DNA from: Octopus sinensis
Lineage: Eukaryota
NCBI RefSeq assembly: GCF_006345805.1
Contig: NC_043020.1
Location: 9,548,001 to 9,612,000 of the forward strand
Direction of reading: 5' to 3'
DNA: 64,000 bases
Every line of letters starts with the position of its first letter. The first letter of the stretch is position 1. The position numbers were made by a program, and so were the translations under genes. The notes under the pieces were generated by a model. It was not told the DNA's origin. It did not search any database and saw only the letters and a list, made by a program, of their open reading frames with translations. Positions 1 to 64,000 of this stretch are shown piece by piece.

Positions 1-954
1 CACACACACACATCTACATCAATGCTTGCCATGCACGGTAACTTCAAAAGAACTTCCCTCGTCATACAATCGCTTTCTCTTAGTCTCTTTCGCTCTCATT
101 ACTTCAAAAGTTTCCGCAAGCCCATATGTAAAAAAAAAAAAAGAAGTTTTTTACGGAAATCGACGGAAAGGTCTACTAGAGACGAAAGATTGCCTTTTCA
201 CTTTGACCGGCAGATTTTTTTAATAATTTCTACGACGCCGCCACAAAATGTTACGGCAGAAATCGTTTTCACCTCAATAGACATCATTGATTGGTTGAAA
301 TTGCCGAAAGGCAAGAAATTAAACTACAAATATCTTACAAACCACAGAATGTTCTCAAGAAAAGCCAAGAGAAAAAGATGTTTTATAAACACATTCTACC
401 AGTATACAAAGTTTAAAAGTGTTTAGTTACTCTCTCTCTTTTCACACACACTAACAGAAGCACTTCACTTACACAACATACTTTCTGTCTCCCACACCCC
501 ATTAAACACACACACACACACACATCTACATCAATGCTTGCCATGCACGGTAACTTCAAAAGAACTTCCCTCGTCATACAATCGCTTTCTCTTAGTCTCT
601 TTCGCTCTCATTACTTCAAAAGTTTCCGCAAGCCCATATGTAAAAAAAAAAAAAGAAGTTTTTTACGGAAATCGACGGAAAGGTCTACTAGAGACGAAAG
701 ATTGCCTTTTCACTTTGACCGGCAGATTTTTTTAATAATTTCTACGACGCCGCCACAAAATGTTACGGCAGAAATCGTTTTCACCTCAATAGACATCATT
801 GATTGGTTGAAATTGCCGAAAGGCAAGAAATTAAACTACAAATATCTTACAAACCACAGAATGTTCTCAAGAAAAGCCAAGAGAAAAAGATGTTTTATAA
901 ACACATTCTACCAGTATACAAAGTTTAAAAGTGTTTAGTTACTCTCTCTCTTTT
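1..954 (+). repeat. Tandem direct duplication with 512-bp period (1-442 matches 513-954)
   Basis: Identical ORFs at 22-426 and 534-938, offset by exactly 512. Identity ends at 442/954, where copy 2 continues into a SINE tail. Confidence 0.9.
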
Positions 955-1390
955 ACTCTTTTACATGTTTCAGTCATTTGACTGCGGCCATGCTGGAGCA
1001 CCGCCTTTAGTCGAGCAAATCGACCCCAGGACTTATTCTTTGTAAGCCCAGTACTTATTCTATCAGTCTCTTTTGCCGAATCGCTAAGTGACGGGGACGT
1101 AAACACACCAGCATCGGTTGTCGAGCAATGCTAGGGGGACAAACACAGACACACAAACACATACACACACATACATATATACGACAGGCTTCTTTCAGTT
1201 TCCGTCTACCAAATCCACTCACAAGGCATTGGTGGCCTGGGGCTATAGCAGAAGACACTTGCCCAAGGTGCCACGCAGTGGGACTGAACCCGGAACCATG
1301 TGGTTGGTTAGCAAGCTACTTACCACACAGCCACTCCTGCGCCTAGAAATTATTTAAAAAACTACCGTTCAAACCGAAAAGATCCTTTAT
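719..1390 (+). mobile_element. MITE-like element with a SINE inserted at 945-1343
   Basis: TIR-like ends cggcagattttttaataatttcta ... tagaaattatttaaaaaactaccgttcaaaccgaaaagatc. Related copies lie at 20010-20720 (-) and 28930-29215 (-); the latter has the empty site gttac/ctagaaa. Confidence 0.65.
945..1343 (-). mobile_element. tRNA-derived SINE family A (~400 bp, internal (TA)n/(TG)n, (gtaaaaga)n tail)
   Basis: Head ggcgcaggagtggctgtgtggtaag...ggttcagtccc has A/B-box-like motifs. About 20 further copies, e.g. 5967-6370-, 6650-7045+, 8140-8708-, 10210-10727-, 11205-11543-, 11858-12243+, 12545-12932-, 13527-13940+, 20065-20400+, 22000-22403-, 23309-23703+, 36010-36437-, 45977-46400+, 49089-49505+, 54540-55005-, 62328-62762-. 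Confidence 0.9.
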
Positions 1391-1589
1391 TTCTTTTGGT
1401 GACCAGGATTTAAAGTATATATTAACCGATTTTATTATTATGATATGTAAATTAACGCCAAAAAGAGAGATTGTGTGACGGAACAAGTGTGAAGGAAACA
1501 CAACAAACAAAACTTCAGCAAATGTTATTTTCTCGTGAAATTAGGCGGTCCATTCAGAAAGCTTTGCAGGCCGCAGTTTGCCCATGGCT

Positions 1590-2240
1590 GGTGTTCTGGG
1601 TTCAGTCCCACTGCGTGGCACCTTGGGCAAGTGTCTTCTACTATAGCCTCGGGTCGACCAAAGCCTTGTGAGTGGATTTGGTAGACGGAAACTGAAAGAA
1701 GCCCATCATATATATATATAGGCATAGGAGTGGCTGTGTGGTAAGTAGCTTGTTTACCGACCACATGGTTCCGGGTTCAGTCCCACTGCGTGGCACCTTA
1801 GGCAAGTGTCTTCTACTATAGCCTCGGGTCGACCAAAGCCTTGTGAGTGGATTTGGTAGACGGAAACTGAAAGAAGCCCATCATATATATATATATAGGC
1901 ATAGGAGTGGCTGTGTGGTAAGTAGCTTGTTTACCGACCACATGGTTCCGGGTTCAGTCCCACTGCGTGGCACCTTAGGCAAGTGTCTTCTACTATAGCC
2001 TCGGGTCGACCAAAGCCTTGTGAGTGGATTTGGTAGACGGAAACTGAAAGAAGCCCATCATATATATATATATATAGGCATAGGAGTGGCTGTGTGGTAA
2101 GTAGCTTGTTTACCGACCACATGGTTCCGGGCTCAGTCCAACTGCGTGGCACCTTGAGCAAGTGTCTTCTACTATAGCCTCGGGTCGACCAAAGCCTTGT
2201 GAGTGGATTTGGTAGACGGAAACTGAAAGAAGCCCGTTGT
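1590..2240 (+). repeat. Tandem array (~3.7 x 177-179 bp) of the SINE-A 5' half
   Basis: Units restart at ggcatagg at 1721, 1898 and 2077. They share private variants (gggtcgacc, gtttaccgacc) and differ in (TA)n length. Confidence 0.9.
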
Positions 2241-2242
2241 AT

Positions 2243-2338
2243 GAGTGGTTTACCACAGGAATCACCGTAATATGGCTTCTATTCTGTATGGATACATTTA
2301 CGATGAGTTAAGTTTCTTCCAGGATAAAATGTTTCACA
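2243..2338 (-). pseudogene. Degenerate C2H2 zinc-finger relic
   Basis: The minus strand translates to CETFYPGRNLTHRKCIHTE*KPYYGDSCGKPL, a decayed finger plus TGEKPY-like linker and the start of the next finger. It is cut off by the SINE array. Confidence 0.6.
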
Positions 2339-2863
2339 ATAAACAACATTCGTGGCAGAAGTGAACCCACTGCTTAGAGATCTGAGAAGGAAAGGTGGTA
2401 ATTTTAATAGCAAATTGAAATGTAAAGTTTATTTATTGAGGTAAAAGTTTATTAGCGTATAATGTAAGAACCATTGTAAAATTTCTCTATTGGATATCTT
2501 TTTAATTATCTTTGATATCTTACACAATTTCTCTCTCATTTCAGATTACAAGATGGCATTGGCATTGAAGAATATTTTTGCATCAGATACATCACAGATA
2601 TTTATCACATTTTAAAGTGTACAGGAAAATATTCTACCTAAGAACTAAGAAGTAGTTCTTCTGAGTGAAACATTTCTCTCCTTCATTGCCTGGAATATGT
2701 ACAAGACGATTTTGTATACCAATTAACTGTTGAGACTTTTCCAAAGGGGGTTCGCAATCCTTTTCTGATAATGATAAAAGTTGATGGAAATATTACTGTT
2801 GAAATGTTTTGATCAACATAGGAATAAATAAAAAGAAAAGGAGAAAAATATCCATATATTATT

Positions 2864-4546
2864 GTGAGAAAAAATATATACAGAAGAGTTTTTTGTGTGA
2901 GAAATTTAAAAATGAGTGTTTTGTTTTTCCCTGAAGAATTGCCTAAGGAGATGGGAAAGCAATCCTACCACTGTGATACCTGCAAGAAGTCATTCTCTGA
3001 GGAAAGTAGCCTTGTTACTCATAAATGTATTCATACAAGAGAAAAGTCATTTGACTGTGACACCTGTGGTAAATTTTTCACCACAAAAAGTAACTTAACT
3101 ACTCACAAACGTGTTCATACAGGAAAGAAAAACTATCAATGTCATGTCTGTGGTAAATTTTTCTTTCAAGAAAGTGACTTAACTAAACACAAACACATCC
3201 ACACAAGAGGGAAGCCATATCGCTGTGATATCTGTGGTAAATCATTCTGTCGAATAGGTAGTCTATCTGTTCACAAACGTATTCATACAGGAGAGAAGCC
3301 ATATCAATGTGATATCTGTGGTAAAGCATTCTCTCGAACAGATGCTGTATCTGTTCACAAACGTATTCATACAGGAGAGAAGCCTTATCAGTGTGATATC
3401 TGTGGTAAATCGTTCACGGTAATGAGCCATGTAACTACTCACAGACGTATTCATACAGGAGAGAAACCTTATTGCTGTGATATTTGTGGCAAATCTTTCT
3501 CTGATGGAAATGCCTTAACTCGACACAAACGTATCCATACAGGAGAGAAACCATATCAGTGTGATATCTGTGGTAAATCATTCTCTCAAAATAGTGATGT
3601 AACTAAACACAGAAATATTCACACAGGAGAGAAACCATATCACTGTGATATCTGTGGTAAATCTTTCTCTGTATCTAGCAACTTAACTAATCACAATCGC
3701 ATTCATACAGAAGAGAAGCCCTATCACTGTGATATCTGTGGTAAATCATTGTGTGAGAACAGTGCTGTCACTAAGCACGAATGTGTTCACACAGGAGAGA
3801 AACCATATCACTGTGATATCTGTGGTGAGAACAGTGGTGTCACTAAGCACGAATGTGTTCACATTGGAGAGAAACCATATCACTGTGATATCTGTGGTAA
3901 ATCTTTCTCTCGAAAAGATAACTTAACTAGACACAAATATCTTCATACAGGTGAAAAAACACAGTGCTGTGAAATCTGTGGTAAATTTCTTGCTAGTGGA
4001 AGTTCTTTAGCTATACATAAATATGTCCATACTGGAGAAAAACTCTATCGATGTGATATCTGTGGTAAATCATTCTCTCAATGTAGTATCTTAATTGCTC
4101 ACAAACGTGTTCATACTGGAGAGAAACCATATCACTGTGACATCTGTGATAAATCATTCTCTGTGTGTAGTAATTTAATTCATCACAAACGGACTCACAC
4201 AGGAGAGAAGCCATTTCTCTGCGATGTCTGTGGTAAGTCATTCTCTCAAGGAAATGCCTTAAGTACTCACAAACATATTCATACAGGAGAGAAACCGTAT
4301 CACTGTGATATTTGTAGTAAGTCATTTGCTTGTAGAAATAGCTTAATTGTTCATGAGCGTATTCATACAGGGGAGAAGCCATATCGCTGTGATATTTGTG
4401 ACAAATCCTTCTCTGACAGAAATGCCTTTAATAGACACAAACGTGTACACACAGGAGAGAAACCGTATCGCTGTGATATTTGTGGTAAATCTTTCTCTCA
4501 AAGTGGTCAATTTACTAATCATAAACGAATTCATTCAGGAAAGTGA
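2864..4546 (+). CDS. Tandem C2H2 zinc-finger protein, 19 finger units (finger 11 has a 4-aa deletion); likely ATG at 2912 or 2951
   Basis: 560-aa ORF of C-X2-C-X12-H-X3-H repeats with TGEKPY linkers; no recognisable KRAB/SCAN/BTB domain. The ORF-track start is a GTG. A candidate splice acceptor (tttctctctcatttcag) ends at 2544. Confidence 0.93.
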
Positions 4547-4894
4547 CCATATCACTGTGGAATCTGCAGTAAATCAGTCTCTCGGATAAATATGTTATCT
4601 ACCCACAAATGTATCCCTACTGGAACCAAACCAAGTGACCGATTCGGTTGTTAAGCGTTCTTCCATAGAAGTAACGAACATGTGGGTTGTGGTAAATTCA
4701 TTGCTACATGTGTACTAATTACTTTTTTGTTGATTAAATTATTTTGTTTTTCTCATGGAAGTTCCCTGTAATATTTCTTAGAACATTGGACCAAAAAAAA
4801 ATTGTATGCAGCATTTGTTGTTCCAGCTCCCTATCTTCTGAGTTGAAACCCTTCAGATCTCACTTTTGCCTTTTATCCTTTTGCTATTCTTTCA

Positions 4895-5065
4895 TCTGCC
4901 GCTACGTTCTGAGTTCAAATTCCGCCGAGGTCGACTTTGCCTTTCATCCTTTCGGGGTCGATTAAATAAGTACCAGTGACGCACTGGGGTCGGTATAATC
5001 AACTTAATCCGTTTGTCTCCTCTGTGATTAGCCCCTTGTGGGTAATAAAGAAATAGGTATTCTTA
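4895..5065 (+). mobile_element. SINE family D (Meta-domain-like central box)
   Basis: Carries gcctttcatcctttcggggtcgattaaataagtaccag, which resembles the central box of Sauria/MetaSINEs. A fuller copy with a tRNA-like head is at 29716-29950+; others at 29950-30135, 31640-31825, 14480-14660-, 15640-15800-, 37040-37320-, 44610-45045-. Confidence 0.7.
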
Positions 5066-5329
5066 CAATAAAGCACAGATGAAGAACTGAGGTTAATGTA
5101 ATTGACAAACCACTTCTCAGAAAGTTGCTGGTCTTGTGCTTAAATTAGAATGATGTTTATTAATATTGATTCATTATCAATAAGTTTAGCCTTTAGGCTA
5201 AATATCAACCTTCAAAATATGAATATTAATTTATTTCTATGTAATGTGTAAAAACACTGTAAGTAATGATCTTTTTGATGTTATTAAATTTTGTTGATCA
5301 AATTTATTTTCCTCTTATTTCTAAGCCTT

Positions 5330-5966
5330 TGACAGAATCCCTGCTCCCTTATCTGGTGGTGAATGTAGAAGCTAGGGATAGATGAGTGGTTGGTTAGAGT
5401 TATATAAGCCATGTACAGGGATGCTGTCAGTAAGGTGGTGGGTGGCATACAGGTTGGAGTCCACCAAGGATCAGTTCTCAGTCCCCTCTTGTTTATCATA
5501 TCCTCCAGGCCATAACATAGGAATTTAAGGCTGGTGGCCCTTGAGAGCTCTTCTACACTAATGACCTTGTTCTTATAGCTGAATCCCTACCTGAACAAGA
5601 GAGGAAATTTCAGGTTTGGAAACAAGGTCTAAGGGCCTTAGAGTTGATTTAGCAAAGTTCAAAGTCTTAGTAAGTAGGAAAACTGACAAATCCTTTCTAG
5701 GTGGTGGCCTTGCTTCACATGTAGGTAAAAATGTTGGGAGAAACTTCATATGGTGTACCCGTGCAAGAGTTGCAATGGTATCATGGGAAGGATAACAGAG
5801 AAAGTAGTCTTTGTGCATGACAGATGTGTGGGTACAATAAACACTAAGAATGCACAGAGGATAGACATCCTGAAATGTCCGGGGGATATCCTTAGAAGTA
5901 GTAGACAGCTTCTGTTATCTAGGTGACCAAGTTAGCAGTGGGGGAGGTAGTTCCCAAAATGTAGTT
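5330..5966 (+). mobile_element. Decayed non-LTR reverse-transcriptase fragment (RTE/RTE-X-like)
   Basis: Frameshifted translation QVGVHQGSVLSPLLFII..LQAIT*EFKAGGP*ELFYTNDLVLIAE (YADD-like) and LEVVDSFCYLGDQV. A partial mirrored copy lies at 14930-15370. Confidence 0.8.
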
Positions 5967-7439
5967 ACTCTTTTACTTGTTTCAGTCATTTGACTGCGGC
6001 CATGCTGGAGCACTGCCTTTAGTCGAGCAAATCGACCCCGGGATTTATTCTTTGTAAGCCCAGTACTTATTCTATCGGTCACTTTTGCCGAACTGCTAAG
6101 TGACGGGAGACGTAAACACACACCAGCATCGGTTGTCAAGCAATGCTAGGGGGACAAACACAGACACACAAACACACACACACACATATATATATATACA
6201 TATATACGACAGGCTTCTTTCAGTTTCCGTCTACCAAATCCACTCACAAGGCATTGGTCGGCCCGGGGGCTATAGCAGAAGACACTTGCCCAAGATGCCA
6301 CGCAGTGGGATTGAACCCAGAACCATGTGGTTGATTAGCAAGCTACTTACCACACAGCCACTCCTGCGCCTATGTTGTTATGATAAACACAAGTTGGGCA
6401 AAAGTTCAGAGAGTTATCACCTTTGTTGAGTGAAGGAAGGGAGTGAATAAAGAATAATAGTGGATGAGAATGTTGCCTATCTGTCTGACTGACCCTTATT
6501 CTGTCCGTCTGCCTTTGTAACACATTCTCTTTCCCTCTGTCTCTCTCTCTCTCTCTCCTCTCTCAGGAAATTATTTTGAATGCATTAAGGAGACAGCTCA
6601 TAAGCGTTCAAAATAATTTTCCCATCGTCTTGGCTTAACAGACCTCATCGCAGGAGTGGCTGTGTGGTAAGTAGCTTGCTTATGAACTACACGGTTCCGG
6701 GGTTCAGTCCCACTGCGTGGCATCTTGGGCAAATGTCTTCTACTATAGCCTCGGGCCGACCGAAGCCTTGTGAGTGGATTTGGTAGACGGAAACTGAAAG
6801 AAGCCTGTCGTATGTATGTATATATATGTATATATATGTATGTGTGTGTGTTTGTGTGTCTGTGTTTGTCCCCCTAGCATTGCTTGACAACCGATGCTGG
6901 TGTGTTTACGTCCCCGTCACTTAGTGGTTCGGCAAAAAGAGACCGATAGAATAAGTACTGGGCTTACAAAAAGAATAAGTCCCGGGGTCGATTTGCTCGA
7001 CTAAAGGCGGTGCTCCAGCATGGCCGCAGTCAAATGACTGAAACAAGTAAAAGTAAAGTAAAGTAAGTTTGTTTTTACTGTGTTATTCTCTTTATCCTGT
7101 CTTTTACTGTTTTTAAAAAATAAATAAATAAATAAAATAAAATAAAATAATAAAAATATATATATTTGAAATTTATAAGTTTAAATTATTTAAATAATTT
7201 TTTAAATTTTAACTTTAATTTAAATATTTTAATTCGGAATTTTATATTTTTTATATTTATATCTTATATTTTTTAATTAATTTTATTTCTATGTATTGGC
7301 TTATGATTTTCACTGTTTGATTTGCCTAATAGTGGTTTTATCTCTAATTTAATATAATATATATATATATTTATAGTCCAACCCATGCTAGCATGGAAAG
7401 CGGACGCTAAACGATGATGATATATATATGTATATATAT

Positions 7440-7493
<54 letters not shown>

Positions 7494-8506
7494 CTCATTT
7501 ATACCTGCAATATATGGCTAATATAGGTTAATGAGACATACCTATCTGCATGGCCGAAACAGCTGTCAGTTATAATGTATATGTATTTTTATATCTTGTT
7601 ATATTTATTTAGTTATACCTCATTATATTGATTGTCATTATTGTACTGTATTAATGTCTAATCTTAATGCTCTTGTGTAGTGTTTTAATAAAGTATATGA
7701 TTCGGTATTATCTGATAGTTGATGAATGATTTAGATATATTTCTCCATTTTCTTATTTTGTATATGTATATATACATATATATATATATGTATATATACA
7801 TATCGAGTTCTTTGAATGTTGGCCCTCATAAAGGCAAAGTGGTTGAGTTCCTTTTAGAAGACCTATAAAGCTGAGCAAAATCACAGTTGTGTAAGATGCT
7901 GGTGTGACACAAATGGTACATGTGCTGGTGGCACATGAAAGCTCTTATTGCACTTTTGGAGTGGTTGGCATTAGGAAGGGTGTCCAGCTGTAGAAACCAT
8001 GTCAAATCAGACTTGCATCTGGTGTAGCCTTCCAAGCATGCCGGCCCTGGTCAAACCGTCCAAACCATGCTATCATGGACAACAGATGTTTAATGCTGAT
8101 GATGATGATACACACACACACACACATATATATATCTATATCTACTCTTTTACTCTTTTACTTGTTTCAGTCATTTGACTGCGGTCATGCTGCAGCAGCG
8201 CCTTTAGTCGAGCATATCGACCCCAGGACTTATTCTTTGTAAGCCCAGTACTTATTCTATCGGTCTATTTTGCCGAACTGCTAAGTGACGGGGACGTAAA
8301 CACACCAGCATCGGTTGTCAAGCAATGCTAGGGGGACAAACACAGACACACATACATATAGCAATGCTAGAGGGACAAACACAGACACACAAACATATAC
8401 ACACATACATATAGCAATGCTAGAGGGACAAACACAGACACACAAACATATACACACACATACATATAGCAATGCTAGAGGGACAAACACAGACACACAA
8501 ACATAT

Positions 8507-8556
<50 letters not shown>

Positions 8557-8719
8557 CAAGGTTCTTTCAGTTTCCGTCTACCAAATCCACTCACAAGGCT
8601 TTGGTTGGCCTGAGGTTACAGCAGAAGATACTTGCCCAAGATGCTATGCAGTTGGACTGGACCCGGAACCATGTGGTTGGTTAGCAAGCTACTTACCGCA
8701 CAGCCATCTATATATATAT

Positions 8720-9058
8720 ATAAATTAAATTGGAGATAAAACCACTATTAGGCAAATCTATTAGGGTTTATCTCTAATTTAATTTATATTTATACTGTGA
8801 AATTTGATTTAATCCTAAATCTAATTTTTCCCTGTAAGTTTGGATTTACTCCCTAATATTATTATTATGACCGCGTGTGTACCGTTGGCGTTTTTTTTTC
8901 CTCTGTCTTCCCTTCTCTGGATCTTTCCTTCTCCTATGTTTCTGACGAAGAGCTCAGCTCGAAACGTTAAACCCTCCTTCTTTCCTGAGCATCCAATAAT
9001 ACTATATTTGTTCCACATCCTCGCGTTGTTGTGTTTTTTTGTGCTTTCTCGTTTGGAT

Positions 9059-9065
<7 letters not shown>
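8720..9065 (+). mobile_element. Penelope-like pLTR-type fragment
   Basis: Contains the ctgacgaag...cgaaacgtt hammerhead-type motif. Its upstream part recurs at 63300-63560 and 7310-7350. Confidence 0.55.
8938..8972 (+). ncRNA. Minimal type I hammerhead ribozyme motif
   Basis: GTTT-CTGACGA-A-GAGC-TCA-GCTC-GAA-ACGT-T-AAAC: 4-bp stem I, intact core with an extra nt after A9, 4-bp stem II, palindromic stem III ACGT, and a GUU site. Confidence 0.65.
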
Positions 9066-9106
<41 letters not shown>

Positions 9107-9444
9107 AATACACATATATAATAAAGGAATTACCATATTTTCCTGTGTATAAGCTGCTATATTTTACCTGGGAGATTAAGTGTGTGGTTTATAGAAAGGT
9201 GTGCCTAATGTGTGTATCTTTTATAAGTTTCAGGAGGAAAATAATTTGTGTAGGGACATCAACTGATTTTTTTTTATAGACGAAAGGTCACTTGGCAAAC
9301 AGCGTGAAAGACTACTACTATAGTACATTGGTACCTGGAAGAAAATAGCATATTTGTTTTGTTTTTACCTTCATGTTTTGATAATGTTATTTTTAATCCA
9401 ATAAAGACTTTAATATTGACAAAATGTGTTTGTTGTTGATTACA

Positions 9445-10047
9445 TCATCATCATCATCATCGTTTAATGTCCGCTTTCCATGCTAGCATGGGTTGGACGG
9501 TTCAACTGGGGTCTGGGGAGCCCGAAGGCTGCACCAGGCCAGTCAGATCTGGCAGTGTTTCTACAGCTGGATGCCCTTCCTAATGCCAACCACTCCGAGA
9601 GTGTAGTGGGTGATTTTATGTGCCACCGACACAGGTGCCAGACGAGGCTGGCGAACGGCCACGCTCGGATGGTGTTTTTTATGTGCCACCGACACAGGTG
9701 CCAGACGAGGCTGGCAGACGGCCACGCTCGGATAGTGTTTTTTATGTGCCACCGACACAGGTGCCAGACGAGGCTGGCAGACGGCCACGCTCGGATGGTG
9801 TTTTTTATGTGCCACCGACACAGGTGCCAGACGAGGCTGGCGAACGACCACGCTCGGATGGTGTTTTTTATGTGCCACCGACACAGGTGCCAGATGAGGC
9901 TGGCGAACGGCCACGATCGGATGGTGTTTGTTACATGCTCACAGCACGGAGGCCAGTCGATGCGGTACTGGCTACGGCCACGTTCGGATGGTCTTCTTAT
10001 GTGCCACCGGCACTGGTACCACAAAGATACAAATTCCATTGATGTTC
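9445..10047 (-). mobile_element. Non-autonomous RTE-type retroposon family B with internal ~62-bp tandem units and (gat)n tail
   Basis: Tail ...ggacattaaacgatgatgatg; core gagtggttggcattaggaagggcatccagctgtagaaac; five ~62-bp internal units; flanked by a 50-bp direct repeat. Other copies: 20700-21215+, 23975-24245-, 30420-30800-, 32065-32710-, 33640-34180-, 34710-34960-, 47680-47985-, 53230-53600-, 59320-59810-, 60780-61180-. Confidence 0.8.
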
Positions 10048-10430
10048 AATCCAATAAAGACTTTAATATTGACAAAATGTGTTTGTTGTTGATTACAGTA
10101 AGATAAAATCATAACAATACATCTCATAGTTGTAAAATAGGGCATTTTGAAACTACATACACGACAACAAAAAAGTTAGCTGCGGACCCTTTTAAACGCT
10201 GGTGTGATTTATACTCTTTACTCTCTCTCTGTTACTTGTTTCAATCATTTGACTGCAGCCATGCTGGAGCACCACCTTTAGTCAAGCAAATCGTCCCCAG
10301 GTCTTATTCTTTGTAAGCCTAGTGCTTATTCTATCAGTCGCTTTTGCCGAACCTGTAAGTTACATGGATGTAAACACACCAGTATCGGTTGTCAAGCGAT
10401 GTTGGGATGGGGACAAACACAGGCGCACGC

Positions 10431-10473
<43 letters not shown>

Positions 10474-12374
10474 ATATGTGTGTGTGTGTGTTGTGTCTGT
10501 GTTTGTCCCCATCCCAACATCGCTTGGCAACCGATACTGGTGTGTTTACATCCATGTAACTTACGACGAGCTTCTTTCAGTTTCCGTCTACCAAATCCAC
10601 TCACAAGGCTTTGGTCAGCCCGAGGCTATAGTAGAAGACACTTGCCCAAGGTGCCACGTAATGGGACTGAACCCGGAACCATGTGGTTGGTAAGCAAGCT
10701 ACTTATGACACAGCCACTCCTGCACCTATATGTGTGGGTAAAATCAACATTTTCCCCCAAATTCAGCCCTGCGGCTTAAATACTGATGCATGTTATAGAC
10801 TGGAAAATACAGTATATGTAATGACCATTATTGTAACATATATATACATATATATTGACCCGGCAACGCCAGGTCATAATGCTAGTGCATGCATATACAG
10901 CTGCGTGCCTGCACACATACACGCGAATACTGTCCAAATCTCCAACCAATCACATACAGCTAGCTGGCATTCAATTGGCGTATCAAGTTTCGGGCATTTT
11001 GATTGGGTTTTGAATAGAAAATTCACAAAAAAGTCACTTCTATTGATTTTTTTTAATGGATTAGCGGGGTGACGGGGGAAATGTAAAGATGTGCATGACC
11101 ACCCTTGGACGGTTTTGAATGACCATAGATAGTGCAAGCCCTCTAACTGAAAAATTGTGAATTTGTATAAAGGACACACAGACAGACATTTTGCCGTTTA
11201 TATACTCTTTTACTCGTTTCAGTCATTTGACTGCGGCCATGCTGGAGCACCGCCCCCGAGACTTATTCTTTGTAAGCCTAGTACTTATTCTATCGGTCTC
11301 GGGGACGTAAACACACCAGCATTGGTTGTCAAGCAATGCTAGGGGGACAAACACAGACACACATATATATATACATATATACGACAGGCTTCTTTCAGTT
11401 TCCGTCTACCAAATCCACTCACAAGGCATTGGTCGGCCCGGGGCTATAGCAGAAGACACTTGCCCAAGATGCCACGCAGTGGGACTGAACCCGGAACCAT
11501 GTGGTTGGTTAGCAAGCTACTTACAACAAAGCCACTCCTGCGCCTATATATAAAGATATATAATAATAATAATGATAATTTAAGTAATCAGAAGATGGCA
11601 TTGGTATTAATCTTTATTTTGAAAAACAGTAATTTCGATCCATCCTGTTCCTTATGGGTAAGACTCCATTCAACATGTTGTGTTGCATCCATTTTGCAGT
11701 CTGGGTCTCATCAGGGACATCCATAAATAAACTTGTGTCTTGCTAAAGATCCTGAGTTTTGGTTGTCATGTTATATGTCGTCTGGTTAGGGAATGAAACA
11801 TTGCTACAATTTTCAATTGCTATTATCTTTAAGAATTGCAAGCATTTGTAAATATAGGCGCAGGAGTGGCTGTGTGGTAAGTAGCTTGCTAACCAACCAC
11901 ATGATTCCGGGTTCAGTCCCACTGCGTGGCATCTTGGGCAAGTGCCTTCTGCTATAGCCCCGGGCCGACCAATGCCTTGTGAGTGGATTTGGTAGACGGA
12001 AATTGAAAGAAGCCTGTCGTATATATGTATATATATATATAAGTGTGTGTGTCTGTGTTTGTCCCCCTAGCATTGCTTGACAACCGATGCTGGTGTGTTT
12101 ACGTTCCCGTCACTTAGCGGTTCGGCAAAAGAGACCGATAGGATAAGTACTGGGCTTACAAAGAATAAGTCCCGGGGTCGATTTGCTCGACTAAAGGCGG
12201 TGCTCCAGCATGGCCGCAGTCAAATGACTGAAACAAGTAAAAGATTATAGAAATTAAAACATTTCTAAATCTCTGAGAGAGATTTATGCAATGGCAGCAC
12301 GATAAAGTGATAGTAAGTTGTCAACTTAATGTGACAGTCCCATGAAAGGGAAGAATGCTACTGTTATTTAGCCC

Positions 12375-12421
12375 TAGGAAACACCGTTTCGTGTTGGACT
12401 TGACACATCTTCTGTGTCCTT
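12375..12421 (-). ncRNA. Degenerate second hammerhead motif in tandem with 12468-12510
   Basis: Minus strand: AGGACA-CAGAAGA-T-GTGT-CAAGTCCA-ACAC-GAA-ACGGT-G-TTTCCT. The core U4 and the cleavage site are mutated. Confidence 0.45.
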
Positions 12422-12467
12422 ATGTTTTCAAAGGGGAGATAAGCACCTCTACCCAGCAAAGCCAGAA

Positions 12468-12510
12468 TCCAGAGACTAGTTTCAGAGTCATTGCTCATCA
12501 TCAGTCTGGA
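12468..12510 (-). ncRNA. Minimal hammerhead ribozyme motif (one extra nt before GAAA)
   Basis: Minus strand: TCCAGA-CTGATGA-T-GAG-CAATGA-CTC-T-GAA-ACTAGT-C-TCTGGA. It has a perfect 6-bp stem I, palindromic stem III ACTAGT and a GUC site. Confidence 0.65.
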
Positions 12511-13110
12511 GTAGCATGGCTTTGTAAACATAGACAAATAACTCTTTTTGTTTGTTTCAGCCATTTGGCTGCAGCCATGCTGGAGCACTTCCTTTAGTCG
12601 AACAAATCGATCTCAGGATTCATTCTTTGTAAAGACTAGTACTTATTTTATCGGTCTCTTTTGCCGAACTGCTAGGTTACGGAGACGTAAACACACCAGC
12701 ATCAGTTGTCAAGCGATGGTAAGGGAACAAACACAGAAATTCAAACATACACAAACACATATATATATACGACAGGCTTCTTTCAGTTTCCGTTTACCAA
12801 ATCCGCTTACAAGGCTTTGGTAGGAGCGAGGTTATACTAGAAGACACTTGCCCAAGGTGCCACGTGGTGGGACTGAATCTGGAACCATGTGGTTCGTAAG
12901 CAAGCTACTTACCACACAGCCACTCCTGCACCTAGTTAGGTGCAATTTTGGAATGAAATTTGGTTCTTATTTCAGTGACTATACAGTTTCCACCCGTGAC
13001 ATAGTGTTGCTGTTTTGTTCTCAGGTTAGCCATGGCTGGAAGTCGTTTTCATTGATGCTATTAGTTTTATAAAAGATCAAACAAAAAGAAACATTATGGA
13101 CAAAAAAAAA

Positions 13111-13306
13111 GTGGCTGTGTGGTAAGTAGCTTGCTAACCAACCACATGGTTCCGGGTTCAGTCCCACTGCGTGGCATCTTGGGCAAGTGTCTTCTGCTAT
13201 AGCCCGAGGCTATAGCAGAAGTCACTTGCCCAAGGTGCCACGTGGTAGGACTGAATCTGGAACCATTTGGTTGGTAAGCAAGCTACTTATCACAAAGCCA
13301 CTCCTG
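13111..13306. repeat. Head-to-head SINE-A fold-back (~94-bp arms)
   Basis: A plus-strand head is joined to a minus-strand head through ctatagcc-cga-ggctatag. Confidence 0.85.
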
Positions 13307-14004
13307 CTGATAAAAAAAAATTTGTGGGGGAAGTGAATGGATGGTTGGGCAGGGATGTGTAGTGGTGTAGGTAGCTAAATATTTGCATGATCTCCCTTGC
13401 AAGAAATATACTGGAGTAATCACCCTTTGGTAAGTTTCTCGAAGCATATGATATTTTAATTATTCAAGCTTAGCATTTCTCTTGGAAGTTTCTAGAATGT
13501 CAAGTGTTCCATTAACAAAAACAGCTAGGCACAGGAGTGGCTTTGTGGTAAGTAGCTTGCTTACCAACCACATGGTTCCGGGTTCAGTCCCACTGCGTGG
13601 CACCTTGGGCAAGTGTCTACTGCTATAGCCCCGGGCCGACCAAAGCCTTGTGAGTGGATTCGGTAAACGGAAACTGAAAGAAGCCCGTCGTATACATCTA
13701 TATATATGTATGTGCGTGTATGTTTGTGTGTGTCTGTGTTTGTCCCTCTAGCATTGCTTGACAACCGATGCCGGTGTGTTTACGTCCCCGTTGCTTAGCG
13801 GTTCGGCAAAAGACACCGATAGAATAAGTACTGGGCTTACAAAAGAATAAATCCCGGGGTCGATTTGCTCGACTAAAGGCGGTGCTCCAGCATGGCCGCA
13901 GTTAAATGACTGAAACAAGTAAAAGAGTAAAAGAGAGAGTAACCCAGCTTTTCACTCCTTAGTCGATTAGACATAAGAGCCATCGACGTCATTGCTATAT
14001 GGTG

Positions 14005-14385
14005 GAAGCACTCCGTCGGTTACGACGATGAGGGTTCCGGTTGATCCGATCAACGGAACAGCCTGCTCGTGAAATTAAAGTGTAAGTGGCTGAGCACTCC
14101 ACAGACACGTGTACCCTTAACGTAGTTCTCGGGGATATTCAGCGTGACAGAGAGATTGACAAGGCCGGCCCTTTGAAATACAGGTACAACAGAAACAAGA
14201 AGTAAGAGTGAGAGAAAGTTGTGGTGAAAGGGTACAGCAGGGATCACCACCATCCCCTGCCGGAGCCTCGTGGAGCTTTAGGTGTTTTCGCTCAATAAAC
14301 ACTCACAACACCCAGTCTGGGAATCGAAACCGCCATCCTATGACTGCGAGTCCGCTGCCCTAACCACTGGGCCATTGCGCCTCCA
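14005..14385 (-). mobile_element. tRNA-derived SINE family C
   Basis: Head ggaggcgcaatggcccagtggttagggcagcggactcgcag...ggtttcgattccc has A/B boxes; the 3' end forms a strong hairpin. Other copies at 43935-44310- and 52701-53076+. Confidence 0.85.
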
Positions 14386-14418
14386 CGTACATATTCACAC
14401 AAGGGATGTTGGCCCACA

Positions 14419-14897
14419 TGGTTTGTCAATTACATTAACCTCAGTTCTTCGTCTGTGCTTTATGGTAAGAATACCTATTTCCTTATTACCCACAGGGGGC
14501 TAATCACAGAGGAGACAAACAAGGACAGACAAACGGATTAAGTTGATTATACCGACCCCAGTGCGTCACTGGTACTTATTTAATCGACCCCGAAAGGATG
14601 AAAGGCAAAGTCGACCTCGGTGGAATTTGAACTCAGAACGTAGCGGCAGATGAAAGAATACCAAAAGGATAAAAGGCAAAAGTGAGATCTGAAGGGTTTC
14701 AACTCAGAAGATAGGGAGCTGGAACAACAAATGCTGCATACAATTTTTTTTTTGGTCCAATGTTCTAAGAAATATTACAGGGAACTTCCATGAGAAAAAG
14801 AAAATAATTTAATCAACAAAAAAGTAATTAGTACACATGTAGCAATGAATTTACCACAACCCACATGTTCGTTACTTCTATGGAAGAACGCTTAACA
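14419..14897 (-). repeat. Third, more diverged copy of the ZNF 3' flank (duplicates 15582-16046)
   Basis: Direct repeat of 15582-16046 with about 7 substitutions and a retained 14-bp segment (aaggacagacaaac) that both arms lack. Confidence 0.9.
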
Positions 14898-14929
14898 CCA
14901 ACCACTCATCTATCCCTAGCTGCTACATT

Positions 14930-17900
14930 CACGGGTACACCATATGAAGTTTCTCCCAACATTTTTACCTACATGTGAAGCAAGGCCACCACCTAGAAAG
15001 GATTTGTCAGTTTTCCTACTTACTAAGACTTTGAACTTTGCTAAATCAACTCTAAGGCCCTTAGACCTTGTTTCCAAACCTGAAATTTCCTCTCTTGTTC
15101 CGGTAGGGATTCAGCTATAAGAACAAGGTCATTAGTGTAGAAGAGCTCTCAAGGGCCACCAGCCTTAAATTCCTATGTTATGGCCTGGAGGATATGATAA
15201 ACAAGAGGGGACTGAGAACTGATCCTTGGTGGACTCCAACCTGTATGCCACCCACCACCTTACTGACAGCATCCCTGTACATGGCTTATATAACTCTAAC
15301 CAACCACTCATCTATCCCTAGCTTCTACATTCACCACCAGATAAGGGAGCAGGGATTCTGTCAAAGGCTTAGAAATAAGAGGAAAATAAATTTGATCAAC
15401 AAAATTTAATAACATCAAAAAGATCCTTACTTACAGTGTTTTTACACATTACATAGAAATAAATTAATATTCATATTTTGAAGGTTGATATTTAGCCTAA
15501 AGGCTAAACTTATTGATAATGAATCAATATTAATAAACATCATTTCTAATTTAAGCACAAGACCAGCAACTTTCTGAGAAGTGGTTTGTCAATTACATTA
15601 ACCTCAGTTCTTCATCTGTGCTTTATTGTAAGAATACCTATTTCTTTATTACCCATAAGGGGCTAATCACAGAGGAGACAAACGGATTAAGTTGATTATA
15701 CCGACCCCAGTGCGTCACTGGTACTTATTTAATCGACCCCCGAAAGGATGAAAGGCAAAGTCGACCTCGGCGGAATTTGAACTCAGAACGTAGCGGCAGA
15801 TGAAAGAATAGCAAAAGGATAAAAGGCAAAAGTGAGATCTGAAGGGTTTCAACTCAGAAGATAGGGAGCTGGAACAACAAATGCTGCATACAATTTTTTT
15901 TTTGGTCCAATGTTCTAAGAAATATTACAGGGAACTTCCATGAGAAAAACAAAATAATTTAATCAACAAAAAAGTAATTAGTACACATGTAGCAATGAAT
16001 TTACCACAACCCACATGTTCGTTACTTCTATGGAAGAACGCTTAACAACCGAATCCGTCACTTGGTTTGGTTCCAGTAGGGATACATTTGTGGGTAGAAA
16101 ACATATTTATCCGAGAGACTGATTTACTGCAGATTCCACAGTGATATGGTCACTTTCCTGAATGAATTCGTTTATGATTAGTAAATTGACCACTTTGAGA
16201 GAAAGATTTACCACAAATATCACAGCGATACGGTTTCTCTCCTGTATGTACACGTTTGTGTCTATTAAAGGCATTTCTGTCAGAGAAGGATTTGTCACAA
16301 ATATCACAGCGATATGGCTTCTCCCCTGTATGAATACGCTCATGAACAATTAAGCTATTTCTACAAGCAAATGACTTACTACAAATATCACAGTGATACG
16401 GTTTCTCTCCTGTATGAATATGTTTGTGCGTACTTAAGGCATTTCCTTGAGAGAATGACTTACCACAGACATCGCAGAGAAATGGCTTCTCTCCTGTGTG
16501 AGTCCGTTTGTGATGAATTAAATTACTACACACAGAGAATGATTTATCACAGATGTCACAGTGATATGGTTTCTCTCCAGTATGAACACGTTTGTGAGCA
16601 ATTAAGATACTACATTGAGAGAATGATTTACCACAGATATCACATCGATAGAGTTTTTCTCCAGTATGGACATATTTATGTATAGCTAAAGAACTTCCAC
16701 TAGCAAGAAATTTACCACAGATTTCACAGCACTGTGTTTTTTCGCCTGTATGAAGATATTTGTGTCTAGTTAAGCTATTTACTTGAGAAAATGTGTTACC
16801 ACAGATATCACATTGATATGGTTTCTCTCCAGTATGAACACGTTTGTGAGTAGTTAAGATACTACATTGAGAAAATGATTTACCACAGATATCACAGAAA
16901 TGTGCTCTTTCTCCTGTATGAATATATTTGTGTCTAGTTAAGTTAGCTTTTCCAGATAATGATTTACCACAGATATCAGAGTGATAGGGCTTCTCTTGTG
17001 TATGAATGCGTTTGTGATCAGTTAAGTTACTAGATACAGTGAAAGATTTGCCACAAATATCACAGCAATAAGGTTTCTCTCCTGTATGAATACGTCTGTG
17101 AGTAGTTACATGGCTCATTACCGTGAACGATTTACCACAGATATCACACTGATAAGGCTTCTCTCCTGTATGAATACGTTTGTGAACAGATACAGCATCT
17201 GTTCGAGAGAATGCTTTACCACAGATATCACATTGATATGGCTTCTCTCCTGTATGAATACGTTTGTGAACAGATACGTCATCTGTTCGAGAGAATGATT
17301 TACCACAGATATCACACTGATAAGGCTTCTCTCCTGTATGAATACGTTTGTGAACAGATACAGCATCTGTTCGAGAGAATGCTTTACCACAGATATCACA
17401 TTGATATGGCTTCTCTCCTGTATGAATACGTTTGTGAACAGATACGTCATCTCTTCGAGAGAATGATTTACCACAGATATCACAGTGATATGGCTTCTCT
17501 CCTGTGTGAATACGTCTGTGCTTAGTTAAGTCACTTGTTTGAAAGAATAATTTACCACAGATATCACAGTGATATGGCTTTTTTCCTGTATGAAGGCGTT
17601 TGTGAGTAGTTAAGTTACTTTTTGTGGTGAAAAATTTACCACAGATGTCACATTCAAATGACTTTTCTCTTGTATGAATACATTTATGAGTAACAAGGCT
17701 ACTTTCCTCAGAGAATGACTTCTTGCAGGTATCACAGTGGTAGGATTGCTTTCCCATCTTAGGCAATTCTTCAGGGAAAAACAAAACACTCATTTTTAAA
17801 TTTCTCACACAAAAAACTCTTCTGTATATATTTTTTTTCACAATAATATATGGATATTTTTCCCCTTTTCTTTTTATTTATTCCTATGTTGATCAAAACA

Positions 17901-18294
17901 TTTCAACAGTAATATTTCCATCAACTTTTATATCATTATCAGAAAAGGATTGCGAACCCCCTTTGGAAATGTCTCAACAGTTAATTGGTATACAAAATCG
18001 TCTTGTACATATTCCAGGCAATGAAGGAGAGAAATGTTTCACTCAGAAGAACTACTTCTTAGTTCTTAGGTAGAATATTTTCCTGTACACTTTAAAATGT
18101 GATAAATATCTGTGATGTATCTGATGCAAAAATATTCTTTAATGCCAATGCCATCTTGGAATCTGAAATGAGAGAGAAATTGTGTAAGATATCAAAGATA
18201 ATTGAAAAGATATCCAACAGAGAAATTTTACAATGGTTCTTACATTATACGCTAATAAACTTTTACCTCAACAAATAAAGTTTACATTTTAATT
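14930..18294 (-). repeat. Right arm of inverted segmental duplication (partner 2413-5763)
   Basis: Reverse complement of the left arm, including the RT fragment, SINE-D, ZNF CDS and upstream acceptor (AG at 18163-18164). Confidence 0.95.
16150..17841 (-). CDS. Tandem C2H2 zinc-finger protein, 19 finger units (finger 10 has C->S); likely ATG at 17793 or 17757
   Basis: 563-aa ORF, paralog of 2864-4546. Finger 1 and fingers 13-19 are identical; the middle fingers differ. Confidence 0.93.
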
Positions 18295-18379
18295 AGTCAC
18301 TAAAATTACACCATATAAAATTTACATATTTACACACTACAGATACGTCTTCAGATTGTGTAACATCACTTATATTACA

Positions 18380-19692
18380 ACTAGCAGTATCGCCCGGCGT
18401 TGCTCGGGTTTGTAAGGGAAATAACTATATAAGCATTTTTAGAGAGTTATAGCAAAAAAATGCATTAAAAATGGAATAAAAAATGATGGTAATTTTTTTT
18501 TTAAATATTTGACTCATCGTAGACATTTTTAGAGAGTTACTTCCCTTATACAATAGCGAAAAAATGCATTAAAATGGAGAAAATGATGGTAAATTTTTTT
18601 TTTAAATCGTAGACTCATCGTAGATGCGCGCTAATACCCAGAAGGGCTCGATATGAATCACGACTATAAGATACCCGGTTTTGGTTAAACTGCACCTCAA
18701 AATGTGGGAGTAGTTAGGAATCTAAATCGTAGGAGACAGACACACAACCTTACTTTTACATATAAAGATTTGCGCAACAACTAAAACATTCGGTTGTGCA
18801 AATAGTTTGCACAGGAAACCTGCCCTGTGTGGCGGTTTTTGCCGTTTTTGTGGATCTGTTTCAGCTTTTTTAGCCATTTCTGTTTAGGCGACTTCAAGCC
18901 ATGAAGTCGTTGTTCTAAAAGAACGCTGGTCTCCTTGACAACGCATTACGACGTTGATTTCCCTACCCTGCCTTCCCCACAGCTTCACGAGGGAGGGAAG
19001 AAGGGGAGGAGCTACACAGGTGCAGCTGTGAGCATGGACGCCAACTCCGCCGCCATCGACACACGAAAAAATTGGAAGAACCCCCAAAAATATGCTTTAA
19101 AATGGAAAAAAATTATGGTAAATTATTTTAAAAATCGTAGACTCATCGTAGACGCGCGCTAATACCCAGAAGGGCTCGATATAAATCACGACTCTAAGAT
19201 ACCCGGTTTTGGTTAAACTGCACCGCAAAATGTGGGAGTAGTTAGGAATCTAAATCGTAGGAGACAGACACACAATTTCTCTTTTATAATAAGACTAGCA
19301 GTATCGCCCGGCATTGCTCGGGTTTGTAAAGGAAATAACTATATAAGCATTTTTAGAGAGTTATAGCCAAAAAATAGCAAAAAAATGCATTAAAAATGGA
19401 AAAAAAATTATGGTAATTTTTTTTTTAATCGTTGACTCATCGTAGACATTTTTAGAGAGTTACTTCCCTTATATAATAGCGAAAAAATGCATTAAAATGG
19501 AAAAAAATGATGGTAAATTATTTTTTAAATCGTAGACTCATCGTAGACGCGCACTAATACCCAGAAGGGCTGGATATGAATCACGACTATAAGATACCCG
19601 GTTTTGGTTACACTGCACCGCAAAATGTGGGAGTAGTTAAGAATCTAAATCGTAGGAGACAGACACACAACCTTGCTTTTATATATAAAGAA
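18380..19692 (+). mobile_element. Tandem Helentron/HINE(DINE-1)-like non-autonomous elements (three partial units) with GC-rich internal segment
   Basis: Units begin actagcagtatcgcccggcgttgctcggg (short hairpin) and end ttttatatataaaga. A further copy lies at 49983-50495. No transposase was seen. Confidence 0.6.
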
Positions 19693-19829
19693 GATTTCAT
19701 TTAAAATTAACCATTTTATTATAAGTCAGAAATAGGAGCACACTTGTATCGAGGTGCCCTTTTATAAATCTATATAAAAGTCAAATAATTATATGAAATA
19801 ACGAAGTATTTTTGGTTTGTTCGCCTTAC

Positions 19830-19950
19830 CTACATGCGAGGGAGTAGCTTCTTTGTCTTGCTGTCACAGTTTATTGCTGTAGCGTTAGCAACGGGAACGG
19901 AATTTGGGGAGAAGGTATTCGCAGTAAATGAGGACCGTAGAGTGTTAGCT
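19830..19950 (-). other. Candidate non-coding first exon of the minus-strand ZNF gene
   Basis: Locally GC-richer non-repeat sequence ending in a consensus donor AG|GTAAG (intron would start at 19829). It would splice to the acceptor at 18163-18164. The 5' limit is a guess. Confidence 0.3.
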
Positions 19951-21600
19951 GTAAACATTGTAAAAAAAAAAAGTGTTTTATCATATATGATAATAAAAAC
20001 ATTTTCATTAAATTATAGGGATCTTTTCGGTTTGAACGGCAGATTTTTTAAAAATAATTTCTATGTGGCATCTTGGGCAAGTGTCTTCTGCTATAGCCCC
20101 GGGCCGACAAATGCCTTGTGAGTGGACTTGGTAGACGGAAACTGAAAGAAGCCTGTCGTATATATGTTTATATATATAAGTGTGTGTGTGTGTATGTGTG
20201 TGTGTGTCTGTGTTTGTCCCCCTAGCATTGCTTGACAACCGATGCTGGTGTGTTTACGTCCCCGTCACCTAGCGGTTCGGCAAAAAGAGACCGATAGAAT
20301 AAGTACTGGGCTTACAAAGAATAAGTCCCGGGGTCGATTTGCTCGACAAAAGGCGGTGCTCCAGCATGGCCGTAGTCAGATGACTGAAACAAGTAAAAGA
20401 TTAAAAGAAAGATATGTAACTGAACACTTTTAAACTTCGTATACTGGTAGTGTGTGTTTATAAAACATCTTTTTCTCTTGGCTTTCTTGAGAAAATTCTG
20501 TAGTTTGTAACATATTTGTTGTTTAATTTCTTGCATTTCGGCAATTTCAACCAATCAATGACGTCTATTGAGATGAAAACGATTTCTGTCGTAACATTTT
20601 GTGGCGGCGTCATATGAAAATGTCCCTGTTACATATTATGTATTCGTTTAAGAAACAGATTGGGTTTATTTACATTTCTGAAGAAAAAAAATACCCTTCC
20701 CGCCACCCCTAACCCTAAAAAAAGCACCATCCGTTCGTGGCCATTGCCAGCCTCGCCTGGCCCCCGTGCCGGTGGCACGTAAAAACACCATCCATTCGTG
20801 TCCGTTGCCAGCCTCGCCTGGCCTCCGTGCCGGTGGCACGTAAAAGCACCATCCATTCGTGGCCGTTTGCCAGCCTTGACTGGCCCCCGTGCCAGTGGCA
20901 CGTAAAAAGCACCATATGCTCGAGTCCGTTGCCAGCCTCGCCTGGCCCCCGTGCGGTGGCACGTAAAAAGCACCATCCGTTCGTGGCCGTTTGCCAGCTC
21001 CGTCTGGCACCTGTGCGGGTGGCACGTAAAAAGCACCCACTACACTCACGGAGTGGTTGGCGTTAGGAAGAGCATCCAGCCGTAGAGACACTGCCAGATC
21101 AGACTGGAGCCTGGTGCAGCCTTTCTGGCTTCACAGACCCCAGTTGAACCGTCCAACCCATGCCAGCATGGAAAGCGGACGCTAAACGAAGATGATGATG
21201 ATGATGATGATGATGATGAGGAGGAGGAGGGGGAGGAGGAAGGCTGATAATGATGATGGTGACAACGATGGTGTTGGTGACAATGATGATGATGATGATG
21301 GCATTGATTTATAAACACACACACACACACACTTGTATACACATGTGGTTTTAATCACTATTGACTGTATCTCTGGTAATACCATCGTGTATAGATATCA
21401 TACACACATGATTCTATAATTCAATCACTACTGTGTATATCACTGTCTGATGACACCAATGACTACACATATCATACACACATGCTTCCATCACCAAGTT
21501 TGTGTCTCTCTCTGATGACACCAATGTCTACAGATGTAATACACACATGATCTTTATTACTACTATTGCTTATACCTCTGTCAGTATACCTCTTACTCTT

Positions 21601-21634
<34 letters not shown>

Positions 21635-21934
21635 CCTACCTCCCTCTGTGTGTGTGTGTGTCTGTGTGTCTGTGTGTCTGTGTAGCTGTGTATGTATGTA
21701 TGTATGTCAATGTTCTATTTAATTGAACAAATGAACAATAATGAAAAAATAATGAAAAAAAATAATAAAAGTAAAAGAAAAGGAAAGAAAGGAACAAACA
21801 AATAAACAAACAAAAGGTAAAAAAGCAAAATGAAGAAAGAAAGAAATAGGAAAGAAAGAAAGAATATTTTTTAAAGATGATTGGGAATGGAGGAGAGAAA
21901 ATCTTAACAACATTTGTAAAAAAAGTTTTAAAAT

Positions 21935-21970
<36 letters not shown>

Positions 21971-22663
21971 GTCAGTCTATCTATCTATCTATTTCTCTCT
22001 TTCTCTTTTACTTGTTTCAGTCATTTGACTGTGGCCATGCTGGAGCACTGCCTTTAGTCGACAAATCGACCCCGGGACTTATTCTTTGTAAGCCCAGTAC
22101 TTATTCTATGGGTCTCTTTTGCCGAACCGCTAAGTGACGGGGACGTAAACACACCAGCATCGGTCGTCAAGCAATGCTAGGGGGACAAACACAGACACAC
22201 AAACACACACACACACATACATATATATATATACATATATACAACAGGCTTCTTTCAGTTTCCGTCTACCAAATCCACTCACAAGGCATTGGTCGGCCCG
22301 GGGCTATAGCAGAAGACACTTGCCCAAGATGCCACGCAGTGGGACTGAACCCAGAACCATGTGGTTGGTTAGCAAGCTACTTACCACACAGCCACTCCTG
22401 CGCGTATCGATATATTTTTTTTTTACGATCCCTTTTGATCAAAAACCAAACCCCCTTTTTTATCCCCAAAAGAAAAGCTCTACCTTGTAATTTGTCCCGT
22501 CTTTGTGCAGCCCTGTGTGGCTAATAAAGAAACATATCTATCTATCTATCTGTCTGTCTGTTTATCTGTCTGTCTGTCTATCTATCAATCAATCAATCAA
22601 TCTATCTATCTATCTATCTATCTGTCTGTCTGTCTGTCTATCAATCAATCAGTCAGTCAGTCA

Positions 22664-22695
<32 letters not shown>

Positions 22696-23716
22696 GTCTA
22701 TCTATCTATCCATCCATCCATCCATCCATCCATCCCTCTCTCCCTCTGTTTGTCTCTCTACTATTATACCCATACACATATAAAATATATAATGTAATAT
22801 AATACTCATAATACACACATATACATGTACCTAATATGACTACTGGAACCAACTGTAAGCCAAATTTGCTCCAATGAAGAAGGGAACATATGTAATGACC
22901 TCAGTACTCGAATACCAGAGATAGAATAATATGCTTCATCAATAAAGCTGCACAAATCCACTCACAAGGCATTGGTCGGCCCGGGGCTATAGCAGAAGAC
23001 ACTTGCCCAAGATGCCACGCAGTGGGACTGAACCCAGAACCATGTGGTTGGTAAACAAGCTACTTACCACACAGCCACTCCTATATATGTATATATAGTA
23101 AGATGCTTAAATAATTAATTCAAAATTTTTAAACTATCAAATTTATTTTACACATTATATTTATATTTTTATATTTATTTATTTATATATATTTTTAATA
23201 CAATAATTTCTTTCACACGGGTATATCTTTATGATCAGTTTGGATATCAATTTCCTTAGATTAATAATAATAATATATTATTATTAAAAAATATATGTAT
23301 ATATTATAGGCGCTGTGTGGTAAGTAGCTTGCTAACCAACCACATGGTTCCGGGTTCAGTCCCACTGCGTGGCATCTTGGGCAAGTGTCTTCTGCTATAG
23401 CCCCGGACCGACCAATGCCTTGTGAGTGGATTTGGTAGACGGAAACTGAAAGAAGCATGTCGTATATATATATATAAGTGTGTGTGTATATGTTTGTGTG
23501 TCTGTGTTTGTCCCCCTAGCATTGCTTGACAACCGATGCTGGTGTGTTTACGTCCCCGTCACTTAGCGGTTCGGCAAAAGAGACCGATAGAATAAGTACT
23601 GGGCTTACAAAAAGAATAAGTCCCGGGGTCGATTTGCTCGACTAAAGGCGGTGCTCCAGCATGGCTGCAGTCAAATGACTGAAACAAGTAAAAGAGTAAA
23701 GAGATATAGCACATAT

Positions 23717-23759
<43 letters not shown>

Positions 23760-24351
23760 CACGACATATAAGATTAATAATTTAAATTAAGAAAGGAGAA
23801 ATCAAATTGATATTACAATTATTTCTGTAAATGGACAATATTTTAATTCCATATTTCTTACAGTGTTATGCAATTCATACAGCGTTATGTAACACATGCC
23901 ATATATGGAAGTGTGTAATAATTCCATAGTCCATTCACCTTCTCACATGTTATGATTTGAAGGCACCATTGGAAGCAGGGGCTGCACCAGGCTCCAGTCT
24001 GATCTGGCAGTGTTTCTACAGCTGGATGCCCTTCCTAATGCCAACCACTCCGTGAGTGTAGTGGGTGCTTTTTACGTGCCACCTGCACAGGTGTTAGGGG
24101 AGGCTGGCAGCGGCCACGATCGGTTGGTGCTTTTTACGTGCCACCAGCGCAGAAGCCAGTCAAGGCGGCGCTGGCATCGGCCACGTTCGGATGGTGCTCT
24201 TTACGTACCACCGGCACAGGTATCACAACTACAATTTCCATTTGATATATATTCTTTTATTCTTTTATTTGTTTCAGTCATTTCACTGTGGCTATATGCT
24301 AGAGCACCACCTTTAGTCAAACAATTAGATCCCAGGACTTATTCTTTGTAA

Positions 24352-24459
24352 GATAATAATAATAATAATAATAATAATTGTGTACAGTGCTCAGGTGCAC
24401 TACAACTCATCTAAAGTGTATATATAATCAGGTGTAGTTTCGGCGGATTTCGGTAAGCA
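24352..24459 (-). mobile_element. 5'-truncated CR1-type LINE 3' end inserted in SINE-A
   Basis: (ata)n tail plus tgtgtacagtgctcaggtgcac, same as 41143-41240; flanked by gtaag. The uninterrupted paralog is at 32810-32830. Confidence 0.8.
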
Positions 24460-25044
24460 TAGTACTTATTCTTTCAGTTTCTTTTACTGAACCGCTAAGT
24501 TACAGAGACATAAACACACCAACATTGGTTGTCAAACAATGGCAGAGGGACAAACACAGACACACAAATACTTGGTCAGCAAGTTTAACTTATAAAAGTA
24601 AAAGATACAAAAATATAAAGTAGGGTGCTAGAATACCACTTGCTAGAAAGAGGAGTTAACACTCCAAAATTTCTCACTTAATAGTGAGAAATTTATTTAT
24701 GTGTGTAAGGTGGGTGAAAATTATAGGTGTCCTAAGAGAATGAAACAAGGTACAGAGGAAGTGGGGGCGGGATGTGTTATGGGTGAAACGTGAGAAAGAA
24801 AGAAAGAAAGAATCAAGAACATCGTGAAAGTGAGAGACAATAAATAGAACTGAAATTATCTCCACAATGTTCTTGAGAGATCTAAGAAAGTGAGGTGAGT
24901 GTTGTACTGAAAGACAAGGATAGTTAAGGATAGAGAGAAATTAAGAGTATAAACAAGCGACAGATTGATGAAGGGGGAGCGATTTGGGGATAGATTTTGA
25001 AAGAAAACGGGAGGATAGATTTGGTAGATTGAACGGAATAAAAA

Positions 25045-25047
25045 AGA

Positions 25048-25107
<60 letters not shown>

Positions 25108-26045
25108 ATAGAGAGTAAGAGAGAGAAGAATAGAGAGTAAGAGAGAGAGAGACGATTAGAGAGAAAGGGAGAGAGAGATACGGAGAGAGAGAGAGACGAT
25201 TAGAGAGAAAGAGAGAGAAGAATAGAGAGAAAGGGGGAGAGAGAGATAAGGATAGAGAGAGATATACGGATATATATATATATAAGGATAGAGAGAGAGA
25301 GATAAGGATAGAGAGAGAGAGAGAGACGATTAGAGAGAAAGAGAGAGAGACGATTAGAGAGAAAGAGAGAGAAGAATAGAGAGAAAGGGAGAGAGAGATA
25401 TAAGGATAGAGAGATATATACGGATAGAGAGAAAGAGAGAGAGATATATAAGGATAGAGAGAGAGATATGGATAGAGAAATAAGGATAGAGAGAGAGAGA
25501 GATACGGATAGAGAGAAAGAGAGAGAAGGATAGAGAGAAAGAGATAGAGAGAAAGAGAGAGAGAGAAGGATAGAGAGAAGGATAGAGAGAAAGATAGAGA
25601 GAGAAGGATAGAGAGAAAGAGATAGAGAGAAATAGAGAGAGAGAAGGATAGAGAGAGTAAAGAATAGAGAGAAAGAGATAGAGAGAAGGATAGAGAGAAA
25701 TAGAGAGAGAGAAGGATAGAGAGAGAGAGATATGGATAGAGAAATAAGGATAGAGAGAGAGAGATACGGATAGAGAGAAAGAGAGAGAGAAGGATAGAGA
25801 GAAAGAAATAGAGAGAAAGAGAGAGAGAAGGATAGAGAGAAGGATAGAGAGAAAGATATAGAGAGAAGGATAGAGAGAAGAGGTAGAGAGAAATAGAGAG
25901 AGAGAAGGATAGAGAGAGTAAAGAATAGAGAGAAAGAGATAGAGAGAAGGATAGAGAGAAATAGAGAGAGAGAAGGATAGGGAGAGAGAAGAATAGAGAA
26001 AGAGAGAGAGAAGGAGAGAGAGAGAGAGAAGGAGAGAGAGAGAGA
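25045..26045 (+). repeat. ~1-kb compound (GA)n-rich polypurine satellite
   Basis: Units such as gagagagaaggata and gagagaaagagata, almost free of pyrimidines apart from spaced T. It generates the spurious SLSL ORFs. Confidence 0.95.
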
Positions 26046-27136
26046 GGACAAAGTTTATTATCGAGAGATGTGAAAAGAAATATTGCGATTATAAATCCGG
26101 ATATTTGTAAATATATCGGATCCAACCCCAACCATTCATCCTAAATGTTGCCTTCTTTCCGTCACAATTCCTTCTCAAGTTTTCTCATCTTTCTATCCTC
26201 CGCCACCTAACGTTTCCGCCTCTCTTTTATGCTTCTTCTTCTTCGTCTCCTTCACCAACTTTCACTCCCGCCGAATTTACCCACGAACGTCACCAATGTC
26301 GACATATAAAATTCCATAGGTCATCCAGATGTGTCAGACCTCGACTGACCTCTGTACCGTAAGGCTGGCGATCAATTGTTTGCTTGCCGTTCGTTGACTA
26401 TTAAATACATGAATTGATTCGAGGGCATGAGGACGAGGTGGAACAGTGGGGGGTCATAGCAGTGATTAAAAAACAGAAATTAAAAAAAAAAAAGGAAAGG
26501 AAGAAAAAGTAACTAAACCAAATTTTATATATATATTTATTGTGTTATTTATTGATAATATTACTATTTATTATTTATATTTATATTGTGTGGTGTCACA
26601 CATGATATGGCTGGAATATTATATAAAGATCTGACAAAATAACGACAATTTAGCTGTTGACTAAGTTTATTCTGCTGTCCGAGTTAACTAAGTTGTCTAA
26701 TAAGGCAAAGAAATTGGGCAGTATTGCTTGAATTTACTTAAAACAAACCCACATACACGCGTACATACGTGCATATATACAAATATACACACACATAGCA
26801 AAAACTATCCGACGAACGGGAACGTAAAACTCAGAGTAACAGGTTTTGTTGAATTTTCTGCTGCTTTTAAATAAAGCATATATATATATATATATATATA
26901 TGTTTTAACAATTAAGGATAACTTCTTAATAAGGAATCTTAACAAGAAATTATCAGGTAGAGGTTTTTCACGTTATATATATACAGCCGTACATACATAC
27001 AACATACATATACAGAAGCAGAAAATACTTATAAACACAATATATATTATATATATATCTATATAATATTATATATATTGGCGATCCGCCTATATATTAT
27101 AGATATATATATATAATCATACACAGACACATTATC

Positions 27137-27167
<31 letters not shown>

Positions 27168-27184
27168 CACGGACACATTATATA

Positions 27185-27223
<39 letters not shown>

Positions 27224-27634
27224 CATCATACACGGACACATACACGTGCACGCACATAGACACATACATACATACATCCATGTAGTACATACACACATAC
27301 ACACACGGAATATCCATTATTATTAAACTCGCCATGCAACAACGTAATTGAAAGAAAAGAAAAGAACAGAACAACAAATAGGACAGCAACAAAAGGGGAA
27401 GTCACTCTGAAGTGGTTTTTTTTCTTTTTGAGAGTTGTCAATTTCATTCGGATTGTGGTGTGAGGTGTTGGTTGGTTGGTGATCATTATTATCTCGGTTA
27501 CGTAAAACCAAACATCACCAAATAAAAACAGAAGGACGAATTTTCTGTTTTTTTTTCTTCTTTCGTTTTTCATTCCTACATTACATTCCTTCACATTCCT
27601 CAGCTGTTTCTTCACATGATCCGATCTTGACAAG

Positions 27635-27699
27635 ATGCCGAACGTAGAAATGAAATTCAGTTACCATCACGTTGTCATATTCTGTTTGACATTTTTAAG
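27635..27699 (+). CDS. SLC37A3: SLC37A3-like sugar-phosphate exchanger (MFS), first coding exon
   Basis: MPNVEMKFSYHHVVIFCLTFL-S resembles SLC37A3 N-terminal HHHVVVFLLTFFS. Acceptor cag at 27601-27603; donor AG|gtaagg. Confidence 0.8.
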
Positions 27700-27714
27700 G
27701 TAAGGAAAGAAATA

Positions 27715-27756
27715 TATATCTATATCTATCTATCTGTCTATCTATCTATCTGTCTG

Positions 27757-27790
<34 letters not shown>

Positions 27791-27832
27791 ATCTATCTAT
27801 CTATCTATCTATCTATCTACGTATATATAATG

Positions 27833-27898
<66 letters not shown>

Positions 27899-27989
27899 CG
27901 TATATATATGTATCTATATGTATATCTATATCTATATATGTATATATATATATATAGATACATATATATGTACATATATATATATGTAG

Positions 27990-28020
<31 letters not shown>

Positions 28021-28021
28021 A

Positions 28022-28054
<33 letters not shown>

Positions 28055-28142
28055 TATATATATGTATGTATGTATATATATGTATGTATATGTATGTATA
28101 TATATGTATATATATATGTATATATATATATATGTATATATG

Positions 28143-28175
<33 letters not shown>

Positions 28176-28185
28176 GTATGTATAT
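27715..28185. repeat. Compound (TATC)n/(TA)n microsatellite
   Basis: Directly visible. Similar tracts at 22540-22740, 39260-39820, 40590-40880, (CTT)n 52060-52225 and (CAT)n 56810-56995. Confidence 0.95.
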
Positions 28186-31100
28186 AATGCTTAACTTTTT
28201 AACGTATTTTTCTTCTTCATGATGTTATATAAGAACAACACAAAAATAAACGCACATATATTTCGAAATATACACTCGTTTATATAAAGACACATACGTA
28301 TACCTTTTATTAAAAGAGGGAAACTTTCTTTGTATTGTTTGTGATCGACGTGTAACCATGTCGTATCGACCCAACGAAGTTTTTGTCACTCGACCTACTG
28401 GAAAGAACAACCAAAATCTCCCCTTAACTCGTACCCCACCGCCTTAAAAAAGGAAAGGATTACACATAAGAGAAATTTGATCTAGATCCCCCTCCCCACA
28501 AAAAAAGGTCACGTCTAGCATGGTCTCGATCGTGAGTCTGTTTAATCAGGTTTGACTGGGAGCTAAACAAAAACGGCGATATACGTACACAGATGTGTCC
28601 CCACCGATTTTGTTTCTTCATAACTTCCAGAAGAATGGACATTTTTCAAAGAAAGTAGGCTTCGGATTGTTTAGATTTCGGTTAGATCGGAATTTGTTGT
28701 CAAAAGAAAAAAAAAAAAGTTTCCGCGGGTGGGGAGAGGAGTTTCAAAAAATTCTCAAGTCTATTTTGTTTCCTTATAACATAATGGAAAATTGGTACCT
28801 ATTTTTTTAATGAAATTTTCTGCAAAATATCTTTAAGAATGCGTAGATTACGATTATATACGATTAATAAGAGAAAAAAACAAGACAATGGTGAACACAC
28901 ATACGCATTGACAATTTTTTTCGAAATTTCAAGTTTCTAGGTAACTAAAAAATTTTAACTTCGTATACTGGTAGAATGTGTTTATAAAACATCTTTTTCT
29001 CTTGGCTTTATTGAGAAAATTCTATAGTTTGTAAGATATTCGTTGTTTTTCTTCAATTTCTGCAATTTCAACCAATCAATGACGTCTATTGAGGTGAAAA
29101 CATTCTGTGCCGTATGAATATGTCCCTCGTTTAAGAAACAGATTGGGTTTATTTACATTTGTGAAGAAAAAAAGATACCCTTCCCCTCACCCCTAACACT
29201 AACCCTAACCCTATCGGAATCTACACCATCTGAATGAAGCGTATTAGAAAATACCAATTTTTCTGAAAGTTACGAGGAAACAAAGTCGGGGTGGGGTGGG
29301 AGACACACTTGTGTAGGTAAGCTAAAAGTTAAACCTAAGTTCTTTAAGTATGTAAACATGAAAACAATTGCTTTTATTTTATATTTAGTTTGCTTATTTT
29401 AACATTGTTATTGTTTTATCTTGCTCTTAATCATAATAGATAATAATTTTGTTTCGGTTATCATTATTCTAAGTGTTATTTTTTTGCCAAAATTATTTTT
29501 CTGTTTCTTTTTTATCTGGATTCAATTCATTGAAAGGAAGAAGTAATTAATAAATTAACTTTATTCTAATTGAACCAGTACTTGGAATATAAATCAACAT
29601 GGAATTGTGGTGGATGGTTTTATTCTTTTTTTTTACCTAGCTCACTTCAAAGCATGAAATTCATGTTGTAGAACCAGGGATGGTCTCAGATTGGTTGGTA
29701 TCAAAAGGGTTATAAGGTGGCGAGCTGGCAGAAACGTTAGCGTGCTGGGCGAAATGCATAGCCGTATTTCGTCTGCCGTTACGTTCTGAGTTCAAATTCA
29801 GCCGAGGTCGACTTTGCCTTTCATCCTTTCGGGGTCGATAAATTAAGTACCAGTTACGCACTGGGGTCGATGTAATCGACTTAATACCTATGTCTGTCCT
29901 TGTTTGTCCTCTCTGTGTTTAACCCCTTGTGGGTAGTAAAGAAATAGGTATTTCGTCTGCCATTACGTTCTGAGTTCAAATTCCGCCGAGGTCGACTTTG
30001 CCTTTCATCCTATTAGGTTCGATTAAATAAGTACCAGTTATGCACTGGGGTCGATGTAATCGACTTAATCCTTTTGTCTGTTCTTGTTTGTCCCCTCTGT
30101 GTTTAGCCCCTTGTGGGTAGTAAAGAAATAGGTATCAAGAGGGTTAAGGTATCTTGCTTTACATTTTGATTTCACATTCAGCTGTAGTCGACTTTGATTT
30201 TCATCTCTCACCCTGCTGAACCATTTCAATGCAAATAAGTCAAGTATGTATGGTTTGATAACAATTCTGAGCTCAAATCCTGCTGAGATCATCTCTGCTT
30301 TTCTTCATACCAGGGTCGGTTTCAACAAAAGGTTTAGTAAGGGATTATAATGATATCAATGTATAAGAAACTAACATATTTTTTTAACCTAATTTTTGAC
30401 AAAAACGTGTTCCTTTATCATCATCATCATCATCATCATCATCATCGTTTAATGTCCACTTTCCATGCTAGCATGGGTTGGACGATTTGACTGAGGGCTG
30501 GCGAACCAGATGGCTGCACTAGACTCCAATCTTGATCTGGCAGAGTTTCTACAGCTGGATGCCCTTCCTAATGCCAACCACTCGGAGAGTGTAGTGGGTG
30601 CTTTTTACGTGCCACTAGCACGGGGGGGCAGTCAGGCGGTACTGGCAATGACCTCGCTCGAATCTTTTTACACGTGCCAGTGAAGCGATGTTGGTAACGT
30701 TCACGCTCGAATGGTGCCCTTTTACGTGCCACGGGTATGGAAGCCAGTTGGCTGCTCTGGCAACGATCATGCTCGGATGGTGCTCTTGGCACCCTACTAG
30801 CACAGGCATACATGTTAATACATGTTTATACATGTTAAAATATGGTAATTAACAGTAAAGTATCAAACATGTTCTTCTATTCTTATCAAGATTTGGTGCG
30901 ATTTGAGGGGTGGTGGTGGTGGTAGATTTGGTTGCTATTTCTTGCAGTTTGAATGACCACATAGGGAAATCCCCTCAGGTTCAAGCTGATGGTAGAGTTA
31001 TTCTTGTTGTGTGTGCAGTAATGATGTGATGCTGGTAGTGGTATATCATTGAATAGTGTCATAGAGATTGTGAGAGAGTTCACTTATGATGTACGTGCTT

Positions 31101-31190
31101 TGTTTATAGAAAGATATAAACAAACAATTGAAGTAAACAGATAAAACATTATCAGCACATGTGTGTGTGTGTGTGTGTGTGTGTGGAAGT

Positions 31191-31223
<33 letters not shown>

Positions 31224-31376
31224 TTTGAGGTATTGTGGGAAATTATGTGTGTGGTTATATGTTGCACTATGTAAATAGAAAACAATTAAGATTAAATATA
31301 TTGTATTGAAAATTTTTATTAATAGAGATGATGATTATGATAGTATTTTGCTCGTTTTGTTTTACTTAAATAAGTT

Positions 31377-31408
<32 letters not shown>

Positions 31409-34339
31409 TACATAGGTGTGTGTGTGTGTGTATGTTTTTGCATTCATATCTTTGTACATTTGTCTGTGCAGTCCTTTTGGCAACAACAAAATTCTGAATC
31501 GAATAAACTTATCTACATAGTAGCAGTTATGTTGCTGGGATATTTAATTGGGTGTGTATGGGGGTGTCATTTTAGGATATGATTTTGATTTGATTTTTCC
31601 AGTTTCAGCTCATGAGCTGTGGCCATGATGGGGCACCGCCATTTCGTCTGCCATTACGTTCTGAGTTCAAATTCTGGGGAGGTTGACTTTGCCTTTCATC
31701 CTTTCGGGGTCAATAAATTAAGTACCAGTTATGCACTGGGGTCGATGTAATCGACTTAATCCCTTTGTCTGTCCTTGTGTATCCTCTCTGTGTTTAGCCC
31801 CTTGTGGGTAGTAAAGAAATAGGTATCAAGAGGGTTAAGGTATCTTGCTTTACATTTTGATTTCAAATTCAGCTGTAGTCGACTTTGTTTTTCATCTCTC
31901 ACCCTGCTGAACCATTTCAATGCAAATAAGTCAAGTATGTATGGTTTGATAACAATTCTGAGCTCAAATCCTGCTGAGATCATCTCTGCTTTTCTTCATA
32001 CCAGGGTCGGTTTCAACAAAAGGTTTAGTAAGGGATTATAATGATATCAATGTATATATATATATATATCATCATCATCATCGTTTAACGTCTGTTTTTA
32101 ATGCTAGCATTGGTTGGACGGTTCGACTGGGGTCTGGGAAGCCAGGAGGCTGCACAAGGCTCCAGTCTGATCTGGCAGTGTTTCTACAGCTGGATGCCCT
32201 TCCTAACGCCAACCACTCCGAGAGTATAGTGGGTGCTTTTTACGTGCCACCGGTACAGGTGCTAGGGGAGGCTGGCAGCGGCCACGATCGGTTGGTGCTT
32301 TTTACGTGCCACCGGCGCAGAAGCCAGTCAAGGCAGCGCTGGGGTGTCATTTTAGGATATATATATATATCATCATCATCATCGTTTAACGTCTGTTTTC
32401 AATTCTAGCATGGGTTGGACGGTTCGACTGGGGTCTGGGAAGTCAGGAGGCTGCACAAGGCTCCAGTCTGATCTGGCAGTGTTTCTACAGCTGGATGCCC
32501 TTCCTAACGCCAACCACTCCGAGAGTATAGTGGGTGCTTTTTACGTGCCACCGGTACAGGTGCTAGGGGAGGCTGGCAGCGGCCACGATCGGTTGGTGCT
32601 TTTTACGTGCCACCAGCACAGAAGCCAGTCAAGGCGGCGCTGGCATCGGCCACGTTTGGATGGTGCTTTTTACGTGCCACCGGCACAGGTATCACAACTA
32701 CAATTTCCATTTGATATATATTCTTTTATTCTTTTACTTGTTTCAGTCATTTCACTGTGGCTATATGCTAGAGCACCACCTTTAGTCAAACAATTAGACC
32801 CCAGGACTTATTCTTTGTAAGCATAGTACTTATTCTTTCAGTTTCTTTTACTGAACCGCTAAGTTACAGAGACATAAACACACCAACATTGGTTGTCAAA
32901 CAATGGCAGAGGGACAAACACAGACACACAAATACTTGGTCAGCAAGTTTAACTTATAAAAGTAAAAGATACAAAAATATAAAGTAGGGTGCCAGAATAC
33001 CACTTGCTAGAAAGAGGAGTTAACACTCCAAAATTTCTCACTATTAAGTGAGAAATTTATTTATGTGTGTGTGTATGTGTGTGTATGCTGACACTCATAT
33101 ATATAATCAAATACCATATATAAATCTTTGTGTATCTGAGTAGACATACAAACATACTTCCTCATAGATTAGTCACTAGTTCTAAATAATGTTACATATG
33201 ATATCATTGTGTTTTTGTATTTTGATATTTTCTCTTTTGAGATCGCCATGATTTCCCTGTGATACCACTATATTTAGTGCCTCTTCATTACTGCAACCAT
33301 TACTGCTATTATTTGTGTCTTCATTTGACCCTGTTCTATCTTATCTGTGCCTCTCAGTTGATGCCTACTCATTGCACTAATAAGCAGTGACTTAATTACT
33401 GACAACCATTAGCAAAATGATTACATCAAAGCTTAATGATTTCTGACAAAAGCATAATTCCTCGAAATCTGTTGGGTGCAACATAGTTAATTAAATTCAC
33501 ATCCAATACTTGATTGGTGTTTAATTTCATGAAGAACGAGGACTGGAAATCATGACAAAATGAACTTAGAATTCAGACTAGCTTAACCCTTTAGTGTTCA
33601 GATTACTCTGTCAAATATAATGCTTTTTCATTCACATTCATCATCATCATCATCATCATTTAACGTCCACTTTCCATGCTAGCATGGGTTGGACGGTTCA
33701 ACTGGGGTCTGGGGAGCCGAAGGCTGCACCAGGCCAGTCAGATCTGGCAGTTTTCTACAGCTGGATGCCCTTCCTAACGCCAATCACTCCGAGAGTGTAG
33801 TGGGTGATTTTATGTGCCACCGACACAGGTGCCAGACGAGGCTGGCGAACGGCCACGCTCGGATGGTGTTTTTTATGTGCCACCGACACAGGTGCCAGAT
33901 GAGGCTGGCAGACGGCCACGCTCGGATGGTGCTTTTATGTGCCACCGACACAGGTGCCAGACGAGGCTGGCGAACGGCCACGATCGGATGGTGTTTGTTA
34001 CGTGCCCACAGCACGGAGGCCAGTCGATGCGGTACTGGCTACGGCCACGTTCGGATGGTTTTCTTGTGTGCCACCGGCACTGGTACCACAAAGATACAAA
34101 TTCCATTGATGTTCATCTATTTTGATTTTTGATTTTCACTTGCCTCAACAGGTCTTCACAAGTGTCACAAGAAGGAAGGTCACATTGTTTTGAATTAATC
34201 CTGCATTATCTTGTAGCTCTGAGAATTTGATGATGGGATGGTTTATTTTGAGGATGTCATTGTAGGATATGAGTGAAAGGCCAGATCTAGATGGTTTGAA
34301 CATAAACGCAGTAGAAAATTTGGGCCAGATATGGCCGGT

Positions 34340-34568
34340 TTAACCCTTTTGATACCAACCCAGCTGAAACCAGCTCTGGCTTTTTAGTACAAATGTTTTG
34401 TTTTCATAAGTTTTGAATTAAAATCTTCCACCAAACCTTAGTCACAATTTATGTTCCTAACACCAGCTTAATGATAACTGAGTTGTTTTGCTAAATTCTT
34501 TGTTATATTTAAAATAATTGCTAGGAAAACAGAGCATCTCAAAATAAATACAGTAACGAAAGGGTTAA
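34340..34568. mobile_element. piggyBac-like MITE (TTAA-CCCTT...AAGGG-TTAA)
   Basis: Terminal inverted repeats with TTAA at both ends. A cleaner copy at 44700-44930 has 18-bp perfect inverted ends and sits inside a SINE-D. A partial copy lies at ~38100-38240. Confidence 0.7.
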
Positions 34569-35459
34569 GGTGACCCGCTTTACACGCGGATGAAGGTGTG
34601 GTTGTTACTTTCTGTTTCTTATCACCACATTCTCCCTCTTTGTTTCTCTCTCCTTTCTCTTTCACTTTCTCTCGGACTCTCCCTCGCTTTCTCTTATGCG
34701 TGCACGTAAAATCATCATCATCATCATCGTTTAGCATCCGTCTTCCATGCTAGCATGGGTTGGACGGTTCAACTGGGGTCTGTGAAGCCGGAAGACTTCA
34801 TCAGGCCCAGTCATATCTGGCAGTGTTTCTACGGCTGGATGCCCTTCCTAACGCCAACCACTCCGTGAGTGTAGTGGGTGCTTTTTACGTGCCACCTGCA
34901 CAGGTGCCAGACGAGGCTGGCAAACGGCCACGAACGGATGGTGCTTTTTATGTGCCAAAATAATTCAAAATTACTTAAAATTTTGTGAAATTTGATACTT
35001 TCTTCTGGTATATTTTGACGGTTCATGATTCAAATGAAAGCTAAAATTTTGGCCTTTAACACAATACCATTTTTACCCATGTCAACCAAATAATGCAAAC
35101 AGAATAAAATTAAATCTAAAAATAGGGCAAAAATGATCTCTTTTTAAAAGTTGAAAAATTTTACCCCCCTTTCCAAAATCCTTCAAATTAAAGATAACCA
35201 CTTCTAGCCCCTGCAGCAACATGGAAAGCCACCATTATTCAAACAGCACAACCTGTCTATCCCATAAAACTCAATTTTTCCTATATTCCCTCACCATGGC
35301 AACCAAACGGTAGCCCCAAGTGACTTGCAACCCTCCTCACACCATTGCCCACCCCATTTTACCCCACAGTGTAAATTTTGGTGCCAATCCAACCCCATCT
35401 ACCAGCCCTTAAACCGTTTCCATCTCAAAATGAGACAAATAACCAAGAAATCGAACAAC

Positions 35460-35945
35460 TTTTTCGCACTTCAGCTTTCATCATCATTGTTCGACCGTGG
35501 TCGAGACAATGGAATTTACTATGTTACGCCAGACTTCACGGTCCATCATGGCATTACGGACGTCCTGTTGCTGGATGCCTGTATCCCTGGAGATTACATC
35601 AGGGTAGGAGAGTGTGCGCCCTCTGGTATTGCGAGTAGATGGCTTCCAGGGGAGAAGAGTAGAAATTACCTCTTTTTCAGCTCTACAACAATGTCCAGCA
35701 CACTGGACTCTCCTACCTTTCACAAGAGATGACACAGGTGGTAGTTTCCCATATATTTGCATTTTGGTTGGATGACGTTTCCACAGGAGATTTTGAGCTC
35801 TCATAAGGAGGCAAGTGTAGGTTCCATCCAACCGCCTCTCAAGCTTCTTTGATAACGTCCAGGTTTCCGAGCCCTATAGTAGAATTGGTTCGACTGTGGC
35901 TTTGAAGATTTCAGCTTTATAGATATTGATGGCAGAAATATAATT
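35460..35945 (-). mobile_element. RTE-clade LINE 3' fragment
   Basis: ETWTLSKKLERRLDGTYT...RRVQCAGHC.R...; (gat)n-type tail. Confidence 0.8.
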
Positions 35946-36235
35946 AAAAGCCACAATGTATTTTACCAGCACCTCTCCTGATTTAGCCATACCCCGACCT
36001 TATAATACTCTTTTACTCTCTTTTTTACTCTTTTACTTGTTCCAGTCATTTGACTGTGGCTATGCTGGAGCACCGCCTTTAGTCGAGCAACTCGACCCCA
36101 CGACTTATTCTTTTGTAAGCTCTGTACTTATTCTATCGGTCTCTTTTGCCGAACCGCTAAGTGACGTGGACGTAAACACACCAGCATTGGTTGTCAAGCA
36201 ATGTTGGGGGGACAAACACAGACGCACAAACGTAT

Positions 36236-36266
<31 letters not shown>

Positions 36267-38852
36267 CATATATACGATGGGCTTCTTTCAGTTTCCATCT
36301 ACCAAATCCACTCACAAGGCTTTGGTCGGCCCGAGGCTATAGTAGAAGACACTTGCCCAAGGTGCCATGCAGTGGGACTGAACCTGGAACCATGTGGTTG
36401 GTAAACAAGCTACTTACCACACAGCCACTCCTGTGCCTATAATGCTTATAATCATAAAAAGTAAACCCCTACAGAAAATCCTGTGGGAGGGGCCCTAAGG
36501 CAGATATTTATAGTTATAGTTGATCAATATCTGAGATCTCCTGTGGCTCTATAGCTGCTGTGAAAATATCAACTTGTCTTTCCTTTGTTGTGTATCCTTG
36601 AATGAAGAGGTGACAAGTGTATTGGGGACTAGGCATTTGCTTCTGGAAACAGCCCAAGCACAGCAGAAGTGATTAAGTTACTGTCTCTACAATATTATCG
36701 ATCAGTTATGAAAAGGCTAGCCATATTATGTTTTACATTCACCTGATTTATAGGTGTAACGGCACTGAATTGTTAAGAAGTTTGCTTTGTGGTTATGAGG
36801 TCTGGTTCAATTTCGTTTACTGAAATACAAAACTTAGAACAAGACAATTGGCCACAGCTGACAGGGCTCAGATGCTTTGGTTCAGCTGACAGGATGTTCA
36901 ACTTGTTTTGTTGAGAGTACTTTTAGGCACTAGAGACAAACATACACAGGGACACAGACAAACACACACACACACATACACTGGCAGAAAGATACTGAGA
37001 GAGAGATGAGCGAGAGAAAAGCATTACACATACATACATATTTCTTTACTACCCACAATGGGCTAAATATAGAGGGGACAAACAAAGACAAACAAAGGGA
37101 TTAAGTCAACTACATCGACCCCAGTGTGTAACTGGTACTTTATTTATCGACCCCGAAGGGATGAAAGGCAAAGTCGACCTCAGCGGAATTTGAGCTCAGA
37201 ACGTAACGACAGACGAAATACCTATTTCTTTACTACCCACAAGGGGCTAAACACAGAGGGGACAAACAAAGACAGACAAAGGGATTAAGTCAACTACATC
37301 GACCCCAGTGCATAACTGGTGGTCAAGCGATGTTAGCAGGACAAACACAGACAACAAACACACACACGCATATATATATATATATATATAGATATATATA
37401 TATATATATACACATATACGACGGGCTTCTTTCAGTTTCCGTCTACCAAATCCACTCACAAGGCTTTGGTCGGCCCGAGGCTATAGTAGAAGACACTTGC
37501 CCAAGGTGCCACGCAGTGGGACTGAACCCGGAACCATGTGGTTGGTAAACAAGCTACTTACCACACAGCCACTCCTGCGCCTATTGATATTGGTGTCAAT
37601 CTAATAAAGAGTGCACTCCTGATTTTGTGGTTTCATGTTTTGGTAAAAGTATTTTTAATTCTTTGGTAAGATGCTCGGTTCTCAACCCCATACTTCCGGG
37701 TTCAGTCCCGAGACATGGCACCACGGGCAAGTGCCTTCTACTGTAGCCTCATATGGACCAAAGCCTTTAGTGTCATACATGTGGCACCTGTGCTGCTAGT
37801 GGTACATAAAAGCATCCATTACACTTGGAGTGGTCGGCATTTGGAAGGGCATCCAGCTGTAGCAATAAACAATGCCAAATCAGACTGGAGTCTGGTGGAA
37901 GCCTTTCCAGCTTACCAGCCCTGGTCAAATCGTCCAACCCATGGAGATCGGACGTTATATGATGATGATGATGATGATGATGATGATATATGCCTATGGC
38001 AGTGGGTGTAATAACTGGCTCTTGTGATTTCATTGGAGTCATGTGATGAAACATATCAGTTCAACCCACTCACACACCATCACCACCACCAAAACGAAAT
38101 TTAGATATCATTAAGCTTGTATTTGGAACATAAATTATGACTAAGTTTTGGTGGAAGATTTTAATTCAAAACTTATGAAAACAAAACGTTTGTACTACAG
38201 AGCCAAGGGTGGTGTCAGCCGGGTTGGTATTGAAGAGATTACTAGATGAAAATGGAGTAAATTTTTCTTTGTTTTTAAAATTATTCCAAGCAAAGCTGGT
38301 ATATTTCAACAAACATGGCAATGAAAAGGTTAAGCCCTTTGCATCCTATGGACCCTAACCCTTGATGACTTTTCCCCACTGCTCTTGACTCTGGACTGTA
38401 AGATCCTTCTCACTCAGATCTTGTTAGTTTTGACTTGTCATCACTTCTATAGCTTTGCTTTTCTTTTTCTAAGTAGAGCTGTTCTAAGAGGGAAAGCCAC
38501 TAAGTGGTTTTCCATCGTGCTAGAAATGGGAGTTAAATCCCAAACCACAATAAAGCTATTCTTATTTTGGAACGTTGAATGTCGGCAGGCAGGACAATTT
38601 GTGAGAATTCAAAAATAATTAGTCATTCCCATACTTTGAAGTTTTGCCCTTAACAATTAAATACACTAATTAATTAATTAATTAATCAATCAATGCATTA
38701 AACTGTCTACATTCAACATGCCAAAATAAAAATAGCTCTTTTCATGGTTTGGGATTTCATTCCCATTTTTAGCACGATGGAAAACCACTTAGTGGCTTTC
38801 CCTCACAGTATAACTCTTATACACACACACACACACAACACACACACACGCA

Positions 38853-38928
<76 letters not shown>

Positions 38929-39258
38929 CTGCATGGAAGATGTTTGCAAGCCATTTAAGAACACTCAAAAAAACCATTATTTTCGCTTCATCATTTAAAT
39001 TTAATTTGTGTCAGAATATTTTCGTCACTTCAAAACCCGTGACCTGTTCACTGACAATTCTTTGTGTTGCATTGTGCTGGCGGAATCGTTAGCATACCAG
39101 GCAAAATGCTTAAGTGGTATTTTGCCTGTCTTTACGTTCTGAGTTCAAATATTGCCAGGGTTGATGAATTAAGTACCAGTGAAACACTGGGGTCAATGTA
39201 ATCGACAGGTCCCTTCTTTCAGACCACAAAATTTCTGTGCTTGTGCCTATAGTAGAAA

Positions 39259-39300
<42 letters not shown>

Positions 39301-39754
39301 GTATATGTGTATATGTATATATATATTTGTATATATATGTATATGTATATTTATATGTATATATGTATATGTATATATTTATGTATATGTGCATGTATGT
39401 ATATGTATATATATATATGTGTGTGTGTGTATATATATGTATATATATATATGTATGTGTGTGTATATATATGTATGTATATATATATATATATATGTAT
39501 ATGTATGTGTATGCATGTATGTATATATATATATATATATGTATATGTATGTGTATGCATGTATGTATATATATGTATGTATGTATGTGTATATATATGT
39601 GTGTATATGTATATTATATGCATATATATATGTATATATATGAATGCATATGTATGTATATATATGTCTATATATATATGTGTGTATATATATATGTATA
39701 TATATACACACACACACATATATTATATATACACACACACGTGCATATATATAT

Positions 39755-39802
<48 letters not shown>

Positions 39803-40642
39803 GTATGTGTGTATGTTTATTTGAAACATAAAGACCGATAGAATAAGTACTGGGCTTACAAAGAATAAGTCCCGGGGGTCGATTTGCTCGACTAAAGATG
39901 GTGCTCCAGCATGGCCGCAGTCAAATGACTGAAATAAGTAAAAGAGTAAAAGAGTACTGGTAGTTTAGGGATTCTAACTCATCTCTTATCATTTTTCTAT
40001 GTGTGTCATCACATGACACTTAGTAACCCATGTGACAATGAACTTTAAAAAAAAATATATATTGAACATTGTTAGGGTGCGACTGATTGTTAGGTTGGAG
40101 TGGGAGGGAAGGGAACAGCAGCTTGGCTTGACATGTGACTCTGTGGTGAACTTTAAAAAAACTGCTGAGAATAGAGCAGAGGTGGGAGGTGGTGTGGGGG
40201 GGGGGAGTATTGAACGTATTAGGCTTAAAAAATCCTTTACTACTTCTATCTTTCTTACTCTTTCTGTGTCTTGCAGCTGTCAACACAGTTCCAGTTTACC
40301 GTTCCACTGCTTAAGTAGGACAAACACATCTATGCGTGTAAACACAAACACATGTGCATACACAGACACACACACATGCACAAACACACATCAGTGCATT
40401 GCCTACAGAGAAAAACACGTAAATGTGGTGGATTGGCCGGTGCGGGGGGGGGGATCATTACAGTAGGAAACAAAAATGTGTTAGGGATATTTAGTTACAG
40501 ATTCTTTAAATAATGATTGCATTGCCCATGATGGGCAGCCCAGTTTTTCACCCTCGTCCCAGTTCTCTCTTTTTAGCTGTCTATTTGTCCTTATCAGTCT
40601 GTCTGTCTTTCTATCTATCTATCTATCTGCCTGCCTGTCTGC

Positions 40643-40680
<38 letters not shown>

Positions 40681-40701
40681 GTCTATCTGTCTATCTGTCT
40701 G

Positions 40702-40738
<37 letters not shown>

Positions 40739-40779
40739 ATGTATCTATCTGTCTGTCTATCTATCTATCTATCTATCTA

Positions 40780-40819
<40 letters not shown>

Positions 40820-40835
40820 TCTATCTATATGTATG

Positions 40836-40876
<41 letters not shown>

Positions 40877-41142
40877 GTCTATCCCTCTCTCTCTCTCCAT
40901 CTCTATCTCTGTCTCTCTCCCCCCCCACTTCAATAATCACCACTTCCTCTGAACATACCATCCCTCCACTTTAAATGGAACAAGTGTCTGTGCATGGGAA
41001 AACACTCTGAAACACAGTAGTAACATAAGTGCCAGTTCCGATCAGCCAAGTCTCTCAAACCACTGTGGATTTCCTATTACAAATACTTAGTTCACTTATT
41101 TTCCCTGAAGTGGGTTCCACAAAAAAAATTCTGGTATTAATA

Positions 41143-41745
41143 ATAATAATAATAATAATAAAACATTGTGTACAGTGCTCAGGTGCACTACAACTCATCT
41201 AAAGTGTATATATAATCAGGTGTAGTTTCGGCGGATTTCGGAAAGCATGAGGGCCTTAAAGGATGCAGTGTCATGGCAGTCAACAACTGACGCAGGCAGT
41301 TTATTCCATGCTTCAGCAACTCTGAGCGTGAAAAAATGTTTCCGAAAGTCATGGGAGCTGTGTTGTTTTCTGACTTTGTAGGCATGTCCACGTGTGTTAG
41401 ACACATGGAGATCAAAAAGGTGTTCAGTGTTGTTGTTGGTGAGGTGGTTGATAACTTTGTGGGTGTTTACCAAGTCCGTCGCCAGACGCCGGAGCTTCAG
41501 TGAATCCATGCCCAGGGAAACAAGGCGTTCAGAATATGGTAGGTGTCTGATGGAGGGTATGCGTTTGGTTGCACGTCTCTGGACAGATTCCAGGAGGTCA
41601 ATGTTCTGAGCAAGATAGGGGTTCCAAACTGATGATGCGAATTCCAAGTGTGGTTGTACCATACCTGTATACAGTTTTAAATAGATGGCTGGAGAGCGGC
41701 TAACAAAAGTCTTGCTGAGTGATGCCAAGACACCCTTATACATGA
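41143..41745 (-). mobile_element. CR1-clade LINE 3' fragment
   Basis: LYTGMVQPHLEFASSVWNPY...LESVQRRATK...LRRL..DL...NTRGH..K..K...FRKHFFTLRVAEAWNKLP; (att)n tail. Confidence 0.9.
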
Positions 41746-41787
41746 TAAGATGATTTTTAATGAAATTAATTAAAATCTAAAAAATTA

Positions 41788-42003
41788 ACGAGGGGGTGCT
41801 GAAAAGTTCCTGGTTTTGGGTAAAAGAAAATACAGGAGGATCAGTTAATTAGGATTTTATTCAACATATTTCCCTTTCAGATCCACACACTTATTGCAAA
41901 TGTCCTTCAATTTTTCTAAGCCCTGTGAAAAAACTCAGAATGTTGGGCATCCATCTGGGCCCGAACCCTAACTTTTAAAACCAGGAACATTTCAGCATGC
42001 CCT

Positions 42004-42006
<3 letters not shown>
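41788..42006. mobile_element. mariner-like MITE
   Basis: Imperfect ~28-bp TIRs acgagggggtgctgaaaagttcctggttt / aaaccaggaacatttcagcatgcccttgt followed by TA. Confidence 0.7.
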
Positions 42007-42044
<38 letters not shown>

Positions 42045-42344
42045 TGTTGTGTCTAGGGAGAGTCATTTTCTTTATGTGCCTTAACACACTCACGGTCAAA
42101 TTTCCACTTATTTCTTATTTTTTATTTTCCTAAAATTTTTCCCAAATTAAAAAATGAATATATATATATATATATATATATATTCTTTTATTCTTTTATT
42201 CTTTTACTTGTTTCAGTCATTTGACTGCAGCCATGCTGGAGCACCGCCTTTAGTCGAATAACTCGACCCTAGGACTTACTCTTTGTAAGCCTAGTACTTA
42301 TTCTATTGGTCTCTTTTGCCGAACTGTTAAATTATGGGATGTAG

Positions 42345-42661
42345 ACAAATCTCGTAACAAGGACGAGTCTTGGTTTCATCCCTTTAAATCAGAGACTAAG
42401 AGACAATGCGGTAGAAACACCCCTCTTCTTTAGGTTCAAAGAATCTAAGGTCACTTCATCTGCTGGTAAGGTGATGGACTCAGATTTTTGGGATGCAAAA
42501 GGTATTGTTTATTGACTTTCTTCAAAAAGGCTACACCGTCAATGGAGAGTGCTATGCCAACTTGCTGAGGTAGTTAGAAAAGGCATTCAAGACCCTATGC
42601 CCAGGAAAACTGACAGAAGGAATCTTGTCTCATGAGGACAGTGTTCCAGCACACAAGTACT
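42345..42661 (+). mobile_element. Decayed mariner transposase fragment (DD34D region)
   Basis: Frameshifted DESWFH...SAGKVM..FWDAKG...DFLQKG.TVNGE.YANLL...HED..PAHK. Confidence 0.8.
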
Positions 42662-43406
42662 ACTATGGCAATCCCTCAAGGTCGAGGATGATGGTCTTCG
42701 CGCAAATTTATTGGTGAGTCCGCAGGTGACTGATAAGACCAATTCTTGCTCGAAAAGATCGGTCACAGTGTGGACATCTAGTGCCGGAAGGGAGAGTCGC
42801 ATGTGGTTGTTGTTGGCGCTCCTTCCGTCGTCGTCTTTTCTCCTCCAGCTCTGCAGACCTTTTCGACTCGAATTTCGCCGTTCCCTCATGGATGGTGGTT
42901 TTCCAGAGTGGTCTGTTTTTGCCGTTTCCTCCCAGTTGGTGAAGTCAATGTCACACTTTTTGAGGTTCGATTTCAGGGAGTCCTTGTTGCGTTTCTTCTG
43001 GCCTCCTTTTGTACGCTTGCCGTCTTTGAGTTGGGAGTAGAAGATCTGTTTGGGAAGTCGTTCGTCAGTCATTCTAACCACGTGGCCGCTCCATCTTAGT
43101 TGGCCTTTGATGACATAGGCTTCGATACTGGTCATTTTTGCTTCTTGTAGCACACTGACCAACACTGTCTGAAGTGTGCAGGAACAGCTTTCGGCAAGCT
43201 TCGAACAAGAGTTTTTGCTGATCGGGACATCTGAACCGAAACCAAACTCATGGTGTACAGGGCAGTCATTATTCCAACCCTCCTTTACGCATCCGAAACC
43301 TGGACCCCGTATAGTCACCACCTGAAAACGCTTGAGAAATTTCACCAACGCTGTCTTCGGAAGATCCTCAATATCAGCTGGGAAGACAGAAGAACTAACG
43401 TCAGCG
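42662..43406 (-). mobile_element. 5'-truncated, 5'-inverted RTE LINE with 14-bp TSD
   Basis: TSD agcacacaagtact at 42648-42661 and 43407-43420. The minus segment encodes VLQEAKMTSIEA..QLRWSGHVVRM; the plus segment (~43158-43406) encodes the immediately upstream AFGKLR...LLYASETW...SWEDRRTNVS. Confidence 0.88.
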
Positions 43407-45384
43407 AGCACACAAGTACTCTATAGAACAATTTCTGTTTTACCTAGTGTCTCATCAAAATTAAGGTAGTGGAAATAGTCTGTGAGAGATATGCTTCAAT
43501 CCCACAAAATCATGTAACAGTTTTTTTTTGATAAAATGTTTGGTAATCACTGTTGGCAAAACTTATCACCTTAATCCAAATCAGCTGTTTTTGTCATTTC
43601 TGTAAATACCTAAGTGACTAATATTAATTGGATTGTCACTAATTTTTAGCTAAATATTAAATAATTTGTATCAAATAACTGATGTACTACAGAGCGTTGT
43701 ATTTTTGTTTTATCTTTTTCTTTATGACACACATGTCTTATATTTTTTTTTATTACTTTTAGTCACAAGAGTCCATGAGTCATTTTGTAACTTCTGTTGA
43801 TAATAAAAAAATAAATAAAAATGTGATGGCACGGATACGAACAACATACGAACTGAACCCATATACACACCAAACCCATATACACACCAAACACACACAG
43901 TAATTTCACAGATGGCTGCAACAGTGATGGAAGCACTCCGTCGGTTACGACGATGAGGGGTTCTGGTTGATCCGAATCAACGGAACAGCCTGCTCGTGAA
44001 ATTAACGTGTAAGTGGCTGAGCACTCCACAGACACGTGTACCGTTAACGTAGTTCTCGGGGATATTCAGCGTGACACAGAGAGTGACTAGGTCGGCCCTT
44101 TGAAATACAGGTACAACAGAAACAGGAAGTAAGAGTGAGAGAAAGTTGTGGTGAAAGAGTACAGCAGGGATCACCACCATCCCTGCCGGAGCCTCGTGGA
44201 GCTCTTTTAGGTGTTTTCGCTCAATAAACACTCACAACGCCCGGTCTGGGAATCGAAACCGCGATCCTATGACTGTGAGTCCGCTGCCCTAACCACTGGG
44301 CCATTGCAACAGTATCAACAACATGACTAACAATGACAGCAGCAGAAGTGCTGACAGTGATGGCAATAACAACAACAACAACAACAACAGCAACAACCAT
44401 TATAGCAGCAACGTGGGCGAACACACAAACACAGAGGGATACAGGAACTGTACCAAGTTTCAGGTCCTAAGACAGCAGCATTATCTTGTCTCTAAATTTC
44501 TCCTCTTGTGCCTGTGATCAGTAGTAGTAGTAGTAGTAGTAGTAGTTGTTGTTGTTGTTTTAGTCAACACAGTGAGTTGGTGGAAATAATACTCATTTTT
44601 TTTTATTGCCCACAGGGGGCTAAACATAGATGGGACAAACAAGAACAGACAAAGGGATCAAGTCAATTACATTGACCCCAGTGCATAACTGGTACTTATT
44701 TAACCCTTTCGTTACCAACCCGGCTGAAACCAGCTCTGGATGTGCATACAAATGTCTTGTTTACAATAAGTTTTGAATTGAAATCTTCCACCAAACCTTT
44801 AGTCACAATTTATGTTCCTAACACTAGCTGAATGGTAACTAAGTTATTTTACTAAATTCTTTGTTATATTTAAAATTGATTGAAAGAAACACAGAGCATC
44901 TCAAAATAAATATGGTAACGAAAGGGTTAATCAACCCCGAAGGGATGAAAAGTAAAGTCGACTTCGGCGGATTTTGAACTCAGAATATAATGGCAGACGA
45001 AATACTGCTAAGCATTTCGCCCTAACGTTTCTGCTCGCTCGCCACGCTAATAATATTGGTGGAAATAATATTGTTAGACAAAGGCTTTTATATGAGCATT
45101 GAGTTCAATATGTGGTGCTTATATAGTGCTTAGGTGACATGCAGCGGTACTGCAGATGACCTGACTTCCTGTGTAAGTTCCATTTACAATGTTCAGAACA
45201 GAATGTGTTTGTAGAATACCGTCTTAACAATTCTTGTCCATCCGATGCCAGCATGGAACAAAACAACGACCCAAAAAAAGGGCCAACATAAAAGCAACAA
45301 TGATGATGATGGTGATGATAATGATGATGATGGTAGTGTTGGGGATGATTGATGGTGGTGGTGGTGGTGGAGGCAACATCATCA

Positions 45385-45705
45385 TCATCTATCCGCTCAG
45401 TCGAAGTCGACTCTCGGTCACTCGTTGGATCAGTGTCCTCTAGTCAGTTCTATCCTGGGCCACTTCTTTCAGACTGGCTATGTCCATTCTGGTATCACTC
45501 TTGATGGTGTCAAGCCAGCGGGTTCTTGGTCGGCCTCTTCTTCTCTTGCCACTGACCATTCCAAGCATGATGTCCTTCTCCAGGGATTTTCTCCGCATAA
45601 TATGGCCGAAATATGTCCAATCTATGCTTGGTGATCCTAGCTTCTAGCGACATTTTAGGCCTGATCTGCTTAAGAACTTCTCCATTGGTGGAGGCAACAC
45701 TCTTA
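45385..45705 (-). mobile_element. RTE/BovB-like LINE 3' fragment
   Basis: Same family as 53980-54530; encodes LKQIRPKMSLEARITKHRL. Confidence 0.8.
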
Positions 45706-45802
45706 TACATATTAAAAAAACATTTTTTTTTTACTTGTTTCAGTCATTTGACTGTGGCCATGCTGGAGCACCACTTTATATTTCCTTCTCTCTCTCTTTC
45801 AG

Positions 45803-45926
45803 TTATTCATTTTTCCATGCAACTCGTAAAACTCTCAGCAATGTCAAATCTTCCATCTCAGATGAATGGACAATTGAAGGGTTCTTCAAAAGCAACAGAA
45901 CCCATCTCAGGATCTTGCCTAATGAA
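45803..45926 (+). CDS. SLC37A3: SLC37A3-like exon
   Basis: ttcag|t-YSFFHATRKTLSNVKSSISDEWTIEGFFKSNRTHLRILPNE|gtaagg; matches the YSLLHASRKTFSNVK motif and the phase of the previous exon. Confidence 0.9.
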
Positions 45927-46147
45927 GTAAGGATTTGTTTTCTTTTTCCTTTTTTTTTTGTTTTTTTTTACATAAAGGCGCAGGAGTGGCTGTGTGGTAA
46001 GTAGCTTGCTAACCAACCACATGGTTCCGGGTTCAGTCCCACTGCGTGGCAACTTGGGCAAGTGTCTTCTACTATAGCCTTGGGCCGACCAAAGCCTTGT
46101 GAGTGGATTTGGTAGATGGAAACTGAAAGAAGCCCGTCGTATATGTG

Positions 46148-46180
<33 letters not shown>

Positions 46181-46519
46181 GTTTGTGTGTCTGTGTTTGT
46201 CCCCCTAGCATTGCTTGACAACCGATGCTGGTGTGTTTATGTCCCCGTTACTTAGCAGTTTGGCAAAAGAGACCGATAGAATAAGTACTGGGCTTACAAA
46301 AGAATAAGTCCCGGGGTCAAGTTGCTTGATTAACAGCGGTGCTCCAGCATGGCCACAGTCAAATGACTGAAACAAGTGAAAGAGTAAAAGAGAGTAAAAG
46401 AGTAATAACTGTCCCAGCTGTGTGGTAAGAAATTTGGTCCCCAGCCACATCATGGTTAAATGATGATGATGATGATGATGATGTGTGTGTCTGTCTGTTT
46501 GTCCCACCATCACCTAGAC

Positions 46520-47290
46520 CAGTGCTCCACAACCTTTTTTCATTTACGGTACACTTATATTCTTTTCAAAATTCAGCAACACACCTGATCTAAAAATATA
46601 ACGATTGGCTTATCTGGAAAGTTCATGCCAATTTATAGCTGCATACCTTTCGACTTATTTTAGAACATAGTTGAGTGCATAAAATAGGATTTGACTACAC
46701 CTCCATTTAGAGCACAGTTTAAGCTATCTTTTCGTGGAAGAAGGTTTATGTTCCTATAACCCGTGTTAATTCTGTAACCCTTTAAAATGGAAGATATGAA
46801 AGTTCATTTTCGGCACTTGATGCTTTGGGAACCAGACAAAAATTGCTGCAGCTCAGCTGGGATGTGTTACCCCACCATCCATATTCATCAGTTATTGCTC
46901 CTTCGGATTTCCACTTATTCAAGTCTCTGCAGAATAGTCTTAATGGTAAAAATTTCAATTCCTTGGATGACGTAAAAAGATACCTTGATGAATTCTTTGC
47001 CATAAAACCACCTCAGTTCTGGGAAGAGGGTATTTTCAAGTTAAAGGAAAGATGGAGACGCATTGTGCAACAAAATGGTTCATATTTGGTTGATTAAAAA
47101 TGTAATGGCAAGTATTTATTGACCTTTTTCTTTCCTTTAAAAATCGGCACGAACTTTCTGGACAACCCAATAAAAGTGTGGGGGAAAAAATTATATTCAG
47201 GTTATACTGTGGCACACCTAGCATCATCTCGTTGCACACAAGGGATCCGTGGCACACAAGGGAGCCGTGGCATGCCGTTGTGGAGCACTG
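46520..47290. mobile_element. hAT-type non-autonomous element containing a mariner remnant
   Basis: 14-bp TIRs cagtgctccacaac/gttgtggagcactg; 8-bp TSD acctagac/acctagag. Confidence 0.8.
46787..47171 (+). mobile_element. Internally deleted mariner
   Basis: N-terminus MEDMKVHFRHLMLWE joined to the C-terminal WDVLPHHPYSSVIAPSDFHLFKSLQNSL...ERWRRIVQQNGSY; right TIR ...ggacaacccaata. Confidence 0.85.
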
Positions 47291-48283
47291 ACCTAGAGAA
47301 CAAGTGTTAGTTTGTTTAATTCCTCATGACTTAGCACTTCGGCAAAAGAGAACAATAGAATGTGTACCATATTTAAAAAAAAAAAGTACTGGGGTAAACT
47401 TGATTAACTAAATCCTTCGAGGTGGTGCCCCAGCATGGCCGTACTTCAGTGTCTGAAACAAGTGATGAAAGATAAAATTAAGATATAGATGTAGGAGAGG
47501 TTGTGTGGTAAGTAGCTTGCTTACCAACCACATGGTTCCGGGTTCAGTCCCTCTGCGTGGAATCTTGGGCAAGTGTCTTCTACTATAGCCTCGGGCCGAC
47601 CAAAGCCTTGTGAGTGGATTTGGTAGACGGAAACTGAAAGAAGCCCATCGTATATATATATATATATATATATATATCATCATCATCATCATCATCATCG
47701 TTTAACGTCCGCTTTCCATGCTAGCATGGGTTGGACGGTTCGACCGGGGATCTGGGAAGCCAGAAGGCTGCACCAGGCTCCAGTCTTATCTGGCAATGTT
47801 TCTACAGCTGGATGCCCTTCCTAACGCCAACCACTCCGTGAGTGTAGTGGGTGCTTTTTACGTGCCACCTGCACAGGTGCCAGGCGAGGCTGGCAACGGC
47901 CACGGTCGGATTGGTGTATTTTACATGCCACCGGCACGGAGGCCAGTCGAGGCGGCGCTGGCATCGGCCACGAGTCGGATAGTGCTATATATATATATAT
48001 GCGTGTGTGTGTGTGTGTATATGTTTGTGTGTCTCTGTTTGTTCCCCCAACATTGCTTGACAACCGATGCTGGCGTGTCTATCTATGTCCCCGTAACTTA
48101 GCGGTTCGGCAAAAGAGACCGACAGAATAAGTAGTGGGCTTACAAAAGAATAAGTCCTGGGGGTCGATTTGCTCGACTAAAAGGCGGTGCTCCAGCATGG
48201 CCACAGTCAAATGACTGAAACAAGTAAAAGAGTAAAGAGAGAGTATATACCTAACCATCAAACATTTCTCTTTTCCGTCACAG

Positions 48284-48373
48284 ACATGGAACAGTCGTTC
48301 TGTATTCGAACAGAAGGAAGCAGATATTTTCCTCGGTTACATGGACACCAGTTTTATGCTGTTTTATGCTTTC
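48284..48373 (+). CDS. SLC37A3: SLC37A3-like exon
   Basis: cacag|TWNSRSVFEQKEADIFLGYMDTSFMLFYAF|gtaagt; 90 bp, phase 0-0. Confidence 0.9.
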
Positions 48374-48546
48374 GTAAGTAAATTCTTTTTCCTTTAATAT
48401 GTTGCTCTTTTTGTTGCTAGTGGGGAAGGGTAGTGTTAGCACTTTGTTTTTTTTCTTTTTATTCGTCTTTATCTGTTGTCATTTAACTCCAGGCAAATAA
48501 ACAATGTGAGTGGATTTGGTAGACGGAAACTGAAAGAAGCCCGTCG

Positions 48547-48581
<35 letters not shown>

Positions 48582-48807
48582 TTGTCCCCCTAGCATTGCT
48601 TGACAACCGATGCTGGTGTGTTTACGTCCCCGTTTCTTAGCAGTTCGGCAAAAGAGACCGATAGAATAAGTACTGGGCTTACAAAAGAATAAGTCCCGGG
48701 GTCGAGTTGCTCGATGAAAGGCGGTGCTCCAGCATGGCCGCAGTCATGTCTTTGTCTCCTCTTCCACCACCTGATAACCGGTGCTGGTTGATGGACAGTG
48801 TGTCCAT

Positions 48808-48853
<46 letters not shown>

Positions 48854-49892
48854 GGTGTAGGTATGTGTGTGTGGGTTTACGTCTTAGAGTTTGTCTCTGT
48901 CTCCTCTTCCACCACCTGATAACCGGTGCTGGTTTGTTTACAGCCTTGTAACTTTCCACTTCAGCAAATGAGATCAGTAGAATAAGTATCAGGCTTCAAT
49001 GATAAGTGCTGGAGTTGAAACAAGTAAAAGATGGAAAAGGAAAGATCCTTTGAAATTCTCAATTACTTTCGAAGTTAATTAAAAAATAGGTGCAGGAGTG
49101 GCTGTGTGGTAAGTAGCTTGCTAACCAACCACATGATTCCGGGTTCAGTCCCACTGCGTGGCACCTTGGGCAAGTGTCTTCTGCTATAGCCCTGGGCCGA
49201 CCAATGCCTTGTGAGTGGATTTGGTAGGCGGAAACTGAAAGAAGCCTGTCGTATATATGTATATATATATATATGTGTGTGTGTGTATATGTTTGTATGT
49301 CTGTGTTTGTTCCCCTAGCATTGCTTGACAACCGATGCTGGTGTGTTTACGTCCCCATAACTTAGCTGTTCAGCAAAAGAGACTGATAGAATAAGTACTT
49401 GGCTTACAAAGAATAAGTCCTGGGGTCGACTTGTTTGACTAAAGGCAGTGCTCCAGCATGACTGCAGTCAAATGACTTAAACAAGTAAAAGAGTAAAAAG
49501 AGTAAAGAGAGTGTATTTCATCAGAAACAATTCCACAAAAGGGCTTGAAATAGACCCCCTTCCACACTAAGTATTTCGTAGATTTTCATAGATTTCCCCA
49601 TCCCCATTAGTGCCACCAAAAGTAACACATTTTCATCTTCTATTCGTATTACTTTCATCTCTTTATTATCACTTTTATCTCACTTTCTTTTCACTTTCAT
49701 CTAATCATTATTTGTCGTCTCATTGTCATTTCATTTCTGTTTCATTTTCATCTCATTTCATGAACACACTTTCATCTCATTTTCATTTTTGTTTTATTTC
49801 ATTTTCATCTTTTTGTTATCTAATTTTCCTTCTCATTTTCATCATGCTTTTATCTCAATTTTTTTTTTTTATTTCTCTTCTTATATTTTCAG

Positions 49893-49924
49893 GGTTTGTT
49901 TCTGTCTGGTTACCTTGGAGACAA
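49893..49924 (+). CDS. SLC37A3: SLC37A3-like 32-bp exon
   Basis: ttttcag|GLFLSGYLGD-aa|gtatgt; start of the MFS motif A. Confidence 0.85.
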
Positions 49925-51940
49925 GTATGTATTATCCTCATCTGTTTGCTCTGTAGTAATAACTGATACTTCCCTATCAAATACTAGCAGTATCGCCCGG
50001 CATTGCTCGGGTTTGTAAGGGAAATAACTATATAAGCATTTTAGAGAGTTACTTCCCTTATAGATGCCAATTCGGGCTTTCTTAGCCATTTCTGTTTTGG
50101 TGTCTTCAAGCCATGAAGTCGTTGTTCTAAAAGAACACTGGTCTCCTTGACAACGCTTTACGACGTTGATTTCCTTACACTCCCTTCCCCACAGCTTCAC
50201 GAGGGAGGGAAGAAGGGGGAGAAGCAAACAGGTGCAGGTGTGACCATGGACGCCAACTCCGCCGCCATCGACACATGAAAAATTATGCATTAAAATGGAA
50301 TAAAAAATGATGTTAAATTATTTTTAAAATCGTAGACTCATCGTAGACGCGCGCTAATACCCAGAAGGGCTCGATATGAATCACGACTATAAGATACCCG
50401 AATTTGGTTAAACTGCACCGCAAAATGTGGGAGTAGTTAGGAATCTAAATCGAAGGGGACAGACACTCACACAACTACAGTTTTATATATATAGATAAGA
50501 GTAGCATAGCCTAGTGGTTAAGAGTGTTACACTCATGATTTTATAGTTGTGGTTTCAAGTCCAAGGCAGAGCATTACAACCTGTTCTTGAGCAAAACAAA
50601 AACGACAGGCTTCTTTCAGTTTCTGTCTACCAAATCCACTTATAAGGCTTTGGTCAGCTTCTGGCTACTGTAGATGACTGGTCAAGTTGCCACACAGTGG
50701 GATAGGACTCCACACCATGTATACATACATGCATACACATATATATACACACATGTATATCTCTATATAGGTATATGTGTGTGTGTGTGCTGCACATGTG
50801 TATGTATGTATGTATGTATGACAAATGATGCTGGTGTGTTTACGTCCCTGTAACTTAGCGGTTCGGCAAAAGGGACCAATAAAATAAGTACTAGGCTTAC
50901 AAAGAATAAGTCCTGGGGTCGATTTGCTCGACTAAAGGTGGTGCTCCAGCATGGCCACAATCAAATCACTGAAACAAGTAAAAGAGTATATATATACATA
51001 CATTCATATATATATATATTATATATATATATAATATATATATATATATATGCGCAGGAGTGGCTGAAAGAAGCCTGTCGTATATATGTATATATATGTA
51101 TGTGTGTGTGTGTGTGTGTGTTTGTGTGTCTGTGTTTGTCCCTCTAGCATTGCTTGACAGCCGATGCTGGTGTGTTTACGTCCCTGTCACTTAGCGGTTC
51201 GGCAAAAGAGACCGATAGAATAAGTACTGGGCTTACAAAGAATAAGTCCCGGGGTCGATTTGCTCGACTAAAGGCGGTGCTCCAGCATGGCCGCAGTCAA
51301 ATGACTGAAACAAGTAAAAGAGTAAAAGAGTAAAGTACAAAGTGAGATAGGAGTTATGAAAGTAACCCATTATGGGATATCAGTTATCCAATATACTGCT
51401 GGTGAAGTACATAAATGCTTTTAATTGCATAGCCAATAAAAGTGGATTTAAAAATCCAAGCTCTATCCTCAGTCAGCACTCCTGAAAATACCAGCTAAGA
51501 GCATGTACCGAAGTGGACTGCTTTCCTTAAACAAAACCATTCATATAAACTCAGATTTCAGGAATATTTTAATAGTCCTGCTGCAAGTAATGATGTAGTT
51601 GAACCAGGAGTGGCTGTGTGGTAAGTAGCTTGCTAACCAATCACATGGTTCCGGGTTCAGTCCCACTGCGTGACATCTTGGGCAAGTGTTTTCTGCTATA
51701 GCCCCGGGCCGACCAATGCCTTGTGAGTGGATTTGGTAGACGGAAACTGGTAGACGGAAACTACTATAGCCCGAGGCTATAGTAGAAGACACTTGCCCAA
51801 GGTGCCATGCAGTGGGACTGAACCCGGAACCATGTGGTTGGTAAGCAAGCTACTTACCACAACAATTCTATGAAATTTAGTTTTTGAATTGACTGTTTTT
51901 TTTCTTTTTAATAATTCTTTTTGTGATCTCTCTCTTATAG

Positions 51941-51992
51941 ATTTGAACTCCGGAAAGTTCTGTCATTTGGAATGTTCAGCAGTGGTATCGTG
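51941..51992 (+). CDS. SLC37A3: SLC37A3-like 52-bp exon
   Basis: ttatag|a-FELRKVLSFGMFSSGIV|gtacgt; completes the Lys codon from the previous exon. Confidence 0.85.
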
Positions 51993-53155
51993 GTACGTAT
52001 CTATTCAATATTTCAGTCTCTGCCTTTCTATAACAACCTCTACTAATTACTAACATCCAAATTCTTCTTCTTCTTCTTCTTCTTCTTCTTCTTCTTCTTC
52101 TTCTTCTTCTTCTTCTTCTTCTTTTTCTTTTTCTTCTTCTTCTTCTTCTTCTTCTTCTTCTTCTTCTTCTTCTTCTTCTTCTTCTTCTTCTTTTCTTCTT
52201 CTTCTTCTTCTTCTTCTTCTTCTCGTTCATCTTCTTCTTCTTCTCCTCCCCCTCCTCCTCCTCCTCCTCCTTATTGTTATTGTTATTTGGGTGTTACAAT
52301 GGCCAAAATAGTTGACACTCTTTTGGGGGTCGATAAATAAGTACTAGGGTCGATATAGTCGACTTGACCGCCCCCCCCCAAAAAAAAATAATTGCTGGCC
52401 TTGTGCCAAAATTTGAAGTCAATATTTAGATATCCTCGGACCAATGAGTTGGCAGAACAGTTAACACGCCAGACAAAATGCTCAGCAGAATTTCTTTTGG
52501 CTCCTATGTCTGAGTTCGAATTCCATGGAGGTCAACTTTGCCTTTCATCTTTCCAGGGTCGATACAATAAGTTACCAGTCAAGTATTGTGGTTGATATAA
52601 TCATCTTGACCCCTTCTCCGACCACATGATTCTGGGTTCAGTCCCATTGCGTAGTACCTTGCACAAGTGTCTTCTTCTATAGCCTCATACCAACCAAAGT
52701 GGAGGCGCAATGGCCCAATGGTTAGGGCAGCGGACTCGCGGTCATAGGATCACGGTTTCGATTCCCAGACCGGGCGTTATGAGTGTTTATTGAGCGAAAA
52801 CACCTAAAAGCTCCCGGCAGGGGATGGTGGTGATCCCTGCTGTACTCTTTCACCACAACTTTCTCTCTCACTCTTACTTCCTGTTTCTGTTGTACCTGTA
52901 TTTCAAAGGGCCGGCCTTGTCACTCTCTGTGTCACGCTGAATATCCCCGAGAACTACGTTAAGGGTACACATGTCTGTGGAGTGCTCAGCCACTTACACG
53001 TTAACTTCACGAGCAGGCTGTTCCGTTGATTCGGATCAACCGGAACCCTCGTCGTCGTAACCGACGGAGTGCTTCCCCCACCCATGCCAACCAAAGCCTT
53101 GCAAGCGAATTTGGTAGATGGAAACTGAAAGAAGCCTGTTGTATATATATATGTT

Positions 53156-53188
<33 letters not shown>

Positions 53189-53669
53189 CATCATTATCGT
53201 CATCATCATCATCAACTGTAAAAGACACATTATCATCATCATCATCATTATCATCGTTTAGCGTCCGCTTTCCATGCTAGTATGGGTTGGACGGTTCAAC
53301 TGGGGTCTGGGAAGCCAGAAGGCTGCACCAGGCCCAGTCTGATCTGGCAATGTTTCTATGGCTGGATGCCCTTCCTAACGCCAACCACTTCATGAGTGTT
53401 GTGGGTACATTTTACGTGCCACCGGCACAGGTGCCAGGCGAGGCTGGCAACGGCCACGATCGGATGGTGCTTTTTCGTGTCACCGGCACGAGGCCAGTTG
53501 GGGCGGCACTGGCAACAGTTGCCACATTCGGATGGTTCTCTTACGTACTACCGACACTGGTATCACAGCTGCAATTTCCATTGATGTTGATCGATTTCGA
53601 TTTTGATTTGGATTACAACAAAAAATATTTTTAATGTTTTTTTTTTCCCTTGGTTTTATCTACTTCTAG

Positions 53670-53815
53670 GTTCTTTGCTTTGGCTATGTCACCGAAGTAA
53701 CACACACATACAAAAAATATTTATATATGATTCTGATGGTACTCAATGGTCTTCTGCAGTCTTTGGGGTGGCCATGTGTTGTTGCTATTATGGGAAACTG
53801 GTTTGGAAAATCAAG
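53670..53815 (+). CDS. SLC37A3: SLC37A3-like exon
   Basis: ttctag|VLCFGYVTEVTHIYKKYLYMILMVLNGLLQSLGWPCVVAIMGNWFGKS-ag|gtattc; carries the OPA-family NGLLQS.GWP..V..MGNWF signature. Confidence 0.93.
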
Positions 53816-53979
53816 GTATTCTTTTGAAATTATTTATTTTTCTCTCTTTTTTTTAGTTTCTTTTTCCATTTTTTTTTATTGTATGTTAGTTAATTCTTTG
53901 TTTCTGTGCTTCATTTTAGAAAATATTAACATCAGACAGTAGCCTCAAGGTCACACACATGCACACATAAACACATACT

Positions 53980-54530
53980 ATCTATCTATCCACTCAGTCG
54001 AAGTCGACTCTCGGTTACTCAATGGATCAGTGTCCTCCAGCCGGTTCTATCCTGGGTCACTTCTTTCAGATTGGCTATGGTCATTCCCGTGTCACTCTTG
54101 ATGGTGTCAAGCCAGTGGGTTCTTGGTCGGCCTCTTCCTCTCTTGCCACTGACCATTCCGAGCATGATGTCCTTCTCCAGGGATTTTCTTCGCATAACAT
54201 GACCAAAATATGCCAATCTATGCTTGGTGATCCTAGCTTCTAGCGACATTTTCGGTTTGATCTGGTTAAGAACTTCTCCATTGGTGAGCCTTGCTGTCCA
54301 TGGAATCTGTAAAAGTCTTCTCCAACACCAAAGCTCGAATGCATTAATTCTCTTCTGGTCAGCTTTCTTTAGTGTCCAGGTCTCGCATCCATATGTTGCT
54401 ATTGGGAAGACGATTGCATTCACCAATCTGCATTTGGTAGCGAGTCTGATGTTTCTACTCTTCCAGACCCTGCTCATGCTGACCATTACTTCTCTGCCTA
54501 GTACTCTCCGCCGCCTTATTTCCGGAGTGC
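53980..54530 (-). mobile_element. RTE/BovB-like LINE 3' fragment
   Basis: TKCRLVNAIVFPIATYGCETWTLKKADQKRINAFELWCWRRLLQIPWTAR...YFGHVMRR..LEKDIMLG...GKRGRGRP..W. Confidence 0.9.
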
Positions 54531-55755
54531 AGTTACCATACTCTTACTCTTTACTCTCTTTTACTCTTTTACTTGCTTCAGTCATTTGACTGTGGCCATG
54601 CTGGAGCACCGCCTTTAGTCGAGCAAATCGACCCCAGGACTTATAATAATAATAATGAAATTATTGTATACAGTGCTCAGGTGCACCACAACAAACCCTA
54701 ACCCTAACTTATTCTTTGTAAGCCCACTACTTATTCTATCAGTCTCTTTTGCTGAACCACTAAGTTATGGGGACGTAAACACACCAGCATCAGTTGTCAA
54801 GCGATGTTGGAGGGACAAACACAGACACACAAACATACACACACACACACATATATACGATGGGCTTCTTTCAGTTTCCATCTACCAAATCCACTCACAA
54901 GGCTTTGGTCGGCTCGAGGCTATAGTAGAAGACACTTGCCCAAGGTGCCACGCAGTGGGACTGAACCCGGAACCATGTGGTTGGTAAGCAAGCTACTTAC
55001 CACACAGCTCGATTTATTTTGGAGCCAAGGAAGATGAAATCATCAACCACTTCGATCTCTTCATTATCGATCTTGATACACACATGCACACATACTTAAG
55101 GAATTACAACCGTGTTTCATGGTCTGCTACCACAACAGCTCCTTTATAGGATCCAGTTAGCTCAAGACATCATCAGGAGGAACCACGTCCGGTTTCGGCC
55201 CCTACTCCTCTGCCATTTTGGCGTGGCGGGGCACCCCCCTTTCGGAGGTGTCTTCAGCTCTGGTGTTGGGTTCATGTCTTCTTTCTTCTTCTTTCTTCTG
55301 TTCCCTGGCCTCTTCGATGTATCATCAGCGAGTGTCAGCCGGTGACTGACTGTCTTGTCAAATTTTTCCCTTTAAATACCTGCCGCATAGGCTCCAGCAG
55401 GCAGCCCCAGCAAGTTGTCACGTGACACTGTCTCACCTTAACTGACTAGTGAAGGCGCGTAGTTTTAGCCCGCGCTTTTGTAAACGACCGTCACCTGTCA
55501 ATCAGCGAAGCTGATTCAGTCAACTTGTCTCACCTAATGATGTTATTTCCTGTCAGCGTGTCTATGACTTCCAAGCCATTTTCGGTCTTCCCGCTTCAGC
55601 CATATATAGAAGCTGGCTTTTTCGACCGCCTCCTGTACTCTCCTTATTAGTTACTTAATCTTCCACTCAGTCTCCACTCAGTCTCTGTTCAATCTCCACT
55701 CAGTTTCTACTCAGTCTCCACTCACTATATGATATTTTATGCTTCTCTCTTTCAG

Positions 55756-55852
55756 CCGTGGTTTTATCTTGGGTCTCTGGAGCTCTTGTGCCTCTGTGGG
55801 TAACATCATCGGTGCCCTAGTCACTGCACGTGTACTAAAGTATGGCTATGAG
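55756..55852 (+). CDS. SLC37A3: SLC37A3-like exon
   Basis: ttcag|c-RGFILGLWSSCASVGNIIGALVTARVLKYGYE|gtatgt; 97 bp. Confidence 0.93.
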
Positions 55853-55880
55853 GTATGTCTGATACACTACTAATAACTCT

Positions 55881-56486
55881 ATTTCTACCACATCCACCCA
55901 TGATGTACCACATCCACCCATGATTTCTACCACATCCACCCATGATGTACCACATCCACCCATGATTTCTACCACATCCACCCATGATGTACCACATCCA
56001 CCCACGATTTCTACCACATCCACCCATGATTTCTACCACATCCACCCATGATTTCTACCACATCCACCCATGATTTCTAGCACATCCACCCATGATTTCT
56101 ACCACATCCACCCATGATGTACCACATCCACCCATGATTTCTACCACATCCACCCATGATGTACCACATCCACCCATGATTTCTACAACATCCACCCATG
56201 ATTTCTACCACATCCACCCATGATGTACCACATCCACCCATGATTTCTACCACATCCACCCATGATGTACCACATCCACCCATGATTTCTACCACATCCA
56301 CCCATGATTTCTACCACATCCACCCATGATTTCTGCCACATCCACCCATGATTTCTACCACATCCACCCATGATGTACCACATCCACCTATGATTTCTAC
56401 CACATCCACCCATGATTTCTACCACATCCACCCATGATTTCTACCACATCCACCCATGATTTCTACCACATCCACCCATGATGTAC
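55881..56486 (+). repeat. Minisatellite of interspersed 22-bp and 20-bp units
   Basis: gatttctaccacatccacccat and gatgtaccacatccacccat, roughly 28 units, starting 28 bp after the exon donor at 55853. Confidence 0.95.
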
Positions 56487-57084
56487 ACCTGAAACTCTGC
56501 TACTAAAACTACTTCTTCCTAGCATTAATTCTATTTCAGTTCATTATCGTTTGTCACTGATTAACTATTTGACCAGTTAACTAATCAGTTGTTTGATAAA
56601 TTATTTGGTTAATTAATTAATTAATTAATCGGTTATGTTTATCAAAGTCCCTTCATTGCTCTTTGTGACCTCATCAGGACATGCCATCTCTGTTGACCTG
56701 CATATAGAGAAGGCGTGTCATCGATGAGGTTTGTGACTAGCTCTGAAAGGACTTCGACAAACCTAGCTGATTAATTAATTGACTGAACAATTAATCAAAT
56801 GAAATGAAATCATCATCGTCATCATCATCAACATCATCATCATCATCATCATCTTCATCATCATCATCGTCTTCATCATCATCATCATCATCGTCTTCAT
56901 CATCGTTGTCATCGTCATCGTCTTCATCGTCATCATCATCATCATCGTCTTCATCATCATCATCATCGTCGTCTTCATCATCATCATCATCATCATGTAA
57001 CATCTATCTTCTATGCTGGCATGGGTTGAATGTTTAGACAGGTGCTGGTAAGTCTGTAGACTATGCCAAACTCCAATGTCTACT

Positions 57085-59160
57085 TTGGCACGGTCTTTAC
57101 AGCTGGATGCCCTTCCTAATGCCAACTACTTGACAGAGTGGAACAAGTGCTTTTTATGTGGCACCAGCACCAGTGAGGTCTGTTTTGGCATGGGTTTTTT
57201 CTTACAGCTGGATGCCCTTCCTAATGCCAACCACTTGACAGAGTGAACAAGTGCTTTTTATGTGGCACAGCACCAGTGAGGTCTGTTTTGGCATGGGTTT
57301 TTCTTACTGCTGGATGCCCTTCCTAATGCCAACCACTTGACAGAGTGAACCAAGTGCTTTTTATGTGGCACCAGCACCAGTGAGGTCTGTTTTGGCATGG
57401 GCTTTTTCTTACTGCTGGATACCCTTCCTAATGCCAACCACTTGACAGAGTGAACCAAGTGCTTTTTATGTGGCACCAGCACCAGTGAGGTCTGTTTTGG
57501 CATGGGTTTTTTCTTACTGCTGGATGCCCTTCCTAATGCCAACCACTTGACAGAGTGAACCAAGTGCTTTTTATGTGGCACCAGCACCAGTGAGGTCTGT
57601 TTTGGCATGGGTTTTTTCTTACTGCTGGATGCCCTTCCTAATGCCAACTACTTGACAGAGTGGAACAAGTGCTTTTTATGTGGCACCAGCACCAGTGAGG
57701 TCTGTTTTGGCATGGGTTTTTTCTTACTGCTGGATGCCCTTCCTAATGCCAACCACTTGACAGAGTGAACCAAGTGCTTTTTATGTGGCACCAGCACCAG
57801 TGAGGTCTGTTTTGCATGGGTTTTTTCTTACTGCTGGATGCCCTTCTAATGCCAACTACTTGACAGAGTGGAACAAGTGCTTTTTATGTGGCACCAGCAC
57901 CAGTGAGGTCTGTTTTGGCATGGGTTTTTTTACTGCTGGATGCCCTTCCTAATGCCAACCACTTGACAGAGTGAACCAAGTGCTTTTTATGTGGCACCAG
58001 CACCAGTGAGGTCTGTTTTGGCATGGGTTTTTTCTTACTGCTGGATGCCCTTCCTAATGCCAACTACTTGACAGAGTGGAACAAGTGCTTTTTATGTGGC
58101 ACCAGCACCAGTGAGGTCTGTTTTGGCATGGGTTTTTTCTTACTGCTGGATGCCCTTCCTAATGCCAACCACTTGACAGAGTGAACCAAGTGCTTTTTAT
58201 GTGGCACCAGCACCAGTGAGGTCTGTTTTGGCATGGGTTTTTTCTTACTGCTGGATGCCCTTCCTAATGCCAACTACTTGACAGAGTGGAACAAGTGCTT
58301 TTTATGTGGCACCAGCACCAGTGAGGTCTGTTTTGGCATGGGTTTTTTCTTACAGCTGGATGCCCTTCCTAATGCCAACCACTTGACAGAGTGAACCAAG
58401 TGCTTTTTATGTGGCACCAGCACCAGTGAGGTCTGTTTTGGCATGGGTTTTTTCTTACTGCTGGATACCCTTCCTAATGCCAACCACTGACAGAGTGACA
58501 GAGTGAACCAAGTGCTTTTTATGTGGCACCAGCACCAGTGAGGTCTGTTTTGGCATGGGTTTTTTCTTACTGCTGGATCCCTTCCTAATGCCAACCACTT
58601 GACAGAGTGAACCAAGTGCTTTTTATGTGGCACCAGCACCAGTGAGGTCTGTTTTGGCATGGGTTTTTTCTTACTGCTGGATGCCCTTCCTAATGCCAAC
58701 CACTTGACAGAGTGAACCAAGTGCTTTTTATGTGGCACCAGCACCAGTGAGGTCTTTTGGCATGGGTTTTTTCTTACTGCTGGATGCCCTTCCTAATGCC
58801 AACACTTGACAGAGTGAACCAAGTGCTTTTTATGTGGCACCAGCACCAGTGAGGTCTGTTTTGGCATGGGTTTTTTCTTACTGCTGGATGCCCTTCCTAA
58901 TGCCAACCACTTGACAGAGTGAACCAAGTGCTTTTTATGTGGCACCAGCACCAGTGAGGTCTGTTTTGGCATGGGTTTTTTCTTACTGCTGGATGCCCTT
59001 CCTAATGCCAACCACTTGACAGAGTGAACCAAGTGCTTTTTATGTGGCACCAGCACCAGTGAGGTCTGTTTTGGCATGGGTTTTTTCTTACTGCTGGATA
59101 CCCTTCCTAATGCCAACCACTTCACAGAGTGGACTGGGTGCTTTTTATGTGGCACCAGCA
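57085..59160 (-). repeat. 105-bp satellite (~20 copies) derived from the retroposon-B core
   Basis: Unit tgctggatgcccttcctaatgccaaccacttgacagagtgaaccaagtgctttttatgtggcaccagcaccagtgaggtctgttttggcatgggttttttcttac; preceded by the family-B tail at ~56995. Confidence 0.95.
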
Positions 59161-60006
59161 CTGACAAGGTCACAGCATAATTTGAAAGACAAAGTACTTG
59201 TTAAGCATTTTGTCTGACATGCTAACCATGCTGCCAGCGCCCTGCCTAGGTCTGACTGACAGGAGTTCCCTATACGACAGTAACGATACTGCCACATTCT
59301 GTCTCACCAATATGACTCATCATCATCATCATCATCATCGTTTAGCGTCCGTTTTCCATGCTAGCATGGGTTGGACGGTTCTACTGGGGTCTGTGAAGCC
59401 AGAAGGCTTCATCAGGCCCAGTCAAATCTGGCAGTGTTTCTACAGCTGGATGCCCTTCCTAACGCCAACCACTCCGTGAGTGTAGTGGGTGCTTTTTACG
59501 TGCCACCCGCACAGGTGCCAGACGAGTCTGGCAAACGGCCACGAACGGATGGTGCTTTTTATGTGCCACTGGCATGAGGGCCAGGCGAGGCTGGCAACGG
59601 ACACGAACGGATGGTGCTTTTTACGTGCCACCGGCACGAGGCCAGTCGGGGCGGCGCTGGCAACGGTCGCAAAATGGAAGGTTCTCTTACATGCCACCGG
59701 CACTGGTAACACATCTGCAATTTCCATTGATCAGTTTCGATTCTGATCCTCACTTGCCTCAACAGGTCTTCACAAGTAGAGTTTTGTGTCCCAAGAAGGG
59801 AAGGTATGCATACGTAGGCTGGCTCCATCCCATGTAGAAGTCCTATAATACAATTCTCTAATACTCCAGTGTAACTGTAACACAACTGTTTCTCAGTTCC
59901 CATAACATCCCTAGCATAGTGTCTTTATAATCCATCCAGTTGCTTTTCCTAGTTTTTACTGTAACAGAGTTTGCAAAACCTTTCACACTGTTTGTTTTTA
60001 TTTCAG

Positions 60007-60091
60007 TATTCTTTTCTAATTACATCCACATTTTTGATTGGACTTGCAATTATCAACTTCTTTAGCTTGATCAGTTCTCCAGCAGATTTAC
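60007..60091 (+). CDS. SLC37A3: SLC37A3-like exon
   Basis: tttcag|YSFLITSTFLIGLAIINFFSLISSPADL-c|gtaagt; 85 bp, hydrophobic TM6. Confidence 0.88.
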
Positions 60092-60181
60092 GTAAGTAAG
60101 CCCCACAGCTTTTTGTCTCAGATATAATTCCATTTGCATTTAGAATGTGTTATAAGACTATAAGCGATCTCATTACTTGAA

Positions 60182-60692
60182 TACCATAAATCCTCGAGTA
60201 TAGTCTGCTCTTGGGTATAATACACAGGGTATTTTTCGGGGGCTCTACCTCTGGAAAACCTAAACCTTGTGTATAATACGCACCCCTTCTCTAACTTGAG
60301 TTGTGCGTAATTAAGACAGCAGTACCTAGTCGAACAAACACTTCTGCACATGCATAATACAATAATTGTGATGTTCTTAACTGTTATATGGGAATGTAAA
60401 TATGTTTACAAATTATTTTTCTTACATGTTATTCTGTGTTCTGAATGCTTTTATTTTAATAAATGTTGCTTACTGCAAGTTATGGATGATTCTTTTATGA
60501 CTTCATTGCTTTCAGGCTTAGCTTAAGGTATTTTCGTGCCTGACATCACAAAATGCGTCTGAATAAACATTGCCGGACAGCAAATTGCTTAGAAAATATT
60601 TTTCATTTTTAACCTCATATATAATACGCACTAGGGATTTTGACCTTTAAATTTGGGGGGGAAATGCGGATTATACTTGAGGATTTACAGTA
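60182..60692. mobile_element. Tc1/mariner-superfamily (Tc2-like) MITE
   Basis: Inverted ends taccataaatcctcgagtata / tatacttgaggatttacagta. Confidence 0.7.
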
Positions 60693-61391
60693 GTAATTTT
60701 ATTTTATCAATCACAGAAGGATAAAATCAGAGTTGATCTCTGCAGTGTTTACACACAGAATGTAAAAGTGCTGTAAAAAACGTCCGCTTTCCATGCTAGC
60801 ATGGGTTGGACGATTTTGACTGAGGACTGGCGAACCAGGTGGCTGCACCAGGCTCCAATCTTGATCTGGCAGAGTTTCTACAGCTGGATGCCCTTCCTAA
60901 TGCCAACCACTCCGAGAGTGTAGTGGGTGCTTTTACATGCCACTTGCATGAGGGCCAGTCAGGCGGTACTGGCAATGGCCATGAAAATATCATGTTTTTT
61001 TGTTTTTGACTGAGGACTGGTGAACCAGATGGCTGCACCAGGCTCCAATCTCATCTGGCTGAGTTTCTATAGCTGGATGCCCTTCCTAACGCCAACCACT
61101 CCGAGAGTGTAGTAGGTGCTTTTACGTGTCACCTGCACACCAGCAGAAGTGCCAGTAAGGCGACGCTGGTAACGATCATGCTGACATTGTAGTGCAGATG
61201 TGAGAGGCCAAATCTGACAGATTGAGTTTACCACTCAGTAACAGATGAATTTTTTCCTAGAGGCTTCCATGCAATTTCTTTCCCCTCTACTAAATTTCAC
61301 TCCCATACTTTGATGGGGACATAAACACACCAGCATCAGTTGTCAAGCGATGTTTGGGGGGGCAAATACAGACACACAAACATATACACAC

Positions 61392-61452
<61 letters not shown>

Positions 61453-62009
61453 GCTTCTTTCAGTTTCTGTCTACCAAATCTACTCACAAGGCTTTGGTCA
61501 GCCGGAGGCTATAGTAGAAGACACTGGCCCAAGGTGCCACGCAGTGGGACTGAACCCTGAACCATATGGTTCGTAAGCAAGCTACTTGCCACGCCTAAAA
61601 TTTTGTCTGTTTTTAAGAGTTTAAATTCTGCTGAGGTTAACTGAACCTTTCATCATCCCTTTTGAGGTTGATAAAATAAGTACCAGCTAACCACTGGGGG
61701 TCAATGAAATCCACTTAACCCTTTCCTCTAAACCTGCTGGCCTTGCTGCCAAAATTTGGAGCCACAAGCTGGGAGAATTGTTAGCATCCTGGGCAAAACG
61801 CTTTGTGGCATTTTGTCTGTCCTTACATTCTGAGTTCCAATTTCACTGTGACCAGCTTTGCCTTTCATCCTTTCAGGGTTGATAAAATAAGTACAAGTTA
61901 TGCACTGGGGTGGATTTAATCGACTTAGCCTCTCCCAAGCCTGCTGGCCTTGTGCCAAAATTTAAAATCATCATCATCATCACCATCACCATCATCATCA
62001 TCATCATCA

Positions 62010-62044
<35 letters not shown>

Positions 62045-62066
62045 TTTCCCTTCTTTTGTTTTTCAG

Positions 62067-62114
62067 TAAGATCCAGGAAATACGTCTATGAACCAATTGT
62101 AGATGCTAATGAAG
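62067..62114 (+). CDS. SLC37A3: Probable SLC37A3-like central-loop exon (48 bp)
   Basis: Long pyrimidine tract then ttcag|ta-RSRKYVYEPIVDANE-g|gtaacc; phase 1-1 and in frame with the previous exon. It has low sequence conservation. The gene continues beyond the window. Confidence 0.55.
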
Positions 62115-62559
62115 GTAACCAGATTCATCTCTTCTCATACACACACACAGACACACACACTCACTCACACACACACACACACACACATACGTATACATGT
62201 TCTGTCTACCAAATACTGACATCAACTTTCTTGTGACATATTTAGACAGGGAAAGGCAGCGCCTCTGACCTTGAGTTTTTTGCAGGGCTTCAGTGACTGG
62301 TCAGAGAGGAAATGAAGAGAAAGAGCTTACTCTTTACTCTTTACTCTTTACTCTTTTACTCGTTTACTTGTTTCAGTCATTTGACTGCGGCCATGCTGGA
62401 GCACCGCCTTTAGTCGAGCAAATCGACCCTGGGACTTATTCTTTGTAAGCCCAGTACTTATTCTATCGGTCTCTTTTGCCGAACCGCTAAGTGATGGGGA
62501 CGTAAACACACCAGCATCGGTTGTCAAGCAATGCTAGGGGGACAAACACAGACACACAA

Positions 62560-62602
<43 letters not shown>

Positions 62603-62933
62603 TATGACGGGCTTCTTTCAGTTTCCGTCTACCAAATCCACTCACAAGGCATTGGTCGGCCCGGGGCTATAGTAGAAGACACTTGCCCAAGATGCCACGC
62701 AGTGGGACTGAACCCGGAACCATGTGGTTGGTTAGCAAGCTACTTACCACACAGCCACTCCTAAATCTTTATCCACACCATATAGAAAAAATATTTATTT
62801 GTTATTTATTTATTTATTGTTTATTTATTTATTGTATATGTACTTAATTGATTTTTAGAATAAGGTTTTTATAGTATATTTATTTTTTCTCGCATAGCAA
62901 GTGATTTGAGCTGAGATCGTGTGCTGGAACAAA

Positions 62934-63209
62934 AACAATTGCAGCGTGGAATGTGTTTGTAAGCCATTTAAGAAACACACAAAAGCCGTTCAATTCACTT
63001 CAACATTTAAGTTTAATTTGTCAAAATATTTTCGTCGCTAAAATCCGCGACCTGTTCACTGACAGCAGCATGGATTTTTGTCAGTGAACAGGTCGCGGAT
63101 TTTAGCGACGAAAATATTTTGACAAATTAAACTTAAATGTTGAAGTGAATCAAACGGCTTTTGTGTGTTTCTTAAATGGCTTATAAACACCTTCCACGCT
63201 GCAATTGTT
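62934..63209. repeat. Fold-back palindrome, 131-bp arms and 14-bp spacer
   Basis: 62934-63064 is the near-perfect reverse complement of 63079-63209. An outer arm at ~62768-62793 pairs with 63210-63235. Confidence 0.92.
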
Positions 63210-63377
63210 ATTTTTTCTATATGGTGTGAATAAAGTCTTTCACTATTGAATTGCTAATACAGGTTTTTCTCTCAATTATACACATATATGTTGTCAGATT
63301 TGATTTAGAATTGCTAAATTGAATTTTTCCCTGTAAGTTTGGAATTATATTCCTATTATTATTATTATTATTATTAT

Positions 63378-63413
<36 letters not shown>

Positions 63414-63578
63414 ATTAAATTAGAGATAAAACCACTATTAGGCAACTCAAACAGTGATAGTGGTTTTATCTCTAATTTAATTTATATTTATACGGTGAAA
63501 TTTGATTTAATCCTAAATCTAATTTTTCCCTGTAAGTTTGGATATACTCCCTAATATTATATATATATATATATTATA

Positions 63579-63745
63579 CTTTATTTAAAAGCAGCAGAAA
63601 ATTCAACAAAACCTGTTACTCTGAGTTTCACGTTCCCGTTCGTTGGACAGTTTTTGCTAGAATCTAGCAAAAACTGTCCGACAAACGGGAACATGAAACT
63701 CAGAGTAACAGGTTTTGTTGAATTTTTTGCTGCTTTTAAATAAAG
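63579..63745. repeat. Fold-back palindrome, 83-bp arms and 1-nt spacer
   Basis: ...tttttgctaga-a-tctagcaaaaa...; a single arm also occurs at ~26800-26880. Confidence 0.92.
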
Positions 63746-64000
63746 CATATTACTCTACCACTGGTATTTGAGTACTCTTTTTTCCACCTTGTTTCACATT
63801 TATGTGTTTACTCCGGTATATATATATATATATAATATATATATATATATGTATATGTATATACATATATACTAGTTTTTAAACAATTTCTGTCTACCAA
63901 ATTCATTCGCAAGGCTTTGGTCAACTCAGCGCGACAAGAGAAGACACTTGCTCAAAGTGCTATGCAGTGGGACTGAACCTAAAAACCTGCGGTCACAAAG

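What the first reader, a model, noticed from the sequence alone, without database searches (positions are those of the whole stretch)
2413..18294. Palindromic pair of 19-finger ZNF genes whose middle DNA-reading fingers were swapped as modules
Seen: two convergent paralogs sit in 3.35-kb inverted arms. Finger 1 and fingers 13-19 are protein-identical; I found 3 synonymous and 0 non-synonymous differences from finger 13 to the stop. Fingers 2-4 differ at many residues (finger-4 helix RIGSL vs RRDDV). Left fingers 7-12 (DGNA, QNSD, VSSN, ENSA, ENSG, RKDN) are replaced by right fingers 9-12 (VSSN, GKAN, QCSI, QVNS). The right copy has duplicated its finger 4-5 pair (168-bp period). Both genes still total 19 units, each with one broken finger. 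Inference: the arms are kept alike by conversion or recent duplication while a finger cassette is exchanged with other cluster members. This would give a constant scaffold with a variable recognition cassette in a KRAB-less ZNF family.
Basis: partly seen in the sequence, partly recalled or inferred. Interest (0 to 1): 0.8.

Follow-up and report, generated by a model that had tools for sequence, protein, structure and literature searches.

The report
Inverted pair of octopus zinc-finger genes
Two mirror-image copies of a 19-finger DNA-binding gene, probably in an octopus genome, are almost identical except in their middle fingers, which were reshuffled by finger duplication, deletion and short copy-paste patches; this is real, but it is the ordinary way such genes evolve.

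Summary
Two convergent ORFs (2864-4546 +, 16150-17841 -) lie in 3.37-kb inverted arms (2396-5763 and 18311-14930) around a 9.2-kb SINE-filled spacer. Each encodes 19 C2H2 finger units, 18 intact and one broken, and nothing else.

Divergence along the arms is strongly mosaic (scan statistic P<5e-5). It is 0.4-1.3% in the flanks, finger 1 and fingers 13-19, and 0/236 in an island covering fingers 4-7. It reaches 8-24% in three patches. Synonymous divergence in the patches is about 0.16, against 0.017 in fingers 13-19, so point mutation after a recent duplication cannot explain them.

"Modules swapped with other cluster members" is only partly supported:
- Several differences are in-register events within the array: a 168-bp duplication in the right copy, a 168-bp deletion that left a hybrid finger, a 72-bp duplication in the left copy, and a finger-5-like helix written into right finger 4.
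- Right finger 11 is 95% identical to finger 14.
- Fingers 2, 3 and 9 keep their DNA-contact residues almost unchanged.
- The window holds no other ZNF gene, and no outside relative could be retrieved, so outside donors remain untested.

Best reading: an inverted duplicate pair homogenised by gene conversion, whose out-of-register middle escapes. It is a new member of a known kind; interest is modest.

The parts
2396..5763 (+). Left arm of the inverted duplication: 5' flank, ZNF ORF and 1.2-kb 3' flank
   Evidence: The outer edge 2396-2435 is 22% diverged; the inner boundary at 5763 is sharp.
14930..18311 (-). Right arm, the reverse complement of the left arm
   Evidence: BLAST gives 94.65% over 3385 columns, indels included.
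2864..4546 (+). Left poly-C2H2 ORF, 560 aa from the GTG; likely start ATG 2912 or 2951. 19 finger units
16150..17841 (-). Right poly-C2H2 ORF, 563 aa; likely start ATG 17793 or 17757. 19 finger units
5764..14929 (.). 9.2-kb spacer between the arms, largely ~400-bp SINE-like copies and simple repeats
3112..3263 (+). Divergent patch 1 (finger 2 tail, finger 3, finger 4 helix); right counterpart 17596-17447. 13.8% mismatches
   Evidence: The best shifted match inside the window is 85%, so no in-window donor was found.
3264..3499 (+). Perfectly identical island (finger 4 tail to finger 7 codon 8), 0/236 mismatches; right counterpart 17276-17041
17149..17484 (-). Right-copy-specific tandem duplication of the finger 4-5 pair (2 x 168 bp; R04-R05 and R06-R07), 1 nt difference
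3500..3667 (+). 168 bp present only in the left copy (L07 codon 9 to L09 codon 8). The right copy has hybrid finger R09 at the junction
   Evidence: Segment B has 0 mismatches through L07 codon 8.
3728..3883 (+). Left-specific fingers L10 and L11. L11 (3812-3883) is a 72-bp copy of L10 lacking 4 codons, the broken finger
   Evidence: 96% identity; TRF period 72 at 3753-3898.
16813..16980 (-). Right-specific fingers R10 and R11. R10 is broken (first Cys->Ser) and finger-12-like at 87%. R11 is finger-14-like at 95%
3884..3921 (+). Divergent head and helix of finger 12 (9 mismatches in 38 bp); right counterpart 16812-16775. Identity resumes from codon 14
4547..4633 (+). Decayed 20th finger after the shared in-linker stop codon (HSGK*PYHCGICSKS...HKCIP); right counterpart 16149-16063
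14419..14897 (-). Third copy of the arm 3'-flank segment 4649-5112, 32 bp from the inner end of the right arm. 8 substitutions (~2%) plus a 14-bp indel against both arms
2222..2335 (-). Decayed ZNF relic of about 1.5 fingers with a stop codon, just outside the left arm

Best explanation
This is a genuine inverted segmental duplication of an effector-less poly-C2H2 zinc-finger gene, in what is most likely an octopod genome.

Proposed mechanism (inferred). The duplication is older than the roughly 0.4% arm divergence suggests. Recurrent arm-to-arm gene conversion, as in chromosome palindromes, keeps three stretches nearly identical: the 5' flank with fingers 1-2, a short island over fingers 4-7, and everything from mid-finger 12 through 1.8 kb of 3' sequence. 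The middle of the array escapes. In-register unequal exchange or slippage between the 84-bp finger units has put the two copies out of register there: +168 bp in R, -168 bp in R, and +72 bp in L. Short templated patches that use other fingers as donors have also rewritten helices.

Outcome. Two paralogous DNA-binding proteins share fingers 1-3, 5, 6 and 13-19 in their contact residues. They differ at finger 4 and in the central block.

Shown: the anatomy, the mosaic divergence, the finger events, and the excess synonymous divergence in the patches. Inferred: the age of the duplication, conversion as the homogeniser, and DNA binding as the function.
For: - Mosaic divergence with sharp boundaries. 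The scan statistic gives P<5e-5.
- Patch pS is 0.163, against 0.017 in fingers 13-19 and 0 in fingers 5-6. The patches therefore have a much older coalescence than the flanks.
- There is a divergence gradient at the outer edge: 22% over 2396-2435, about 2.5% over the next 160 bp, then about 1%. The 'homogenised' background is also uneven: 1.33% in the 5' part against 0.43% in the 3' part, Fisher P=0.024. Repeated conversion predicts this; a single recent duplication does not.
- A third copy of the 3' flank, abutting the right arm, is about 2% diverged from both arms, while the arms differ by 0.4% in the same stretch.
- Intragenic events are directly visible:
  - R04-05/R06-07 duplication with 1 nt difference.
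  - R09 is the L07 head (24/24 identical after a 168-bp perfect run) joined to the L09 helix and tail.
  - L11 is a 72-bp copy of L10.
  - R04/R06 is the L04 backbone (33/33 in the tail) with a finger-5-like helix (21-22/24); all 7 differences from L04 lie within 16 bp.
  - R11 is 95% identical to finger 14.
- All coding indels are multiples of 3, and both ORFs are intact.
- Only C2H2-type (zinc-finger) families are real matches in Pfam.
- TE ORFs in the window hit Octopus sinensis and O. vulgaris best among named proteins.
- Finger gain and loss plus short conversions are the known mode of divergence for recent poly-ZF paralogs (PMC2604467). Conversion-maintained inverted gene pairs are also known (PMC1803023; PMC3723533).
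Against: - There is no outgroup. No orthologue or other family member could be retrieved, so the age of the duplication and the direction of each change are inferred from two sequences only.
- Patch divergence (14-24%) is far above the ~2% of the third flank copy. Simple 'unconverted old divergence' does not fit unless the third copy is itself partly converted or is younger.
- The 236-bp island of perfect identity between the two patches needs its own short conversion tract.
- Patch 1, L07-L08 and L10 have no in-window template above about 88%. Import from an outside paralogue would explain them in one or two events.
- The outer-edge gradient rests on a short AT-rich stretch.
- Expression and DNA binding are untested.
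Confidence: 0.45

Rival explanations
1. The inverted duplication is recent (about 0.4%). The middle of one copy was then overwritten by one or two ectopic gene-conversion tracts from another member of the same ZNF family outside the window, giving a constant scaffold with an exchanged finger cassette.
For: - A single tract from about 3112 to 3921 could account for patch 1, the indels and patch 2 at once.
- The patches differ at synonymous sites (pS 0.16), as imported paralogous sequence would.
- Fingers 2, 3 and 9 in the patches are positional homologues with the same contact residues, as expected of a donor from the same family.
- Patch 1, L07-L08 and L10 have no good in-window template.
- Short conversions among ZNF paralogues are documented (PMC2604467).
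Against: - The 64-kb window contains no donor; there is only a decayed relic.
- No family member was found in any searchable collection, so this is untested rather than refuted.
- Several differences are demonstrably intragenic and of different ages: R duplication 0.6%, L10/L11 4%, R11/F14 5%. A single import does not fit that spread.
- The uneven background and the edge gradient fit repeated arm-to-arm conversion better.
Confidence: 0.3
2. Assembly artefact: two alleles or haplotigs of one gene wrongly placed as an inverted duplication, or a fold-back chimera.
For: The background arm divergence (0.4%) is in the range of allelic variation. Repeat-rich ZNF loci are hard to assemble.
Against: - Homology ends sharply at both ends of the arms, and the sequence beyond is unrelated (about 50% identity). 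Alleles would share their flanks.
- The 9.2-kb spacer is unique in arrangement. Fold-back artefacts have little or no spacer.
- The copies differ by several structured in-frame events of different ages.
Confidence: 0.05
3. A recent duplicate pair whose middle fingers diverged in place by point mutation under positive selection on the recognition helices.
For: The differences at finger 4 and finger 12 are concentrated in the helix. Positive selection on contact residues is known in expanding ZNF families (PMC2604467, PMC10547256).
Against: - Synonymous divergence in the patches is about 10-fold above background, and pN/pS is 0.59, not above 1.
- Fingers 2-3 differ in backbone and linkers while their contact residues are unchanged.
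- Seven changes within 16 bp, next to 236 bp with none, is not a point-mutation pattern.
Confidence: 0.03
4. The inverted repeat acts mainly as a hairpin-RNA (endo-siRNA) locus. Read-through across the convergent arms would give a long double-stranded RNA that targets the ZNF family.
For: The arms are 3.4 kb, convergent and 95-100% complementary. Hairpin-RNA loci in other animals arise from inverted gene duplicates (own knowledge).
Against: - Both arms keep intact 560-aa ORFs, and every coding indel is in frame.
- The 9.2-kb repeat-filled spacer makes a single hairpin transcript less likely.
- There are no RNA data.
Confidence: 0.03

Closest known systems
Lineage-specific poly-C2H2 zinc-finger paralogues that diverge by whole-finger gain and loss and short gene conversions (Emerson & Thomas 2009, PMC2604467; vertebrate KZFP clusters)
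   Same: The copies are recently related and differ mainly by duplication, deletion or inactivation of whole fingers and by short converted stretches. Helix residues change while the C2H2 backbone and TGEKP linkers stay the same.
   Different: There is no KRAB, SCAN or BTB domain. The host is a mollusc (an octopod). The two copies are an inverted pair with near-identical non-coding flanks, not tandem neighbours.
Cephalopod or octopus C2H2 ZNF expansions (Albertin 2015, cited from memory; Holzinger 2025 PMC12513265; Jiang 2022 PMC9795677; Wells 2023 PMC10547256)
   Same: An effector-less multi-finger gene in a SINE-rich octopod-like genome. These families are reported to expand by local duplication and are predicted to bind TEs.
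   Different: Of these papers, the three checked by term search (Albertin 2015 could not be fetched) describe copy number, expression and clusters; none mentions gene conversion, and the two searched for 'inverted' do not mention it. Membership of a specific expansion clade was not tested.
Palindromes and inverted gene pairs maintained by arm-to-arm gene conversion (human Y and X palindromes, PMC3723533, PMC8327919; C. elegans inverted paralogue pairs, PMC1803023)
   Same: Inverted arms with a unique spacer. Arm identity is 99% or more over most of the length, non-coding sequence included, and each arm carries a gene.
   Different: The arms are small (3.4 kb). An internal block of about 0.8 kb is strongly divergent and structurally rearranged. 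Conversion is inferred, not shown by a cross-species comparison.
PRDM9-type minisatellite zinc-finger arrays
   Same: Finger number and order change through in-register unequal exchange between 84-bp units.
   Different: Finger units here average 71-73% DNA identity, against more than 90% in PRDM9 arrays. There is no PR/SET or KRAB domain.

Membership tests
Krueppel-type poly-C2H2 zinc-finger proteins | Tandem C-X2-C-X12-H-X3-H units at 28-aa spacing | tested here: met
   18 intact units per ORF at 28-aa spacing.
Krueppel-type poly-C2H2 zinc-finger proteins | TGEKP-like linkers and Pfam zf-C2H2 / zf-H2C2_2 above the curated cut-off | tested here: met
   zf-H2C2_2 scores 430 and 468 bits (cut-off 40); zf-C2H2 scores 273 and 287 bits (cut-off 25.2). 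The linkers are visible.
KRAB-ZFP (or SCAN-, BTB-, FiNZ-ZNF) | An N-terminal effector domain | tested here: not met
   Only C2H2-type (zinc-finger) families are real Pfam matches in either ORF. In-frame stops lie just upstream of 2864, and the leader is at most 36 aa. An unrecognised upstream exon cannot be excluded without RNA data.
Octopod/coleoid C2H2 ZNF expansion | The host genome is a coleoid cephalopod | tested here: inconclusive
   TE ORFs have their best named hits in Octopus sinensis (73%) and O. vulgaris (77%). The SINE sequence is recognised from memory only. No exact protein from the window is in the collection.
Octopod/coleoid C2H2 ZNF expansion | Phylogenetic placement inside a cephalopod-specific ZNF clade | not testable with these tools
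   Searches rank long vertebrate poly-ZNFs first. No hit exceeds 56% identity. The leader search found no candidate.
Conversion-maintained palindrome / inverted gene pair | Inverted arms separated by a unique spacer, with 99% or more identity that includes non-coding sequence | tested here: met
   The 3' 1.8 kb is 99.6% identical and the 5' 0.7 kb 98.7% identical. The spacer is 9.2 kb. The middle ~0.8 kb is the exception.
Conversion-maintained palindrome / inverted gene pair | Arms more alike within a species than orthologous arms are between species (concerted evolution) | not testable with these tools
   No orthologous locus is available. The indirect hints are the edge gradient, the uneven background and the ~2% third copy.
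PRDM9-like minisatellite ZNF array | Near-identical finger repeat units (over 90% DNA identity) and a PR/SET domain | tested here: not met
   Mean unit identity is 71-73%. Only the recent duplicates reach 90% or more. There is no SET domain.
   In-window templates exist for R06-07, L11, R11 and the R04/R06 helix. None exists for patch 1, L07-08 or L10. The genome outside the window could not be searched.

The most novel reading that the evidence does not exclude
The pair could be one visible instance of a family-wide process in octopod ZNF genes. In that process a conserved scaffold (5' flank, terminal fingers, 3' flank) would be held constant by concerted evolution. Central recognition fingers would be repeatedly exchanged among dispersed paralogues by short-tract conversion, giving a modular, cassette-like route to new DNA specificities in a KRAB-less family.
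Probability: 0.07. Interest if true: 0.7.

Novelty: new member of a known kind. Interest (0 to 1): 0.3.

Why it matters
Cephalopod C2H2 expansions have so far been described by copy number, clustering and expression. This locus gives a base-level example of how two such copies come to read different DNA:
- in-register finger duplication and deletion;
- a hybrid finger;
- helix-sized templated patches;
- all set in flanks that are kept almost identical.

It is a clean test locus for measuring gene conversion and finger turnover in an invertebrate ZNF family. It also offers a natural pair for asking which fingers set target choice, because the two proteins share 12 fingers and differ in the rest. 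It does not reveal a new mechanism. The same processes are well documented for vertebrate poly-ZF genes and for palindromes.

Tried and rejected
1. Searching for relatives or donors.
- The full-length protein search and the exhaustive representative search returned only long poly-ZNFs from vertebrates and other animals at 56% identity or less. Summed multi-finger scores bury any short close relative.
- Exact look-ups of six start variants of the two ORFs and of ten other window ORFs found nothing.
- A query with only the non-finger leader peptide found no candidate (after a length error).
- A 29-mer from finger 1 is absent from metagenome contigs.

2. Rfam and ARAGORN found nothing in the window.

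3. In-window donors for patch 1. The best register-shifted match is 85%, so no donor was found.

4. Transposon-borne gene. I saw no target-site duplication at the arm ends (manual reading, not run as a test). The arms carry no transposase, and the spacer has no long ORF apart from repeat artefacts. Rejected.

5. In-situ positive selection. Rejected, because pS is raised 10-fold in the patches and pN/pS is 0.59.

6. PRDM9-like minisatellite behaviour. Rejected, because finger units are only about 72% alike.

7. The Albertin 2015 paper could not be fetched. Statements about it rest on memory and on papers that cite it.

Full report
**Anatomy**

The window holds exactly two poly-zinc-finger genes. 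A six-frame scan finds 18 canonical C-X2-C-X12-H-X3-H fingers in frame at 2972-4534 (+) and 18 at 17736-16162 (-). It finds nothing comparable elsewhere. The ORFs are 2864-4546 (+, 560 aa) and 16150-17841 (-, 563 aa).

The genes are convergent and sit in inverted arms at 2396-5763 and 18311-14930, separated by 9.2 kb. Parsing gives 19 finger units per gene. Each gene has one broken unit:
- L11 has lost four codons.
- R10 has Ser in place of the first Cys.

Pfam finds only C2H2-type (zinc-finger) families as real matches in either ORF. In-frame stops lie just upstream of the ORFs. The coding exon therefore encodes a short leader plus fingers, with likely starts at ATG 2912 or 2951 on the left and 17793 or 17757 on the right. 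Both genes end at a stop codon created inside a linker (HSGK*PY). A decayed 20th finger follows it.

Every helix string, the 168-bp duplication in the right copy, the identical finger 1 and fingers 13-19, and the unit counts are confirmed.

Three refinements are needed:
- Counting from the first Cys of finger 13, there are two synonymous differences (4267, 4450). The third (3952) is in the preceding linker. None is non-synonymous.
- In fingers 2 and 3 the contact residues (-1, 2, 3, 6) are identical in both copies (TSNT, QSDK). The substitutions lie in the beta-hairpin and linkers, where the left copy is non-canonical: [20 protein letters not shown].
- The right 'VSSN' finger is a hybrid, described below.

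**Mosaic divergence**

I built a piecewise alignment guided by the finger-by-finger DNA identity matrix. It gives 61 mismatches in 3044 collinear columns, distributed very unevenly.

| Stretch | Coordinates (left arm) | Mismatches |
|---|---|---|
| Outer edge | 2396-2435 | 22% |
| 5' flank to mid-finger 2 | 2436-3111 | 1.33% |
| Patch 1 | 3112-3263 | 13.8% |
| Identical island | 3264-3499 | 0/236 |
| Finger 9 tail | 3668-3727 | 8.3% |
| Finger 12 head and helix | 3884-3921 | 23.7% |
| Rest of the coding region | 3922-4546 | 0.48% |
| 3' flank (1.2 kb) | 4547-5763 | 0.41% |

The densest 150-bp stretch holds 20 mismatches. The maximum in 20,000 random placements was 15.

**Point mutation cannot explain the patches**

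In the collinear diverged fingers (2, 3, 4, 9, 12), pS is 0.163 and pN is 0.096, a ratio of 0.59. Fingers 13-19 have pS 0.017 and pN 0. Fingers 5 and 6 have no differences at all.

The patches therefore carry roughly ten-fold more silent divergence than their surroundings. They have a different and older history, either retained or imported. They are not recent adaptive substitutions.

**What the finger-level comparison shows**

- (a) R04-R05 and R06-R07 are a 168-bp tandem duplication differing by 1 nt.
- (b) Identity is perfect from finger 5 through codon 8 of L07/R09. R09 then continues as the helix and tail of L09. The right copy therefore lacks exactly 168 bp (3500-3667), and R09 is an L07/L09 hybrid. 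This is the footprint of in-register unequal exchange.
- (c) L11 is a 72-bp copy of L10 (96% identical; TRF period 72).
- (d) L04 and R04/R06 are identical except for 7 changes within 16 bp of the helix. In that stretch R04/R06 match finger 5 at 21-22 of 24 positions. This looks like a helix-sized templated patch on an unchanged backbone.
- (e) R11 is 95% identical to finger 14.
- (f) The R10 helix matches the L12 helix (22/24) better than R12 does (19/24). The R12 tail equals the L12 tail (32/33). One way to derive R10-R11 is a duplication of fingers 12-13-14 followed by loss of the extra finger 13.
- (g) L07 and L08 carry the same contact residues as fingers 18 and 3 (DNAR, QSDK), but at only 85-88% DNA identity.

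The equal total of 19 units is therefore simple arithmetic. The right copy has +2 and -2 fingers, and each copy has two private fingers.

No in-window template above about 88% exists for patch 1, L07-L08 or L10.

**Context**

Two LINE-derived ORFs in the window find their best named matches in Octopus sinensis (73%) and Octopus vulgaris (77%). A ~400-bp SINE-like element occurs more than 30 times in the 64 kb and fills most of the spacer. I recognise its sequence as the common octopus SINE, but only from memory. The host is therefore most likely an octopod.

None of the window's ORFs is in the protein collection. No ZNF relative above 56% identity could be retrieved.

Two further features of the locus:
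- A decayed, oppositely oriented ZNF relic lies 60 bp outside the left arm, at 2222-2335.
- A third copy of the 3'-flank segment 4649-5112 lies 32 bp from the inner end of the right arm, at 14419-14897. It differs from both arms by 8 substitutions (~2%) and a 14-bp indel. The arms differ from each other at one substitution and two 1-bp indels in the same stretch.

**Interpretation**

Sharp-edged mosaicism with excess silent divergence is a gene-conversion or recombination signature. Two histories fit it.

*History A, which I favour (about 0.45).* The inverted duplication is older. The arms are homogenised by repeated arm-to-arm conversion, as in sex-chromosome palindromes and C. elegans inverted gene pairs. 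The central array escapes because finger indels have thrown it out of register. The evidence for A:
- the divergence gradient at the outer edge;
- the significantly uneven background (1.33% against 0.43%, P=0.024);
- arms that are more alike than the adjacent third flank copy is to either of them;
- intragenic events of clearly different ages (0.6%, 4%, 5%).

The evidence for B:
- it is economical;
- the patches have no in-window donor;
- patch divergence is much higher than the ~2% of the third copy.

Only the rest of the genome, or a sister species, can decide between A and B.

An assembly artefact is unlikely. Homology stops abruptly at both arm ends with unrelated sequence beyond, and the spacer is long and unique.

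**Function (inferred)**

The two genes most likely encode sequence-specific DNA-binding proteins without a recognised effector domain. They share the contact residues of fingers 1-3, 5, 6 and 13-19. They differ at finger 4 and in the central block.

Octopus ZNFs have been predicted to bind TE sequences preferentially (PMC10547256). They are reported to be expressed in neural and embryonic tissue (PMC12513265; PMC12988792). Nothing in the window tests this for the present pair.

**Comparison with what is known, and novelty**

Whole-finger gain and loss and short conversions are the documented way in which recently duplicated poly-ZF paralogues diverge (PMC2604467). Conversion-maintained inverted gene pairs are also known. 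The locus is not KRAB-type and not PRDM9-like: finger units are only about 72% identical and there is no SET domain.

The three cephalopod ZNF papers I searched by term do not mention gene conversion, and the two searched for 'inverted' do not mention it either. The example is therefore new for the clade, but it is a new member of a known kind. I score interest at 0.3.

The more exciting reading is a family-wide scaffold-plus-cassette exchange system. The evidence does not exclude it, but two copies give it no positive support (probability about 0.07).

Noticed in passing
window 5965-6376, 6649-7066, 7902-8413, 8468-8868, 10205-10733, 11197-11580, 11843-12263, 12541-12937, 13525-13942 and more than 20 other sites: A ~400-bp SINE-like element with a tRNA-like end and an internal (AC)n/(AT)n microsatellite occurs more than 30 times in the 64 kb. 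It makes up most of the palindrome spacer. ARAGORN and Rfam do not call it.
   Followed up: partly
window 1593-2235: A 177-bp tandem array (3.6 copies, 97% matches) built from the tRNA-like end of the SINE, immediately left of the left arm.
   Followed up: no
window 4547-4633 and 16063-16149: Both genes stop at a codon inside a linker (HSGK*PY). A decayed 20th finger follows (last His replaced by Pro). The ancestral gene was therefore at least one finger longer, and the truncation predates the last homogenisation of the arms.
   Followed up: partly
window 2222-2335 (-): A decayed ZNF relic of about 1.5 fingers with an internal stop, in the opposite orientation, 60 bp outside the left arm. It is the remnant of a further family member.
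   Followed up: partly
window 14419-14897 (-): A third copy of the arm 3'-flank segment 4649-5112, 32 bp from the inner end of the right arm. It is ~2% diverged and has a 14-bp insertion. It ends where a tRNA-like element begins. The palindrome's inner breakpoint coincides with this junction, which hints at one complex rearrangement.
   Followed up: partly
window 4890-5060; 29767-30135; 31642-31826; 37034-37218; 44927-45002: A ~185-bp dispersed repeat (80-85% identity between copies). It is present inside both arms' 3' flanks and occurs as a tandem dimer at 29764-30135.
   Followed up: no
window 57097-59161; 55881-56482; 25051-26046: A 105-bp satellite (19.7 copies, 96% matches), a 22-bp minisatellite (28 copies), and about 1 kb of degenerate (GA)n that causes the extreme GC and AT skew at 24-26 kb.
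   Followed up: no
window 9614-10021; 20719-21037; 33808-34088; 59488-59652: A repeated element carrying a 61-63-bp minisatellite (TTTTATGTGCCACCGACACAGGTGCCAGACGAGGCTGG...). It produces spurious 130-200-aa ORFs on both strands.
   Followed up: no
window 41216-43411 (-); 54019-54486 (-): LINE debris. There is a jockey/CR1-like reverse-transcriptase C-terminus followed by a fragment with a lone C2H2-like finger (CPHCDRSFRARIGLISHLRTH at 42776). There is also an RTE/BovB-like C-terminus. The best named matches are Octopus sinensis and O. vulgaris proteins at 73-77%.
   Followed up: partly
window 2946-2948: A 3-bp (GAG, Glu) indel between the two candidate start codons. It is in frame with the ORF, which mildly favours translation from the upstream ATG (2912 / 17793).
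   Followed up: no
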